Source of the DNA: an archaeon | Lineage (GTDB): Archaea; Micrarchaeota; Micrarchaeia; Anstonellales; Anstonellaceae | Length of the DNA stretch: 64,000 bases | Reading direction: 5' to 3' | NCBI GenBank assembly: GCA_020056635.1 | Contig: JAGVHI010000016.1 | Location: forward strand, 4,702-68,701 | Shown: positions 1-64,000 of the stretch, one piece after another | Numbering within the stretch: the stretch's first letter is position 1 | Layout of the letters: each line of letters opens with the position of its first letter | The notes under the pieces: model-generated | Databases searched by the model: none | What the model saw: only the letters and a program-made list of their open reading frames with translations | Told to the model about the DNA's origin: nothing | Translations under genes and position numbers: made by a program

Positions 1-42
1 GCTTTCCGATACTCGGCGAATCCTCGGTTTCGGTACCCTGAT

Positions 43-52
43 TTTTAAATAT
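43..52 (+). promoter_or_regulatory. TATA-like box upstream of the ATPase operon
   Basis: TTTTTAAATA lies about 45 nt upstream of the ATG at 96. A purine-rich AAGGGG sits 6 nt before the ATG. Confidence 0.35.
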
Positions 53-95
53 TGATTGGCACAACCTAATCAGACGTTTCATTAAGGGGCAAATC

Positions 96-2147
96 ATGAA
101 AGTTCGCGAGATGGAGTTGTACTCCGAAAAGGTGAAGGAGGATGACATCCGAAACCTGCTTGGGCAGATAGTCAAATCCCGGCTTCCCCTATTCGGCTTC
201 CTGGACTTTTCCGACCTCTTCTCATTCAATTACGTGAACCTCATAATCACGCGCAAGAACAATACTGTAAAGTTCTTCGTGAAGGAGCGCAGGCATTTGC
301 ACAACCTATCCGCTCTGCTTTTCCCGTTCAAGCTCTCCGAGCCAACAGAAGTGCAGTACGCAAAAGCCCCAATCTCAATCCCCCCACGCTTCTACATACT
401 CGGGGGAAAGCACGATTTCCTTGATTTCATGCTTAAGGAAAACGTTCTTGAGCTGCACCTTCACCTCTCGCGCTTTTTGGGCGGCGATTTTTCAATCGGC
501 TCAGCCACTTACGAGAACGGGCGCAAGGGCGTAATAATAGTCCCCAACCCCTCCCGCTTCCTGGTTGTCGACCTTGAGAAGAACCCCTCAATATACATTG
601 AATTGCTCGAGCCAATCCCCAAGCGCATGTCCACCACCTCGCGCTTCCCGGCATTCGAGGAAACCGGAATGACTTTGGGCGTTGACAATTACGACCCTTT
701 CCAGCACTCGATGGTGGTGGGAGCATCCGGAACAGGGAAAAGCAAGGCGCTCTACATCATCCTTCGCGCCATGGAGGAGATGCACAAGGATGGCGTGCGC
801 ATGATAATACTCGACCCGCACGGCGAGTTCGCGCGCATGTACAAGCACCGCGCAAAAATCGTGAATTTCATCGATAATTACGTTGAGCCCCTTGACATGG
901 GCGGGAACAAGACCCCGCTTATGACCCAGCTTATCGCGCAACTTGTTTCAAGCACAATAGGGCAGGAGAACAAGTACTCGGAGCGCGTGCTGTTCTATGC
1001 AGTGCACCTGCTCACCTCAATTGAGAAGCTCGACCTTTCCAATATAGCGGCCCTGCTCACGGACTCTTCAGTCCGCGCTGAATTCGTCTCCTCATGCGAC
1101 AATGATGAAGTGAAGAGATTTTTTGATGAGGAGTTCAACGACATCTACATCCACCACTTCAATGACGCCATACTCCCTATTCTCAATTTCGTAGGGGAAT
1201 ACAAACTGTACTTGGGGAAGCAGATGAAGCAGGAGAGCCTGCTTTCGCTGCTTCGCACCAACCGCGTCACAGTGGTCTCATTCGACCCGCACTTTTTTGG
1301 AAAGCGCATGATTTCTTTCCTTGCAGGCGCAATCATAAACCAGATGTACATCCTTGCAATCACTGGCCAGATTCAGGACAAGCCAACTATACTTGCGATT
1401 GATGAGTTCTCCCGCGTGGAGACAAAGGTCACAAAGGACATATTGGTTGAAACGCGCAAATTCAACCTCTACCTTTACATGTCGGTCCAATACCTCAATC
1501 AGCTCTCAAAAGAGGTATACGATTCCATCATAGGGAACGTGCGCAACATAGTGGCATTCAAGCTCTCGCGCCAGGATGCCACTTCAATTTCCTCGATAAT
1601 GGAAATCAAGATTGAGGAGTTCTTCAAGAAGAGCCGCTCGCAAACAGAACTGGAAGAATCAAAGAAGGAGATGTTCGTCCGGCTTCACCAGCGCGAGTGC
1701 ATAGTCCGCTTCTTTGACGGGAAGAAATACATGCTGCCCATGAAAGTGCGGGCTGTGGATGCGAAGAAATGGGGCTGGAACGAGAGCATGGAGGTAAAGG
1801 AGTCCCGCGAGGTAACAGATTCGGAATCCCCCTTCCCGCCGCCTAAAGGGCCATCGCAAGGTGGAAGGGTTGTTCCAAGCGAGCAACCTCCATTGCAGCA
1901 AGCGGGGCGGGCCGAGCCAAATGAGCAACCTCCACCGCAGCAAGTGGCTCGTACTCCTGCGCAAGCTGCACAGCACCCGGGAGCCAGTTCGCACGCACCT
2001 GCAGCGCAAGAACCCCCTCCAACCAAGGTGCGCGTTTCTCCTCCAGCTTCGGGAGAGCAGGGCTCGCCATTCCACAGGCTCAAAGACGCGCACGAGGGCG
2101 GGCACTCAAGGCTGCCAAGCGCGCTAAGGAAGAAGAAGGATGAGTAA
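96..2147 (+). CDS. HerA/FtsK-type (DUF87-like) P-loop ATPase with an unknown ~200-aa N-terminal domain and a Pro/Gln-rich C-terminal tail
   Basis: 683-aa ORF. Walker A GASGTGKS (nt 720-743) is followed by ILDPHGEF. Walker B-like ILAIDEFSRV and ETRKFNLYLYMSVQ are present. The tail is low-complexity (SEQPPLQQ / NEQPPPQQ). Confidence 0.7.
   Translation: MKVREMELYSEKVKEDDIRNLLGQIVKSRLPLFGFLDFSDLFSFNYVNLIITRKNNTVKFFVKERRHLHNLSALLFPFKLSEPTEVQYAKAPISIPPRFYILGGKHDFLDFMLKENVLELHLHLSRFLGGDFSIGSATYENGRKGVIIVPNPSRFLVVDLEKNPSIYIELLEPIPKRMSTTSRFPAFEETGMTLGVDNYDPFQHSMVVGASGTGKSKALYIILRAMEEMHKDGVRMIILDPHGEFARMYKHRAKIVNFIDNYVEPLDMGGNKTPLMTQLIAQLVSSTIGQENKYSERVLFYAVHLLTSIEKLDLSNIAALLTDSSVRAEFVSSCDNDEVKRFFDEEFNDIYIHHFNDAILPILNFVGEYKLYLGKQMKQESLLSLLRTNRVTVVSFDPHFFGKRMISFLAGAIINQMYILAITGQIQDKPTILAIDEFSRVETKVTKDILVETRKFNLYLYMSVQYLNQLSKEVYDSIIGNVRNIVAFKLSRQDATSISSIMEIKIEEFFKKSRSQTELEESKKEMFVRLHQRECIVRFFDGKKYMLPMKVRAVDAKKWGWNESMEVKESREVTDSESPFPPPKGPSQGGRVVPSEQPPLQQAGRAEPNEQPPPQQVARTPAQAAQHPGASSHAPAAQEPPPTKVRVSPPASGEQGSPFHRLKDAHEGGHSRLPSALRKKKDE
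1881..1944 (+). repeat. Imperfect 22-nt direct repeat (period 42 nt) encoding the EQPPxQQ tail repeats
   Basis: gagcaacctccattgcagcaag (1881-1902) versus gagcaacctccaccgcagcaag (1923-1944), with 2 mismatches. Confidence 0.8.
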
Positions 2148-3720
2148 TAACATGCCTTCGCAGACATACGATTTGCTCAACCGCGCATGGAAATCGACTA
2201 GCAAAGTGATTTTCGGCGAACCGCTTGGCGAGTTGGCTGATTATGAGGAATGGCTCTCGCAGCTCCAGGGCAAAATGCGCGTTGAAACCTCCTCGATTTC
2301 CGGAAAGCCTGTCTATTTCGCGTTAAACGACTATTGCAAGGATGCGAAATTCCTAAGCTTTGACGAAGTAAAGCCCAGTGCAAAGTACGAGCCTCTCAAT
2401 ATCAACGAGATTAAGGACATCGATTCCATCCTGAATGGCTTGAGGGAGCAGTTCGAATACACAGGAAACCGCTTTCTTGGGAACAGCAATTTTGTCGAAT
2501 CATCCGACATAGTGCTCGATTCTCAGTTCATCTATAACTCCACGAACATTGAACAGTCCTCCTACATTTACTCCTCATACATGATGCGGAGGGGCAGCAA
2601 GCACGTTTTCGGCTCAGGCTGGACCGCAAATGGGGAATTCCTGCTTCGAGTTGTTGCAGGAATCGATATCCACCGGTGCTTTGAATCGCACTTCATAGGC
2701 GAATCAAGCGACCTTTTCTTCTGCTTCAACTGCAACGGATGCCACAACATGCTGTTCTCATTTGGCCAGAGGAACAAGGGCCATCTGATCGGCAACCTCG
2801 CATTACCGAAAGACAAATTTGCGGAACTCAAAGCAAAGCTATTGAGCGAGGCATTCACTCAGCTCAGAGCTGACAAGCGCTTTCCCTCCCTTTTTCAGCT
2901 TGTTCCCAACAAAACCCCAACTGCGCTTCCGAAATTGGCTGCTTCGAAATTGGAACATGGCGACATGCGGCCAATAGAAAAAGGCTTTTCCTCAACTTAT
3001 GAGGTAATGCTGAAACGAAAACCCATAAGCATAACCGCGCTTGAAAGCTGGCTTGGCAACCACACTGTCAGGCTTGCGGAAGCACGGACCCCATTTGGCG
3101 ACGAAACATATACCCCTCTCAATCACGGCATAATATCAGAAATGCCAAACAAGCGGCTTGTGACTATCGAGGAATCGTTCGAGCTTGGCAAAATAGCCCT
3201 TGATGAAACGTCAATTTCATCACTGGATAAAATAATTGGCGCACTTGATAAAATTGCATTCTTCAGCGCGGAATTCATAACAGGCGAGAACCATAACATA
3301 ATAAAATCGCCCCTCCTGCTCAGCAGCGCCAACATATACAAGGGATATGAAGCGACTTATTCCGAAAACACAGGTCTAACCTCCCTTTCCCTGCACTCGA
3401 AAAATGTTTATGGCTGCCACCGGATAATAGAATCCCAGTTCTGCCTCAAATGCTACAATTCCCTTTACCTGAACCGGTGCTTCGAGCTTGATGCCTGCCT
3501 AAAATGCGCAGACTCCTACTTCTGCCACAATTCCGAAGCATTGGGCGATTGCATGTTCTGCTTCAATGCAAAGGGAAAGAGGCACGCAATAGGAAACAAT
3601 GAGCTTGAGCTTGTAAAATACAAATCTGTAAAGGATTCTGTGCTTGAGCAAATAGCAGATGAGCTTGAGAAAAAGAAATCGCTCCACTACGACATTTTCA
3701 ACATAGGTGCCAAAGGCTAA
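2140..3720 (+). CDS. Cysteine-rich repeat protein A (unknown family; two copies of a ~240-aa module)
   Basis: 526-aa ORF whose start overlaps the ATPase stop by 8 nt. Motifs include CFESHFIGESSDLFFCFNCNGC...LFSFGQRNKGHLIGN and CLKCYNSLYLNRCFELDACLKCADSYFCHNSEALGDCMFCFNAKGKRHAIGN. It is a clear paralog of the next ORF. Confidence 0.75.
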   Translation: MSNNMPSQTYDLLNRAWKSTSKVIFGEPLGELADYEEWLSQLQGKMRVETSSISGKPVYFALNDYCKDAKFLSFDEVKPSAKYEPLNINEIKDIDSILNGLREQFEYTGNRFLGNSNFVESSDIVLDSQFIYNSTNIEQSSYIYSSYMMRRGSKHVFGSGWTANGEFLLRVVAGIDIHRCFESHFIGESSDLFFCFNCNGCHNMLFSFGQRNKGHLIGNLALPKDKFAELKAKLLSEAFTQLRADKRFPSLFQLVPNKTPTALPKLAASKLEHGDMRPIEKGFSSTYEVMLKRKPISITALESWLGNHTVRLAEARTPFGDETYTPLNHGIISEMPNKRLVTIEESFELGKIALDETSISSLDKIIGALDKIAFFSAEFITGENHNIIKSPLLLSSANIYKGYEATYSENTGLTSLSLHSKNVYGCHRIIESQFCLKCYNSLYLNRCFELDACLKCADSYFCHNSEALGDCMFCFNAKGKRHAIGNNELELVKYKSVKDSVLEQIADELEKKKSLHYDIFNIGAKG

Positions 3721-3723
3721 ACC

Positions 3724-5274
3724 ATGGACATAAACGGCGCGTTCAAACGCACTTTCAAGCTCATATTTGGGCAGTGCAACCTCGAGTTGGATGACCTCAA
3801 GGAATACCTTTTGAGCTACCAGCCCCCTTTTGTAATGAGGAAATCAAGCCTCTCAGGCAAGCAGGTCGCACTCTGCAACGGCAACTACCCGGCTTCTGCA
3901 AAATTCATCTCAGAAGATGAAATCGATTTCAATAAGAAATTTAACCCGCTTGGAATAAACGAAATAAAAGACATGGATTCGCTTGTTGCGGCTGCCCGAG
4001 AGCGGCTCTATTACGCAGGGAACAAGGTGCTTGGGAACTCCAATTTCGTGACAGAGTCTGACACCTGCTTCGACCTCTCATTTTCGAAATACGGGCACAA
4101 CAACATCTCCTCAAAATACATTGCCTATTCCTCCTACATCCGAAGCAATTCCTCCTTCATTTTCGGGGGCTGCTACATGGGCCGCTCAAGCCACGCAATC
4201 CACTCAAGCGCGTTCGTGGATTCCACGCGGTGCTTCGAATCCTACATGACCTACAACTCCTCTGACATGTTCGCCTGCTATAATTGCAGGGGCTGCACGC
4301 AGACAATGTTCTCATTCAACCTGCGGAACAAGAAATACTGCATAGGCAATCTCGAGCTTCCCAAGGAAAAATACCTTGCGATAAGGGAAAAGCTCGTCTC
4401 GGAAAGCAGGGAATACATAGAGAAAAACAGGAAATTCTACCCTGTTTTCAGCCTCAATCTGTGTGCGCCGCGGACTGGTGCCCTATCCATTCCAGCTCTC
4501 AAATCTGAAACCACAGACCCTGCCCCAATAGACTTGGCTTTCAAAAAAACCTGCAACATTCTTTTTGGGCACGAAATCGGCCCTCTGCAACAGTACGAAA
4601 AATTCCTCTCAAAGCGCATTGGTGAAATTGAGCGCCACAAATCGGTTTTCGGGAACGAAACCACTCTTCCCCCTATGTTTTTCTATGCTCATCTCCCAAG
4701 GGGCAGGCTGTTAAATGCGCAGGAGGCAGAGGTAGCAGGAAAAATAAGCATGGACGAAGAGAAACTAAATGGCCTTGGGACCCTGCTCCAAAACCTCGGG
4801 AAAATTGCGCTCTACCCATCCGAGCTAAGGCTTGGGGAAAACCGCAATCTCATCGAAACCCCATTTGCAATAGATGCAGTAAGCGCATACAAATGCCCGA
4901 ACATTTCCTACTCGAAGAACTGCGGCTGCTCTTTTGCGAACAACTGCGAGAGCGTTTTCGGCTGCTACCGCTCAGTCTATTCCACTTTCTGCATAAGGTG
5001 CTTCTTCGCAACAGGGCTTACCCGCTGCTCTGAGTGCGACGCGTGCGAGAAATGCTCGGACTGCTACTTCTGCCACAATTGCGAGAACCTTCAGGACTGC
5101 ATCCTTTGCTTCAATGCAAAAAACCTGCGCTATGCAATCGGGAACGCAGAGGTCGGAAAGGAGAAATACCTTGAATTCAAGGCAAGATTGCAGGGCTGGA
5201 GTGCCTTATCGCTTGAGCGGGAAAAAGACCTCAAGCACGATATTTTCAACATCGGAAGCAAACAGGCTCAGTAG
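3724..5274 (+). CDS. Cysteine-rich repeat protein B (paralog of 2140..3720)
   Basis: 516-aa ORF starting 3 nt after the previous stop, with the same two-module layout. It carries a seven-Cys C-x2-C ladder, CSECDACEKCSDCYFCHNC (nt 5026-5082). The C-terminus DIFNIGSK is shared with protein A (DIFNIGAK). Confidence 0.75.
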   Translation: MDINGAFKRTFKLIFGQCNLELDDLKEYLLSYQPPFVMRKSSLSGKQVALCNGNYPASAKFISEDEIDFNKKFNPLGINEIKDMDSLVAAARERLYYAGNKVLGNSNFVTESDTCFDLSFSKYGHNNISSKYIAYSSYIRSNSSFIFGGCYMGRSSHAIHSSAFVDSTRCFESYMTYNSSDMFACYNCRGCTQTMFSFNLRNKKYCIGNLELPKEKYLAIREKLVSESREYIEKNRKFYPVFSLNLCAPRTGALSIPALKSETTDPAPIDLAFKKTCNILFGHEIGPLQQYEKFLSKRIGEIERHKSVFGNETTLPPMFFYAHLPRGRLLNAQEAEVAGKISMDEEKLNGLGTLLQNLGKIALYPSELRLGENRNLIETPFAIDAVSAYKCPNISYSKNCGCSFANNCESVFGCYRSVYSTFCIRCFFATGLTRCSECDACEKCSDCYFCHNCENLQDCILCFNAKNLRYAIGNAEVGKEKYLEFKARLQGWSALSLEREKDLKHDIFNIGSKQAQ

Positions 5275-6218
5275 AACGGCACTTCATACCTTACAGAGGA
5301 ATAGACAATCGCTTCCTCGCCGATTTTCTTCTCGCCAATCCTAATCATCGCACCTTTTGGCGAGGGTTCGAAATAAGCTGAAAGTATCGCATGGTTGTCC
5401 GGCAGCTTCCTAATCCTGGAAGAAATCGAGTTGTTCCCGAGCATCCCTATAAGCGCGTATTTTGTCGCATCCGTGAACTCGATTGCCATTTTCCGCTTGC
5501 TAGTCACGCTCTGCAATGTAACATGCTTTCTGTCTATGCTCATCCACCCGGCCTTCTCCCCTTTCATGAACTCGAATATCCTGCTTCTCCTCTCCTCGAC
5601 TGAGTGCCTTATCCTCTCAAGCGTGTGCCTCTCCGAAACAGTCGCAGCGCGCCTTTTCACATTCAGTATGTGCCCTTTTGCAAATTCAATCCTGCCTTTC
5701 ATGCCGCTCTTGTGCTTTCCGGACTCAAGCATCATGCTATGCTCGAACTCAAGCATGTTCTTCTCCGCATTTTCCGCATCCCTCTCGAAAATTGAGAATT
5801 TCCCAAGCAAATCGACAACATTCTCCCCCTGCCCAGATGCCTCATGTATTTCGGAAAGCCTGCTCTCAAGCTTCCCAAAAAGCCTCTTTAGCGCCTCAAG
5901 CCGAGAAGCGTATTTTTCGTGGTTCGAGAGTATCACAGTATCCTCGACCACCTGCTCCATCTCCTGCAAGTCGGTCGTGAGCTTGTCCGCAAGCACCACT
6001 GCCTCATTTAGCTCAAGCTCGGAATCGGACTGCATCCTGGAGAGCGATTCGCACCTGCCGCACGCCTCCTCAAGCCTCTCGCGCATCGACTCAAGCCTCT
6101 CCTCGTGCTCAAGCGATGCCACAAGCCTGTCCAGTATGCGCTCAGCTTTCGAATTGAGGGTCTGCAGCCTAAGTTGGCATTTCTTCAAGGAGTAGTCTTT
6201 CTGCCTTGCAGGTCGCAT
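5268..6218 (-). CDS. Coiled-coil protein, function unknown
   Basis: 316-aa ORF. The N-terminal ~200 aa are Glu/Leu/Arg-rich and heptad-like (LEHEERLESMRERLEEA, LQEMEQVVEDT). The C-terminal ~90 aa look globular. Its 3' end overlaps the convergent gene by 7 nt. Confidence 0.55.
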   Translation of the reverse strand: MRPARQKDYSLKKCQLRLQTLNSKAERILDRLVASLEHEERLESMRERLEEACGRCESLSRMQSDSELELNEAVVLADKLTTDLQEMEQVVEDTVILSNHEKYASRLEALKRLFGKLESRLSEIHEASGQGENVVDLLGKFSIFERDAENAEKNMLEFEHSMMLESGKHKSGMKGRIEFAKGHILNVKRRAATVSERHTLERIRHSVEERRSRIFEFMKGEKAGWMSIDRKHVTLQSVTSKRKMAIEFTDATKYALIGMLGNNSISSRIRKLPDNHAILSAYFEPSPKGAMIRIGEKKIGEEAIVYSSVRYEVPFY

Positions 6219-6250
6219 ACCGCAAATAGGTGCTGTTTTGCTTTAAAAAG

Positions 6251-6838
6251 CTAACTTATCGCGCTTGCCAGGCGGAAATCCACAAACTCCCGGATTCTGG
6301 CTGTGAACCCAATTACCTTTGTAACTGCCTCATTCTGCCTCTGCCGCTCGCGTTCCTTCATCCTAGATAGCGTCGGCCCAAGCACCACAAGTGTTGCAGC
6401 CGCGATTATCACAGCCATTTCCCCGCCCCCTATATGCCCGATGCCAAGAGGGCTTCCTTCGCCGCTTCCCTTGCTCCAGCTTGGCGTATCAGAAAAATCC
6501 AAGGACGGCAGAAAAGGGATTGTGAGAGCCGCACCCAGTACTGCATCATAAATGCGTGTGCCAAACCCGGCTTTTATCCTACTCGGGGTTGATGGTTCCT
6601 GGGAAAGAAGCTTGGTTGCCTCAAAAAAAACCGAGCGCTCAAGCGCAACCCTTGCATCTTTATCCAGCCGCCTCGCAGCAGGGACGTGTTCCAGCAGCCT
6701 GCTGAACGGTTTTCTTGAAAATTCGGCATTTGGGTTCCCGCATGCGCGGATTACCCCAAGTGAATCAAAAGGCCTGATATAGCCTCCGGACTGGAGCGGA
6801 ACCGCTATTCCTTTTAGCATTCTGCCTGCCTGGCTCAT
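6251..6838 (-). CDS. Hypothetical protein with one C-terminal transmembrane segment
   Basis: 195-aa ORF with the hydrophobic stretch MAVIIAAATLVVLGPTL followed by a basic segment. An AT-rich TATA-like region lies upstream (6860-6890, minus strand). Confidence 0.5.
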   Translation of the reverse strand: MSQAGRMLKGIAVPLQSGGYIRPFDSLGVIRACGNPNAEFSRKPFSRLLEHVPAARRLDKDARVALERSVFFEATKLLSQEPSTPSRIKAGFGTRIYDAVLGAALTIPFLPSLDFSDTPSWSKGSGEGSPLGIGHIGGGEMAVIIAAATLVVLGPTLSRMKERERQRQNEAVTKVIGFTARIREFVDFRLASAIS

Positions 6839-6910
6839 GTGTACCCCTTATGTTATTTAATAAGATATTTTATGTATTTCTGTTTATAACCCTTTCCCCC
6901 TCCTCACCTC

Positions 6911-9733
6911 CTATTCTACAAATGCGAAGTAATTCTGGCGCGCTGTAGTCAGGAGTTCCTGGTTCGCAGAGCAGAATTGCTGGCTTAAGCACGGGAAAGG
7001 CAGGAACGCATCATTCTCCTGCGATAATGGCCCGACAAAATTGCCCCCTCCATACTTCAGGTATTCGTTCACAAGCAAAAAGAACTCCCGGATATTTTTG
7101 CGCGCAGCCCCCTGCCTTGCCTTCTCCTGTTCCGAATCGGCAGCGCCTGGCAGCCCATACTCGGCAAACATTGATTCGAAAAGTTTCGCATCCGAGGTAA
7201 TCTGGCCAAGCGCCATGCCATTTACGCTTGCATCAAGCATCCCAATTGACATGCAAAGCTCCCTGCAGAACTCGGCGGTCTTCGGGCCCAGCTGCCCATC
7301 TATCCTAAAGCCGGAACCTGAAATCCTTTCCAAATCCATGCTCACATAAGGGCTTTGCGAAAGCATGCAGAGGTTCTGCTGGAAAACTGCGGCCTGGGTG
7401 CGTGAAATCCCCTTATTATAGGAAAATACCGCGGTAAACGACACATCCTCAGGTGACGGTATTCGAACTGGCGAGCCGGATTCCGCCTCCACCCTTGTCC
7501 TGTCCACCACGCTTCTCAAATCCAGCGAAAAGCGCAGGTATGCAAAGTAAAGCTGCATCCGGTCGCTTGAGAGAATGTCCCCAACAACCTTCTCGCGCTT
7601 TTTTTGCGCATCCAATGCCGGGTTCCAATTTTCAATCACATTCCTTACTCCCTTTTCCTTGCCTGTGGCAGACAGGAGCTGTGCAAGCTCCACCTCAGCC
7701 TCCACGCGCTTTGCTGCAGGAAGCGCGTTCCTGTTTGCAAGGTGATCCAAATATTCAATGGTCTGCCTTACGCCCACTTGGAATATCCCGATGCTGTTTG
7801 GCAGCTTTTTCCCATGCCCTGCACGCTCCGAAACGTCATCCGCAATATTGTCTACCCACCTGTCCGGAAGCAGGCTGTATGCAATATTGTATAGGACATC
7901 CAGCCCGACCCGCTTTCCCAGCGACGAATAATATTCGTTGAACAGGACGGTTTTTAGCGCCCCTGTGATTGGGGCAGGTATCCCCATCTCCTTTGCATAG
8001 CGCGAAATGTCCTCTGCTTTCGATTCGAACCTGCTTGTGGCCCACCACCTCGAAATCGACATCCTGCCTGCGGTGCTTTGGGGCGTTTTTGCAGGGTTTC
8101 CCTCCAGATTGAATGTTATGTCCGGCACAATCCCTGGGAAAGTCGGCACCCGGAGCGTGACTATGAAATCTATCGAGCGGTGGGCGACCGCCTGCTTGAA
8201 ATTGAAATTCTTGGCCATGTTCTGCCTTGCCACTTCCGGAAAAATGGCCTCGAACGGCATGTTGAGCTTGCCTGACAGCCTGCGCGCAAAATCAACAGGC
8301 GAGAGCGAAAGCCTCTCGGGCAGCGCCCCCGCATCATCCTGCTCTGTGTACGCATCCCGGACCACGAATGTTTGGTTCACTGCAGGCGCAAACCTCTCAA
8401 AGCGCGGCACAAAAAGCCTGCTGTCCTCCTGTATTGTGAACTGGCCCAGCACCAATTTCTCCTTTCCATACCCTTTGAAAAATTTCTGCAGCTCAAGCAT
8501 GTTTGAAAAGTCGAATTCACGGTACCTCATCCCAAAAACATCCGCGTATTTCCCATCCCCGAGGCAGACCATCGCGTGCGTTATCCCTCTTTCAATTCCC
8601 GTCCCGGTCCTCTCGTTCCGCACGGTCAGTATGGAACCCCTTGGGGCAGGCAAGAGCTGAGCGCGCAGGGCTTTCCAGGCTGCGGCATTTGCTATTGTCC
8701 CGTCCCAGTTTGTTTCTGCCCAAATCCGCTGCTGCTCGAACATCGGCTCGCGCAGCACAGCAATGTAGCCTGGGGAGGGCGGCTGTGCATCCATCTGTTC
8801 ATACGGCCTCCCAAAATGATGGTAAACGTTTGTCGAAAGCCCTTTTTCCGCAAGCATGGCATAGAACATCGCCATCACGCCAGATGAGCACCATGCAGCC
8901 TCGTTCCTGCGCTCCGCCCTCCTCACCTTTGCATCCTCCTCGTAAAAATGTGTCATCACTCCAACCGAATCTGCAAATGGCTGGCTTGAAGGAGACTCAA
9001 AGAACCTCCTTCTCACCTGTATCTGGAGCGGCGGGCGGGCAATGTTCAGCTCCGCATATCCTTCCGGCGGCTTGGTGCGAAGGATCTTCTCCCTATCCAT
9101 AGCCTCGAGCCGTGAGCGCGTGGCGCCTATTTCATGTGCAAGCGCTTCAAGCGACGGGTACTCATTCTGAGTGTTGTAATCATATACTGAGCCCACTCCG
9201 CTTCCGCCGTCCCCAATAAGCCGCACCACCCTGCTTCCAGTCCCTTTTTTTGTGCTGTAAACAAGAACCCTGTTGCCATCATCCCAAAACTCATCATCAG
9301 TCCCAAAGAACTTGGTTTTTTTCGGGCTTGGGAGTGCAAATAGCTTTGGGGCAATCGAACGCCCTGCGCTTCCACCTCCCCCATGCCACGCAACCCCTGC
9401 ATCTGCCCGCTGCACAGGCTGCCTAACTTTTGCAGGCACGTACTCCTCAAGCTTTGCAAGTGCCAGCCTGCCCTCCTTTCCCGGGATATATTTTGCACCA
9501 AGCCTTGCCAGAAGTGCATCCACTGAGGAAAAAACGAATTTTTCGCTTCCCGCCTCTTTGAGGTTGAAATCAAGCACGGTGCCATCGCCATTAACCCTTA
9601 TGATGTGCCTGCCTTCCCTGCCCTTAAACGAGTACCTAAGCACATGGAGCGCTTCGTCCCCCCCCATTATTTCAGCCTGGAGTTCGTTGGGTATGTACAG
9701 CGCTTTTTTGCCCTGGGCGGCTTCCTGTGCCAA
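6911..9733 (-). CDS. Large multidomain protein: tandem N-terminal ~75-aa repeats, NlpC/P60-like Cys/His peptidase motifs, SLT-like lytic transglycosylase motifs and a PG-binding-like motif
   Basis: 940-aa ORF. Motifs are WCSSGV (Cys282, nt 8888-8890), THAMVCLGDGKYADV (His386), LFNEYYS, SIGIFQVG, FSYNKG and IDGQLGPKT. It is a paralog of 11291..14512. A GAGGTGGTG SD-like element lies upstream. Confidence 0.75.
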   Translation of the reverse strand: MAQEAAQGKKALYIPNELQAEIMGGDEALHVLRYSFKGREGRHIIRVNGDGTVLDFNLKEAGSEKFVFSSVDALLARLGAKYIPGKEGRLALAKLEEYVPAKVRQPVQRADAGVAWHGGGGSAGRSIAPKLFALPSPKKTKFFGTDDEFWDDGNRVLVYSTKKGTGSRVVRLIGDGGSGVGSVYDYNTQNEYPSLEALAHEIGATRSRLEAMDREKILRTKPPEGYAELNIARPPLQIQVRRRFFESPSSQPFADSVGVMTHFYEEDAKVRRAERRNEAAWCSSGVMAMFYAMLAEKGLSTNVYHHFGRPYEQMDAQPPSPGYIAVLREPMFEQQRIWAETNWDGTIANAAAWKALRAQLLPAPRGSILTVRNERTGTGIERGITHAMVCLGDGKYADVFGMRYREFDFSNMLELQKFFKGYGKEKLVLGQFTIQEDSRLFVPRFERFAPAVNQTFVVRDAYTEQDDAGALPERLSLSPVDFARRLSGKLNMPFEAIFPEVARQNMAKNFNFKQAVAHRSIDFIVTLRVPTFPGIVPDITFNLEGNPAKTPQSTAGRMSISRWWATSRFESKAEDISRYAKEMGIPAPITGALKTVLFNEYYSSLGKRVGLDVLYNIAYSLLPDRWVDNIADDVSERAGHGKKLPNSIGIFQVGVRQTIEYLDHLANRNALPAAKRVEAEVELAQLLSATGKEKGVRNVIENWNPALDAQKKREKVVGDILSSDRMQLYFAYLRFSLDLRSVVDRTRVEAESGSPVRIPSPEDVSFTAVFSYNKGISRTQAAVFQQNLCMLSQSPYVSMDLERISGSGFRIDGQLGPKTAEFCRELCMSIGMLDASVNGMALGQITSDAKLFESMFAEYGLPGAADSEQEKARQGAARKNIREFFLLVNEYLKYGGGNFVGPLSQENDAFLPFPCLSQQFCSANQELLTTARQNYFAFVE
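7379..8011 (-). other. SLT (family 1 lytic transglycosylase)-like region of the 940-aa protein
   Basis: NEYYS (candidate E-S motif), GIFQ (compare GLMQ) and SYNKG (compare AYNxG) occur in the canonical order. Confidence 0.55.
8504..8926 (-). other. NlpC/P60 (papain-fold)-like region of the 940-aa protein
   Basis: Cys in the W-C-S-S-G context and His in the H-A-M-V-x-L-G-D-G-K context are about 100 aa apart. This matches the order and spacing of NlpC/P60/CHAP catalytic residues. Confidence 0.55.
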
Positions 9734-9776
9734 AAAACCACCACCTCACTTACCTTCATTCCAATTATTCTTCCAG

Positions 9777-11204
9777 CTAACCTTTCACCACTCCAATCGG
9801 GACCAGTTTCGCAACCATATCGGAAATGCCAGCAGCCTGCACAGACGCCACAACCATGTTCACATCCTTGTAAGCGCCTGGCGCCTCTTCCGCAATCAAA
9901 TCGTACTCCGTCGCCTTGATTATGATTCCTTTTGCGAGCAGTTCCTCCTGCACCTGCTTGCCGGTCCAGGAATGCACTGCCTTGCTCCTGCTCATTGTCC
10001 TGCCGCTCCCGTGGCAGGATGAGCCAAACGATTGCTTCATCGCCCCTTCCTTCCCAACCATCACGTAGGATGCGGTCCCCATGCTCCCGGGAATCATCAC
10101 AGGCTGCCCAATCGCCCTATAAATATCAGGAACCTCCTTTCTCCCGGCCGCAAACGCGCGTGTAGCCCCCTTCCTGTGCACACACACTTTCTTCATTTTC
10201 CCCTCGACCTCATGCTCCTCGAATTTTGCAATATTGTGGCACACATCGTACAGCATTTCCATCCTGTCGCCCGTGCCATTCCCGAAAACAGAGTCAAACG
10301 TTTCCCTTACCCAGTGCGCCATTATGTGCCTGTTGCAGAACGCATAATTCACCGCGCACCGCATCCCCTTCAAATACCGCTCCGCTTCCGGCGAATTGAT
10401 TGGCGCGCAGCACAATTCCCTATCCGCAAGATTGATTTTGTATTTTGATGCTGTCCCAATCATCGAGCGCAAACTGTCATCGCAAACCTGGTGCCCGAAT
10501 CCCCTTGACCCGCAGTGAATCATCACGGTCACTTCACCCTGCTCAAGCCCGAACGCCTTTGCCACTTCCGGGCTCTGGATTTCGCTAATCTCCTGAATCT
10601 CAAGGAAATGGTTCCCTGCCCCCAATGTCCCGAACTGCGGCGCGCCCCTCTTTTTCGCGGTATCGCTCACAACCAGAGGGTCCGCCCCATCTATTCTCCC
10701 GCCTTCCTCGCACCGCTTCCTGTCCTCCTCCCAGCCCCACCCTTTTGAGAGCGCCCATTCCACACCTTCAGTGGTTGCCTTCTCAAGCTCCTGTGGCGAG
10801 AGCCTCACCCTCCCCTTGCTCCCTACCCCAGATGGCACATTATCGAACAATTTGTTCACAAGCTCGCGCAGCTTCGGCCTTACGTCCTCTGCTTTCATTC
10901 CAGTTTTGAGCAATCTCACTCCGCAATTGATATCGTACCCTACTCCCCCAGGTGACACTACTCCTTCCTCCAAATCAAAAGCAGCCACCCCCCCAATCGG
11001 GAACCCATACCCCTCGTGGCAATCCGGCATCACCATTGCGTAATTGATAATTCCAGGAAGGGTTGCAACGTTGCGCAGCTGATTAAAGCTCCTATCCTTG
11101 CCCATCTGCTCGAAAAGCTCTTTTGTGGCAAACACGCGCGCAGGCACTCGCATTTCCCCTTCCTTTTCCAATTCCCAAACAGCATCCGCAATCTGCTTGA
11201 CCAT
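9777..11204 (-). CDS. rtcB: RNA-splicing ligase RtcB
   Basis: 475-aa ORF with RtcB hallmarks: PDCHEGYGFPIGGV, GYDINCGVR, GAGNHFLE, HCGSRGFGH, AVNYAFCNRH and SSCHGSGR. The length shows no intein. Confidence 0.95.
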   Translation of the reverse strand: MVKQIADAVWELEKEGEMRVPARVFATKELFEQMGKDRSFNQLRNVATLPGIINYAMVMPDCHEGYGFPIGGVAAFDLEEGVVSPGGVGYDINCGVRLLKTGMKAEDVRPKLRELVNKLFDNVPSGVGSKGRVRLSPQELEKATTEGVEWALSKGWGWEEDRKRCEEGGRIDGADPLVVSDTAKKRGAPQFGTLGAGNHFLEIQEISEIQSPEVAKAFGLEQGEVTVMIHCGSRGFGHQVCDDSLRSMIGTASKYKINLADRELCCAPINSPEAERYLKGMRCAVNYAFCNRHIMAHWVRETFDSVFGNGTGDRMEMLYDVCHNIAKFEEHEVEGKMKKVCVHRKGATRAFAAGRKEVPDIYRAIGQPVMIPGSMGTASYVMVGKEGAMKQSFGSSCHGSGRTMSRSKAVHSWTGKQVQEELLAKGIIIKATEYDLIAEEAPGAYKDVNMVVASVQAAGISDMVAKLVPIGVVKG

Positions 11205-11249
11205 GTGAAATCACCTTGAGTAGAACCAATCAGCTATTTCTCGCCCCTG

Positions 11250-11262
11250 TTTTATTAAATAA
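11250..11262 (-). promoter_or_regulatory. TATA-like box upstream of rtcB
   Basis: The minus strand reads TTATTTAATAAAA, 46-58 nt upstream of the rtcB ATG, inside the 86-nt spacer. Confidence 0.35.
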
Positions 11263-11290
11263 GGTGGATTGCCTGGGGCTGCGGTGTGGG

Positions 11291-14200
11291 CTACTGCAGC
11301 GGCTCGAGGTTGCTTGAGTACCTCACCAGCATGAAATAGTTCTGCCTTGCGGGCGTGAGTATTTCCGGGTGCGCATTGAGGAACAGGAAATCAAGGCACG
11401 ACCTGGGCTTAAATGGCGTAAACTCATTGAGCGCTTGCGCAGTTGGCGGCGCAGGGGGGCCGTGCACATCTGGCTGGGGCTCATACAGCCTTGAGACGGC
11501 CAGAACGCGCAAATACGCGTTCGCCTGGTCGAAAAACGCCCTGCCTTCGGCATCCACCAGTTTTTGCGCAGACGCAAGCGTGGGCTTTTTTTCCTCGCGT
11601 TGAGGGTCGTTTTTCATCCTCCCTTCCCAGTATCGTATTTCTTGCGTTAGCCGCTCGTTCGGGTCAAAAAGGTACTTGAACAGCGAGAGGTTCATGTCAT
11701 AAACACTATACTCTGTTCCATTCGCAGTCGTGAACTTAGCCATCCCCAGGTGCAGGCATACGTCCTTGAAAAGCGAGAAAGTCTTTTCCCCCAAATCGCC
11801 GTCAAGCTCGAACCCCCTTGCCGCCGCCCCCATATCCATCCGCAGCCGCTCGTCGCACGCAAGCGCGTACATGTTCTGCTGCAACACGGAATTGAAAGTT
11901 TTTTGAATGCCCTTATTGTACGCAAATGCTGCTGTGAATGATATGTCCTCCGCAGTCGGGATCTCATATACTCCATCTGCGCTTCTCATCGCGCTCCTGA
12001 CCCTCTCGCGCACATCATGCCTGTCCCTTTCATAGTGCCTGTAAGCAAAAAACAGCTGCATCCTGTCATCGTTTATGAAAGCATCGATTGCAATGTTCCT
12101 CTTCTCCTGGTATGCTGCATTCTTGTCCCAGGAGTATATCACGGCCTTGAGGTGCGCATCGCTCCCAGCCGCTTTTACCAGCGCCTCCTTCTCCTTATCC
12201 CCCATATTATCCAAATAGCGTATCACCCCAGTCATGCTTATCTGGAAAATCCCAAGCGTGTCGGGCAGCTTCCCATCATCCAGTTTCCGCGCGCCCCATT
12301 CAATCCATTTAGTTGGCACGATGTCCGAATCATGCGCCACAACATAGCCCAGGTCTTGTACGGTCCTTTTCCCAAATCCGGAATAATACTCATTATACAA
12401 TATGCCAAACAGCGACGGGAGCGCGCCAGAAGGGATGCCCATCTCCTTTGCAAGCCCCTCGAGCCTGTCCACCTTCGGCCTGAAAAACTTTTCCCAAAAA
12501 TTGTCCGCCGCGTTCCTGATTTTCCACCAGGTCTTAACCGCCACATCTGCGCTGCTGGCAGGGTCGCCCAAACCTGCCTTCGCAACCTCTCCCGCCTCAA
12601 TTTCTATGTGTGCATGCCTTCGTGCGAGCTCCCCATCATCGAACGCCAGGCTTGGGACCGGGCCCGAATAAGTCGGAACTTTCAGAGTCACCTGCAAATC
12701 CCGCGTTTTCTTCCAGCTCGCATCAGCCCAATCGAAGCCCTCTGGCAGGTTCTGCCTCACAACCTCCGGGAATACTGCCTCGAACGGCATGCGCAGCTTC
12801 TCCACTAGAGCCTGCGAAAAAGTGACGGGCGTCATCTTCCTCCCTGGCGCTACATCCTCTATTGTGAACGTCTCTTCCTTTGCTTCAGAGAATTTGTCCC
12901 ACCTAGGCACGTAAAAGAATGCATCCTTCGGAAGGTAGAAAAGGCTGCCTTTTCCGTCAATCTGCCCTTTGAAGAATTTTTTCACTTCCTTGATGCTTGA
13001 GAAATCAAACTCCCTGTACTCTATTCCGAACACATCCGCAAATTTCCCGTCCCCCAAGCTTATCATCGCATGCGATACTCCTTCAGCCCCGGAGCGGGTG
13101 TATGAGTACCTCACAGTGAGTATTGTGCCGCGCTTAGCGCCCTCAAGCTGCTTTCTTAAGCCCTCCCAATTCTCCTCAGTGAATTGCCCATCCTTGCCCT
13201 TGTCAACAACCTGCCCCCACGCATCCCGTTGTGCTTGAATTGGCACGTGAAAGAACATCTCCTCATTCAGGTTCTGCGCATAGCCCTCGACGGTTTTCCC
13301 ATCATCAGCAAGCTTCCTGTATGGCCTTCCAAAATTGTGGAACACATCTGTCGCAAGCCCTCTTTCAGCAACTATTCCGTAAAAAACGGCCATAACGCCC
13401 GAAGAGCACCAATAGCCCTGGTCCCTGCGCTCCATTGCCCGCGCCTTCTGGTCTTCAGTGTAATACCTCTTCATCGCAGCCAATCCGTCCTTCACGGGGT
13501 TCTTTGACGGCGGGATGACTGTGCGCATCTGCGGCCCTATAAATTCAGGCTTCGGTTTCGGAACCTCCTTGGGCTTTGGAACTTCAGGCAGCCCTTTTTT
13601 TCTTCTTTCATACTCCTCAGGCGACCAAGGGCCGACGTAGCCTTTCTCACCTGGCAGCACTGGCGGCTTTGGCAGCTTGCCTTCAGAGTAGGAAATCTTC
13701 TTCCCATCAAGCGGTTCAAGCCTCCCTTCTGCCGCCCCGATCCATTTTTTCAGCTCATCCACTGAGCCGAAATTCTTCTTCAAATTATAATCCCAAACAT
13801 CGCTTACCTTCCCTTTTTCGTCCTTGATAACCATCACTATCCTGCTTCCATCCCCATTCCTGGTCCGGTATACCAACACCTGGTTGTTCTTATCTTCTGT
13901 ATCCAAATCCCCTTCTTCGCCATAAAACCAGGTTTTTGCAGGTGATAAAAGCGGCTTTGGTGCTGGTGCCTGGGCTATACTCCCGCCAGATTGGCTCGAG
14001 CGCGTAGCCGGGCTGCTCCCATCCCCGCGGGTTGCAGGCGCCCTATCTGCTCTTCCGCCCTGTTGGCCTGGAGTTGGTGCAATTGCTTCCCCGTTCCTTG
14101 CAGGTACGAATCGGTTGAGGCTTACAAGCGCCCTCTCCTCCCGCCGCTCGGACACCACCCCGCCCTGCTCCTCCTTCACGTATGCCGCCCCAAGGTGCTT

Positions 14201-14512
14201 TCTCAACTCTTCAACCGACTTGAACTTGTATTTTTTGCTGCCTCCCCCCTGCGCGCGCAGGTTGTAGTCAACAATGGTGCCATCCTGCTCGATTTTCACC
14301 ACTCGCCTGCCCTTCCTACCTGAAAACTCGTATTCGAAGACCTTGAAGTTGCCCTCACCCTGCAGCACTTCCCTTTTGAACTCAGCCGGGATGAATAGGC
14401 GCCTGCCCCGCGCGCTTGCTTCGGTCAATTTTCCACCGGATAAATTGGGCTTTTCTCTCTTTATTAAGCTTCTCGAATCCCCTAAGTTAAGCTTATATCC
14501 CATCATTCCCAA
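11291..14512 (-). CDS. Large multidomain protein, paralog of 6911..9733 (N-terminal repeats, NlpC/P60-like, SLT-like and PG-binding-like motifs)
   Basis: 1073-aa ORF. Motifs are WCSSGV (Cys369, nt 13406-13408), SHAMISLGDGKFADV (His481), LYNEYYS, LGIFQIS, FAYNKG and LDGDLGEKT. The C-terminal ARQNYF motif is shared with the 940-aa paralog. Confidence 0.75.
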   Translation of the reverse strand: MGMMGYKLNLGDSRSLIKREKPNLSGGKLTEASARGRRLFIPAEFKREVLQGEGNFKVFEYEFSGRKGRRVVKIEQDGTIVDYNLRAQGGGSKKYKFKSVEELRKHLGAAYVKEEQGGVVSERREERALVSLNRFVPARNGEAIAPTPGQQGGRADRAPATRGDGSSPATRSSQSGGSIAQAPAPKPLLSPAKTWFYGEEGDLDTEDKNNQVLVYRTRNGDGSRIVMVIKDEKGKVSDVWDYNLKKNFGSVDELKKWIGAAEGRLEPLDGKKISYSEGKLPKPPVLPGEKGYVGPWSPEEYERRKKGLPEVPKPKEVPKPKPEFIGPQMRTVIPPSKNPVKDGLAAMKRYYTEDQKARAMERRDQGYWCSSGVMAVFYGIVAERGLATDVFHNFGRPYRKLADDGKTVEGYAQNLNEEMFFHVPIQAQRDAWGQVVDKGKDGQFTEENWEGLRKQLEGAKRGTILTVRYSYTRSGAEGVSHAMISLGDGKFADVFGIEYREFDFSSIKEVKKFFKGQIDGKGSLFYLPKDAFFYVPRWDKFSEAKEETFTIEDVAPGRKMTPVTFSQALVEKLRMPFEAVFPEVVRQNLPEGFDWADASWKKTRDLQVTLKVPTYSGPVPSLAFDDGELARRHAHIEIEAGEVAKAGLGDPASSADVAVKTWWKIRNAADNFWEKFFRPKVDRLEGLAKEMGIPSGALPSLFGILYNEYYSGFGKRTVQDLGYVVAHDSDIVPTKWIEWGARKLDDGKLPDTLGIFQISMTGVIRYLDNMGDKEKEALVKAAGSDAHLKAVIYSWDKNAAYQEKRNIAIDAFINDDRMQLFFAYRHYERDRHDVRERVRSAMRSADGVYEIPTAEDISFTAAFAYNKGIQKTFNSVLQQNMYALACDERLRMDMGAAARGFELDGDLGEKTFSLFKDVCLHLGMAKFTTANGTEYSVYDMNLSLFKYLFDPNERLTQEIRYWEGRMKNDPQREEKKPTLASAQKLVDAEGRAFFDQANAYLRVLAVSRLYEPQPDVHGPPAPPTAQALNEFTPFKPRSCLDFLFLNAHPEILTPARQNYFMLVRYSSNLEPLQ
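11888..12460 (-). other. SLT-like region of the 1073-aa protein
   Basis: NEYYS, GIFQ and AYNKG motifs in order. Confidence 0.55.
12998..13450 (-). other. NlpC/P60-like region of the 1073-aa protein
   Basis: Same Cys/His motif pair as the paralog. Confidence 0.55.
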
Positions 14513-14521
14513 TCAATTTGC

Positions 14522-15106
14522 ATGAGACCAATATCCTCAGACTCAATGCACTTCCCGCAAATCCTCTCGAAACTAAAGCGCGGCCCGCAGGTCATACTCC
14601 CAAAGGACATCGGGCTCATACTCGCATATACTGGAATCGGAAAGGAAAGCGTTTGCATAGATGCTGGCACAGGCAGCGGCTTTCTTGCAGTCGCGCTCGG
14701 GAATGTTGCGAAGAACGTCACAAGCTACGAGAAGAATGCCCAATTCTTCGCTCTTGCAATCGAGAACACAAAGCGCGCGAAACTTGAAAACGTGAAAATA
14801 TTGCACAAGGATATTTTCGAGGGGATTGAGGAGAAGGATGCCGACCTTTTCACGCTTGACATGGCGGACTCGGATAAGGCAGTTCCTCTTGCGCATGCTG
14901 CGCTAAAATCCGGAGGCTATCTAGTGGGCTATCTCCCGCACGCGGAGCAGGCGCAAAAATTTGTTTCCGCCTGCCGCACAGCAGGCTTTTCCGAAATTTT
15001 CGTGCTCGAATCCATAGTGCGCGAATACCTTGCGCGCGAGCAGGGATTCCGCCCAGAGAATACAGGCCTCACTCACACAGCCTACCTCGCTTTTGCCCGG
15101 AAGTAG
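14522..15106 (+). CDS. trmI: tRNA (adenine-N1)-methyltransferase, TrmI/Gcd14 family (catalytic domain only)
   Basis: 194-aa ORF. It has RGPQVILPKDIGLI, the SAM motif IDAGTGSGFLAVAL and a DMADS...GGYLVGYLP layout. An alternative start at 14546 is possible. Confidence 0.8.
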   Translation: MRPISSDSMHFPQILSKLKRGPQVILPKDIGLILAYTGIGKESVCIDAGTGSGFLAVALGNVAKNVTSYEKNAQFFALAIENTKRAKLENVKILHKDIFEGIEEKDADLFTLDMADSDKAVPLAHAALKSGGYLVGYLPHAEQAQKFVSACRTAGFSEIFVLESIVREYLAREQGFRPENTGLTHTAYLAFARK

Positions 15107-15149
15107 TTAGACATTAAACGAACTTTTTAAAAGAACGAATTTAAAGAGT

Positions 15150-16433
15150 ATGCTCCAATACCCCAGTATGGCTGCAGGCTCCATCTCAATGCATCATCCA
15201 AACGAAGACATACTGGACCTGCTCTACCCAGTCGCAAGGCGGGCAGTGCAAACCAGGCTCGAGTGGCTCACCGGCGGGAGCAGGAGCAAAAAACAGGCTA
15301 AACTGGCCAAAACCCCTGAGATGCAATCGTCAATCGGCGAACCTGAAAAACCAGCCCCTGAAACTGCGGTTTTGCACCAAAAAAATTCAGGCTCAATTGA
15401 GCAACTAATCCTCCCCTCGCATGCTGAAACGGAAAAAACCCACTCAAGTGTTTCTGCAGAAAAAACAGCCTCTCCTGCAAAAACCCAGCCCCCCATATCC
15501 CACACTCAAACTGAATCTAACTTCTCTAATTCTATTCAAGATTCCCGACTCCCTACTCCAATATTTGAAAACGCAAAACTTCCAATGCCTATGCAGCGCA
15601 CCAGGGCAGCATTCGGTGGCAGTGTGCCCCCAACCGGCAGCGATTCTGGAGACAACTTCAAGCCCTACTCGGATGCTTTTTCGCAGCCTGTCCAATACAT
15701 CCCAATCTCAAAAGGAGCTGAGCAAATCGAGCTGCTTTCGCACGCCTCGCTCAAATCCCAAAATCCGAAGTTTGCAACCGCATACCTGGAAAACCTCAAA
15801 ACATTCGTGCTTGAGCTTGCGCAAGGAAGCAAGCCTGCAAGGGCAAAGCTCTCATTGCTCCTTTCAGATGCAGTCGATTCAATAAAATCAGGCAAAGGCA
15901 TTAGTGAGGATTTGCATCAATGCATCATCTCGCAGTTCAAGTCCCTTATCGAGGAAGTGAGGCAATCCCTTTGGAAAGCGGAAATCTCGCTTGCAACCTC
16001 CCGCTTTGAGCCGCTTTCCGAAGGCGCTGCAAAAAACCCACTCACCCCCGATTTGCGCCATGCAAGAACAATCGCAGCCTCGATTGGCAAATCCGGCAGG
16101 CCTGCGGCTTTTGCGCAAAATGATAGTTTCGATTCGCAGGATTTGGACTCGCTTGAGGAAATGACTTCCTCCCCGCTCATGTACCAGCGCGCTGCAGGCG
16201 CAAACGCCTCTCGCTGCATAGTTTCCAAGGGCAGCACTTCTATTGCAAACCACCATTCCTTCTCGCGCATGAGCCACAGGCACTGCCCAATCGATGGTTT
16301 CATCGCATCGGGCGGGATCGCGCTGCACGTAATGCACTTTAGAAGCTCGCTCAAGGTATTCTATAATGGGCTCAACTGGATTGGCGGCTGGTACCTTATT
16401 GAGCGCCAGTGCAAGCTGAGCAGGTTTTGCTGA
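15150..16433 (+). CDS. Hypothetical protein (low-complexity Ser/Pro/Thr-rich N-terminal half)
   Basis: 427-aa ORF with a TATA-like CTTTTTAAAA about 20 nt upstream. No recognisable motifs. The last ~90 aa look non-protein-like and compete with antisense ORFs. Confidence 0.35.
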   Translation: MLQYPSMAAGSISMHHPNEDILDLLYPVARRAVQTRLEWLTGGSRSKKQAKLAKTPEMQSSIGEPEKPAPETAVLHQKNSGSIEQLILPSHAETEKTHSSVSAEKTASPAKTQPPISHTQTESNFSNSIQDSRLPTPIFENAKLPMPMQRTRAAFGGSVPPTGSDSGDNFKPYSDAFSQPVQYIPISKGAEQIELLSHASLKSQNPKFATAYLENLKTFVLELAQGSKPARAKLSLLLSDAVDSIKSGKGISEDLHQCIISQFKSLIEEVRQSLWKAEISLATSRFEPLSEGAAKNPLTPDLRHARTIAASIGKSGRPAAFAQNDSFDSQDLDSLEEMTSSPLMYQRAAGANASRCIVSKGSTSIANHHSFSRMSHRHCPIDGFIASGGIALHVMHFRSSLKVFYNGLNWIGGWYLIERQCKLSRFC

Positions 16434-16444
16434 GCGGGCGCTCC

Positions 16445-16453
16445 TTTTTTTAA
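16445..16453 (+). promoter_or_regulatory. TATA-like box of the tRNA-Leu gene
   Basis: TTTTTTTAA ends 23 nt upstream of tRNA position 1. This is the typical archaeal TATA-to-start distance. Confidence 0.5.
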
Positions 16454-16475
16454 CCCCAACTGGCCGAATCCTTAT

Positions 16476-16670
16476 GCAGGGGTGGCAGAGCCTGGCCAAA
16501 TGCGCAGGACTTAAGTAGGCCTTTTTCTCTCTCCGAGAGAAAAAGCCCTGGGAAAAAGAGAAGAGTTTTGCACGAAAAATATCCGGCTTCGCCCGGTTTT
16601 TTCGCCCCAAAATATCCAGAGAAATCCTGTGACCTTAGGGTCTTCAAGAGTTCAAATCTCTTCCCCTGCA
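16476..16670 (+). tRNA. tRNA-Leu (anticodon UAA) with a 108-nt intron between positions 37 and 38
   Basis: Hand fold. The acceptor GCAGGGG/CCCCTGC is a perfect 7 bp. D arm GCAG..ATGC. Anticodon stem CAGGA/TCCTG with loop C-T-TAA-G-[intron]-A. Long variable arm GACC-TTAG-GGTC. T arm AAGAG-TTCAAAT-CTCTT. Discriminator A. No encoded CCA. Confidence 0.85.
16516..16623 (+). other. tRNA-Leu intron
   Basis: The intron interrupts the anticodon loop after G37. It contains a ~13-bp hairpin, GGCCTTTTTCTCTC/GAGAGAAAAAGCCC, with one mismatch. Confidence 0.8.
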
Positions 16671-16740
16671 CTCGCATTCGCTCGTTCGGAAAAGTTTTTC
16701 GCTGGTGCGAAAAATCTCGCCAACCGCTGTGCGGTTGCCG

Positions 16741-16755
16741 ATCTCTTCCCCTGCA
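16741..16755 (+). repeat. 15-nt direct repeat of the tRNA-Leu 3' end (att-like)
   Basis: ATCTCTTCCCCTGCA at 16656-16670 (T arm and acceptor 3' strand) recurs exactly at 16741-16755. Confidence 0.8.
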
Positions 16756-16814
16756 TTCAGCACTACCCTTGCGGAAAATAAAAAGAAGGCGGAATCTTAT
16801 CGCTTCCGCGTTGC

Positions 16815-17774
16815 TTATATCTCAGCATAGTGCATGTCGCTCCTGTTTTCGGAAAGCACGGCGCCCTGAAGCGCGAACCCCGATATTTCGGCTTTGCTCT
16901 TTGGCACTATGCTCTTGGAGCCGTCTTTTTTCACCACGAGCACCCCGTTCCACGGGCATTGTTTGCATCCGGGCACAAGGCTTATGCCTATCCTGCTTGT
17001 GTCGAATTGGACGTGGATGGACAGCCTCAGGGCATCCGGATACGCGTTTGTTATCAATTCCGAATGTGCGCTTGTTCTTGCGATAGATGAAAGGGTCAGC
17101 CTGTGCAAGGTCTGCTCCCCCTGTGCCAAATCCATAATATCGAGAATCGGCTGGAAATAGCCCCCTATCGTTCTTTTCAACCCATCGTACTGCGAACGCG
17201 TGCGGCAGTTCATCCTGATTGTTGGAATCCTCACGTCCTCTTCTTTGCGCAGGAACTCGGCAGCCCCTACGGTTATATTCACACGTTCCATCAATGCTTC
17301 AATTGGCACTCTCCGAAGCTTTTCAGCCATGCCCGGGATTTGTGCATCCATCTCTAAAATTATTTCATAAACGCCCCTTTCGAACCGCGCAACCGCGGCT
17401 TCCTCCAAGCCGAACGTGTTTCCGTTGTGGCTGACTTGGAACAAATCGAAAAAAACTCGGCTATCGGTCATTATGTGGACTTCGACGTTTTCCTCTACCA
17501 GAATTGCAAGGTTCCGCAGGCTTTCTGCTTCAGCCATGTCAGCGCGTTTGCAGTCTATCACCCTGTCCGGGTTTGGAGATTTGAACGGAAATGCGGGCAA
17601 CACGTAAGTTATTTTGCCGCCATGCGCAAGCTGCCGTTCCATGTTCACCCTAAGCGCCTCGAACTGTTTCTGCCTATGCGTCTGGTCGAAAGACCGCATA
17701 AGGGGCGATATTTTTTCGACCTGGCGCGTGATTAATGCTGCATTGCTCATTGACCCACCTATTATCATATACAT
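16815..17774 (-). CDS. PvcA/IsnA/Dit1-family protein (putative isonitrile synthase)
   Basis: 319-aa ORF. Motifs are VLPAFPFKSPN, ADMAEAESLRNL, IMTDSRVFFDL, ALRLSIHVQ, RIGISL and CPWNGVLVVKKDG, all in the order expected for PF05141-type proteins. The true start may be the internal Met at 17750. Confidence 0.65.
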   Translation of the reverse strand: MYMIIGGSMSNAALITRQVEKISPLMRSFDQTHRQKQFEALRVNMERQLAHGGKITYVLPAFPFKSPNPDRVIDCKRADMAEAESLRNLAILVEENVEVHIMTDSRVFFDLFQVSHNGNTFGLEEAAVARFERGVYEIILEMDAQIPGMAEKLRRVPIEALMERVNITVGAAEFLRKEEDVRIPTIRMNCRTRSQYDGLKRTIGGYFQPILDIMDLAQGEQTLHRLTLSSIARTSAHSELITNAYPDALRLSIHVQFDTSRIGISLVPGCKQCPWNGVLVVKKDGSKSIVPKSKAEISGFALQGAVLSENRSDMHYAEI

Positions 17775-17915
17775 TATTTATTTTGCTACCACATTATATT
17801 GTTCAGTGTTTATAAATATATCTTTATGTGTATTATAACAGAGATTCTGGTAAAACTATTTAAGCAGGAAAAAGGGAAGCATCTATCTACAAAACCAGTG
17901 GAAATGGATGTTATT
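17775..17915. promoter_or_regulatory. AT-rich divergent promoter region
   Basis: GTTTATAAATATATC (about 17806-17820) and other TATA-like runs lie between the divergent genes. Confidence 0.4.
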
Positions 17916-18422
17916 ATGAAAACGCAATTGGCCGCAATGATTGTGCTAACCATCCTTTTTGCGGGCTGCACCATCAACCCGCAGGATTTGGCGCCCAAGC
18001 TGCCGGCAAATAATTCTCCGCCGCAGAATGCCCGGGCTGCACAGCCGGGCCTTCAAAAGTCAAGCCAGATAACGCTTACCGCTGCAGAGGTTGCAAAGCA
18101 CAGCTCCGCATCCGACTGCTGGATGACAATAAGCGGAAAGGTGTACGACCTAAGTTCTTTCACAAACCACCCTGGCGGGTCTACATATGTCCCATACTGT
18201 GGAACTGCCGGAACAACTGGCTTCCAGACAAGGGGTGGCACTGGCACGCCCTCCGGTAACGCGGCGGCCATGCTCAGCAGCTATTACATAGGCGCGCTTG
18301 GGCAGACTGTGTTTTTGGGCACAGGCCAAACTGGTGCGGGCAGTGCAATTTCCCAAAATGGGAGTAACTCTGGCTTCGGCTACGGGGATGATGAGGACGG
18401 GTATGAAGGGGAAGACGACTAA
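17916..18422 (+). CDS. Cytochrome b5-like heme-binding domain lipoprotein (extracytoplasmic)
   Basis: Signal peptide plus lipobox MKTQLAAMIVLTILFAGC. The b5-like core is LTAAEVAKHSSASDCWMTISGKVYDLSSFTNHPGG. The C-terminal tail is acidic. The ORF track start at 17799 is probably too far upstream. A second axial His is not obvious. Confidence 0.7.
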   Translation: MKTQLAAMIVLTILFAGCTINPQDLAPKLPANNSPPQNARAAQPGLQKSSQITLTAAEVAKHSSASDCWMTISGKVYDLSSFTNHPGGSTYVPYCGTAGTTGFQTRGGTGTPSGNAAAMLSSYYIGALGQTVFLGTGQTGAGSAISQNGSNSGFGYGDDEDGYEGEDD

Positions 18423-18442
18423 AAACTAGCGGAGATGATGGC

Positions 18443-19069
18443 ATGCAAAAAAGCAGCTTCCTGTTTCTTTTAATTTTGGCAGGTGTTGCCCTTATCGGCG
18501 CATACAACGCGCTGTTCCCGCTGCCTGCGGGCACTATGCTCATCCGCTTTTTCGCCCTTTCCTCACTGTTCATAATCTGCGTTGCTCTCGTGATTGGCCC
18601 GCTTGCGGTTATCGACATAAAATACGCCTCACTCATAGAGCCTCGCCGCGCAATCGGAATTGCCGGGTTTGTTTTTGCAGCCACGCACATCCTGCTTGCG
18701 CTTGGCCTCGTGTTCGGATGGCAGCTTGCCGCAGTGCTTGGCGCCTTCCCAATTCTGATATCCATCCCCGCAGCACTAATACTGCTGGCCATGACGCTCA
18801 CCTCCTCTGACTGGGCGGTGCAGAAGCTGGGCATGGGCAGCTGGAAAACCCTGCAGATGCTCATCTACCCTGCATTTGTGCTCATACTTGCGCATTTCAT
18901 GCTCCAGTCCAACGGGCTTTTCGCGAAAACGCAGGCAGGCACATTCGTCAATCTTGCGGAAGTTGCTGTGCTTGCCCTTTCCATTGTGGCAATTATCCTT
19001 CAGTTCTATGGATTTTACCTTAAGAAAAAGAGGCTGTCGGCAGTAGCTGCCCCTGCAAAACCTGCATGA
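18443..19069 (+). CDS. Ferric-reductase-like (YedZ/MsrQ-type) transmembrane heme-b protein
   Basis: 208 aa with about 6 TM segments. It has RRAIGIAGFVFAATHILLALG and WKTLQMLIYPAFVLILAHFML, with conserved His residues in TM helices. Confidence 0.65.
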   Translation: MQKSSFLFLLILAGVALIGAYNALFPLPAGTMLIRFFALSSLFIICVALVIGPLAVIDIKYASLIEPRRAIGIAGFVFAATHILLALGLVFGWQLAAVLGAFPILISIPAALILLAMTLTSSDWAVQKLGMGSWKTLQMLIYPAFVLILAHFMLQSNGLFAKTQAGTFVNLAEVAVLALSIVAIILQFYGFYLKKKRLSAVAAPAKPA

Positions 19070-19228
19070 GGAATATTTTAACGTTCATTCTAATGTTCCT
19101 CAAGCGCCTTTAGGCTTTTCATTCTCGCTTCTCTAAAACCTCTTATGGGAATTCATTTTTAAAGCGCGCAAGTTCAAGTGGTGCAAAGCCCAATAGCGCA
19201 GGCGCGCGAAGGGAAAACTCAATAGCAG

Positions 19229-19756
19229 GTGATTCGATTGGCAAAAGGTTTGGGCATTTACGGGTTTGCTGCAAAAAGCATCGCAATATTCATTTTCGTG
19301 ATGCTGGTTTCAATGCTGCTTTCGGGCTGCGCTTCGCAGGAACAGCAGAACACGGGCGGCGAGTTGATTAAGGAAAACAAGACTGGCACAGTGGTGACCG
19401 AGAACAAGACTGGCTATGAAAAGACAAACGAATCAATAGCGCTTGCGGTAGCTGACGGCACCTATATTGAGAACGTCACTTACCCATATCACGTCGGCCT
19501 GCCAACCGAAGCCAACGAGACAATAGAAGTTAAAGTCACTGTCGAGGGTGATGTGATAACCGACGTATCAATAACAGCGATGGGCACTCCACACCAATAC
19601 TCCGCCAAGCTCATACTGGGTTTGAATGCAGCCCTCCCCGACCTAGTGGTCGGGAAGAAGATAACCGAGCTTAACATACCGAAAAATGTAGCAGGAAGCT
19701 CGCTCACAACTGCGGCATTCAAGGGCTATTTGGAAAACCTGGTGGAAACCTATTAG
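19229..19756 (+). CDS. FMN-binding-domain lipoprotein (candidate ApbE substrate)
   Basis: GTG start. Signal peptide plus lipobox VSMLLSGCAS. The C-terminal VAGSSLTTAAFKGYL resembles the FMN_bind flavinylation motif (S/T-G-A-T/S). It sits immediately upstream of apbE. Confidence 0.6.
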   Translation: MIRLAKGLGIYGFAAKSIAIFIFVMLVSMLLSGCASQEQQNTGGELIKENKTGTVVTENKTGYEKTNESIALAVADGTYIENVTYPYHVGLPTEANETIEVKVTVEGDVITDVSITAMGTPHQYSAKLILGLNAALPDLVVGKKITELNIPKNVAGSSLTTAAFKGYLENLVETY

Positions 19757-19764
19757 GCGCTAAA

Positions 19765-20661
19765 ATGGAGACAGTTGCGAGGACCGAGGAGCTGCTTGGC
19801 TCGGCAATCGAAATCAAGCTTCCCAGGCAGCATTCTTCCTTTTTCCCCATTTGTTTCGAAGAAATGAAGCGGATTGAGGATGCCTACTCCCGTTTCCTTC
19901 CTGATTCCAAACTCTCGAAACTGAATAAGACGCTCGGCACCTGGCAGCATGTTTCCGAAGAATTCATCTTTCTCCTTTCAAAGGCTGAGGAATTCAAGGC
20001 GAAAACAGGCGGTAATTTTGACATAACGCTAAAGTCTGCGCTTGACGCAATGGGCTATGACAAGGATTATTCATTCAAGCAAAAACCCGAGGCAAAGCCC
20101 GGAATTCTTGCAAGCATGAGAGGCGCGCTTTCGGGCGCAATACAAATCAACCGGAACGAGAAAAAAATCCTGCTAAATAGGGAAATCGATTTCGGCGGTT
20201 TCGGAAAGGGTTACGCCTCGGACCGTGTAGCTGAAGTGCTCGAGCGCAAGGGCGTTTCCCACTATTACATTAACGCAGGCGGTGACATGCTTGCAAAAAG
20301 CGCGAAAGGCGAGAAGGATTGGGAAATACTTCTCGAACACCCTGATAACCCTGAAATTGCAATTGGGAAAATCAATCTGAACGGAAAAGCAATCGCAGGC
20401 TCCGCCCCAAACAGGCGGAAATGGGGCGATTCGCACCACCTGATAAACGCGAAAACGGGCAAGCCTGCGCAGGGCACAAAGGCAATATTTGTTATCGCAA
20501 GCACAGGGATTGAAGCGGACGCATGCGCAACCGCGCTTTTCACTGCTGGTTTCGAGCATGGCATTTCTCTTTCGAAAAAAATGCCAGTTGAAATCCTTTC
20601 AATCTCAAGCCAGAACAAAATGTACCAAAGCCCTGGGTTCGGGGCGGAACTGTTCGGATGA
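19765..20661 (+). CDS. apbE: FAD:protein FMN transferase ApbE
   Basis: 298 aa. Motifs are MKRIEDAYSRFLPDSKLSKLN, IDFGGFGKGYASD, YYINAGGDM, GSAPNRRKW, HHLINAKTGKP and ADACATALF. Confidence 0.9.
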   Translation: METVARTEELLGSAIEIKLPRQHSSFFPICFEEMKRIEDAYSRFLPDSKLSKLNKTLGTWQHVSEEFIFLLSKAEEFKAKTGGNFDITLKSALDAMGYDKDYSFKQKPEAKPGILASMRGALSGAIQINRNEKKILLNREIDFGGFGKGYASDRVAEVLERKGVSHYYINAGGDMLAKSAKGEKDWEILLEHPDNPEIAIGKINLNGKAIAGSAPNRRKWGDSHHLINAKTGKPAQGTKAIFVIASTGIEADACATALFTAGFEHGISLSKKMPVEILSISSQNKMYQSPGFGAELFG

Positions 20662-21501
20662 TTAGTCCCCTGCCCCCACGAGCAGCTTAATCAGCAATGG
20701 CACAAGCGCAAGCAGCCCAATGCTTGCAAGGAAATAATGCGAAGGGATTTTCCGAGCAATTTTTGTAAGCACATCCATTGTTACGAACGAAGCAACTGCC
20801 GCAATCACAATTCCCACCGCAATCACTTCAATTGAAAATCCCTCAAACCCTTCCACAAAATAAAATGCAACAAACGCAGCCGCAACCATGGGCGCACTCA
20901 TCATAAAGCTTAGCCTCACCGCTTTTTGCGGCTCAATCCCCTGCAAAAGGAGCGAGCACTGGGTTATCCCGCTCCTGCTTATCCCAGGGATAACTGCCAG
21001 CCCCTGCGCAAACCCGGTTATCAATGCAGTTGAAATTGAAATTTTCGCATTTTGCTCAATCGCCTTCTTGGCTATTACAGTTATTGCGGCCATTACAAAC
21101 AGGAGCACTCCCACTGCAGCAAGCAGCCATTCCCCGGAAAGTTCGGTGAATACTTTGCGAACGATAAAATATGCCGGCAGTGCGACAATTGCGGTTGCAA
21201 CTATCGATATCACAAGAAACAGATGCTCCTTTTTTATTTCATCAGCTTTCTCGAATGAGGCCAATTCAGCGGGCTTAGTGACTGCTGCAACCACTGCCCC
21301 AATATACTCATTCCGGTACTTAAAAATCGCAGCAATGAAATCGCCGCAATGCAAAATAAGTGCGAATGCAAGGCATTCCTTGAAAGGGAGCGAAAAGAAT
21401 GCGCTTCCCGCAAGTATCACCTGTGTTTTCGAGCTCACCGGAATCCATGCGGTAATCCCCTGGATTATTGCAAGCACAATGGCCTGGAATATGTCAATCA
21501 T
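20662..21501 (-). CDS. uppP: Undecaprenyl-diphosphate phosphatase (BacA/UppP family)
   Basis: 279 aa, polytopic. Motifs are AIIQGITAWIPVSSKTQ and PGISRSGITQ. Confidence 0.85.
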   Translation of the reverse strand: MIDIFQAIVLAIIQGITAWIPVSSKTQVILAGSAFFSLPFKECLAFALILHCGDFIAAIFKYRNEYIGAVVAAVTKPAELASFEKADEIKKEHLFLVISIVATAIVALPAYFIVRKVFTELSGEWLLAAVGVLLFVMAAITVIAKKAIEQNAKISISTALITGFAQGLAVIPGISRSGITQCSLLLQGIEPQKAVRLSFMMSAPMVAAAFVAFYFVEGFEGFSIEVIAVGIVIAAVASFVTMDVLTKIARKIPSHYFLASIGLLALVPLLIKLLVGAGD

Positions 21502-21547
21502 GCTAGCGATGGGAAGAAGAAAAAATAAAAAGAGGGGCTAGCAGCAC

Positions 21548-24500
21548 TCACGAGTGCTGCTGCGAATAGGTGCACTCGAGCGGATAATTAGCCCCGGAAT
21601 GGACGCACACCCTTATTGCCCCTGCCCAGGCGTAAGTGCCCTCGCTAGTCCTGCTCCCGACATGCGCGCAGTAGGACCCGTCTGGCAGGTTGCCTTCCAC
21701 ATAGCTTGTCTGGCCAAGCGGAAGGATTGTTACCGGCGCATTCCCGAAGCTGCAGCTGACTGGCCTCTGCCGCGGGTCAACCACGTCCCTGCGAATCGAG
21801 AGTATGCTTCCACCCCCTCCGCCGCCCGGGCTTACCAAATTCTGGATGTTGCTTTTCACCCCAGAGTCGGAAACAGTCTTCGCTATGTCGGTTGTGCCGC
21901 CTGCAATAACCGGGCCTGATTCAATGTTCGCCTGATTGGCGATGCTGCTCTCGATTGCGGAATCGGAAACAAGATCCCCTTGCCCAACAGGCGAGTGCGC
22001 CACCTGCACAACGTAGTTCTCAAGGAACGGCGAGTAATCCGGCTCCACCCAACTCATTGCAACCGAGTGCGAGCCCTGTGCGCTGGTCGCGCCGAATCTG
22101 TACGGCACCACGACCCTAGTGTAATACCTTCCGGTCCTCTCAAAATTCTGCCTTTGGGTGGGCCACAGCCTATTTAGCGGCGAATCGAATGCATTCGTGC
22201 TCCATGCATAGAGCGACTGATATGTCGGGTTTCCTGTTTCATACCTCTGCGAACCGCCCGACCCGCTCACTATGTCCAGCATCCCGTCGCCGTCAATGTC
22301 CGCGACCACCTTTCCCTGTGACCCCAGCGCATCAAGCTCAACGTACTTTGCAGGCATCGCATCTGTCCCGTTCATGCTTTTTGCGCGCAATGCTCCGAAG
22401 TAAGTTCCGGACACGTTCTCCACATCCTCGTACAATATGTCCGGCTCGCCATCCCAGTTCACATCCCCAATCACAGGGCCAAGCCTGTCATCCCAGCCAA
22501 GTGCGCTGTCCCACTGCCCAATAACCGCACCAGTGCTGTTCAGCACCCTAATCCCATGCGCGGTGCCGGTCACGCTCGCAATTATCTCAAGCCCACCTAC
22601 ACTGTCAAGGTTTGCAACTGCCGGAGTTTCCGGCATCTGCCCCAAAAGCGCGGTCCAGAGCAGAGTTCCGTTGCCCCGATACGCAAGCAGCCCGTCCCTC
22701 GTCGGAATCAGCAGCTCATCCCTGTTGTCATAGTTGATATCCGCACTTGTTGCGCTCGCCCTTGCAGGGGATGCGAAAGCCACTGGCCATCCAGGAACTG
22801 CAGTGCCATTCGCATTGAAAGCAAATGCCTTCCCACCTGGCACATTGCAATTCTCCCAGTCCCCAGCATAGAATATCTCAAGGTCCGAGTCCGAATCCAA
22901 ATCTGCGACTATCGGGCTCTGCTGCACCCCTTCGCGCGGGAAGCAGTCGGGCACGCTCTGCGGCCAGCCGGGCCTTATCTGCCCGCTCAAGTTTGTTACA
23001 TAAATCAGTTTCGTATGCGATATCTGTGTCGGCCCTGGCACAATATACACGAGCTCCTTCTGCCCATCGTGCTCAAGGTCAGCTGACATCGCATACGCGC
23101 CAAACTGCCCTGCCCGCCCGGCATTTTGTATCTCATTTTCCCAAACAGCCTGCCCTAAAAGCGATTGCGCCACAGTCCTGTACGCCTCGCTTTCGCTTAC
23201 CCCTCCTTTTGCGTAAATCGCATCCATTATCCCATTGCTCCCGATATCCGAAACAAGCAGCGAGAGCCGATTCAGGTTCGGAAGCGAATCCGGTGCGGAA
23301 ATAACAGTGCTTTCTATTGCGCCGTCCGCCCCAACCACATATACTGCGCTTGCGGAATTGTCCGGGCTCCTGCTTGCAAAAATTATTTCTTTCCCTTCAT
23401 CCGCATCGACATTTTTGATTACCGGAATCGGGTAATCGTGGCTTGTGCTTGGGATTTTCACAGGGAACCCTTCTCGAAGCTCCCTGCCCATGCGCACTGT
23501 TGCGAACTCCTCGCCCAGTTCCTGCTCCCCGCCGCTTCCAAACACCGCAATCCGCATCTTATAGAAGCCGCTCTGCGTATCGGCTGGCAGCGAGAAATTC
23601 GCAAGCCTTCCATTCTGTACAGGCAGGTTGCCATCCCGTTCAAGCGCAATCCCGTCAGCGCTCCAATCCTCTGTCCCAACAGGTGCGTACTCGATTTCAT
23701 AATTTCCGCCCCCGTGCGACCAAATGCACCCGTCAACAGAAAGGCCTTCCCTGTACACATCCCCTCCTTTTGGAGAAGATATTCTTAGCTCTACACTCTC
23801 CTGCGCTCCCATGTAATTCCCGCTTCGCACAGGGTCGTGGTGGTATTCAGGCCATTGCATTGAGGATTCCGGGGTTCCAAGCTCCCAAACGTACACTCCC
23901 CCGTCGCCCTCTTCCCCCGTCCAGCCATAATAAGCGCCATCATCCCCAGTCGTGCCAACCATCTCAAGCATTCCATCATTGTCTATATCGGCTATTACTG
24001 GAGCGGAGCGCATCCCCCTCGGAAGCCGCATCCTCCAGATCGCGTTTTGCGAGTCATTTGCCCTGTATGCGCCCACCCCTGAGAGGTAGCTGAATGATGC
24101 CCCGCATCCGCCTCCTTCGGCAGTTATCAAATCATCCTGCCCATCTCCGCTCACATCCGCCGACACGACAGAGAAGTCCTGCCCGCACCTTGTAGGCACG
24201 CTGCCGATCGTAGTCCCGTTCTCATCTATTATCCTTGCGAAAGATTCGCTGTTCGAATTCGATGCGAGCTCGACGCTTCCGTCATCGTTCAAATCGGAGA
24301 GCATAAGGTACTTCGGAAGTTCGGTCGGCACATTCGTCCAGCCCGGAAGCGGGTTCCCCTGTGCATCGAACCTATAGATGTTATAGAAGCTTGCAATCGC
24401 CAGATCGGGCAGGCAATCCCCGTCAAAGTCATTGATTACCGGAGCCGCCATCCATCCTGCCCTCTCATCGATTGTCCATGCGTTTGAAACGCTTCCATCA

Positions 24501-26899
24501 GCTTCGAGTATTTCCACCCCCGTCTGCAAATTGTTGTCATCCATCACCACATACGCAATCTCCAGCTGCCCGTCGGAATCAAAATCCCCGGCTGCCGCTG
24601 TTGTGAATGCAGCGCCCACTGCGGGCCACTGCCCCATCTGCCTTGGCCAGCCAGACCTCACCTCGCCTGTGTGGTTGAGCACATACAGGTTCTGGCCTCC
24701 GGGAACCATCAGTTCCTTGTACCCATCCCCATCAAGGTCGACCGCTGTCGGGGAGCCAAGCAGGTTCCCATTCGTGCCCCAATGCTCATAATCGCCCGGG
24801 AGCTCGAAAGGCCATCCTTCCTTCTCAGTCCCATCCGGATTGAACACATAGACTTTCATGGTGCCCCTTGCGATAAGCTCTGGGGTGCAGTCCAAATCGA
24901 GGTCCGAAATGAGCAATGGCGAATTGGCTGCCCAATCCCACCCTGGCTCGGGCCAAACTCCCTCATCAAATGAAGCCGGCCAACCCGGCATCAAATTCCC
25001 GTCCGAATCAAGCAAATAGAAATACCCGTTCTTCGCGCTTAAGAATATCTCGCTCATCCCATCATTGTTCACATCCCCGACTGCAGGGGTGGAATATATG
25101 CTCGAGCCTGTGAAGAAAGGCCATCCCTGCTTCTGGTTCATTGTGAAATAGAACGCCTTCTGCTCAAAATTCCCTGCGTCCGACCTCACCACCAGCCTGA
25201 GTGCGTGCCATCCATCGCTCAGCGTTCCAATGCCCCACGTTCCCAGAATTCCGTTCTCCACGCTCGTGCCTTCCGCAATCACGGTCCAACTGCCCGGATA
25301 ATACCCCTCCCCGTAATAGAGAGAGTAATTGGCTCCCCCTATTGCGCTCCCGATTACCTCAACAGTCTGCGTGCCTGAAGAAATCGGCAGTATCACGCCG
25401 GATTCAGGCGAATCAATGCTTGCAACAAGGTTTGGCATCAAGCTCACGCGCACTGCTCCGCTCACATTCACCCGCCCTGCTCCAATATAGCAGTCCGGGA
25501 AATAGCATCCAGCAGGAATTGCGGTTTGCTTGAGTATCTGCTCCACCTGTGCAGGATTGAAGCTCTGGTTATGCGATATTATCAGCCCTGCGGCCCCCGC
25601 GACATACGGGGTTGCCATCGAGGTCCCCCTAAGCTCGCGGTAGCCGGATGGGCTCCCAAGCGGGCCAAAAATCGGCACAGTGCTCAATATTCCAGTTCCC
25701 TCAGGATGGCCTCCTGGCGCAGCCATGTCAGTCCAATACCCGTAAGTGGAATAATACGCCTTCGCATCATTCAAGTCAGTAGCAGTGACTGCAATCACAT
25801 TGTCATATGCCCCAGGATAATTCCTCTCCCTCATTCCAGAGTTTCCTGCAGCCGCAACAAGCACAACCCCCATCCCATGCGCGTACTCGATTGCATCCTG
25901 CTCCATCCCAGAATGCGGGCCTCCAAAGCTCATGCTTATCACGCGCACTCCATTGTCCGCTGCATAGTGTATCGATGCCGAAATATCATCATGCTCAAGT
26001 ATCCCGTACGCATAGCCCCCGTAATAAACCCCAAACCCGTTCCGAACTGGCATTATCCTGCAGTTGTGGCATACGCCGGCTACTCCTATGCTGTTGTTTG
26101 TTGCCGCGCCTGCAATTCCTGCGCAGTGCGTCCCGTGCCCGAAATAATCGCTTGGCATATCATCGGGTTGCGTATAATCCTCCTCGGGCGCAAGCGAGAA
26201 CCCCATTGCCTCGTACGCCGCAGTGTCAATATCCACAAAATCGTATCCTGTCCCATCCGGGCACCCTCCTGTGCAGTCCGCAAGCATGTTTCCCGCCAAA
26301 TCCTCGTGCGAGTAATCCACTCCGGTATCGGCTATTGCTATCACAACCGAGCCATTCCCCAGCTCAACGTCCCACCCTGCCTCCGCGTTCGAGTGCTGGT
26401 GTGACCACTGCTGAGGATAAAGCGGGTCATTTGGGACAAATGAAGTCCTCGCAAGGTAATTGGGCTCTGCATACTCCACATCAGGGAGCTTTGACACTTC
26501 GCGCGCCAACTCTTCCATATCAAGCACATAAGGCAGCCTGTACTCATATATCCTATCAAGCCCGATCTGTTTTGCAAGCTCGTCATCAGGCCTTATATTG
26601 AACACCCTCCTCGGGGCGATGCTTGACCCATCTACCGGTGGCGAATCAAGGCTCTTCTCCGATATCTGGGCGTTCGCAGCATCAGCAACTTGGGGGTCAA
26701 TCGGACTTCCGCTATATGTTTTCACAATCAGCCCGCCTGGCGCATATTCCGGGAACCTTGGCGGGGCTTGAAGAAAATTCGAATAAGTGATATTCGTTTC
26801 ATTGGAAAACCAAACCCCGCTTTCCTGCGCAAGGCAGAATTGCAGCAAAGCCAATATCGTTATCAATGCAACCAATTTCACATTTTTCATTCCAACCAA
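21548..26899 (-). CDS. Giant secreted subtilisin-like (S8) serine protease fused to FG-GAP/VCBS-type beta-propeller repeats
   Basis: 1783 aa. Signal peptide MVGMKNVKLVALITILALLQFCLAQE. Catalytic triad motifs are IADTGVD (D191), HGTHCAG (H255) and GTSMATP (S427). Many DxDxDG-type repeats are present (DVNNDGMSE, DLDGDGYKE, DFDGDC, DIDNDGMLE, DIDGDGMLD). Confidence 0.9.
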   Translation of the reverse strand: MVGMKNVKLVALITILALLQFCLAQESGVWFSNETNITYSNFLQAPPRFPEYAPGGLIVKTYSGSPIDPQVADAANAQISEKSLDSPPVDGSSIAPRRVFNIRPDDELAKQIGLDRIYEYRLPYVLDMEELAREVSKLPDVEYAEPNYLARTSFVPNDPLYPQQWSHQHSNAEAGWDVELGNGSVVIAIADTGVDYSHEDLAGNMLADCTGGCPDGTGYDFVDIDTAAYEAMGFSLAPEEDYTQPDDMPSDYFGHGTHCAGIAGAATNNSIGVAGVCHNCRIMPVRNGFGVYYGGYAYGILEHDDISASIHYAADNGVRVISMSFGGPHSGMEQDAIEYAHGMGVVLVAAAGNSGMRERNYPGAYDNVIAVTATDLNDAKAYYSTYGYWTDMAAPGGHPEGTGILSTVPIFGPLGSPSGYRELRGTSMATPYVAGAAGLIISHNQSFNPAQVEQILKQTAIPAGCYFPDCYIGAGRVNVSGAVRVSLMPNLVASIDSPESGVILPISSGTQTVEVIGSAIGGANYSLYYGEGYYPGSWTVIAEGTSVENGILGTWGIGTLSDGWHALRLVVRSDAGNFEQKAFYFTMNQKQGWPFFTGSSIYSTPAVGDVNNDGMSEIFLSAKNGYFYLLDSDGNLMPGWPASFDEGVWPEPGWDWAANSPLLISDLDLDCTPELIARGTMKVYVFNPDGTEKEGWPFELPGDYEHWGTNGNLLGSPTAVDLDGDGYKELMVPGGQNLYVLNHTGEVRSGWPRQMGQWPAVGAAFTTAAAGDFDSDGQLEIAYVVMDDNNLQTGVEILEADGSVSNAWTIDERAGWMAAPVINDFDGDCLPDLAIASFYNIYRFDAQGNPLPGWTNVPTELPKYLMLSDLNDDGSVELASNSNSESFARIIDENGTTIGSVPTRCGQDFSVVSADVSGDGQDDLITAEGGGCGASFSYLSGVGAYRANDSQNAIWRMRLPRGMRSAPVIADIDNDGMLEMVGTTGDDGAYYGWTGEEGDGGVYVWELGTPESSMQWPEYHHDPVRSGNYMGAQESVELRISSPKGGDVYREGLSVDGCIWSHGGGNYEIEYAPVGTEDWSADGIALERDGNLPVQNGRLANFSLPADTQSGFYKMRIAVFGSGGEQELGEEFATVRMGRELREGFPVKIPSTSHDYPIPVIKNVDADEGKEIIFASRSPDNSASAVYVVGADGAIESTVISAPDSLPNLNRLSLLVSDIGSNGIMDAIYAKGGVSESEAYRTVAQSLLGQAVWENEIQNAGRAGQFGAYAMSADLEHDGQKELVYIVPGPTQISHTKLIYVTNLSGQIRPGWPQSVPDCFPREGVQQSPIVADLDSDSDLEIFYAGDWENCNVPGGKAFAFNANGTAVPGWPVAFASPARASATSADINYDNRDELLIPTRDGLLAYRGNGTLLWTALLGQMPETPAVANLDSVGGLEIIASVTGTAHGIRVLNSTGAVIGQWDSALGWDDRLGPVIGDVNWDGEPDILYEDVENVSGTYFGALRAKSMNGTDAMPAKYVELDALGSQGKVVADIDGDGMLDIVSGSGGSQRYETGNPTYQSLYAWSTNAFDSPLNRLWPTQRQNFERTGRYYTRVVVPYRFGATSAQGSHSVAMSWVEPDYSPFLENYVVQVAHSPVGQGDLVSDSAIESSIANQANIESGPVIAGGTTDIAKTVSDSGVKSNIQNLVSPGGGGGGSILSIRRDVVDPRQRPVSCSFGNAPVTILPLGQTSYVEGNLPDGSYCAHVGSRTSEGTYAWAGAIRVCVHSGANYPLECTYSQQHS

Positions 26900-26909
26900 C
26901 CTCCGATTA

Positions 26910-28004
26910 TTATTTTACAAGTGTCATCTTTTTTGTTCGTGATATTCCATCAGCTTCGAATCTGTACAAATAAGTCCCGCTCGGAAGCCCGTCTGTTTTG
27001 AAAACTGTGCTATATCTCCCGGCAGTCTTCGTCCCATCCACGAGCGTTGCAACCCGCCTTCCAGTCACATCATAAACGCGAATCTTGACAAAGGCGCGCT
27101 TTGGAATCTCGTATTCAATAGTGGTCGTAGAATTGAACGGGTTCGGGTAATTCTGCTTAAGCTCTATTCCCGAAGGCAGCGCAAATGGGATCCTCCCAAC
27201 CGGCAGCCTTGCGGTCAATTCATTTGCCTGCAGCGTATCATGCACAAGAGTGCTCCAAGAGTATCTCCAAGGCTGCACACCCACTGCTTCCAATGCCGCC
27301 GAATCAATCAGGGAAAACGCCCAAGTGTTCCTGACTGCAACCAGCTCGCTCCCATTTGTGAATACTGCGTTCACTGGCATTCCCGCAATTGTCGTATCGA
27401 GGTTCACTGGCGGAAACCCGCTGGATGCCATGATTGAAATGAAATTCTCAAAGTTCCCGCACGGCGAAGGCATTGCCCAGCGCTGGCACGTGCTGTCCGC
27501 AATCCTCGCAGCCTCTGCCGAATCGCCAAGCGCTTCATCGAAAACTATGAATACGCCATAGCCCCTTGCAAGACCCACCCTTCTCTCCGCATCAGTGAAC
27601 GGTCCATCTTTCATTATCGCTTTGAGCGTGTCCCCGCACGTAGGATTATCTGGGTTATTGCCAGGCCATATCACCGCGCGCGCCATGAACGAAGGGTCAG
27701 GCCACACCCCATCAATCTCAACATGCTGGTAAACCCATATTGTGTCCTGGCCGTGCTCAAGGGCATAAATGGTCTGCTGCACATGCTGCTCCGAAGCAAA
27801 TGCAGAATGCAACTTGTCCACGAGCGGAACCAGCAGCATAAATGCCCCACCCGCAGCAAGCTTTCCAATGCCGCGCAATCCAGGCCCGTTCCTGAAGAAT
27901 TCGGAAATCCTACCTGGCATTTTCCTTTCAAATGCCCTTGCTTGCGCTGGCGCATTCGGGTTCTGGAAACTGTACGTTATCCTTTCCGAACTCATGTCCC
28001 TCAT
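26910..28004 (-). CDS. Membrane-anchored/secreted protein ending in a T9SS type-A (Por) C-terminal sorting-domain-like / FlgD-Ig-like module
   Basis: 364 aa with an N-terminal hydrophobic anchor, KLAAGGAFMLLVPLV. The last 84 aa are ELKQNYPNPFNSTTTIEYEIPKRAFVKIRVYDVTGRRVATLV...GTYLYRFEADGISRTKKMTLVK, ending exactly at the stop codon. The start overlaps the upstream stop by 4 nt. Confidence 0.8.
   Translation of the reverse strand: MRDMSSERITYSFQNPNAPAQARAFERKMPGRISEFFRNGPGLRGIGKLAAGGAFMLLVPLVDKLHSAFASEQHVQQTIYALEHGQDTIWVYQHVEIDGVWPDPSFMARAVIWPGNNPDNPTCGDTLKAIMKDGPFTDAERRVGLARGYGVFIVFDEALGDSAEAARIADSTCQRWAMPSPCGNFENFISIMASSGFPPVNLDTTIAGMPVNAVFTNGSELVAVRNTWAFSLIDSAALEAVGVQPWRYSWSTLVHDTLQANELTARLPVGRIPFALPSGIELKQNYPNPFNSTTTIEYEIPKRAFVKIRVYDVTGRRVATLVDGTKTAGRYSTVFKTDGLPSGTYLYRFEADGISRTKKMTLVK
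26913..27164 (-). other. T9SS-CTD-like terminal domain
   Basis: QNYPNPFN...VYD..GR.V..L.......G.Y...F......SG.Y.YR.......KKM.L.K pattern at the extreme C-terminus. Confidence 0.7.
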
Positions 28005-31000
28005 CCTTCTTCAGTAATTATGTTTCCAGCATCTGCAACAATTCCCTCTATCGCGTTGATTCCAACTTCAGTGCTGTTGTTGATGCTCACGCCAGGCCCA
28101 ATGGCCCCGATGGAATTCACTATTTGCGAGTTCCAGTCAATCCTTCTCCTATTCCCAATCCCCACTACATCTATTGGTGTAGCCGGGCAGTTTGCAATCC
28201 CGCCTATGCACACTCTCTTGGCAGCAGTCCAAGCATACCTTTGGTCCGGAGGCATTGCGAATGAATTCACGCTTGCCGCCCTCACATAGTGCCACCCGTT
28301 TGCAAGCCCGCCAATCACATAATTGCCAGGTGCAGGGACTTCCTGTATCGGGCTGTTTGCAAAATCCTGGCTCATGGATTCCTGCAATGCATATCCTGAA
28401 AGGAACATGTAATCGTCAGCCTCAACAAAGCTCACAGTAATCGAGTTCCCGGAAACAACGGCATTAAACCCATAAGGCGCGCTCATTCTTGTTATCTGCC
28501 TTCCAGTCCTCTCAAAATTCCTCCCTAACGTCGGCCAAACCCTGCTTCTCGGGCCTGCGTTTCCCCCAAGGCTCCATGCATAAACTGACTGGCGCGTTGC
28601 AACATCCTCGCCTGTTCCGTACCTGTTCGCCCCTTCACTTCCGCTCACAAGCTCCAGCATTCCATCCCCGTCAATATCTGCGATTGCTTTCCCATGCGAG
28701 CCAAGCACCGTCAATTCAACGTATTTTGGCGCAACAGCATCGTTGCCTTCAATGTCCCTTGCGCGCAGCATCCCGAACACTGTGCCCGAGACATTCTCAA
28801 CATCCTCGTGGATTATATCGAGCGACCCATCGCCATCCGCATCAGCAAGCACGGGCCCCATCCTGTCGTCCCATGCCAGGTTGGTGTCCCAGCTTCCGAC
28901 AAGCTGCCCCTGCTCATTTAACACTCTGATTCCGTGTTGTGTTCCAGTCACGCTCACCACTATTTCAAGCCCCCCATCAAAGTCCAAATCTGCAAGCGCG
29001 GGCGCCTCTGCCCACTGCCCTTCTAGTGCATGCCATATGAGTTCGCCGTTTGGGCGGTATGCATAAAGCCCGTTCCTAGTTGGAATTATGACTTCATCCT
29101 TCCCATCATCATCCAAATCAGCGCTTGCGGAACTTGCCCTTGCAGGCGAATCAAAGAGCACTGGCCACCCCGGAACCGGGCTTCCGTTTGGGTTGAATGC
29201 AACTGCTTTTCCTGAGGGCACATCACAATTGTCCCCTTCAGCCGCGTAAACCACCTCAAGGTCGGAATCCGCATCAAGGTTTGCGACTATCGGGCTTGGC
29301 TGCACCCCGTCGCGGGGCCCGCAATCAGCCGTTTCAGTTGGCCACCCGTTCCTGGTAACCCCTGCAAGGCTTTTCACATAAATGCTCCTCATGTGCTCTC
29401 CTGACGGGGCAACGAACACCAGCTCCTTCTGCCCGTTCCTGTCTATGTCTGAGAGCACCGTGAAAGTGCCGTATTGCTCAGCCCTGCCGCCATCAGGCAG
29501 GCTCTCCTGCCATCCCTGCTGCCCGGAGAGCGAATATGCTGATGTATAGTACGGAGTGCCTTCTGCATTCCCGCCTGATGAATAGACCGCATCCTGCACA
29601 CCGTCATTCCCGATGTCCGCGACCTGCAGAGAAAGCCGGTTTAAGTTCTGGTTCGTGTCAGGCTCGGATTCCACGATTGCTTCCAACTCCCCGTCTGCGC
29701 CTACAACATACACCACGCTTGCGGTATCAAGCTCATTTCTGCTTGCAAAAATAATCTCCTTTTCCGCATCTGCATCCACGTTCCTTATCATCGGAATCGG
29801 ATAATCCCTTGCAACGCTCGGAACCCTTGCAGGGAACCCCTGCGCAAGCCCGGTGTCAATCCGGACGGTTGCAATTTCCTGTGACAAAAGTTCGCGCCCA
29901 TCGTTAGCCACGACCCTTATCCTGAATTTGTAGAACTCGGGGGCAAATCCTGCCGGGGCATTGAAATCTGCAATATGCGTCCTGTTCGGGCCTGCGCTTG
30001 GCGCAATCTCCACCCCTTCAATGCTCCATTCTTCAGTGCCCACAGGAGCGTATTCCACAAACAATCCAAATCCTTGCGGAATATATGCGCTTCCATCAAC
30101 GCTCATCAAATCCCCATACACATCCCCTCCATAGGGGTCTCCGACAGAGAGCGCACCGCTTCCAACCATTGCAGGCGCGGCCCACGCATAGCTTCCATTC
30201 ATGCTCCTGCTCCCTGCCCGCGCATAATACGCTCCCTCGCCAACATTGGTGAACGTGTAGTCCCTTGTAGAAAGGGAAACATTCACATCTGCAACCATCT
30301 GCCCAAATCCCGAATCGTTCGCAAGCTGCACCGCATACCCTGCAAGAAGCGGGTAATTGTCTGCCTCAGCCCAGGAAACTGAAATATTCCCCTCCATAGT
30401 GCCCAGTGCATCAAATGAATATGGCGCCCCAAGCCTGCCAACATACCTGTTTGTCCTCCCCTCATCCCTATGCTGCGTAGGCCACGCATTATTTATTTGC
30501 GATGCTTGCGCCCCAAGATGCCAAACGTAAGCAGTCTGCCTCGGGACAGTGCTATCCGAGTGGTTTGTGCCTATGCGTATATTGTCAAACCATGACAACC
30601 TCTGCCTGCCCTCGCCAGTGCCCACAAGCTCAAGCGTGCCGTCATTATTCATATCCGCAAGGTTCAGCCCTTCCAATATGCTTGACTCCACGTATTTCGG
30701 GAACCCTGCAAGCTCCTGCCCTGCGAGATTCCTTGCGTGTATGGTGTTGAACGGAACTCCGCTCACAATTTCCCGTCCCTCATAAACCAAATCAAGCTGC
30801 CCGTTCCCGTCAATGTCCCCAAAAAGCGGCTCATATACCGAGAGGCCGCTTCTCCAGCTCGAGCCTGCGGCATAAGCATGCTGGTTTTGCACTGGCCAGC
30901 CCGGATGCTCAGTGCCGTCCGCATAAAGAAGGTGCACAAGCCCCGAATTATCCTCAACTGCGATATCCGGCGCCCCATCCCAATCAACATCCGCAACTGC

Positions 31001-34000
31001 TGGGCTGGAAACAAATGTTGAGCCATTCAGCACTGACATGGCAACTGTGCCCGAAGAGCCAAATGCCCTAAGCGCATTGCCCCCTGCAACCAATAGCTCG
31101 TCAATCCCGTCCCCGCCCAAATCTACCGCAACAGGGGTTGAAATAAGCGGATAGCCGCTTGTGTTGTAATATACTGGCCAGCCCGGCATCACGCTCCCAT
31201 CTAGCTCGAACATGTATGCCTTCCCAAGCGGCATGCTGCAGTTTTCAGCATAGAAGCATTCTGACATGCCAGTATAAGCAATCTCAAGCTGCGGGTCAGA
31301 ATCGAAATTCCCCACCATCGGGCTTGGCTGGCTTGGCTGCCCGCTTACCATATGTGTCACATTCTGCGGCCAGCCAGACATCACGCTTCCGTTTGCCCAA
31401 ACAACATAAATCGCGGCATTCAAATTCCCGGGCAGCACGAACACGAGCTCCTTTTCCCCATCGTGGTCCAGGTCTGCAAGAACCTGGTAATTGTTGAGCT
31501 GGTATTCCATCCTGTAATAATGGTACCACGCAGGCGGCTGCGTCTCATTCGAATATAAAGACCAAAACTCGCTTTCATCCTGCTGCTGCGCAAACACGCT
31601 GTGGTAATGCGCAGCCTTGTATTTTGCATAAGAATATTCGTTCTCCCCATCCAAGTCAAAATCATTCAAGTGCAGCGAGAGCCTGTTCACCTCCCCTTCT
31701 GCTTCCGGAGGGGAAATCACCAGACTTTCCGATACTCCGTCGCTGCCTATTGCATAAACCGCGCTCGTGCTCCTGTCAGGCAAATTTTCTACATATGCTA
31801 TTTCCTTCTGCCCATCCCCATCCACGTCCTTTAGCGTTGGCATTATGTAATACGAATCCAGCTCGTACTCATACGCTTCGCTCCGGTAGCTCCACCTATG
31901 GTCATAGCGCGGAACCGGAATTTCAATATACGCCGGATAATTCTGCGCAATCCCCCTGTCAATCCTCAATATTGCGAAAACCTGTTCAACCGAAGGCCCA
32001 CCCCCGTTCTGGTCGTACATCCCGAGCCTGAACTGGTAAAACCCGCTTTGCAATCCAGCCGGCGCATCAAACCTTGCAATCCTCCCATCCGCGCTCTGCA
32101 GCCCGCCATTCTCGAGCGTTATCCCTTCAGCGCTCCATCCACCTGTTCCGTTTGGCGCATACCACACTGTATATGTATAGTTCTCCGGAAGCAGCACAGT
32201 CCCGTTTATTTCAAGCGAATCGCGGTAAACATCCCCATTGAAAGGAGTGAGAACTGCCGGGTTATCCACTACGAACGTGAAATAATCAATCGTCTCCCGC
32301 CCGTTCCCGCTCACATTCAGCTTCACAAGATACAGCCCATTTTGCGGGAACAATGCGACCTTCTCAATCTGCGCAAATTGGAGCTGCGCAGGCATCCCTG
32401 CAGCCAGTTGCACGCTTCCCTGCTCATGGTATGCCCCCAGCCACGATTCCGGGTCTTCAAGAATCGGGCCGTCTTCCCTTGGATTCTGCCCCATGAACCC
32501 AACATCATAAGTGTAATTGTATTCGCCTGCAGCTTCATTCGCATACGCATTGAGATTCGCCTCAAACCGCACCGCCTGGCGGCTCTCGCTTTCTTTTCTC
32601 AGCTCAACAATGGCCGGCCTTGGCGAGCCTCCGGCCGCGAACGCATTTATCCTCCCATGCCCCTTGTCAAGCACGTTTGCTTGGAACCGAACCCCATCTA
32701 TGGATTTCGTGACATTCGCGTTTGCAGTGTTCCTTAGCGCATACTTGATTTCATCCGGGTTCCACTCAGGGTGCTGCTGCACAAGCAGCGCCGCCGCCCC
32801 TGCAGCCGCGGGCGTTGCCATCGAGGTTCCGCTGTAGCTTATGTGCCCCGGGAACCCATAGCAGCTCCTGTTCTCATGCCCTGTCCAGAAAGTCGAGCAT
32901 ACCATTGCGCCTATTGCAAGCACATCCGGCTTTACTGCTCCCCCTAGCACCGGGCCTCGGGAGCTGAATCCAGCAAGGGTTCCAAACTTGAACGAAGCCC
33001 CGACACCTATCGTTTTCCGCGATGCGGCCGGTGACGCGACATACCCGTACTGTGCATACGCGCCACCGCCACCATATCCGTAGTTATGGACAGCCGCAAC
33101 CGCGACCACCCCCACATTCACCATATTGTCCGATGAAAGCGACACTATGCTGTCCGGGTCATTGTCAAGCGCGCCTATGCTCATGGTTGCAATATCCACA
33201 TGGTCCTCCATATTAGAATCATTGTTCGGGTCAAGTATCCGCTCAAACGCATTCAGGATTGATATTTCAGGGCAGCTGTTTGCAGGCGCAGGCTCTATAT
33301 GGAAGTGGTCTAAATCGCACACTTTGTAATCATAAATAGTTGCGTCAGGCGCCATTCCCCTAAAAAGCGCCCCGCTTTCATTTGTGAAATTGGCGGCAAC
33401 AATTCCTGCCACATGTGTTCCATGCCCCCAATAGCTCGGCTGCGGAAGGTCATGGTCATAAACAAAATCATATGCCCACTCCACCCTGCATCCCGGCCCG
33501 ACACTCCCGTTTGCGGTGCACCCGGGGACCGCAAAGTCAGGGTGCGTCGCATCCACTCCAGTATCCACAACCCCGACCCGCACGCCAGCGCCAGTGTAGC
33601 CTCCTGCCCACATATCGACTGCCCCAAGCGTAACCGTGACGTTTGGCATCGCAGGCCAAGCATGCCCGAGCTCGTATATTTTTTTCACAAACGAAAGCTT
33701 CTCGATTTTTGCTTTCTCCGCAGGAGAAATCTCTTTCACCATTATCCCATTCTGCACAAGCACCAAATCGTATCTTTGCCTGCCCGAGAACCCTGGAACC
33801 GCATTTTCAATCTGGCTCAGGTAGCCGCTATGCGCAGCTTTTAGCCAGTTCGCATAGTTTTTAGCCTCGTCAAACTGCGAAGGCTGCGTAGGGAACGTGC
33901 CTATATGGACAGATGCAGGCGCTTCCATGAACTGGATCAGATACCCGCTTGGGCCGGCATAGACCGGAGTTGCATTCCAATAGGGCTGCCCTTCCTCCAA

Positions 34001-34084
34001 AAGCGGTGATTCCTGCGCAATGCAAACCGACGCTAAAAGCAGAAGCGCGAATGCGACAGTTTCAATATTTTTCATAAGAATCAA
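28001..34084 (-). CDS. Giant secreted subtilisin-like (S8) serine protease with two FG-GAP/VCBS propeller units (paralog of 21548..26899)
   Basis: 2027 aa. Signal peptide MILMKNIETVAFALLLLASVCIAQE. Catalytic motifs are VVDTGVD (D174), HGTHVAG (H221) and GTSMATP (S421). The C-terminal ~700 aa look more than half identical by eye to the 1783-aa protein. Confidence 0.9.
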   Translation of the reverse strand: MILMKNIETVAFALLLLASVCIAQESPLLEEGQPYWNATPVYAGPSGYLIQFMEAPASVHIGTFPTQPSQFDEAKNYANWLKAAHSGYLSQIENAVPGFSGRQRYDLVLVQNGIMVKEISPAEKAKIEKLSFVKKIYELGHAWPAMPNVTVTLGAVDMWAGGYTGAGVRVGVVDTGVDATHPDFAVPGCTANGSVGPGCRVEWAYDFVYDHDLPQPSYWGHGTHVAGIVAANFTNESGALFRGMAPDATIYDYKVCDLDHFHIEPAPANSCPEISILNAFERILDPNNDSNMEDHVDIATMSIGALDNDPDSIVSLSSDNMVNVGVVAVAAVHNYGYGGGGAYAQYGYVASPAASRKTIGVGASFKFGTLAGFSSRGPVLGGAVKPDVLAIGAMVCSTFWTGHENRSCYGFPGHISYSGTSMATPAAAGAAALLVQQHPEWNPDEIKYALRNTANANVTKSIDGVRFQANVLDKGHGRINAFAAGGSPRPAIVELRKESESRQAVRFEANLNAYANEAAGEYNYTYDVGFMGQNPREDGPILEDPESWLGAYHEQGSVQLAAGMPAQLQFAQIEKVALFPQNGLYLVKLNVSGNGRETIDYFTFVVDNPAVLTPFNGDVYRDSLEINGTVLLPENYTYTVWYAPNGTGGWSAEGITLENGGLQSADGRIARFDAPAGLQSGFYQFRLGMYDQNGGGPSVEQVFAILRIDRGIAQNYPAYIEIPVPRYDHRWSYRSEAYEYELDSYYIMPTLKDVDGDGQKEIAYVENLPDRSTSAVYAIGSDGVSESLVISPPEAEGEVNRLSLHLNDFDLDGENEYSYAKYKAAHYHSVFAQQQDESEFWSLYSNETQPPAWYHYYRMEYQLNNYQVLADLDHDGEKELVFVLPGNLNAAIYVVWANGSVMSGWPQNVTHMVSGQPSQPSPMVGNFDSDPQLEIAYTGMSECFYAENCSMPLGKAYMFELDGSVMPGWPVYYNTSGYPLISTPVAVDLGGDGIDELLVAGGNALRAFGSSGTVAMSVLNGSTFVSSPAVADVDWDGAPDIAVEDNSGLVHLLYADGTEHPGWPVQNQHAYAAGSSWRSGLSVYEPLFGDIDGNGQLDLVYEGREIVSGVPFNTIHARNLAGQELAGFPKYVESSILEGLNLADMNNDGTLELVGTGEGRQRLSWFDNIRIGTNHSDSTVPRQTAYVWHLGAQASQINNAWPTQHRDEGRTNRYVGRLGAPYSFDALGTMEGNISVSWAEADNYPLLAGYAVQLANDSGFGQMVADVNVSLSTRDYTFTNVGEGAYYARAGSRSMNGSYAWAAPAMVGSGALSVGDPYGGDVYGDLMSVDGSAYIPQGFGLFVEYAPVGTEEWSIEGVEIAPSAGPNRTHIADFNAPAGFAPEFYKFRIRVVANDGRELLSQEIATVRIDTGLAQGFPARVPSVARDYPIPMIRNVDADAEKEIIFASRNELDTASVVYVVGADGELEAIVESEPDTNQNLNRLSLQVADIGNDGVQDAVYSSGGNAEGTPYYTSAYSLSGQQGWQESLPDGGRAEQYGTFTVLSDIDRNGQKELVFVAPSGEHMRSIYVKSLAGVTRNGWPTETADCGPRDGVQPSPIVANLDADSDLEVVYAAEGDNCDVPSGKAVAFNPNGSPVPGWPVLFDSPARASSASADLDDDGKDEVIIPTRNGLYAYRPNGELIWHALEGQWAEAPALADLDFDGGLEIVVSVTGTQHGIRVLNEQGQLVGSWDTNLAWDDRMGPVLADADGDGSLDIIHEDVENVSGTVFGMLRARDIEGNDAVAPKYVELTVLGSHGKAIADIDGDGMLELVSGSEGANRYGTGEDVATRQSVYAWSLGGNAGPRSRVWPTLGRNFERTGRQITRMSAPYGFNAVVSGNSITVSFVEADDYMFLSGYALQESMSQDFANSPIQEVPAPGNYVIGGLANGWHYVRAASVNSFAMPPDQRYAWTAAKRVCIGGIANCPATPIDVVGIGNRRRIDWNSQIVNSIGAIGPGVSINNSTEVGINAIEGIVADAGNIITEEG

Positions 34085-34374
34085 TCTCCCCTAGCGCGCT
34101 CTAGGCATGCGCATATAATCCGGAAAACAGGATGCAGAAAAAGCACGGGAAAAGTTTCTCTTGGCTAACCAATCGGGACACGCACATTGCATTCGGAACA
34201 AATGCATTAGGCAACCACTCTAACTTCCTTTCTCTCCCGACGAATATTTGTTGTAGCTAGTATATAAACGTTTTGTTGCTTGAAAATGCAGAAAATCGGC
34301 TCCACTATGCCCATTGCTGAAAAAAGAAAAATGGAAAAAGCGAAAATAAGCAAAACGGGAAAAAATCAGCCCAT

Positions 34375-35118
34375 TTACCCGTACATGGGGCCCAGCGACT
34401 GCGCAGATTCCGTCTTCTTGTAATGCTGCTGCGCCATTTTCGCCTTTCCCATCATGTCTCGCATTTTGTTCTCAATAAGCTTGGACTCGCGCTCAAGCTC
34501 GCTGGTGTCAATCTCAATCCCAAGCATCCCGTGCACGATTTCAAGCACCATGCTCGCAGCTTTCGGGTCTATGTACTCCTCGTGCGATTCCGCAAGCAAG
34601 GATGCGACCGGGAATTCCAGTATTGCGCCGCGCGCAAGCAGCACCCCTGTGACTCCAGTGGTCGCGCCCTCGTCAATGAGCTTTATCGCCTTGTACTTGG
34701 AGAGCGTGTCCCTCATCTTCTGCGTGCTTGCAATCGCGTACACAGTGTCCTGCTCCCCCTTTATCGTGATTCCCCCAAGCGAGATGATTTGCGATACCTT
34801 GTTCTTTTCCGCGAATTGGAAAAGTTCATCCGCAAGCTCGTGCACAGCGTCCATCGGTATTACAAACTCGGATATGAACACAATGAGATTGTGCTTCTCT
34901 GAGCAATAGATTCTTGCAGGGTGGAGCGGGATTTTCCCGTGCACTGCCGCAAGCGGTGGGAATTTCTCTGAGGTGATATACCCCATGGGCTTCATTTTCA
35001 GCTTCTCCACTATGTAGCTTGCGGAAATCGTGCCAACAAGCCCGAGCCCTGGGAACCCCTCAATCAAAGTCGGGTTCTTTAGCTTAAACTTTCCAAGCTG
35101 GTGCAGTTCTAGTGCCAT
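34375..35118 (-). CDS. PAC2-family proteasome assembly chaperone
   Basis: LIEGFPGLGLVGTISASYIVEKL...PPLAAVHGKIPLHPARIY. The likely start is MALELHQ at 35118 (the ORF track extends to 35208). Confidence 0.75.
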   Translation of the reverse strand: MALELHQLGKFKLKNPTLIEGFPGLGLVGTISASYIVEKLKMKPMGYITSEKFPPLAAVHGKIPLHPARIYCSEKHNLIVFISEFVIPMDAVHELADELFQFAEKNKVSQIISLGGITIKGEQDTVYAIASTQKMRDTLSKYKAIKLIDEGATTGVTGVLLARGAILEFPVASLLAESHEEYIDPKAASMVLEIVHGMLGIEIDTSELERESKLIENKMRDMMGKAKMAQQHYKKTESAQSLGPMYG

Positions 35119-35173
35119 ATTCCCGGTTATTCCTTCCCAATCTTTTAAAATACTCCCCTGCGCTTCTTCACGC

Positions 35174-36439
35174 ATGGAAAAACTGCTAGCGCTCGCCCGC
35201 AGGCACAACCTCGAGGCCGAATTCTACCACGAGCGCTCGCACGGGATAACGCTTGGCACAGCAGGCAGCGCTGTGAAATTCAAGTCAAGCGAATTTTGCG
35301 AGGGCTATTCTGTGCGCGTGCTCCACCAAGGGCGCATTGGCTTTGCGTATTTTGAGCGCTTGGCCGATGCGGAAAAAACAACCTTGCTTGCAAAAAAGCT
35401 CTCCTCATTTTCCCCCAAATCCGGCTTCTCATTTGCCCAAAAGCAAAAATATGCAAAAATCATACCGTATGACAAAAGGGTGGCGGCAATCACCCCAGAG
35501 GATGCGGTATCGCACGCAAAGGAAATGCTCAAATCCGCCTCTTCAATAAAAGGCGCAATCCCAACTGAAGGCAGCATCTCATTCTCAACTGGCGGGTTCG
35601 AGCTTGCAAGCTCAAGCGGCCTTTTTTCCAGCTCCCGCTCCACCGGGCTCTCAATCTGGTGCGGCGCCAATTTCAAAGGGAGCACCGGGGGCGCAAGCTT
35701 CTCGCACTATAAATTCGAGGACAAATTCGCTGCGGTCGGAAAGGAAGCGGCTCAGGTTGCAAAGCGCATGCACACTGCGAAAAAAATCCCCCAGAAAAAG
35801 ATGACTGTGATTTTCGGGCGCGAGGCGCTTCACTCGCTTTTGCACGGGATACTGCTCCCCTCGCTGAATGGAGACTGGGCTAGGCGGAAAATTTCAAAGT
35901 TCACCGGGTTAGAGGGCAAGCAGGTTGCAAGCGAATGCTTTACGCTATCTGATGACCCGTTTGCGGACGCGGCAGGGCTCTCCCCATTCGACGGGGAAGG
36001 GGTTGCGGCAAAGCGCATCCCACTGATTGAAAAGGGAATTTTCCGCTCTTTCCTATTCGACAGGCTCACTGCCTCGCTTGCGCAGGTTGATGCGCAGGGC
36101 TCATGCGCAAGGGGAAGCTACCTTGGAAGCCCCTCAATCTCCCCAAGCAACCTCTCAATCGCACCAGGCACTATCCGCAACCTGGAATCCGAATTCCCAA
36201 ATTCCCTAATTGTTCGCGATTTCCACGGCGAGCACACCGCAAACAAGGTGACTGGGGACTTTTCAGTTTCGCTTGATGCGGCCTTCCTTGCGGACGGCAA
36301 ATCGGTGCGCGGCAACCTCCTTTCCTCCAACATATTCGAAATGCTAAAAAACATAGCAGGGGCAGAAAAGGGTGCTTGCGCCTATGCCGATATGGTTGCT
36401 CCCAGGGTTGCATTCGGGGATATCCTTATAGTCGGATAG
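35174..36439 (+). CDS. TldD/PmbA-family metalloprotease
   Basis: Starts [19 protein letters not shown]-terminal motifs are [26 protein letters not shown] and [13 protein letters not shown]. Confidence 0.8.
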
Positions 36440-36465
36440 GCTGCAAGCAAGACAGGGAGGATAAA

Positions 36466-38475
36466 ATGCGAAAGTTCAAAACCACTGCCGAAGTTACGGT
36501 CCCGGAAAAGCTCGTGGACCAGGTAATCGGGCAGGAGGAGGCAGTCAAGCTAATAAAAAAAGCCGCAAAGCAGCGGCGCCACGTGCTGATGCTAGGCTCG
36601 CCAGGAACCGGAAAAAGCATGCTTGCACAGGCTATGGCCGAGCTCATGCCCGCAGCCGCGCTCGAGGACGTGCTTGTATACCCCAGCCCGAATGATGAGA
36701 ACCGCCCCATGGTGCGCGTGGTGAAAACGTACCCTTCGCGCGAGGAGATAAAGCGAGACCCGCAGCTCCAGCTTCTCTACCGCACGTTCGAATCCGCGAA
36801 AGCGATGCTGCCCCCACAGCAGCAGGCCGAGCAAAAGAAGGAGCCCGAGCTTGGGCAGGGGAGGAAAATAATAGAGAGCGGGAAGATGCGCGCGCAGTTC
36901 CAGTCACGCGGCATTTCCCCGATGCTGCTTTTCGCGCTTTTGATAATGGGCGCAGTCATACTTATCTACTCCACCAACGGGATGGATCCAGACAGCCGCT
37001 GGTTCCTGCTTGCAATCATTTTCGGGGTCGCATTCATGTTCCTTATGTACCGCTTCACCTCGCAGCTTGGGAGGAGGATGGGCATGGCAATGGGCGATGG
37101 GATCGAGCCCAAGCTCATAGTGGACAATTCGGGCAGGCGCAACGCCCCGTTTGTCGATGCGACCGGCTCAAAGGCGGGCGCGCTCCTTGGGGATGTGAAG
37201 CACGACCCGCTCCAATCAGGCGGGCTTGGCACCCCTGCGCACCTGCGTGTGGAATCCGGAGCAATCCACCGCGCGAACAAAGGCGTCCTATTCATAGATG
37301 AAATCGCCTCCCTCCGCCCCAGGGCGCAGCAGGAGCTTCTCACAGCGATGCAGGAGAAGAAATATTCCATCACCGGGCAGTCCGAAATGTCATCTGGCGC
37401 AATCGTGAAAACCGAGCCGGTCCCATGCGATTTTGTGCTTGTTGCGTCAGGCAACATAATGGACATACGGGGAATGCACCCTGCGATGCGCTCGCGCATA
37501 CGCGGCTCGGGCTACGAAGTCTACGTGCAGGACTCGATGCCAGACACAATTGAGAACGAAGACAAACTGGTGCAGTTCATAGCGCAGGAAGTGAAAAAGG
37601 ATGCAAAAATCCCCCATTTCACTTACGATGCGGTCATTGAAATAATTCACGATGCAAGACGGAAAGCGGGCAGGAAAAAAAGGCTCACGCTCAATTTGCG
37701 CGAGCTTGGGGGGTTGGTGCGCGCAGCAGGCGACATTGCAGTGGACGAGGGCGCGGCGCTTGTAACTCCCGAGCACGTGCAAAAGGCGCGCGGGCTTGCG
37801 CAGACTCTTGAGCAGCAGATTTCACGCCGCTCAATCGAGCACAAGAAGGATTACCAGATGTACATGTCCTCTGGCTTCGCGATCGGGAAGGTGAACGGGC
37901 TTGCAGTCATGGGCGACGGCTCATCCGGGCTCGTGCTTCCTATAGTTGCGGAAGTGACCCCGGCCTCCTCGAAGAGCGAAGGGAAGCTCATTGCGACCGG
38001 GAAGCTTGGCACGATTGCAAAGGAGGCGGTTGAGAACGTTTCTGCGATAGTGAAAAAGCACATAGGCAAGGACATTTCCCAATACGACATACACGTGCAG
38101 TTCCTTCAAACCTACGAAGGGGTAGAAGGCGACAGCGCCTCTATTTCAATCGCAATCGCGGTTCTTTCCGCAATGGAAGGGATCGGGGTTGACGAATCCT
38201 ATGCGATGACAGGCTCGCTCTCAGTCCGCGGCGAAGTGCTGCCTGTGGGCGGAGTTACTGCGAAAACCGAGGCTGCAATAGATGGCGGAATACGCAACGT
38301 AATCGTGCCCAAATCCAATGCCGAGGACATCTACCTTGCGGAAAGCATGAAAAAGAGCGTGAAAATCATCCCTGTCTCCAACATCATAGACGTGGTTGAG
38401 CTTGTGTTCAAGGATTCGGAACAAAAAGAGAAGATAATACGCAAGATGCGGGGCATGCTAAACGGGAAGAAATAG
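36466..38475 (+). CDS. lon: Archaeal membrane-bound Lon protease (LonB)
   Basis: GGGAGG SD upstream. Walker A GSPGTGKS. Two TM helices are inserted in the AAA+ domain ([34 protein letters not shown]). The protease domain has [15 protein letters not shown] and [10 protein letters not shown]. Confidence 0.95.
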
Positions 38476-38479
38476 CGCT

Positions 38480-39388
38480 TTAGTGGATTGTAATCCCACC
38501 CCTCCCGCCAATCTGAATCCCGAAATAAATTCCAAGCATTTCCGAAGCAAAATCCGTTGTCGCATGGCAATTTCCAATTCTGGCAACATTTGTCAGCGCT
38601 TCTTTTAGCATTTCCTGAAGCCTTATGTTCGCCTTATGTCTCGCATCCCAAACTTTCATCCCGTCTGTTCTGTTTATCGAGTTCTCAATCTCCGCAGAGA
38701 GCATTCCTGCCGCAAGCAGGCTCGGCTTTTCGATAAAAGAAGAAGCAATCGTTTCAAGCATCCAAATCAGGCCATGCAGAGCCACGCTCCCAAAAATCTC
38801 GGTAGTGTACCTGCCGTACCTTCTGTCCTCAACCACCACTTCATGCCAGCTTTTCTCATCCGAATTCTCCACCTCCTGTTCAATCCTCTTGGAGAGAATC
38901 CCATACATCCCAAAAACAGCCGCAGGTCCTATCTCCTCATGCGCCAGCTTGTCGCTTGCTAGCAGGGCCAATTCCCTTCCAACTGCCTCGGCCCCATCGG
39001 TCCACTCCTGCGCCACCCTCGTGTCCAAATCCGAAACAAGCACTGCTGTAGCAGTCAGGCCAACAGCTGTACTCCCGCGCCTGGCAATTCTTGAAAGGGT
39101 GCTTGCAGCCATCCAGATTCTTCCCTCTTCTGTTCCGGGCAATTCGGACAAAAGGGAGCCAATCTTAGCGACCGCAACCAAGCCCGCGTTACCACCCTCG
39201 CTTTCCAACGCAGCAATTTCAAAGCGCGCAAGGTCCATGGCAAACTCGAGTTCTGTGCTGTCCCTTCCTCTGCCCTTGGAAATCCCATGCGGCTCCGGCT
39301 GTTTCAAATGCACCCTGCTAAACAGCGGGCGCCCTGCCAATTCTGGAGTTCGCAGCGTACCCTGCCTGCGGAATTTCCTCCTTGTCAT
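38480..39388 (-). CDS. Hypothetical protein
   Basis: 302-aa ORF with protein-like composition and no motif I recognise. Confidence 0.5.
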   Translation of the reverse strand: MTRRKFRRQGTLRTPELAGRPLFSRVHLKQPEPHGISKGRGRDSTELEFAMDLARFEIAALESEGGNAGLVAVAKIGSLLSELPGTEEGRIWMAASTLSRIARRGSTAVGLTATAVLVSDLDTRVAQEWTDGAEAVGRELALLASDKLAHEEIGPAAVFGMYGILSKRIEQEVENSDEKSWHEVVVEDRRYGRYTTEIFGSVALHGLIWMLETIASSFIEKPSLLAAGMLSAEIENSINRTDGMKVWDARHKANIRLQEMLKEALTNVARIGNCHATTDFASEMLGIYFGIQIGGRGGITIH

Positions 39389-39513
39389 ATGTGGTAACTT
39401 GTAGATTTCCTACCTTTTAACCCTATTTCCAATGCATTTCGCCTGAGTGCTGCCTTTAAAAGAATATTCGATATAATCAAATCACTAATCTATTACTACA
39501 GGAAGGTGTCTGT

Positions 39514-39627
39514 TTGGGTGCAAGACCTAGAAAATGGAAAAAGAAAGGCCGCATGCGCTGGAAATGGCTAAAGAAGCGCCGCAAGCGCCTTAAGCGAAGG
39601 ATGAAGCGCAGGGTAGGCGAGCTCTAG
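39514..39627 (+). CDS. rpl41e: 50S ribosomal protein L41e (eL41)
   Basis: Not in the ORF track (37 aa, TTG start). Translation is [37 protein letters not shown], carrying the [11 protein letters not shown] core I recall for archaeal L41e. GGAAGGTG SD lies 6 nt upstream. Confidence 0.75.
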
Positions 39628-39910
39628 CCTGCATTTGGTGAGGGAATGAACCATCCACTAGTTAAGCGAGCGGGCAAAGCCCCTAACGATTTTCGGGTGC
39701 ACAGCTATATCCTCCACCCAAGCAGGCTGGGCCAGAGAATCCGGGCATTATTTTCAAGCAAGGCAAAGCCTCCTGAACGAAACCCCGTATCGCTCGAAAG
39801 CGCAGGCGGCGGAGACCCGCACCTGGCTGACATTGTTGCAGGCGCGCCCATTGGTTGCGTATCCGAACCGCCCAGCATCTTATTCAGAAAGAAACCCTGA
39901 TGCGCATTAT

Positions 39911-40939
39911 TCAATTCACGAATTCTTCGGCAAATAGCTTCCCCTTCTCATTTTTCACTTTCACATTCACTTTCTTCCCAACGAGCGCGCTTGCTTTTAG
40001 CATTGCAACTGTTTCCACTTTAACATCCGCAGGGATGTTCGAAGCCTCCAAGAACTGCAGCACAAGCTTTCCTTCGAACACCACGCTTTTTCCGTCAATT
40101 AGCGCAATCACCCTCCCCTCCTCAAACGCGTAGCTTTCAACCTCCCCGCTCACCACATCCTCGCGCACCGCGCGCGCAAGCCTCACAATCCTCGAGTACA
40201 GGTTCACATGCAGTTCAGTGTTCTTGAAAAGCGCATTCTCGATTTTCACCGCATCCCCGGCCCCCAGCTCTTTCACTTTCGCAGTCTCGCTCCACACTAC
40301 TACTCTCACTTCCCCCGTCTGGTCCTCAAGCACGAACGACGACATCACACGCTCCTTTCCGTCCCGCACGAAATAATAATCAAGGTTTATGCTTTTCACT
40401 TTCCCAATGCAATTATTCAGCCCCTCCAAAAGTTCCTTCACCCCTCTTGCTTTCGCTGGCTCCTGCACCGATATTTTCCCGCTGTACTTGAGATACAGCT
40501 CCCCGCCCCTCATGTATGCGCCTTCCACTGTGACCCTGTCCCCAATTCCTATCGCCCCGTCCACGAGCTTTGCCTGCTCGTTCCAGAGCACAAGCGTCAG
40601 CTCGCCGCTTGAATCCGAAACAAACATCCTCACCGATTTCCTTTTCCCGTCAGCGCTTGCAAGCTGCGGGAATATTCTGGTGACAGTGGCTCCAAACGAG
40701 GCATTCGCCATATCCGGCCTAATGTCCGAGAGAAGGAGGGGCTCGTTCCCAAACAGCCCTTCCCGCTTTGCAATCACCCTAAGCGCAGCCTCGTGCGTGA
40801 GGAGCCCTGAGTATTTCCTAACCAGGTCCGAAACCATCCACTCCACTTGCTCGCCAGTGTATTTTTTCGCAAGGGCTTCTGCTGCGGATTGCATACCTCC
40901 CCTCTTCCCAGTTAAGCTTTTTATTCCCAAACCGCGCAT
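39911..40939 (-). CDS. RPA-like single-stranded DNA-binding protein (two OB folds)
   Basis: Repeated OB pattern: VTRIFP...GKRKSVRMFVSDSSGELTLVLWNEQA...GDRVTVEGAYMRGGELYL and VMSSFVLEDQTGEVRVVVWSETA...GDAVKIENALFKNTELHV. The start may be the Met at 40894. Confidence 0.7.
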   Translation of the reverse strand: MRGLGIKSLTGKRGGMQSAAEALAKKYTGEQVEWMVSDLVRKYSGLLTHEAALRVIAKREGLFGNEPLLLSDIRPDMANASFGATVTRIFPQLASADGKRKSVRMFVSDSSGELTLVLWNEQAKLVDGAIGIGDRVTVEGAYMRGGELYLKYSGKISVQEPAKARGVKELLEGLNNCIGKVKSINLDYYFVRDGKERVMSSFVLEDQTGEVRVVVWSETAKVKELGAGDAVKIENALFKNTELHVNLYSRIVRLARAVREDVVSGEVESYAFEEGRVIALIDGKSVVFEGKLVLQFLEASNIPADVKVETVAMLKASALVGKKVNVKVKNEKGKLFAEEFVN

Positions 40940-40947
40940 GGGGGCAC

Positions 40948-41835
40948 ATGGACATAATAACAGTCGGCCATATCGTTTACGACATCCGCGCCTACGTTGA
41001 GCACCTACCGGAGCCTGACGTTCGCGGGCTGATGCGCGAGCCTTTCCACGTGGGCGGGGGAGGAAGCGCAGCGAACGTTGCAGTGAACTGCTCTAGGCTT
41101 GGGAAGCGCGCAGGCGTGATAGGCAATTTGGGCAAGGACCACCATGGCAGGTTCCTGTGGGACAACCTGTGGGCCGAGGGGGTGGACACGCGCGAAGTCC
41201 GCCTGTTCGACGGGCGCACAGCGCTCTCAATAATCACAATCGACCGGAAAGGCGAGGTAGAAGTGACTCAGGATTTGGGCGTTGCGGAGCGCGACCGAGC
41301 AATCGATCCCTCCTACATTTCCGAAACCCGCCACCTGCACCTTGCAGGCACGAGCCTTGAGATGCTGCTTCGCGCAGCATCGATAGGCTCCAAAAAAGGG
41401 GTTTCAATCTCATTTGACCCCGGGAGGGCAGCTGCGTTTCACGGCGAGAAAAAGCTCTCCCCGATTTTGCGCGCAACCGATTACCTGCTTGTGAACAGAA
41501 AGGAGCTCAAATACATCACAGGTTCGGATTCAGACCACGCTGCCAAGCACCTTGCAAGCAAATACGACCTTGCAATCGTAATCAAAAGCGGTTCTGCGCC
41601 AATAGTCACTTTCGGGGTTGAAGAAGTTTCAGCCCCGCCTTTCAAAGTAAAGGCAATCGACACCATAGGCGCAGGGGACGCGTTCTGCGCAGGGTTCCTA
41701 TGCTCGATTCTGGATTCCAAGAACCTCACCCAGGCTGTGCGCTTTGCAAATGCTGCGGGCGCTGCAAAGGTATTGCACCGCGGGGCGCAGGGCATGCCCA
41801 AAAAGCAGTGGATAGAAAAAACGTTTGGAGTATAA
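40948..41835 (+). CDS. PfkB-family carbohydrate/nucleoside kinase
   Basis: HVGGGGSAANVAV and DTIGAGDAFCAGFL motifs. Confidence 0.85.
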   Translation: MDIITVGHIVYDIRAYVEHLPEPDVRGLMREPFHVGGGGSAANVAVNCSRLGKRAGVIGNLGKDHHGRFLWDNLWAEGVDTREVRLFDGRTALSIITIDRKGEVEVTQDLGVAERDRAIDPSYISETRHLHLAGTSLEMLLRAASIGSKKGVSISFDPGRAAAFHGEKKLSPILRATDYLLVNRKELKYITGSDSDHAAKHLASKYDLAIVIKSGSAPIVTFGVEEVSAPPFKVKAIDTIGAGDAFCAGFLCSILDSKNLTQAVRFANAAGAAKVLHRGAQGMPKKQWIEKTFGV

Positions 41836-41842
41836 TTGAACA

Positions 41843-42088
41843 ATGGCACGCGAAATCAGGGGTTGCATGAACTGCGGCAGCCCAAACCTCGACTTTCTCC
41901 CAGTCGCCTCGGAAGCTTACATCGGGACCGTGGTCCTTACAGACAATGCACTTTGCAGAAATTGCGATTTTTACGGAATCCCGCTAATCTTCAAGGGCGA
42001 AAAGATGCGACAAGCGTACGAGAATGCAAAAAGGAAACGCACAATGCCCAAAAAATATGCAAAGCCAAAAAAAGCGAAAAGCAAATAG
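41843..42088 (+). CDS. Small zinc-ribbon protein with a basic C-terminal tail
   Basis: 81 aa with CMNCGS...CRNCDF (two CxxC pairs) and a Lys-rich tail, KRKRTMPKKYAKPKKAKSK. Confidence 0.5.
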   Translation: MAREIRGCMNCGSPNLDFLPVASEAYIGTVVLTDNALCRNCDFYGIPLIFKGEKMRQAYENAKRKRTMPKKYAKPKKAKSK

Positions 42089-42132
42089 CATACGGTAACG
42101 CAAAGAAGAAAAAGCAGTCTCGGGTGTTTTCC

Positions 42133-43197
42133 ATGCGCACAATGTGCAACATTGAATATTCCTTCCTATTGCGCGAGCTTGGGCCATTGGTAGGGAAGCA
42201 CCTGAACAAGCTATACGATTGGGGCGAGGGAAAACTGCGCTTCAAGTTCGGCAATGCAGATATTGCTTGCAAATTGGGTGCATGGCTTGCGCTCACCAAC
42301 TATATTGAGGAGACGCCCTCCTCCCCAACCGATTTTGCAATGCAGCTTCGCAACAGGATTGAAAATACGAAGCTCGTTTCTATTTCCCAGCCAAACTCGG
42401 ACAGGCTGCTCCAGTTTGAATTCTCAGATGGCCACCTGCTGGTATTCGAAATGTTCGCAAAAGGCAACCTGGTGCTTGTGAATGATGGAAAATGCATACT
42501 CTGCTACAGGCGCGAGGAATGGAAGGACCGCAAAATCGCCCCTAGCTCCCCCTACCAATACCCAAAGCCGCCCCAAATAACCGAACCTCTCCCCTCATTT
42601 GGGCAGTTCCGCTCCCTATTCGATTCGCGTTATTCAATTTCCTGCGCAAACCAGCTCCCCATCGGCCTGCTCTACATCAAGGAAGCGCTCATCCGCGCAA
42701 AAATCCCCGAGCAAAAGCAGGGCTCCGGGCTAACTGACTCCGAGCTTAGGCTGCTTTACGAAACGCTTGCGTCGATGCTTGCAACCCTCTCCCCTCTCTC
42801 CTACTATGGTGCGGACGGGAAACAAGCTGACTACTCACTCACATTGCTCTCGCAGCATTCGCTGCTCCAAGCAAAACCATCTGCCCTGCTCTCGGAAGCG
42901 GTTTCTTCATTTGCGCTTGCACATCCTGTTCAAGATTCAAAACTCGAGGAAAAAATAAAGCAGCTTGAGCGCCGCCTCTCATCCCAGCAGGAAGCACTCC
43001 TTGCGCTTGAAAAGGAAGAGCTAAAAGCGCGCGAGGCCGGGGAAAGAATAAAGGGGAGGCAGCATGAGCTTGACGAGTTTCTGCAAAAGCTTCGCGCGCA
43101 CTCCAAGCTAAGCGAAAGCGAGCTGGAGCTCCTCCTGGCGCAGTTTGAAGGAAAATTCGACAAAAAGAAAGGGAAGGCGCAAGTCACTCTAGATTGA
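42133..43197 (+). CDS. NFACT-N domain protein (RqcH/FbpA-like N-terminal half plus coiled coil)
   Basis: From the Met at 42133: NIEYSFLLRELGPLVGKHLNKLY...GKLRFKF...SDRLLQFEFSDGHLLVFEMFAKGNLVLV. The C-terminus is a coiled coil. The ORF track start at 41836 overlaps the zinc-ribbon ORF. Confidence 0.65.
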   Translation: MRTMCNIEYSFLLRELGPLVGKHLNKLYDWGEGKLRFKFGNADIACKLGAWLALTNYIEETPSSPTDFAMQLRNRIENTKLVSISQPNSDRLLQFEFSDGHLLVFEMFAKGNLVLVNDGKCILCYRREEWKDRKIAPSSPYQYPKPPQITEPLPSFGQFRSLFDSRYSISCANQLPIGLLYIKEALIRAKIPEQKQGSGLTDSELRLLYETLASMLATLSPLSYYGADGKQADYSLTLLSQHSLLQAKPSALLSEAVSSFALAHPVQDSKLEEKIKQLERRLSSQQEALLALEKEELKAREAGERIKGRQHELDEFLQKLRAHSKLSESELELLLAQFEGKFDKKKGKAQVTLD

Positions 43198-43579
43198 GGT
43201 ACGGCGCCAGCAATTTTTCGGCTTTTGAGGTCTTGTCCACCTTGATTGAGAACACAGCGCTCTCCTTGTCCCGGGTGAGCATGTGTATGTTTTCAATATT
43301 GATCCCACTGTCCGCAAGCAGCTTGGACAGCCTTGTGAGCTCGCCGGGCTGGTCGCTCATCTTGATTATCAGATTTTCCGAGCTCATCACCCTGTAGCTG
43401 TTGTTCATGAGAACATCCTTTGCGCGCTTCTCATCCTTCACGCCAATGTAGATTATGGCGTTCTCGCCAACCTTTGTGACAGTTATCGCATCAATGTTGA
43501 TCTTGGCTTTCCCGAGGATGTATGATATGTCGGCAAGCACGCCTACCTTGTCCTCTACCATTATGGTTATTTGCTTCAT
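43184..43579 (-). CDS. Tandem ACT-domain protein
   Basis: MKQITIMVEDKVGVLADISYILG... and IIKMSDQPGELTRLSKLLADSGINIENI. The start is taken at the internal Met. Confidence 0.7.
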   Translation of the reverse strand: MKQITIMVEDKVGVLADISYILGKAKINIDAITVTKVGENAIIYIGVKDEKRAKDVLMNNSYRVMSSENLIIKMSDQPGELTRLSKLLADSGINIENIHMLTRDKESAVFSIKVDKTSKAEKLLAPYLNLE

Positions 43580-43604
43580 GGCAATCCCCTCCAGGACACC
43601 TGCG

Positions 43605-43847
43605 CTAGCTTCTTGCCAGGGCAACAACTTGCGCGATTTTCGGTTCGGATCCAAGTATTTTAAATCCGTTGTTCCTGATGACCTCGAGCGCACGCCTGTC
43701 ATCGCGCACGCCGATTTTGATGATCACTTTCCCCATCTCCCCCACAATATCCATGCTCTCCACGATAACCTTGGACCGGGCGAATACAAACGAAACGTCG
43801 CCCATAAGCCCAGGCCGCTCGTCCGCCTCAAAGGTCAGGTATTTCAT
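43605..43847 (-). CDS. Single ACT-domain protein
   Basis: MKYLTFEADERPGLMGDVSFVFA...VIIKIGV. Confidence 0.5.
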   Translation of the reverse strand: MKYLTFEADERPGLMGDVSFVFARSKVIVESMDIVGEMGKVIIKIGVRDDRRALEVIRNNGFKILGSEPKIAQVVALARS

Positions 43848-44150
43848 TTCTATCTCCCTTCGCACCTCGCCCAAATCTTCAAGCTCGGAGTTCACCTGTT
43901 CCCCAAGCAGTTTTGGCAAAGTAGCATGCATCCTTGCGCTTCAATTTCACTTAAATAAGCTCAAAGATTATTTTTGTAAAAACAGCAAAGCAAGCTGGAA
44001 TTTGCTTAAACTAAACATTTCCGGGCACAACTGCGCTTTCCAGTTCCGCTGCATTCTTAACACTAACACCAACCAATCCGCTTTCTACGCCCTTGCGCAG
44101 TTTGAATTTCGTGACAGCGCATTTCCCGTTTTTTCAAACCAAAAATTCGG

Positions 44151-44615
44151 CTATTGACGTGATTTTTCGCCCTTCATCTTCCCATAAATCCCATCATGCA
44201 TCTTCTCGACCTGCCCTGCTGGGAACCCCTCTGCTATTATCTCATACTCCGCAGAGCCGCTTGTGTTTATCCTCAGGTTCGAAACGCCCATCAGCTTGTC
44301 CGCTGCACTTGCATTTACGGAAATGTCAGTCACCATGCCAGCCGGGATGCTCCGTTTGTAGCTTGCAATAATCCCTGTCCGATGCACTATGAGCTCGCCC
44401 TCAAGCGAAACCGATGTGGTTCTCACATGAAGGGCAGAATACAGCGCTGAAAAGAAGACTATGAATGCCCCAAGCGCAAAAAATACGACCTCGAACGGCA
44501 GGTCGAACTTGAGCTGGGGGATGAAAATGCCGCTTGCAAAAAGGGCAGCTGCAAATACCAGCGAAAAACCGTACGTCCTTACATAATACGCCGCAAACGA
44601 CGGGTGCATCTCCAT
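44151..44615 (-). CDS. Membrane protein with a bacterial PH (bPH_2/YdbT-like) domain
   Basis: Two N-terminal TM helices, then LIVHRTGIIASYKRSIPAGMVTDISVNASAADKLMGVSNLRINTSG. Confidence 0.6.
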   Translation of the reverse strand: MEMHPSFAAYYVRTYGFSLVFAAALFASGIFIPQLKFDLPFEVVFFALGAFIVFFSALYSALHVRTTSVSLEGELIVHRTGIIASYKRSIPAGMVTDISVNASAADKLMGVSNLRINTSGSAEYEIIAEGFPAGQVEKMHDGIYGKMKGEKSRQ

Positions 44616-44726
44616 GCAATCTCCAGCGCATGCTCCCTTTTTATCTTCTCCTGTCCATCCCCAGATTGCTCTCACTGCATAAGCTCCACCCGAAGCTATT
44701 CTAATATAAACCAGGCTAATAAACTC

Positions 44727-45320
44727 ATGGCAGGCTCAAACCGGCTCCTCGTTCCGCTCACTATTGGCGGGTTTGCAATTTTCAACATCCTATTCATCCT
44801 AGCAGTGCTCAATTCGCAGGATTTCACCCTTTTCACAAGCTGGGTAAGCGACCTCGGTGTCGGCCCCTCTGCGCAATATTTCAATCCTGCTTGCATGATT
44901 GCAGGCGCAGCGCTCCTGCCGATTTTTGCGCTTCTTCTCAAATCCTCATCCAGCATCAAATTCTCGCAAATCGCATGCGCACTGGGCTTCCTTTCCGGAA
45001 TTGCGCTAATCGGGGTGGGCGCGTTCCCCGAAACCCACGAGCTGCACTCTTCAGTCTCAATCGCATTCTTCATTCTCGCTGCCCTCGCGGTGCTGTCCTA
45101 CACGCTTTCCTACGGGCATGCGCTTGGTTTCATAAACCATCTCGCATTTTTCGGCGCACTCCACTTCATTCTCACAATACTGCTTGCAACCGCGGTGATT
45201 GAGAACACGAAATCCGCCCCGCGCTACGAAACGCTTGCGGTATTCTCATTCCAGCTCTGGATGCTATCCGCCGCATTCTCGAAAAAGGAAAAAGAAAAAG
45301 GCGAGGCTACTTTGCCTTAA
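44727..45320 (+). CDS. Polytopic membrane protein (DUF998-like)
   Basis: Start at the ATG at 44727. WVSDLGVGPSAQYFNPACMIAGAALL plus about 6 TM segments. Confidence 0.55.
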   Translation: MAGSNRLLVPLTIGGFAIFNILFILAVLNSQDFTLFTSWVSDLGVGPSAQYFNPACMIAGAALLPIFALLLKSSSSIKFSQIACALGFLSGIALIGVGAFPETHELHSSVSIAFFILAALAVLSYTLSYGHALGFINHLAFFGALHFILTILLATAVIENTKSAPRYETLAVFSFQLWMLSAAFSKKEKEKGEATLP

Positions 45321-46716
45321 GCAGCCTCTCGATGTTCGAAAGCCTCCTGTCAATCGATGAGAGCCTCTCATCAATGCTTCTTACCTCCGCACTCTCCTGC
45401 ATTGCGGCATAATTCACGGGCTCCTGCTTCCTGGCCTCGGTGTCCTCGAACATCCCATTCAGGAACGAGCCCTCCTGCACCTTTTTCGCATCGTACTTGT
45501 TCTTGGTCCACTCGTGCATTACGAATAGCAAGCCTCCGCCGATTAGGAGCTGGATTATGGAATTTAGCATTGCATCAAGCGCCACATCCTGCGAATACCC
45601 TGTCCGCTGCATCGCATCATTCAGGCTGAAAACGCCTGCAAACAGCCCCACGAGCAGCAGCAGCGCGCCAGCAACCATCGGCACGTAATGCCCGGTCCGC
45701 ACAATCCCCTGCTCCTCCTGCTTCCTTAGCATCCAGTGCAGGAAATACAGTCCAGCCCCTACGAATACTGCGCCAACCAGGAAAGTTGTATACCAGTAAT
45801 CGCCCCTCCCGTATACCACTCGGTTAAGGGACTCCAACACCATGAAAAGCCCGCTTGCAAACAGCGCAATCCCTGCAAACGACGCAGGGGTGTTGTAGGT
45901 GTACTCCGCAAGCGCCCCTTTCCCCTCGAGCTTTTTCGAATGCTCGAGCACCTTGAAAGCGGCTCCCCCAAGCACCAGGCTGTAAACAAGCCAGCCAAGC
46001 AGCCGCGCAGGGTCGTATATTATTTCATCAGTCCACTTGGACCCGCCCATCGCCTGCTTCACCACATCGATGAATTGGTTTGCATACGCCACAAGCGTGA
46101 TTGACGCATACAGCGCCAGGAACAGCCCGGCATTGTGCGCCACAATCGAATAAACAGACCTTGGCGAGCCCCGCTCCTTCCTCCACCTTTCCGCAAGGAA
46201 CAGCGCCGCATGCGAGAGCAGCCCGAACACTATGCTTTGCACAAGCCACCCGTACTGCTGCCAGAACGTCGGCTTTGTGTACGACTCGCTCGGGTATAGC
46301 GACAGCATATCCCTAAATCCCCCGATGAACACGAAAATTGCGCCAAACAATAACATTGAGCCTATGAACCCTGCGCCCATGGTTTTCAAATCGTTTTTCT
46401 CAGTCCGCTCGCCCATCCTAATCAAAGTCACAATCGGCATCACAATAGTCACTATGAAAAACCACAATGAATCCGCGCCCTTAAGCGGGTTGTATGCCCA
46501 ATACCCCCCTCCCCCATAGCTCGGGCTCGGTGCAGCGCTCCCCTCATACCCGCCGCTTCCTCCCCAATAAGCTCGCGATTGCGAGGTTTTCGCATCAGAC
46601 GACATAGCTGGGAAAAAGCCAATAGTTGCAATTGAAATAATCCCGAAAAAGAGCACAAGCACAACGGCAACCACAAGAAAGCCTGCATTCATGCGGAATC
46701 TGGCCAATCCAACCAC
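45307..46716 (-). CDS. Polytopic membrane protein with a C-terminal coiled-coil tail
   Basis: 469 aa with at least 10 hydrophobic segments. The tail is SIDERLSSIDRRLSNIERLLKAK. Confidence 0.6.
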   Translation of the reverse strand: MVGLARFRMNAGFLVVAVVLVLFFGIISIATIGFFPAMSSDAKTSQSRAYWGGSGGYEGSAAPSPSYGGGGYWAYNPLKGADSLWFFIVTIVMPIVTLIRMGERTEKNDLKTMGAGFIGSMLLFGAIFVFIGGFRDMLSLYPSESYTKPTFWQQYGWLVQSIVFGLLSHAALFLAERWRKERGSPRSVYSIVAHNAGLFLALYASITLVAYANQFIDVVKQAMGGSKWTDEIIYDPARLLGWLVYSLVLGGAAFKVLEHSKKLEGKGALAEYTYNTPASFAGIALFASGLFMVLESLNRVVYGRGDYWYTTFLVGAVFVGAGLYFLHWMLRKQEEQGIVRTGHYVPMVAGALLLLVGLFAGVFSLNDAMQRTGYSQDVALDAMLNSIIQLLIGGGLLFVMHEWTKNKYDAKKVQEGSFLNGMFEDTEARKQEPVNYAAMQESAEVRSIDERLSSIDRRLSNIERLLKAK

Positions 46717-46777
46717 CTGCTTTCCCTAGACGCTTTGCATTTATATCTTTTCCCCTGCCAATCGCCCTCGGGGTCAA

Positions 46778-47764
46778 ATGGAACTTTACAACCTGCTTGC
46801 AAAGCTTGCTGCTTTTGCAGTTATTCTTTTCATCCTCCTGCTTGGGCTCTGGGCCATTCCAAATTACCTCTCCAGCACAGTAAAGCCCGATTATTCCAAG
46901 CCAGTGGAAACCCCTGGCCCAATAAACGGAAGCAAAATACTCGAGTACAAGGACCATGAAGTCGATTTTGACCGCTCAAACCCGGAATTCCGCTCGCTTC
47001 AGACAATTTTGCGCGGGCAGGAATATTCCCTTGAATATCCTGTCTATTCCGAGCTTGATTCCTACCTCTCCAACCGCTCAAAGGACGTTTTCATAGTGAA
47101 CTCAATCGGCGACCCGCTCCCCCAGGAACAAACCGAGAAAATAGTGAGCAAGCGGTTGCTTGACGAGCCCAATTCGCTTGAGCAGCTGCGCTTCCTTGCG
47201 CGCACTATACAGAATTTTACCTCCAATAAAGATGACCAGGCGCGCATTGCAATCTCGCTTGCGCAGCGCATACCCTACGATTCTGCAAAAGCCTCTGCAG
47301 CGGAAAAAATACGCCTATACCCCTACCAGGTGCTCTACCACAGTTCCGGCGTTTGCGAGGAAAAGGGACGCCTGCTTGCAATCCTGCTTCGCGAATTGGG
47401 GTTCGGTTCAGTGATTTTCAGCTTTGAGCAGGAGGCGCACCTTGCGGTCGGGATAAAATGCCCGATGCAATACGGCTACCGCGGCACTGGCTACTGCTTT
47501 GTGGAAACTACAGGCCCTACAATAATTACTGATGATTTTTCCAACTACCCGGGTTTCGGGAAGCTCTCATCCGCGCCGCTCATCCTGCCTGTTTCCGATG
47601 GCGCATCCTTCAACTCAGTAACCGAGGAAGCATCCGACCTAGTTGAATGGCGCAGGATTGCAGAAATCGCTTCCAGCTCCCCTGACCATTCCCTCGTGGA
47701 TTCGGATTACAGAAAATGGCTGGAACTCAAGAACAAGTACGGTTTGGTTTCAAAAAGCAGCTAA
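46778..47764 (+). CDS. Membrane-anchored transglutaminase-like cysteine protease-fold protein
   Basis: N-terminal TM segment. The core is SGVCEEKGRLLAILLRELGFGSVIF...EAHLAVGI...GYCFVETT (Cys...His...Glu/Asp order). Confidence 0.6.
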   Translation: MELYNLLAKLAAFAVILFILLLGLWAIPNYLSSTVKPDYSKPVETPGPINGSKILEYKDHEVDFDRSNPEFRSLQTILRGQEYSLEYPVYSELDSYLSNRSKDVFIVNSIGDPLPQEQTEKIVSKRLLDEPNSLEQLRFLARTIQNFTSNKDDQARIAISLAQRIPYDSAKASAAEKIRLYPYQVLYHSSGVCEEKGRLLAILLRELGFGSVIFSFEQEAHLAVGIKCPMQYGYRGTGYCFVETTGPTIITDDFSNYPGFGKLSSAPLILPVSDGASFNSVTEEASDLVEWRRIAEIASSSPDHSLVDSDYRKWLELKNKYGLVSKSS

Positions 47765-47766
47765 CT

Positions 47767-48873
47767 CTACAGCCTTCCCTCAACCATGGGCTTTAGGTAT
47801 TCCCCTATTGATATTGCGCAAGTAAGCCCTGGGGAATCAATCCCAGTAAGATTAAAATAGCCCGGCAGGCTCTCCTCAATCACAAAATCCCTAAACCCTC
47901 CCTCTTTTCCAGACAATTTGGGCCTCACTCCAGACATGTCCGGGGCCAAGTCCCCCTGCTCAAGGAACGGGAGGAACTTTCTTGCCCCTTCGAAAAATTC
48001 CCTTGCATGCCCTTCATCCACTGAATAATCAACAGGTTCTTCTTTCTCGATGAAAAACGCATTTGGCCCCAGCCTTCCCCTCCCCTCCAGCCCTTTTGTG
48101 AAGTGCGCCCCAAGCCCGATTGCGCCAGGAACCGGGTAAACCAATCCATTCACCATCCCAGCCTTTCCCGGTGCTATTGAGAAATACTCCCCCTTGCAAA
48201 AGTGCAGAGTAAGCCTCTCATCCCCCAGCCCAATCATCCGATTAATTCTCTCCGAACCCAATCCAGCGCTGTTTATTACAACCGACGACAGAAATGAATA
48301 CGTTTCGCTCCCTGTCTTTGCAGTAATCTTATACCCATCCCCAGTTTGCTCAATCCCGATCACTTCATTCCCTTGCGCAATCTCATACCCATTTGCAACT
48401 GCTTTGGAATGCAAGCAATCCATGAGCCCGTGCGCGCTCACAATTCCTGTGTTCATGCTAGAGAGTGCCCCAAGCGCGCTCACATTCGGCTCGCGCCGCT
48501 CACGCTCTCTTTTGACGAGCATATGCAGGCCGTCCACCCCATTCAACAGCCCATTTATGTACAGGTCCTCCAGCTTTTCCATCTCCCCCTCGGAAGTTGC
48601 AACTATGACCTTTCCAACCCACGCGTGCGGTACTCCCTCTCTTTCGCAAATTTCGAAAATAAGGCGGTTCCCCTTCACGCACAATATTGCTTTGAGCGAA
48701 TCCCGGGGGTAGTAAATCCCCGCATGCACCACTTCGCTGTTCCTGCTGCTTATCCCCATCCCGTATTTCCTTTCCTTCTCAAGCATGAACGCAGGCCCTT
48801 TTGGCTTCACGCTAGCTGCAATTCCCAAGCCTACGGCTCCAGCTCCGATTATAGTGAGGGCAACTTTCTCCAT
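47767..48873 (-). CDS. FAD-dependent oxidoreductase (DAO family; L-2-hydroxyglutarate/glycerol-3-phosphate dehydrogenase-like)
   Basis: The N-terminal Rossmann motif IIGAGAVGLGIA is followed by SSRNSEVVHAGIYY. Confidence 0.8.
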   Translation of the reverse strand: MEKVALTIIGAGAVGLGIAASVKPKGPAFMLEKERKYGMGISSRNSEVVHAGIYYPRDSLKAILCVKGNRLIFEICEREGVPHAWVGKVIVATSEGEMEKLEDLYINGLLNGVDGLHMLVKRERERREPNVSALGALSSMNTGIVSAHGLMDCLHSKAVANGYEIAQGNEVIGIEQTGDGYKITAKTGSETYSFLSSVVINSAGLGSERINRMIGLGDERLTLHFCKGEYFSIAPGKAGMVNGLVYPVPGAIGLGAHFTKGLEGRGRLGPNAFFIEKEEPVDYSVDEGHAREFFEGARKFLPFLEQGDLAPDMSGVRPKLSGKEGGFRDFVIEESLPGYFNLTGIDSPGLTCAISIGEYLKPMVEGRL

Positions 48874-48952
48874 AAGGCTGATATGTTATTGAAACTATTT
48901 AAATGTGAATCAGCATCCGCCATGCAAATCTATTTCGGCTCAGGCGCCACCA

Positions 48953-49438
48953 TTACACTTCGGCGAGTATCACAGTGTAATTTTTCCCATAATGCTTGGC
49001 ACAGTTCGGGCACGTAGTATAGAAAAAATACATCTTCTTCATTTCTTTTCCCTTCATTTTCACATGCTCCTGCATCTCCTTAATCCATTTGTCCATGTTC
49101 TGGTACGGCCCTTCGAAAACCTTAGTCAGGAACGTCCCGGAGATTTTTTCCATTTTCGCACCCGGGACCTCCTTGCTTACTGCGATATACACATCGCTTC
49201 CGAAAAATGAACCTTCATCAGAGAGCATGAGCGGCTTTGGAGTAAGCGCACCCGCATTCTTGATTAGCTCCATATTTTTCACTATCACCTGCCCAAAATT
49301 CAATGGAATGGAAAATATGCTCGTAACATGGTCCTTGAGAAACAGCTTGTCCTTCCAGTCAATCTCCTTCCCTTCCCACGGGTCAGGGTCAAACCGCGGG
49401 CAGCAGCCGGTTTCAGCATCCTCGTATAGTTTGTCCAT
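48953..49438 (-). CDS. Conserved hypothetical protein with Cys motifs (CCPRFDP ... CPNC)
   Basis: Start at MDKLYEDAETGCCPRFDPDPW. The C-terminus has FFYTTCPNCAKHYG. Confidence 0.55.
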   Translation of the reverse strand: MDKLYEDAETGCCPRFDPDPWEGKEIDWKDKLFLKDHVTSIFSIPLNFGQVIVKNMELIKNAGALTPKPLMLSDEGSFFGSDVYIAVSKEVPGAKMEKISGTFLTKVFEGPYQNMDKWIKEMQEHVKMKGKEMKKMYFFYTTCPNCAKHYGKNYTVILAEV

Positions 49439-49472
49439 CGCACCCACCTCAAACTTGTTCCTGCCCCTATTG

Positions 49473-49766
49473 TCACATCCCAAGGAATTTCATCAGCTCA
49501 TAAACAAGAAAGGCGGGCCAGACAAGAGCTTTCAGGAATCCGATTACTCCTCCCCAGAGGCTAGTCGCAGTCGAGACATAATACACCAACGCGCCAATGA
49601 AGCCCAATCCATAAAAAGCTCCCCCTCCTCCGCATCCAGGCCTGGGCATGCACTCTTTTATCTGCCAAGTCTTGCGCTTGTCATCTTTGCATTCCTGTTC
49701 CATCTTCGTCCCTATCGCCTTTCCAATCTTATCCCACGTTGGTTCTTTAGTAGATTCCTTTTTCAT
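49473..49766 (-). CDS. Small membrane protein
   Basis: 97 aa with CGGGGAFYGLGFIGALVYY and a second hydrophobic helix. TATA-like AAATTTATAC lies about 35 nt upstream. Confidence 0.5.
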   Translation of the reverse strand: MKKESTKEPTWDKIGKAIGTKMEQECKDDKRKTWQIKECMPRPGCGGGGAFYGLGFIGALVYYVSTATSLWGGVIGFLKALVWPAFLVYELMKFLGM

Positions 49767-49921
49767 CTCAATCCACCCCCATCACAGTTGCCACTTGGGG
49801 TATAAATTTGTTTGGCTCAGAAGCTACTCCGTTGATGCATAGGTTTCCCTACATCACTGGGACGGTGTCATCACAGCCGCCAATATTTACGTTTTCAGTG
49901 CTTAAAAAGCAGCAGCAATTT

Positions 49922-50716
49922 TCAGTATATAACAATCACGGGCTCGGTATACCTTCTTACTGCGTTCGTGTTTATCCTTTTGAGCAGGAATTCCCTCATC
50001 ATTATTTCCGCGCTCTCCTGCGGCTCTGAAAGCATTCCAAGCGGCAAATTCAATCTTATAATCCTGTTCGGAATAATATGCCGCGTTGATTTTGGGGGAA
50101 GCGGGTTCTTCGCAAGCGCCTCCTTCACCACATCCTCCTTCCTAAACATCCGGCGGTATAGCACGGTGTACCCCCTGCTCAGGAACTCATCAGCGCGGAA
50201 ATCCTCCACATACTCTATTTTCATGCCTGAAAAATTCGAAAGGAGCGCATTCTGCTGCTCCACCACCTGCCTAAGCTCGTGCGAGCACGAATCAAACAGC
50301 TTGCATTTTTTCTTCCCATTCTCATCATTGCGCACCATCAAAAAGCAGCCCTTCATCGCATCAAGCTCTGCCATCCCATGCTCGAAATCCACGTTCTCAG
50401 GATGGTCTTCAAACATCTCGGGCTTGAAGTCCTTGGACATCGGGTGCCAACCACCTATTTTTATCCCGGGGTCAAAATAGTCCACCACCTGCACCGCAAC
50501 ATTCTGCGCCGAAATGTCACGGAGCACGTGCAGCCTGTGGTTCCCGTCAAGCACGATTTTGTGCTCCTTATCGATAATAAGCGGGTCCACCAGCCTCCCT
50601 ATATTAAGCATGGTTTCCTTCAGGTAGCCTATGTTCTGCGGGAGAGTCTGCTCATGCTGCAAAAGCTGGTCCGTGGGTATTATTTTCAATACATCCAAAA
50701 TTTCGCTCTCAGCCAT
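49922..50716 (-). CDS. ParB/sulfiredoxin-like nuclease-domain protein
   Basis: IPTDQLLQHEQT...VDPLIIDKEHKIVLDGNHRLHVL. Confidence 0.65.
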   Translation of the reverse strand: MAESEILDVLKIIPTDQLLQHEQTLPQNIGYLKETMLNIGRLVDPLIIDKEHKIVLDGNHRLHVLRDISAQNVAVQVVDYFDPGIKIGGWHPMSKDFKPEMFEDHPENVDFEHGMAELDAMKGCFLMVRNDENGKKKCKLFDSCSHELRQVVEQQNALLSNFSGMKIEYVEDFRADEFLSRGYTVLYRRMFRKEDVVKEALAKNPLPPKSTRHIIPNRIIRLNLPLGMLSEPQESAEIMMREFLLKRINTNAVRRYTEPVIVIY

Positions 50717-50751
50717 AGGAAACCATCTCATGAAAGGCTTTTATGGGTTAG

Positions 50752-52188
50752 CTAGCGCATCCCGGCTTTCTGGAGAAGGGAAGTGCGGGGCAGGGCCAGC
50801 CTGATTGCCTCCTGCCTTCGCAGAGTCTCATAAATTCTTGTCATGGCCCTTACTTTCTCCGTATCTTCGTTCCTTATCCTGTCCGAATCGATGTATGTCA
50901 GAAGATGCGTGTGCTTCTCCCCCCTTTTCACCGCACCGAATTCCTCCATGATTCTCTGCACCGTGTGGTGGACCGCCCCATCGCCTATCTTCACCCTGAC
51001 CACATCTTCTATAGTCTCTTCAATCCGCATGTTCGGGACAAATATCGAGCCGGCCTGGTATGGCGCCCATACCTGCCTTTTTATCGTAATCCTGTCAAGC
51101 TTGGCGTGTTTCCGCTCTATCTCCTTCTCAAGCGGATAGACCATTCCGGCTTCCTCCAGCATGCGGTAATCCTCCAACCGGAAAACAATTTCGGTAATCG
51201 GGACTATGCCTGCGGCGGTTCCGGTCGCAAACATCCCAACAGCCTGCCCCTGCACCAGAGTCAGCGGCATGTCCTGCCGGAGAAATTGCATCGGAATCGA
51301 GGGCGCTATCTCATTTTCCACAGCCCTCATCACAGTAGAATCGAGCTGCCCGGCCTTTTTCGGGTCCGGGGTGATGATTACTGGCTCGGTTCCCTGCAAA
51401 ACCACAATCCCAAGGTTCGAGCCGTTGGTTTCAGAAACATTGCCATCGTGTGCAAGCACTAGGCATTCGCCGCATGAGCGATCCGAGGCATCTGCTTTTG
51501 CAATCCCGCCGACAGAATACAAGCCGCCGATTTTCCCATCGGTCACTGTCCTGGCAGGGTCGCCCCTCCGTATCCACGTGAAGAAAAGGGCGCCGTTAGC
51601 GATGTAATTCCCCCACTGCTGCGATATTATAGTCACGATCGGCGCATTCCCCAACGGGTCGACGCCAAGCCCTCCCGGGCCGCGCAGGATGTCAGGCCGG
51701 ATGTATGATGCAGGGTTCCCATTCAGTTTTGCGAAATACCGCCCGTTTAGCGCCGCAGTGAACATTATCAGCTGCTTTATCTCGTCAAAATTCTGGTACA
51801 CCCATGCTACCAGCTCGCCATCTTTCTGCCTGCCGAAAGCAATTGCCCCTTCGTCCGATGTTGTCATCCTAAGCAGGTGGGATGTATGCCCGAGGCGCGA
51901 GACATGCTGGGGAAGCTGCAGAATCGCAAGGCCGTCCTTTGTCCAAACCGCCACAATGCCCTCGAAGGCAATCGAGCCGTAATGGTCCGCGTGCTGCGTT
52001 GGGTCATACCCGTGCGATTCGAAAAAGCCGGCATTTGTAAGTTCATAATGGCGCATCGCCTGCAAATCGACATAATCCTGGGATGCTGCAAGTCCAGTCA
52101 TCCCAGGCGCATTGAGGAGGGGAATTTCATCAAGAGTTGCCACATCTCTTCCAATAACTATATATGGCCCCTGTGTAATCTCGACCAT
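50752..52188 (-). CDS. PLP fold-type IV (branched-chain amino-acid aminotransferase-like) protein with insertions
   Basis: It aligns by eye to IlvE: HYGSIAFEGI, ASYIRPDILRGPGGLGV, GKIGGLYSVGG (Lys), NVSETNGSNL and MFATGTAAGIVPI. A GGGAGG SD precedes the ATG at 52188. Confidence 0.65.
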   Translation of the reverse strand: MVEITQGPYIVIGRDVATLDEIPLLNAPGMTGLAASQDYVDLQAMRHYELTNAGFFESHGYDPTQHADHYGSIAFEGIVAVWTKDGLAILQLPQHVSRLGHTSHLLRMTTSDEGAIAFGRQKDGELVAWVYQNFDEIKQLIMFTAALNGRYFAKLNGNPASYIRPDILRGPGGLGVDPLGNAPIVTIISQQWGNYIANGALFFTWIRRGDPARTVTDGKIGGLYSVGGIAKADASDRSCGECLVLAHDGNVSETNGSNLGIVVLQGTEPVIITPDPKKAGQLDSTVMRAVENEIAPSIPMQFLRQDMPLTLVQGQAVGMFATGTAAGIVPITEIVFRLEDYRMLEEAGMVYPLEKEIERKHAKLDRITIKRQVWAPYQAGSIFVPNMRIEETIEDVVRVKIGDGAVHHTVQRIMEEFGAVKRGEKHTHLLTYIDSDRIRNEDTEKVRAMTRIYETLRRQEAIRLALPRTSLLQKAGMR

Positions 52189-52430
52189 CGCCTCGCCTCC
52201 CAAATCCACTTGTGGCTAGAAATTATATAATGCTTACGCATGTTTCCATAAAGAGAAAAACTGAAAAAAGCGTTAATTGCCTCAGATGCTGTTAGCCTCA
52301 TCACAAATCATGCAACTTGCGTTGCAAGCTCGAAAGGCTTTCAGCCTTCCGATCAGAGGTTGTTCATATCATCACAGGCATGCTCCTTTTGCCGTCAGCA
52401 ATATAAAAGCTAATCCGCCATCCTAAAGCT

Positions 52431-53066
52431 GTGGAAAAGCTGCTGCTCTACCTGCTCTCGAAAGGCGCGCACAAGGAAGCAGTGCGCATCACAACGTTCG
52501 ACATAGCGGATGCGATAGGCGCCTCGCAGCAGACCGCCTCAAGGAAACTGCTTGAATCAATCTCGGACGGCTACGTTTCGCGCTGGGGCAGGAACCTGAT
52601 GCTCACGCAAAAGGGGAAGGAGCAGCTCGCGCGAATCTACCGCACCCTAAAAACCGCATTCGAGCAGCCCAAATTCCAATTCAAGGGAAAAGTCGTTTCC
52701 GGGGTAGGGGACGGCAAATATTACCTCTCGCTCCCAGGGTATGCAAAACCCCTGGAAAAGCACTTTGGCTTCAAGCCCTACCCAGGAACGCTGAATTTGG
52801 AAATCCCACCAGAGCAGCTTGAGCTGCGCCTCCAGCTAAAGGCAAAGAACGCGCTCACCATCCCAGGCTTCTCGCACAAGGGGCGCGAGCTTGGCCCGAT
52901 ACACTGCTTCCCGTGCAAAATAGGCAAAATATCAGGGGTGTTGGTGTTCCCTGAGCGCTCGCACCATGGGCTGAACGTGCTTGAGCTCATGGCGCATGTT
53001 GATTTGCGCAAAGCGCTTGGGCTAAAGGACGGAAGGGCGCTTTTTGTGGAAGTGATGGCGGAATAA
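52431..53066 (+). CDS. ribK: wHTH-fused CTP-dependent riboflavin kinase (RbkR/RibK type)
   Basis: GTG start. N-terminal wHTH (FDIADAIGASQQTASRKLLE). Kinase domain GKVVSGVGDGKYYLSLPGY...GFKPYPGTLNLE...VFPERSHHG. Confidence 0.8.
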   Translation: MEKLLLYLLSKGAHKEAVRITTFDIADAIGASQQTASRKLLESISDGYVSRWGRNLMLTQKGKEQLARIYRTLKTAFEQPKFQFKGKVVSGVGDGKYYLSLPGYAKPLEKHFGFKPYPGTLNLEIPPEQLELRLQLKAKNALTIPGFSHKGRELGPIHCFPCKIGKISGVLVFPERSHHGLNVLELMAHVDLRKALGLKDGRALFVEVMAE

Positions 53067-53067
53067 T

Positions 53068-53727
53068 TCAGAGCAAGTGCTTCTTCTTCAGGAATCCAAT
53101 CGCTTTCTCCAAATCCCTAAATACGGCATCTGCTTTGGAAAAATCCTGAGAATCGGAAAATTCATTCGGCACCGCATAGCAGACAATTCCTGCGCCTTTT
53201 GCTGATTCCACTCCGGATTGCGTATCCTCAAAAGCGATGCACTCCTCAGGTTTGCAGCCTATTTTCCTTGATGCAAGCAGGTAAATTTCAGGGTTTGGCT
53301 TGCTTAGCTTTACCTCATCCCGGGAAGCAACCGCATCAAACATCTCTTTTAGCCCGGCCCTTTTCAGTTTCACTTCAATCTCATGCGCAGAGCCGCTGGA
53401 TGCAAGCGCAACTTTCAGCCCTTTTGATTTGAAGAATGCAAGCGCATCCTTCGCATGGTGCAAGTGCCTCAACGGTTCTGTCGCAAACCATCTCTTGATG
53501 AACTTCTCCTTCTCATCCCAAAGTGCAACCGGGTCAACTTTCAATTCATGCTTTTTCACCAGCTCCTTTGCAATTATTTTCCCGCTCTTTCCTGCATACT
53601 TGCGGTACTCCTCCCTTTTCAGGCCTGCTTTGTAGGGTTTGAGCGCCTCGACCCAGCCTTTCCATTGGTAACTCTCAGTCTCAAGCAGCGTGCCATCCAA
53701 ATCAAAAATTGCGCCCTTTATTTTCAT
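53068..53727 (-). CDS. HAD-superfamily hydrolase (beta-phosphoglucomutase-like subfamily)
   Basis: AIFDLDGTLLETE, ALASSG and FEDTQSGVESAKGAG. Confidence 0.8.
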   Translation of the reverse strand: MKIKGAIFDLDGTLLETESYQWKGWVEALKPYKAGLKREEYRKYAGKSGKIIAKELVKKHELKVDPVALWDEKEKFIKRWFATEPLRHLHHAKDALAFFKSKGLKVALASSGSAHEIEVKLKRAGLKEMFDAVASRDEVKLSKPNPEIYLLASRKIGCKPEECIAFEDTQSGVESAKGAGIVCYAVPNEFSDSQDFSKADAVFRDLEKAIGFLKKKHLL

Positions 53728-53728
53728 C

Positions 53729-54070
53729 TTACAACCCTATGCTTGCCCGCACATCCGGATTCATCTTCTCAATGCTCCAGGGCGGGTCGAACACCACTTC
53801 GACAATCACATTTTTAACATCAGGCAGTTGCGAAATGTGCGATCGCGCGCTCTCCTCAATCATGCCTGCCATCGGGCAAGCTGGACTGGTCATGGTCATC
53901 TGAACGTACACTTCTCCTTTTTTCTTATCCACTTCCACCTTGTAAATCAGCCCGAGGTCAACCACGCTGATTTGGAGCTCAGGATCGATTACTCGCTTGA
54001 GCGCTTCCCAAACAGATTTCTCATCAAGAGCAAGTGCAGCGGGCTTTGCATCAGTTTTTTTCTTAGCCAT
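53729..54070 (-). CDS. DUF59/MIP18-family Fe-S assembly protein (SufT/PaaD-like)
   Basis: VIDPELQISVVDLGLIY...MTMTSPACPMAG... Confidence 0.8.
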   Translation of the reverse strand: MAKKKTDAKPAALALDEKSVWEALKRVIDPELQISVVDLGLIYKVEVDKKKGEVYVQMTMTSPACPMAGMIEESARSHISQLPDVKNVIVEVVFDPPWSIEKMNPDVRASIGL

Positions 54071-54094
54071 GGCTCCCACTTCCATTCCCTGCTG

Positions 54095-55132
54095 CTAAAA
54101 CCATTTGCCCAAATCAGACTGCTTCCCCTTTTCTGAAAGCACTTTCACCAGATTCTCAACTGTATTTGCAACTCGTTCACCTGAAAAATCATGCTCATCG
54201 CACAAAATGGACACAAGTTCGCGCTTGTCTGGCAAGGAGAATGAAATCCCAACATTCTTCTCAACAGGTGGATGCAGGAAAAACTGCTCAATCTCCTCCA
54301 CATCTTCCGGGAATTCATATTTGAGCTCGTTTTTCGCATATCTCACAATATCCGCAAGCTTCTTGTGCTCCTTCACAATTTTCAATCCTTTTTTCGGCCC
54401 AATCCCCTTCACTCCCTCATTAAAGTCCGTTCCAACCAGTATCCCAAGCAAAATCAGCTGCTCCCTCGTAAGCCCGCTTGCCTTCAATGTTTCCTCAAGC
54501 GATATTAGCTCAGGCTCAATCATGATATACTCATTCTTTCTAGGAACTTTCCTCCTCCCGGTTATTGAAAGGTTCTTGAGCAAAAGCGGCGCCCCAAACA
54601 ATAATGCATCAAAATCCTGCGAAGCGGCTGCGAACACCTTTCCCTCGCGCGCCAATTCTGAAGCTTGTGCTTCCCCTTCGCTCGGAGCCTGAATTACTGG
54701 GATTCCCATGTAAGTCAGCAATCTTTTGCTCTCCTCAACCATCTCTTTTGTCAGCCGCGAAGTTGCCTGCGCATACCTTTTCATCGCCTCCTCGTCTCCC
54801 CTCTCCTTCGCATCTGCATAATTCTCTTCAGCTCTCACTTTTATCGCAGCCCTTGCGGCAATTGTTTTTTTCTTGAACTCCGGAGGAGTTCCATCGAACA
54901 CATAAACCAGTTTCACTCCCTTCTCAAGCAGGTTCGCATTCCTGTAAAACAATCCTGAAAGATGCCCGGTCACTTTTCCCTTGGAGTCCATAAGCGGAGT
55001 GCCATCCTGCTGCCGGATTGAGGAAAGGAACTGGTAAATCGTATTGTACGCATCCACCGCGAATATCTTTCCAGAAAGCGTTTCAACTGGCATAGGTGTC
55101 GAAACAGCCAAATCCCCCAAATTCACTCCCAT
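54095..55132 (-). CDS. fen: Flap endonuclease 1
   Basis: MGVNLGDL...AVDAYNTIYQFLSSIRQQDGTPLMD..G..TGHLSGLFYR...VYVFDG.PP; H3TH region GIGPKKGLKIV. Confidence 0.95.
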   Translation of the reverse strand: MGVNLGDLAVSTPMPVETLSGKIFAVDAYNTIYQFLSSIRQQDGTPLMDSKGKVTGHLSGLFYRNANLLEKGVKLVYVFDGTPPEFKKKTIAARAAIKVRAEENYADAKERGDEEAMKRYAQATSRLTKEMVEESKRLLTYMGIPVIQAPSEGEAQASELAREGKVFAAASQDFDALLFGAPLLLKNLSITGRRKVPRKNEYIMIEPELISLEETLKASGLTREQLILLGILVGTDFNEGVKGIGPKKGLKIVKEHKKLADIVRYAKNELKYEFPEDVEEIEQFFLHPPVEKNVGISFSLPDKRELVSILCDEHDFSGERVANTVENLVKVLSEKGKQSDLGKWF

Positions 55133-55252
55133 AAAACTCAATTAGCCTCGCAGGTAAAATAAATCAATATCCTCAAAGTTGCAATATTTATTAATTTATG
55201 TGGGCATATATTTGCCTCAATTACTTAGAAACAACAATGGTGGGTCGAAATA

Positions 55253-57289
55253 ATGTCACAGGCACACAAAAAGAAAGGCAATGATCATCAGCACCACAAG
55301 AAAGACCCTTTCGGCGTACATGTCGGCGCAAAGAAAAGCAAACGGGCGCACAAGAATCCGGACCCATTCGCACATGCCAATCGCGAGGAAAGCCGGCACC
55401 AAAAATCAGCACTCGAAACCTATCTCTCCACCCGGGTTGAGGTCGAACCGCCCATCGCGGCACAGGGTGATAAAACAGCCGCGCAAACTCCACAACCTCG
55501 AATTTCAGCAAGCGCAGAGCAAATCGAGAGGCTGAATTCCGACGTTTCCCGTTTCGCAGACCTTGTTGCATCGGCTGTTGATGCAATCGGGCAACAGGGG
55601 CTTGCAAGCTGGGCTGCGAAAAAAGGGGTCCCATTAGGGAAAGATGCCGTAGTATCAAAATTCTCTTTCAATAACAAAAGGGATGTTCACGAGCAGATTC
55701 GCTTGCTGAGCTCTCTTACAGTGTCCCTAATTGAGCATGCAAAACTCATTCTTGGCGGCGAGCTTCAGGCTTACAAGTCACTTCTTAAAAAAGCGGGCAA
55801 AACTGATTCTGAATGGGACAAGCTATGCAACTACCAAGGGCTTCCAATTGATGAAATCCTAAAACGCATCACAGATGTAAGGGCACGCTGCGAAAAAACG
55901 CGCAAGGATACTAAATCCGGCGGGGACCGAGAGGAATCCGCGGTGCGGCCAGAGAAAGAATCGCACGAGCCAATCGACGACCTTGCAGCCCTTGCAGTCA
56001 AATTGGTCGAGTGCCTGAACGCGGCAGAGCGCGCAGGGCATAATATCCAACACTCGGAATGGCAAGCAATTATAGCTGAAATCAGGATTCTCAAACGAAT
56101 CAACGCTGCACGGAAGTACGGCGATGATAGAACATCCGTTATCGGCGACTATCTAAGAAGCAATGATAAGCGGAAATGGGCCGGCAAAAAAATAGACCAT
56201 CTCCTCTCGTTTGCCAATACGCTTGCTGAATATATCTGCATATGGCAGCGCACTACAGGCAAAGAAGGCTGGCTCCAAAGCCATGGTATCACTCCATTCA
56301 TACAAAGACGGGAAGCTGCCAAAATACAAGAAGAAAAAGAAGCGAAGGCAGAAAGGGAACGAGTGGCAAGGGAAGCTCAAGAACAAGCAGAAATCAAATC
56401 GCTCCTTTTGTTGGTGTGTGACGCGCTGAACGGGCCTGTCAAACTATCGAGCCGCCAGCTTGAAAAGGCTGTGGGAGGTGGATATTTTGCAGAGAACCTC
56501 CAGCGGCTTGCAGGGTTGCACGCGCAGGGAAGGGCTGAGGCGTCAGGTCTGCTGGGGAGGATGGGTTTACCCTACAATAACCATAAAGATCGAGTCACAT
56601 TCCTACAAGGGTTAGTTCCTGCAATCAAGGCGGCCATAGAAGCCAAGCAAAACCCTTCCGCCAGTGTAACGGACGAGCAGCTCATTGTCGAAACATTCTG
56701 CAAGCTGTTCGAGAGAACTGATCCATGGTCAATACGGTCGGATGCTCGAATCAAAATTGGCACTGCCACATGGGTCTTTGACAGTTATTCCAGAGGAACT
56801 ATATCACGAGTAATAGATATGGGGCGGGAGGCAGCCGCTGATGCAGATCAAGAGCTTTATGCAGATGCAGCGCGTATGATCAGAAGCGAAATATTTTACA
56901 GTTCCGAACTTTATTCAGCTTTGACCAATCTGGCATTGGCAAGTAGGCAAGCGCAAATTTCAGGGGATGGGCAGGTCTCATCAAGCGGTGCAGCAAGCAT
57001 GGAAAGGACAGTTGTTGACGAATTCTATAACGTAATACGAGGTCTAGATTTTGAGGACTTGGGCAGCCAGATCATAAGGTTAGGTTCCTATGGCTGCAAA
57101 TTCTATGTTGATGAGACTCCGTTTGAAAGAATCGTGCAATTGCACGAAGAGATTGGCAGAACTATAACCGAAGCCGATTACTACGCACGGGCCCACGAGC
57201 TTATTGTAGGTTGGGATGACGATGGGAAAGCCCGGGCCGCCATTAGTGCAATGTCCAGTCCAGTTCGGACAAAGGGGCGCGCTTTCTAA
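55253..57289 (+). CDS. Hypothetical 678-aa protein with a basic His/Lys-rich N-terminus and two C-terminal repeats
   Basis: Long ORF with no motif I recognise. It has an internal repeat, TDEQLIVETFCKLFER...IKIGTATWVFD versus MERTVVDEFYNVIRGL...IRLGSYGCKFYVD. Confidence 0.6.
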   Translation: MSQAHKKKGNDHQHHKKDPFGVHVGAKKSKRAHKNPDPFAHANREESRHQKSALETYLSTRVEVEPPIAAQGDKTAAQTPQPRISASAEQIERLNSDVSRFADLVASAVDAIGQQGLASWAAKKGVPLGKDAVVSKFSFNNKRDVHEQIRLLSSLTVSLIEHAKLILGGELQAYKSLLKKAGKTDSEWDKLCNYQGLPIDEILKRITDVRARCEKTRKDTKSGGDREESAVRPEKESHEPIDDLAALAVKLVECLNAAERAGHNIQHSEWQAIIAEIRILKRINAARKYGDDRTSVIGDYLRSNDKRKWAGKKIDHLLSFANTLAEYICIWQRTTGKEGWLQSHGITPFIQRREAAKIQEEKEAKAERERVAREAQEQAEIKSLLLLVCDALNGPVKLSSRQLEKAVGGGYFAENLQRLAGLHAQGRAEASGLLGRMGLPYNNHKDRVTFLQGLVPAIKAAIEAKQNPSASVTDEQLIVETFCKLFERTDPWSIRSDARIKIGTATWVFDSYSRGTISRVIDMGREAAADADQELYADAARMIRSEIFYSSELYSALTNLALASRQAQISGDGQVSSSGAASMERTVVDEFYNVIRGLDFEDLGSQIIRLGSYGCKFYVDETPFERIVQLHEEIGRTITEADYYARAHELIVGWDDDGKARAAISAMSSPVRTKGRAF

Positions 57290-57327
57290 TAATGCAAGCC
57301 CGTATTTTCTCTCGTTCCCTCCCCATG

Positions 57328-57336
57328 TTTTATAAA
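57328..57336 (+). promoter_or_regulatory. TATA-like box of the ATP synthase operon
   Basis: TTTTATAAA lies 54 nt upstream of the atpH ATG. TAGGTGGTG SD sits next to the ATG. Confidence 0.45.
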
Positions 57337-57389
57337 CTCTATCTCCGTAAGGATTCGCGGGAAAGTGCTACTTTACACTAGGTGGTGCG

Positions 57390-57743
57390 ATGCACAACCA
57401 TACAAAGACCCCAGACGAATTCGTGAATCTTGTCTCCGTGCTGAAAGATGAGGAAAAGAAAGCCCAGCATGCAATAGAATCAGCGAAGCAAAGGGCTGCG
57501 CAGATTGAAAAGGAGGCGCGCGAGCAGGCAATCGAAATCGCATCAGCAGAGCAGGAAGCAGCGGTGAAGGCGAAGAACGAAATCCTGGCTGCGGGAAAGA
57601 AGAAGATGGATGATGACACTGAAAAGATACTCACTAAAGCAAGGGCGGAAGCAAAGGAAGTGCGCTCATTGAAGATAAAGGCGGAGCAGGCAAAAAAGCT
57701 TGCATCAGAGATAATTTCCAAGTACAATAAGGGAGATGGGTAA
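57390..57743 (+). CDS. atpH: A-type ATP synthase subunit H
   Basis: 117-aa Ala/Glu/Lys-rich helical protein occupying the first position of the operon. Confidence 0.7.
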   Translation: MHNHTKTPDEFVNLVSVLKDEEKKAQHAIESAKQRAAQIEKEAREQAIEIASAEQEAAVKAKNEILAAGKKKMDDDTEKILTKARAEAKEVRSLKIKAEQAKKLASEIISKYNKGDG

Positions 57744-59608
57744 TGCTTGAGCCGGAGCGGATGGACCGCGTAAGGATCCTGGGCATGAGAAGTTCGATGC
57801 CCGCGGTAATTGGTTCCCTGCATCGCGCCGGCGTGCTTGAAATCCGGGAAATGGACCCTGGGAAAATCGAGCGGGACAGGCCGCTTGAAATTTACGAGGA
57901 GATATCCGCGCAATTGGTGCGGATGAGGGCAATCGCATCAGGTCTCAAGCGAGTGCTGGGCGCAAACAAGCAGGCAAAGCTCACGCTTAAGGGTGCGCTC
58001 AAGCTTGCAGGCACGATAAAAATTGAGGAAGAGCTTGAGAACGTGCGCAAAGGGATTGAGGGAGCACGCTCTGAGCTTGAGCAAATCAAATCAAACGAGC
58101 GCGCGCTTCGCGAAATTGAAAGGATGGATATTGATTTCTCTAAATTGAACTCCAACCTGCTAGCGTTCAGGCTCGGGCTGGTTCCGCAGAAGGGCGCAAA
58201 AGCGCTGGTTTCCGAGCTTCACGAGCTTGGGGCAACTGTTGCACAATCCGAGGCAAAAAGCGGGGATGTTGCGCTCCTGGTTGCGGTGAAAAAAGGGGAG
58301 GAAATCCAATCTGCGTTTGATGCAAGCAAATTCCAGGAGATTCCGCTAACCGCGATACGCACAACTCCGAAAAAAACGCTTTCTGAGCTTTCGGGCAGGA
58401 AGGAGAAGCTTGCGCGCGAGCAAAAGAGGCTTGAGGGGATACTGGAGGAAATGTCCGAAGTGTTCTACCCGCAGATAATCGCAATCCAGGAGGCGCTTGA
58501 AATCGAGGCTGACAGGGCGCAGATCGCCACGAAATTCGGGAAAACCGAAAAGCTGTTCGTGGTTGAGGGCTGGGTCCCAAAATCAAGCTCAAACTGGCTG
58601 AAAAGCTCACTTGAAGCCAGATTCAAGGAATCTGTGCACGTGCTTGATGCGCCGGATGACGGGACTGCGCCCACCAAGCTTGCGAACCCGAAAATCGCCC
58701 ATCCCTTCGAGGGTTTCATGGACATGTTTTCGCTCCCAAAATACAACGAGCTTGACCCGACACTGATCCTTTTCATCACGCTTCCGCTCCTGTACGGATT
58801 GATTGTCGGGGATGCGGCTTATGGTGTAATCTCTTTCCTGCTCGCATTTTTGATGGTGCGGGGCGCAAAAGAGGGCAGCATGCTGAAAACCGTGGGCATG
58901 ATTTGGATGTATTGTGCAATCCCCACACTGCTATTCGGGATAATTTTTGACGAGTACGCGGGCTATTCGCACACGGTTTTCACAGGGGCGAAGCTATACA
59001 CCGGGTTCCACAGGCTCACACAGCTCTCGGATTTGATGCTAATCTCCCTAATCATAGGGATGGTGCACCTTGCGCTGGGATTCATAATCGGGTTCCAAAA
59101 TGAGAGGCACCACAACATGACGCACGCGCTTGGGAAGCTGGGCTGGATTCCAATCGAAATTGGGGGCGTGCTCCTAATCACGGTATTCATGTTTGGCGCG
59201 CTTGGGCAAATTTGGGGAATCGCAGGCGCAATGCTCTTCATAATCGGCGCAATCCTGGTTTACCGTGCGGAGGGGGCAATCGGTCTTATTGAAATCCCGA
59301 GCCTTGCGGGAAATATAATGTCCTACCTCCGTCTCGCAATAATCGGACTTGTGGGCGTGATACTGGCGGAAATCATAAACACGTTCGCCCCGAAATCGCC
59401 TGCCTTTACGCTTGATGGGATACTCATATTCCTGATCACCGCGCTGTTCTACGTGACGCTTCACGTGGCGCACACAGGGATTGCGATGTTCGAGGCATTG
59501 ATTCAAGGGGGCAGGCTTAACGTGGTGGAATTCTTCGGGAAGTTCTACCATGGCAATGGGGCGCGCTTTGCGCCCTTTTCATACGTACGAAAGTACACAT
59601 GTGAATGA
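57743..59608 (+). CDS. atpI: A-type ATP synthase subunit I (a-subunit)
   Basis: 621 aa. A soluble N-terminal half is followed by about 7 TM helices, with SYLRL(A)IIGL containing the conserved Arg. The start overlaps the atpH stop (TAATG). Confidence 0.9.
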   Translation: MLEPERMDRVRILGMRSSMPAVIGSLHRAGVLEIREMDPGKIERDRPLEIYEEISAQLVRMRAIASGLKRVLGANKQAKLTLKGALKLAGTIKIEEELENVRKGIEGARSELEQIKSNERALREIERMDIDFSKLNSNLLAFRLGLVPQKGAKALVSELHELGATVAQSEAKSGDVALLVAVKKGEEIQSAFDASKFQEIPLTAIRTTPKKTLSELSGRKEKLAREQKRLEGILEEMSEVFYPQIIAIQEALEIEADRAQIATKFGKTEKLFVVEGWVPKSSSNWLKSSLEARFKESVHVLDAPDDGTAPTKLANPKIAHPFEGFMDMFSLPKYNELDPTLILFITLPLLYGLIVGDAAYGVISFLLAFLMVRGAKEGSMLKTVGMIWMYCAIPTLLFGIIFDEYAGYSHTVFTGAKLYTGFHRLTQLSDLMLISLIIGMVHLALGFIIGFQNERHHNMTHALGKLGWIPIEIGGVLLITVFMFGALGQIWGIAGAMLFIIGAILVYRAEGAIGLIEIPSLAGNIMSYLRLAIIGLVGVILAEIINTFAPKSPAFTLDGILIFLITALFYVTLHVAHTGIAMFEALIQGGRLNVVEFFGKFYHGNGARFAPFSYVRKYTCE

Positions 59609-59624
59609 AATCAGAGGTGAGTGA

Positions 59625-59885
59625 ATGGTGAGTTTGCTGGATACGAATGGTGCTTTGGGCATCGCGGCTGCAATCGCGATTTTTGGCGGCGCAGTCGGAA
59701 CCGCATGGGCGCAGGCTGCAATCGGCTCTTCCATCATGGGAGTCGTTGCGGAAAGGCCGGAGGAGGCAATGAAGCTGATAGTGTACATGGCGCTTCCGGA
59801 GCTTATACTGCTGCTCGGGTTCGGGGTTGCGTTCTTCCTGATGGGGAAGATGACGGGTGCCGAGGCGGCTGTTGCAGCGCAGTAA
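59625..59885 (+). CDS. atpK: A-type ATP synthase proteolipid subunit K (c)
   Basis: 86-aa hairpin with GxGxGxA-like AIFGGAVGTAWAQAAIG and the carboxylate in MALPEL. Confidence 0.85.
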   Translation: MVSLLDTNGALGIAAAIAIFGGAVGTAWAQAAIGSSIMGVVAERPEEAMKLIVYMALPELILLLGFGVAFFLMGKMTGAEAAVAAQ

Positions 59886-59939
59886 GGTGCAAATCCCGCG
59901 CAATGGCTGGGAAGCAATGCGCTCCTTTGGGCGCGGTGA

Positions 59940-60512
59940 GTGATGCAAATGGCAATCGAGAAACTCTCTGCACAGATTGCGCAGTCGGCGCAGGAAGAAG
60001 CGGAGCGGATAACCCGCAATGCGCAAGCAGCGGGCGCCGAAGTGATAAAGGGCGCAAAATCCGCAGCTGTGCAAAGGAAAAAGGCGGCCGAGGATGAGGC
60101 AAAGGAGCTGGTTTCCACACAGCGTGCCGAGCGGATTGCTGCGGCCAAGCTTGAGGCAAAAAAGCTCATAGCGCACGCGCAGGATGAGGCGGTGGGTGCA
60201 TCGCTCCAGCACGTGTGGTCCGAGCTAAAGCAGTTCCGGCGCACAAAGGAATACGCAAAGCTGCTCCAGTCGCTTGCAAGCCAGGCCCTTGATGAGCTTG
60301 GGGACAGGGACGGAATAGTATATGTGAATTCCGAGGACCAAAAGCTGCTTTCTGGAATGAAGAACCTCTCAAAAAAGCCGATTGAGTGCGCAGGCGGGTG
60401 CGTTGCCGAGTCCAAGGGGGGCTCGGTGCGCGTGAACCTGACGCTTGAGGCAATTTTCGAGTCAGAACAGGATGGATTTAGGAAAAAGGCGTATGATTCG
60501 CTGTTTGGGTGA
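59940..60512 (+). CDS. atpE: A-type ATP synthase subunit E
   Basis: 190 aa. A long N-terminal helix is followed by a C-terminal globular domain, at the expected operon position. Confidence 0.8.
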   Translation: MMQMAIEKLSAQIAQSAQEEAERITRNAQAAGAEVIKGAKSAAVQRKKAAEDEAKELVSTQRAERIAAAKLEAKKLIAHAQDEAVGASLQHVWSELKQFRRTKEYAKLLQSLASQALDELGDRDGIVYVNSEDQKLLSGMKNLSKKPIECAGGCVAESKGGSVRVNLTLEAIFESEQDGFRKKAYDSLFG

Positions 60513-60521
60513 TTGGTGCAT

Positions 60522-61592
60522 ATGCGGAACATTGCAAGCGCGCAAATAGGCCCGCTCGACCCGTTAATTTACGGGTATTCGAATGCGCGGGTGAAGGCAA
60601 GCAGGAGCCTGCTTGTCAAAAGCTCGCAAATAGCGGAGCTTATTGATGTGCGCACCATGCCTGCGGTGCTTGAGCTGCTTGAGCGAACGCCCTATAAGCA
60701 GGATTTGGTCGCAATAGGCGCAAAGGGCGCAACAGTCGAGCAAATCGAGCTTGCGCTTGGAAGGCATTTCGCAAGGATTGCGCAGAAAATACGGCGCATC
60801 ACCCCAAAGCATGACCGGCCTCTTGTTGATGCCTTCCTGTACAGGTGGGACGCGCACAACCTGCGCGTAATCCTCCTTTCGAAAAAAGTCGGGAAAGACC
60901 AGTCTCACCTATTCGTTCCTGCAGGCTCGGTTTCAGAAAAACGGCTTGCAGAGCTTTCAGGCTCGCACGACATGAGCGCATTCATGGGCAGGCTTCACTC
61001 AACTCCTTTTGGCTCAGCGTTCTTCTCCTCAAAGCCTGGCAGGGCGCTTTTGGGGAAAAAGCTTTCATTTGAGAATGCGCAGGATGCAATCTCCGCTTTC
61101 GAGCTTTTCTATTTCGAGAACCTTGAGAAATCCGCGCTCAAGGCTGCGCGCGACAGCGCGTTCATCCTCTCGCTCAACCGCGCAGAAATCGATGCGAAGA
61201 ACATAAGCACGCTCCTTCGCTTGAGAAAAGCGGGCATGAACCACGAAGAGGCTCTTGGCTACTCGGTAAAAGGCGGGACGCTAAAGCCCTCGCAGCTCCG
61301 CCACCTCTCAAAGCTTGAATCCGTGCAAGAGGTGGAAAAATACATAAGCAGGAAATTCCCGCTGAAGCAGGGTTCCGGCGCAAAAGGGATCGGGGCGCTT
61401 GAAACCGAGCTTGAGCGGCACCTTGCTCTGGCAGGCATCCGTACGCTGCGAAGGAGCATGCTCTCGGTCGGCGCAATAATCGGATTCCTGTTCCTCAAGG
61501 AAGAGGAGATGAACAACATCCGCAAAGCGGTGCGCGCAAAAGCGCTTGGGCTCTCAAAAGAGCAGGCAATGGAAATGCTCGTGGAAGTATGA
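60522..61592 (+). CDS. atpC: A-type ATP synthase subunit C (d)
   Basis: About 356 aa, helical, at the expected operon position. The ORF track begins at a TTG at 60513, and the ATG at 60522 is more likely. Confidence 0.8.
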   Translation: MRNIASAQIGPLDPLIYGYSNARVKASRSLLVKSSQIAELIDVRTMPAVLELLERTPYKQDLVAIGAKGATVEQIELALGRHFARIAQKIRRITPKHDRPLVDAFLYRWDAHNLRVILLSKKVGKDQSHLFVPAGSVSEKRLAELSGSHDMSAFMGRLHSTPFGSAFFSSKPGRALLGKKLSFENAQDAISAFELFYFENLEKSALKAARDSAFILSLNRAEIDAKNISTLLRLRKAGMNHEEALGYSVKGGTLKPSQLRHLSKLESVQEVEKYISRKFPLKQGSGAKGIGALETELERHLALAGIRTLRRSMLSVGAIIGFLFLKEEEMNNIRKAVRAKALGLSKEQAMEMLVEV

Positions 61593-61637
61593 ACAGCTAG
61601 TGGAAATGGAATGTAAACTGACGCATATGGTGGACGC

Positions 61638-61967
61638 ATGAATTACCCAGACAAGGTTGCAATAATCGGCGATGACACGCTGGCGCAAGGGTTCAAGCTG
61701 GCGGGCATTGAGGATTTTTTCATCGTCCCTGACGAGCAGGTAGAAGCAAAAGTGAACGAGTTGCTTTCGAACCCCTCATATGGAATACTGATTGTGAGCG
61801 AGAGGCTTGTTGAAGGGTTTGATTGGAGATTGAAAAAGAAAATCGAAGCGAGCGCGAAACCTGTATTGATTGCCGTGCCTGAACGCAAAGGCGCGGTCGA
61901 GCAGTCAGAATCCATAAACAAGCTAATCAAGCGTGCAATAGGGTTTGACATAACAAAAAAATCATGA
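61638..61967 (+). CDS. atpF: A-type ATP synthase subunit F
   Basis: 109 aa with KVAIIGDDTLAQGFKLAGI. Confidence 0.85.
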   Translation: MNYPDKVAIIGDDTLAQGFKLAGIEDFFIVPDEQVEAKVNELLSNPSYGILIVSERLVEGFDWRLKKKIEASAKPVLIAVPERKGAVEQSESINKLIKRAIGFDITKKS

Positions 61968-63727
61968 TTAAGAGGTGTGAACATATGGGAATGCTCAAAA
62001 AAATATCCGGCCCCGTGGTTGTTGCTTCAGGCATGGCAGGCACAAAGATGTACGATGTCGCGAAAGTGGGCGAAATGGAGCTCATGGGCGAGGTCATCAA
62101 AATTGTTGGCGAGGATGTCACAATCCAGGTGTATGAAGACACCTCGGGCTTAAAGCCGGGGGAAAAAGTGGTCTCCACAGGCGAGCCCCTATCGCTCGAA
62201 CTCGGGCCGGGGCTGCTAAAGAGCATTTACGACGGAATACAGAGACCCCTTGAGCTCATTGCGAAAAAGTGCGGCCCGTTCATTGCACGCGGGATATATG
62301 TCCCTCCAATTGACCACAAAAAACAATGGGAATTCCAGCCCTACATGAAAAAGGGCGCCAAAGTAGTCCGGGGTGACATTCTCGGCGTTGTGCAGGAAAC
62401 CGAGCTTATCGAGCACCGGATCATGTCCCAGTTTGACGGCACGCTTGAAGTCCTTGAATCCGGGAACTTCACTATTGAAGAGGATATCGGAAAAATAAAA
62501 ATAGGCGAGAAATCCGCAGATGTCCAGATGGCAAGCAGGTGGTTCGTGCGAAAGCCGCGGCCATATGCTGAAAAGCTCGACCCTAACCTGCCGCTCATCA
62601 CGGGGCAGAGGATTGTGGACATGTTCTTTCCCATTGCAAAAGGAGGGACTGCCTGCGTGCCCGGCCCGTTCGGCTCGGGAAAAACAGTCACGCAGCACCA
62701 ATTCGCAAAATGGTCTGACACGCAGCTTGTGGTTTACGTGGGATGCGGGGAGCGCGGAAATGAAATGACCGAGGTGCTCACAGAATTCCCGCACTTAATC
62801 GACCCGAAAAGCGGAAAGCCGCTTATGGAGCGGACAGTGCTCATTGCGAACACATCGAACATGCCGGTGGCTGCAAGGGAAGCATCGGTTTACACCGGAA
62901 TCACTATCGCGGAGTATTACAGGGATATGGGTTACGATGTGTCCCTGATGGCGGATTCCACCTCAAGGTGGGCAGAGGCCATGAGGGAAATTGGGGGAAG
63001 GCTGGAAGAGATGCCCGGTGAAGAAGGATATCCAGCTTACCTGGCGCGAAGGCTTGCCGAGTTCTATGAGCGCGCTGGCAGGGTGCAGTGCCTTGGCAGC
63101 GATAAGCGCCATGGCTCGGTCACTGTTATCGGGGCCGTTTCCCCGCCCGGCGGCGACATTAACGAGCCGGTTTCGCAGAACACCCTGCGCGTTACGAAAG
63201 TGTTCCTGGCACTGGATGCCTCTTTGGCACAGCGCAGGCACTTCCCGGCTTTCCACTGGCTGCGAAGCTACTCGCTATACACAAACAATTTGGACAACTG
63301 GTACCTGACGAATATTTCCTCGGACTGGACGAGGCTGCGCTCCGAAGCAATGGCACTATTGCAAAAGGAAGCGGAGCTGCAGGAGATTGTTCAGCTGGTC
63401 GGGCCTGATGCCCTGCCTGAAAAGGAGCAGTGCGTGCTGAACACTACCAAAATGATCCGTGAGGACTTCCTGCAGCAGTCCGCGTTCCATGAGGTGGACA
63501 CGTACTCAAGCATGCAAAAACAGTATCTTATGCTCCGGAACATTCTCAAGTTCCACGAGCGCGCCATGGCGACAATCGACCTTGGCGTTCAGCTAAAGCG
63601 GATTCTTGAGATTCCGATACGCGAAAAGATTGCGAGGATGAAGGAAATTCCGGAAGCGGAACTCAAATCGCTTGATGCGCTGGGCGGGCAGATTGAGGCT
63701 GAGTTTGAAAAAGTTGCGAAGAAGTAA
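61964..63727 (+). CDS. atpA: A-type ATP synthase catalytic subunit A
   Basis: Walker A GPFGSGKTV, plus VYVGCGERGNEM and a non-homologous-region insert. The length (587 aa) shows no intein. The start may be the ATG at 61985. Confidence 0.95.
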   Translation: MIKRCEHMGMLKKISGPVVVASGMAGTKMYDVAKVGEMELMGEVIKIVGEDVTIQVYEDTSGLKPGEKVVSTGEPLSLELGPGLLKSIYDGIQRPLELIAKKCGPFIARGIYVPPIDHKKQWEFQPYMKKGAKVVRGDILGVVQETELIEHRIMSQFDGTLEVLESGNFTIEEDIGKIKIGEKSADVQMASRWFVRKPRPYAEKLDPNLPLITGQRIVDMFFPIAKGGTACVPGPFGSGKTVTQHQFAKWSDTQLVVYVGCGERGNEMTEVLTEFPHLIDPKSGKPLMERTVLIANTSNMPVAAREASVYTGITIAEYYRDMGYDVSLMADSTSRWAEAMREIGGRLEEMPGEEGYPAYLARRLAEFYERAGRVQCLGSDKRHGSVTVIGAVSPPGGDINEPVSQNTLRVTKVFLALDASLAQRRHFPAFHWLRSYSLYTNNLDNWYLTNISSDWTRLRSEAMALLQKEAELQEIVQLVGPDALPEKEQCVLNTTKMIREDFLQQSAFHEVDTYSSMQKQYLMLRNILKFHERAMATIDLGVQLKRILEIPIREKIARMKEIPEAELKSLDALGGQIEAEFEKVAKK

Positions 63728-63759
63728 AATGCAAATGCAGAAAGCTTGAAAGCAAAATG

Positions 63760-63798
63760 GAAAATATCCGGAAGCAAAAATAGAAAGTGAAAATATCC
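63760..63798 (+). repeat. Two copies of GAAAATATCC in the A-rich atpA-atpB spacer
   Basis: Copies at 63760-63769 and 63789-63798. Confidence 0.7.
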
Positions 63799-63840
63799 CT
63801 AAGAAAATATGAAAAGCGCTTGAAAAAATGGGTGGTTTGG

Positions 63841-64000
63841 ATGAAAGAATATCAAACAGTCACGCAAATCGCAGGGCCGCTGGTCTTCGTGTCTGGCGTG
63901 GACGGCGTGGGCTACAATGAGCTTGTAGAGGTAACGCTGCCCTCAGGAGAGCGCAAGAAAGGGCAGGTGCTGGAAACAAGCAAAGGGCTTGCAATCATCC
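63841..64000 (+). CDS. atpB: A-type ATP synthase subunit B (5' fragment, runs off the window)
   Basis: MKEYQTVTQIAGPLVFVSGVDGVGYNELVEV... A GGGTGG SD lies upstream. Confidence 0.85.
   Translation, partial: MKEYQTVTQIAGPLVFVSGVDGVGYNELVEVTLPSGERKKGQVLETSKGLAII

Follow-up and report, generated by a model that had tools for sequence, protein, structure and literature searches.

Genes of the locus and their archaeal surroundings

The window that we analyzed, i.e., the whole stretch of 64 kb, contains three minus-strand genes in close succession, with the gene of a 364-aa protein placed between the genes of two giant proteases (Table 1). The upstream protease has the signal peptide MKNIETVAFALLLLASVCIAQES, a D-H-S triad, FG-GAP/VCBS propeller repeats, and fn3-like parts, and the downstream protease shares this architecture, with 40% identity across about 1090 aa; HMM and hydropathy analyses detected neither a CTD nor a C-terminal anchor in either of them. 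When read from M1, the 364-aa ORF is joined to the upstream 2027-aa gene by a 4-nt ATGA overlap, and its TAA stop codon at 26910–26912 is directly followed by a second TAA. An earlier note on this DNA had regarded the genes as translationally coupled, and the overlap is indeed real, but it implies coupling only if M1 is the start codon, as a start at M29 leaves a gap of 84 nt after the upstream gene. Upstream of the ATG, the leader region contains ATTATATG at a distance of about 40 nt and TTTATATAC at about 180 nt, with GGGGAG preceding the start, and the hairpin on the opposite side looks like the operon end. A search for RNA runs carrying the 364-aa gene found none.

Table 1. Features of the three-gene locus (positions refer to the window)
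Feature	Position	Strand	Remarks
Leader and promoter region, 299 nt	34076..34374	(-)	A/T-rich, separates the operon from PAC2; assigned by sequence reading alone
Upstream gene, 2024 aa from ATG (ORF 2027 aa)	28001..34075	(-)	S8A subtilase
364-aa gene	26910..28004	(-)	Orphan N-terminal part and type-A T9SS-like CTD
Putative Sec signal peptide, residues 29–70	27795..27920	(-)	If M29 is the start; sequence reading and hydropathy scan
Orphan extracellular domain, residues 71–280	27165..27794	(-)	Predicted
Type-A CTD, residues 281–364	26913..27164	(-)	ELKQNYPNPFNSTTTIEYEIPKRAFVKIRVYDVTGRRVATLVDGTKTAGRYSTVFKTDGLPSGTYLYRFEADGISRTKKMTLVK
Intergenic spacer, 19 nt	26891..26909	(-)	TAATCGGAGGTTGGTTGGA; SD-like GGAGG at 26900–26904, before the 1783-aa gene
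Downstream gene, 1780 aa from ATG (ORF 1783 aa)	21548..26890	(-)	Paralogue of the upstream protease
10-bp hairpin	21516..21561	(-)	AGCAGCACTC..GAGTGCTGCT over the stop codon, then TTTTTATTTTTTCTTCTT; putative, judged by the letters alone

With M29 as start codon, the 364-aa protein would begin with a textbook Sec signal peptide, as predicted from a basic n-region, a 14-residue h-region (LAAGGAFMLLVPLV), and an AFA motif followed by S; from M1, the leader would have a length of 70 aa. For a membrane anchor, residues 29–70 lack both the length and the hydrophobicity (KD19 of about 1.27 in the hydropathy scan). The domain that follows resembles nothing in the resources searched: a Pfam scan gave no match even at E<=10, BLAST against all ORFs of the window, including the two proteases, gave none, metagenome scans with patterns of this domain gave none, and a phmmer search of 1.84 billion representative proteins yielded no bacterial homologue for the N-terminal 283 aa. 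When the full protein was modeled with AF2 from the single sequence, pLDDT stayed below 50 across this domain. Bacterial tblastn matches that reach residues 119–270 (L031, L035, and L071) are gappy noise and were rejected as homology. The idea that the 364-aa ORF is a frameshifted C-terminus of the 2027-aa protease was also rejected, as the frames differ, the ORF has its own predicted export signal, and stops lie just upstream in its frame.

As judged from its gene content, the contig is archaeal, with markers on both sides of the operon. On the right lie PAC2, LonB (LonB_AAA-LID), RPA, RqcH_arch, FEN-1, and the CTP-dependent riboflavin kinase RibK, as well as the A-type ATPase subunit A (TIGR01043, 946 bits; best PDB match 1vdz, an A-type subunit A). 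The left side includes within the window a Trm61-like methyltransferase and RtcB, and on the contig of a relative (L083), UppP is joined to L15e and Rpp14. The previous assertion of archaeal genes on both sides is correct for the PAC2/LonB side, but uppP and apbE, which had been named for the other side, are not archaeal markers in themselves, and it is only via the relative's contig that this flank is shown to be archaeal. In a further relative (L084), PAC2 is followed by a different gene for a secreted protein, and the operon thus sits in a variable region. A halophile or nanohaloarchaeal 'SPEARE-like' interpretation was considered and rejected, as the proteome has a median pI on the basic side (8.35).

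Identity of the C-terminal tail

By curated HMM cutoffs, the tail of the 364-aa protein is a true type-A T9SS CTD, as had been recognized in the earlier note. The curated cutoff of TIGR04183 (Por_Secre_tail) is 23 bits, and the tail reaches 42.8 bits (E 3.8e-11) with a match that spans residues 286–360 (26925–27149) and profile positions 2–69 of 72, and PF18962 gives 39.6 bits against a gathering score of 27. The FlgD_ig family PF13860 (16.6 bits) and the type-B CTD family PF13585 CHU_C (14.6 bits) both remain under their cutoffs of 27, and the additional description of the tail as a FlgD-Ig-like domain therefore fails at the family level. The CTD occupies the extreme C-terminus, as the match extends to residue 360 of 364, and the stop codon comes right after K364. 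Type-A CTD motifs A–E have been described (PMC10202324), and of these the tail has the PNP, GxY, and terminal K..K strands. Its motifs NYPNPF, SGTYLYRF, and KKMTLVK, the last of which is the terminal KKMxLxK noted before, line up with the consensus of 138 FCB CTDs, to which the tail is 60% identical. The median identity of the tail to these 138 CTDs is 48%, and that of the bacterial CTDs to each other is 49%. The best 80 genome matches listed are all bacterial, nearly all of them FCB group MAGs, and only residues ~270–364 aligned, at 45–54% identity; identities of the tail to bacterial CTDs range from 45 to 56%, with about 50% to Ignavibacteria, Balneolales, and Calditrichia. A single S8 match, a weak one, was found in the 80 FCB loci.

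The fold of the tail was modeled with AF2 from the single sequence, which predicts a β-sandwich of seven strands for residues 276–364 (pLDDT 78). Foldseek matches of this model include T9SS CTDs, namely the mirolase CTD 8qb1 (E 3e-3) and the RemZ CTD in the SprA complex (8gl8_D), and also DUF3244 β-sandwiches and generic Ig-like β-sandwiches, with modest E-values throughout. When an HMM of the 138 FCB CTDs was run against all six-frame ORFs of the 64 kb, the 364-aa protein had the sole CTD in the window, and this sensitive search revealed no further CTD-bearing paralogues there. Among the roughly 45 window ORFs scanned, there was no T9SS or outer-membrane protein family. The type-A CTD has been regarded as an FCB signature and a signal dedicated to outer-membrane secretion (PMC5317091, PMC10202324), and a passage of PMC5317091 that cites Rinke 2013 describes it as exclusive to the FCB superphylum. 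Our literature search found no published description of an archaeal T9SS CTD.

Conservation, composition, and continuity of the locus

Besides the protein itself, the N-terminal 283 aa have a single relative among the 1.84 billion representative proteins searched with phmmer (P0005), which is encoded on a contig fragment (L082) and carries its own CTD at the extreme C-terminus (38.1 bits on TIGR04183). Identity to the 364-aa protein is 49% before the CTD, about 32% within the CTD, and 37% overall. The junction of stop codon, SD sequence, and start codon has the identical layout on this fragment, with 88% nucleotide identity, and the fragment has the same GC content (0.53). As the orthologue has the same tail, junction, and GC content, the combination of N-terminal domain and CTD is conserved and not freshly imported. 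The family thus has two known members.

Codon usage was compared with the flanks and is native-like in all three operon genes (RSCU r 0.83–0.92, vs. 0.53–0.94 for other genes). The tetranucleotide frequencies (TNF) of the operon correlate with those of the window at r 0.80–0.82, and with those of FCB loci at r <=0.57 (median 0.06). Native segments reach TNF r values of 0.93–0.97, above the 0.80 of the operon, but the lower value was rejected as a sign of foreign origin, since a simulation from the amino-acid composition predicts 0.48 and 0.82 is observed. The GC3 of the CTD segment is slightly low (0.483 vs. an expected 0.578, P about 0.04), and a later swap of the tail may have taken place. 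The earlier proposal of a recent bacterial acquisition, possibly together with the flanking proteases, is not supported in view of the native codon usage, the N-terminal part that has no bacterial homologue, the proteases that have no CTD, the one weak S8 match in 80 FCB loci, and the architecture shared with the orthologue. One could also suppose that the tail is a neutral relic, i.e., the leftover of a transferred bacterial gene fragment that has no role and is decaying, which would fit with a T9SS not being expected in an archaeon, with the marginally low GC3 of the CTD segment, and with the extreme rarity of a family of two known members. We nevertheless judge this rather unlikely, because the ORF is intact to the final residue, motifs B, D, and E are all kept, and the HMM score is well over the cutoff; moreover, the orthologue has diverged to 37% overall identity and still keeps an above-cutoff CTD at its C-terminus, and AF2 predicts a well-formed domain.

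Contigs of Logan, which is a separate assembly, tile positions 22225–40492 at 100% identity (in the pieces 22225–34158, 34129–37055, and 37040–40492), and the k-1 overlap of contigs 5 and 6 at 34129–34158 lies inside the operon leader region. Competing branches of the graph are MDA-type fold-backs into the same locus, to 30395 and 37044 and inverted. The only run in which the sequence was found, X1, looks MDA-amplified and is labeled as an aquatic metagenome, and the only stretch uncovered in it comprises 30 nt at the left operon border (21530–21559), where it overlaps the terminal hairpin. A step in depth (112 vs. 31 and 3–7) was considered as a sign of a mis-join and rejected, as the depth is uneven across the whole window; the low-depth pieces stop at 22202 and the high-depth contig starts at 22225, both inside the protease gene, and the joints represent fold-backs. 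A mis-join is unlikely, and codon usage, TNF, and the Logan contigs all agree with the previous view that the assembly is not chimeric. An assembly or MDA chimera, in which a three-gene block from an FCB bacterium was joined to archaeal DNA, might be suspected from the X1 depth of 0 to 112, from several joints between opposite strands, including one at 34129 in the upstream spacer of the operon, from the uncovered gap at the left border, and from the TNF r of 0.80 below that of native segments. However, both alternative branches return to the same archaeal locus, two clean intergenic chimeric joins would be needed, and the codon usage is native; the drop in TNF r is more than covered by the amino-acid composition, with a median r to FCB loci of only 0.06, the N-terminal domain has no bacterial relative among 1.84e9 proteins, and a CTD, which would be expected on FCB cargo, is missing from the proteases. 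We therefore regard such a chimera as highly improbable.

Possible roles of the tail and comparison with known systems

The explanation that we prefer, with a confidence somewhat better than even, is that of an archaeal three-gene operon encoding a Sec-exported accessory protein, in which the FCB-derived tail has been retained in the role of an Ig-like β-sandwich rather than that of a T9SS signal. A native archaeal operon would thus encode a giant secreted subtilase, the 364-aa protein, and a second giant secreted subtilase, with the 364-aa protein probably being exported by the Sec pathway. Outside the cell, this protein would consist of a lineage-specific domain of ~210 aa, followed by the type-A T9SS CTD, which appears indistinguishable in sequence from the 'LKQNYPNPFNxxTTI...' subtype of Ignavibacteria, Balneolales, Calditrichia, and Marinimicrobia. 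The tail would have been gained from FCB bacteria at the domain level, not together with the whole operon, and would have been retained through at least one speciation. To our knowledge, archaea have no T9SS and lack both the outer membrane translocon (SprA/Sov, PorV) and the PorU sortase, and the tail would therefore not direct secretion in this archaeon. We infer that a T9SS is absent here, and it is from general knowledge of archaea that the tail would be unable to act as a Por signal, as the earlier note had stated. As no T9SS machinery was seen or is expected, the tail is most likely an ordinary Ig-like surface module, probably a stable seven-strand β-sandwich that could serve as a spacer or binding module. 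The operon position makes it possible that the protein is accessory to the proteases; it would then act together with the two co-expressed enzymes, and may tether them or present substrate to them.

It could be objected that the tail is strictly C-terminal with the KKMxLxK end intact as in true cargo, that two proteases flank the gene in one operon, and that the tail is present in both known family members, all of which would be expected if it were still a sorting or processing signal. Such a signal would have to be served by an unknown archaeal machinery, with the subtilases perhaps clipping like PorU and with an attachment to the envelope, or by an outer membrane that is present after all. 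We see only a small chance for this, as no T9SS or outer-membrane protein family was found in the 64 kb, and the co-encoded proteases are S8 subtilases, whereas PorU is a C25-type cysteine peptidase. In addition, the two proteases themselves carry no CTD, and there is one CTD in the window, whereas T9SS-bearing genomes hold tens of CTDs (PMC10202324). A cross-domain mimicry, in which the tail docks on the PorV/T9SS of neighboring FCB bacteria in order to attach to them, to interfere with them, or to deliver the N-terminal domain, would agree with a tail that is as near to the FCB consensus as true bacterial CTDs (60% identity), with the predicted secretion of the 364-aa protein, with the label of run X1 as aquatic metagenome, and with the 80 best matching loci listed, which are bacterial MAGs and nearly all FCB. 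As T9SS cargo meets the translocon from the periplasmic side, and an external protein cannot reach that side, we consider this to be hardly conceivable. The broader claim that the FCB-type tail is a working archaeal tag, processed by the two co-encoded subtilases or engaging the T9SS/PorV of FCB neighbors, likewise appears improbable to us. If true, a working tag would represent the first function of a CTD outside T9SS-bearing bacteria, and the version with subtilase processing would be an archaeal counterpart of the CTD/sortase surface attachment.

With the tail read as an Ig-like module, the locus is a verified curiosity of inter-domain gene transfer and not a new system. A CTD copy that is linked to archaeal genes, native in composition, and conserved in an orthologue shows that the secretion machine is not needed for the domain to be transferred and maintained. 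When a protein is automatically annotated as 'T9SS type A sorting domain-containing protein', one should consequently not conclude that a T9SS is present or that an archaeal bin is contaminated with bacterial DNA. The locus also offers a natural test case for what the CTD fold does besides secretion, and it is a further indication that archaea make use of the bacterial repertoire of secreted proteins.

In comparison with known systems, the 364-aa protein shares with the type-A CTD cargo of FCB bacteria the HMM match, the extreme C-terminal position, the (Y)PNP and GxY strands, and the K-x-x-L-x-K end, as well as the predicted seven-strand Ig-like sandwich; an N-terminal export signal, as predicted for a start at M29, would be a further similarity. 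Unlike FCB cargo, it is encoded on an archaeal contig and has an orphan passenger domain without bacterial relatives, and in contrast to T9SS-bearing genomes, the 64 kb contain one CTD and no T9SS genes were seen in them. FlgD Ig-like (PF13860) and DUF3244 β-sandwiches have the same general seven-strand Ig-like fold, and the Foldseek matches of this type (4g5a, 3d33, and 3osv) reach TM values of 0.4–0.65 at a sequence identity to the tail of 11–26%. PGF-CTERM/archaeosortase A would be the expected native archaeal way of anchoring, and such sorting signals are likewise C-terminal elements on secreted archaeal surface proteins. In contrast to these proteins, the 364-aa protein lacks a PGF motif, a transmembrane helix at the C-terminus, and a basic tail, and it terminates in the β-strand KKMTLVK. 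A related case comes from archaeal MAGs of the Thermoprofundales (MBG-D), which encode secreted peptidases with best database matches to Bacteroidota T9SS cargo (PMC6461988). In these archaea, the genes of extracellular proteins closest to FCB T9SS cargo are expressed, and they set a precedent for transfer from FCB bacteria to archaea, with the 'Por secretion' label being the name of the best BLAST hit and not a domain call on the archaeal protein (PMC6461988). The homology in the Thermoprofundales lies in the C25 catalytic part, whereas that of the 364-aa protein lies only in the tail, where it was tested directly by HMM.

The tail as a type-A C-terminal domain

The last 84 residues of the 364-aa protein, quoted in the earlier note as a T9SS-type sorting domain, proved exact and are directly followed by TAA TAA. 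With residues 286-360, TIGR04183 (NCBIfam, Por_Secre_tail) gives 42.8 bits (E 3.8e-11, profile positions 2-69 of 72; curated cutoff 23 bits), and PF18962 (Pfam) gives 39.6 bits with the protein at a gathering score of 27, whereas PF13860 (FlgD_ig) and PF13585 (CHU_C) reach only 16.6 and 14.6 bits, below their cutoffs of 27. By curated criteria, this makes the tail a type-A T9SS C-terminal domain (CTD), as had been claimed, and the accompanying assignment to the FlgD-Ig domains had to be dropped. Folded alone, residues 276-364 are predicted to form a seven-strand β-sandwich (mean pLDDT 78). Among the structural neighbors of this model in the PDB are the CTDs of mirolase (8qb1) and of RemZ, the latter in complex with the SprA translocon (8gl8_D), DUF3244 domains, and likewise generic Ig-like domains, all with modest E-values. 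The sole PDB match to the tail at the sequence level is a Por CTD (8glj_D, E 0.095). In conclusion, sequence, position, and predicted fold all place the tail in the type-A CTD family. When the six-frame ORFs of the window were searched with an HMM made from 138 CTDs of FCB bacteria, the superphylum with T9SS, no further CTD was detected.

Scanning one genome per species gave 589 relatives. The best 80 of these 589 are all bacterial, nearly all of them FCB (groups are Ignavibacteria, Balneolales, Calditrichia, Marinimicrobia, and Bacteroidota), and they align to residues ~270-364 only, with 45-54% identity; apparent longer bacterial matches beyond the tail were noise. The median identity of the tail to the 138 FCB CTDs is 48%, the median between the bacterial CTDs is 49%, and the tail shares 60% identity with their consensus. 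It is an ordinary member of an FCB bacterial CTD subtype. The GC3 of the tail segment is slightly low (0.483 versus an expected 0.578, P ~0.04), a weak hint that the tail joined the gene later than its other parts or was swapped. The FCB loci contained one weak S8 match, and therefore nothing suggests a co-transfer of the proteases; the idea of a recent acquisition from bacteria, possibly with the flanking protease genes, is not supported.

The protease operon and its orphan member

The 364-aa gene lies between two genes of the same direction, each for a giant protease. These proteases are paralogues (40% identity over ~1090 aa), both with an N-terminus that reads as a signal peptide (MKN..., a hydrophobic stretch, AQES), a thermitase-like S8A catalytic domain in which the D, H, and S motifs are present, and many FG-GAP/VCBS repeats; a CTD or C-terminal anchor is absent from both. 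They are strongly acidic (pI 4.3-4.45), and the predicted proteome of the window has a basic median pI of 8.35. The stop codon of the upstream protease overlaps with the ATG of the 364-aa ORF (ATGA), a 19-nt spacer containing GGAGG separates this ORF from the downstream protease, and the third gene ends in a hairpin with a T-tract. Several window genes, among them those for LonB and the downstream protease, have a GGAGG-type Shine-Dalgarno sequence ahead of them. The ORF may start at M1 or at M29. The translational coupling postulated earlier would hold with M1, which gives the ATGA overlap but also a 70-aa leader, and M29 would give a textbook Sec signal, in which a basic n-region is followed by the 14-residue h-region LAAGGAFMLLVPLV and by AFA↓S. 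The hydrophobic stretch of the protein is neither long nor strong enough to serve as a membrane anchor.

For the N-terminal 283 aa, one relative was found among 1.84 billion representative proteins, namely P0005, which is encoded on a 641-nt ENA contig (L082). Its homology begins at STCQQWSMPQPHGSFENF, reading in frame from the contig edge, and identity to the window protein is 49% up to the tail; the tails share only ~32%, and that of P0005 still reaches 38.1 bits on TIGR04183. Its triple stop is followed by GGAGG, GGTTGGAATG, and a signal-peptide-like start, a junction as in the window and the only stretch of L082 that is alignable to window DNA (88%), and GC (0.53) and GC3 (0.60) equal those of the window. 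Thus, the arrangement of an orphan domain with a CTD and, behind it, a secreted protein is conserved in another organism, which is diverged but compositionally of the same type.

Features of the window and of related loci
Feature	Position	Strand	Length or content
Upstream subtilase gene	28001-34075	-	2024 aa from ATG
364-aa gene	26910-28004	-	364 aa
Downstream subtilase gene	21548-26890	-	1780 aa
Hairpin across stop codon of downstream subtilase gene	21540-21561, 21516-21537		perfect 10 bp, then TTTTTATTTTTTCTTCTT on coding strand
HerA/FtsK-like ATPase, then two ORFs	96-5274		683 aa; 526 and 516 aa
ORF beside RtcB	6911-9733		940 aa
RtcB	9777-11204		475 aa, no intein
ORF beside RtcB	11291-14512		1073 aa
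PvcA/Dit1-like to ApbE cluster	16815-20661
ORF matching PF20603	48953-49483	-	176 aa
L083 (JAIYJB010000012.1) RtcB	4761-7604		947 aa, intein PF14890
L083 ATPase and 526-aa ORF counterpart	8842-12469
L084 (JGI 3300009538, Ga0129287_10017815) signal-peptide gene	2968-3183

Archaeal context, native composition, and assembly

The genome context of the 364-aa gene is archaeal. To the right of the operon follow PAC2, TldD/PmbA, LonB with archaeal LID domain, replication factor A, RqcH_arch, CTP-dependent riboflavin kinase, FEN-1, and the A-type ATPase subunits I, C, and A, and AtpA reaches 946 bits on TIGR01043 with A-type ATPase subunit A (PDB 1vdz) as best solved relative. To the left are UppP, ApbE, a Trm61-like methyltransferase, RtcB, and a HerA-like ATPase. 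Archaeal genes had been assumed on both sides, which stands for the right side with PAC2 and LonB, and uppP and apbE are no such markers in themselves. In a related genome (L083, GCA_053535515.1), UppP (73.6% nucleotide identity) is on the same contig as L15e and RNase P Rpp14. A 176-aa ORF with 217 bits on PF20603 ('Bacterial hydrolase') is another case of a bacterial-named family on this archaeal contig.

The operon is located at a synteny break. A JGI metagenome contig (L084) keeps LonB-TldD-PAC2 at 77-81% nucleotide identity, and in L083, where the contig stops a short way upstream of UppP, the UppP neighbors differ from the window. The operon site thus resembles a variable region that harbors genes for secreted proteins. 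Directly after PAC2, where the window has a giant subtilase, L084 has a different signal-peptide gene (…AALLFFLLLSSFSAFAHA↓DTT…), with a TTTATATA box in between. Another window cluster starts from a PvcA/Dit1-like protein with 95 bits on PF05141 (isonitrile/dityrosine synthase family) and further comprises ApbE, a 175-aa ORF without assignment, and proteins that resemble cytochrome b5 and, in the case of a membrane protein, ferric reductase; this block is missing from L083, where UppP adjoins SelR and a cold-shock protein. The 940-aa and 1073-aa ORFs that flank RtcB have no Pfam or NCBIfam match, are replaced by ORFs of 235 and 75 aa in L083, and look like variable surface-protein islands. The two RtcB proteins, of which only that of L083 has an intein, fall into the same 90% identity cluster. 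The 526-aa and 516-aa ORFs near the left end have no family match, and the first of them is adjacent to the ATPase in L083 too.

The composition of the operon is native. In relative synonymous codon usage, its three genes reach r 0.83-0.92 against the remaining window, and other genes reach 0.53-0.94. The tetranucleotide r of the operon versus the rest is 0.80 (native 12.5-kb segments 0.93-0.97), and versus 62 FCB loci it is 0.57 at maximum (median 0.06). When amino-acid sequences were fixed and codons drawn from native usage, the simulated operon reached r = 0.48 only, compared to the observed 0.82, and native control sets fell from ~0.90 to ~0.77. The tetranucleotide deviation can therefore be ascribed to odd, acidic, repeat-rich proteins, and codon usage alone does not account for all of the host signature that the operon DNA bears.

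One public run only, X1 (aquatic metagenome, 2018, ~0.94 Mb of Logan contigs), holds the sequence. Its depth over the window swings from 0 to 112, and several opposite-strand joints occur (22225/30395, 34129/37044, 45110/46227, 48270/52580), a pattern typical of multiple-displacement amplification in single-cell or mini-metagenome libraries. A further locus returned for the 364-aa protein (L081) is itself a fold-back chimera. Three stretches of the window, 22225-34158, 34129-37055, and 37040-40492, are matched at 100% identity by X1 contigs that overlap by k-1, and two competing graph branches reach 30395 and 37044, inverted; these are fold-backs inside the same locus and not a second genome. 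At the left operon border, the pieces 21379-21529 and 21560-21817 both have a depth of ~6.7, and the 30-nt gap over the terminal hairpin (21530-21559) is unbridged, being the only uncovered stretch. A chimera of two genomes could account for the operon on an archaeal contig, but it would require two clean intergenic joins together with a compositional match, and we regard it as highly improbable. The earlier doubt about a simple chimeric assembly is thus borne out by the branches folding back into the same locus and by the native-like codon and tetranucleotide usage.

A possible role of the tail and its relation to T9SS cargo

The 364-aa protein is probably exported by Sec. The T9SS is not known outside FCB bacteria, none of its families was matched among the ~45 window ORFs scanned, and the host organism most probably has no T9SS. 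As there would be one membrane to cross, no second translocation step would be needed after Sec export, and the tail would then have been retained for its compact Ig-like β-sandwich, as part of an accessory protein that works together with the two anchorless giant subtilases. We prefer this co-option, with moderate confidence. A neutral relic would be expected neither to keep its motifs intact nor to be conserved in the orthologue, and is unlikely. That the tail still serves as a sorting or processing tag for a putative archaeal partner is quite doubtful, and docking on a bacterial T9SS is very improbable. The tail is most likely a co-opted Ig-like module.

Domain databases list scattered archaeal matches to the CTD family, and automatic annotation would presumably already call our protein a 'T9SS type A sorting domain-containing protein'. 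In the literature searched, we found no discussion of an archaeal CTD. Reviews treat the CTD purely as a T9SS signal (PMC10202324), and a passage of PMC5317091, citing Rinke 2013, reports TIGR04183 as exclusive to the FCB superphylum. The nearest archaeal precedent found are expressed peptidases of Thermoprofundales MAGs with best matches to Bacteroidota T9SS cargo (PMC6461988), and the 'Por secretion' label in that supplement is the name of a BLAST match and not a domain call. Of the host-dependent features of T9SS cargo, neither T9SS components, among the ~45 window ORFs scanned, nor a second CTD, among the six-frame ORFs of the window, were detected. The FCB-type CTD described here is real, well linked, and native in composition; it belongs to an orphan, putatively secreted protein whose gene is part of a protease operon in an archaeal context, and it contradicts the published generalization of FCB exclusivity.
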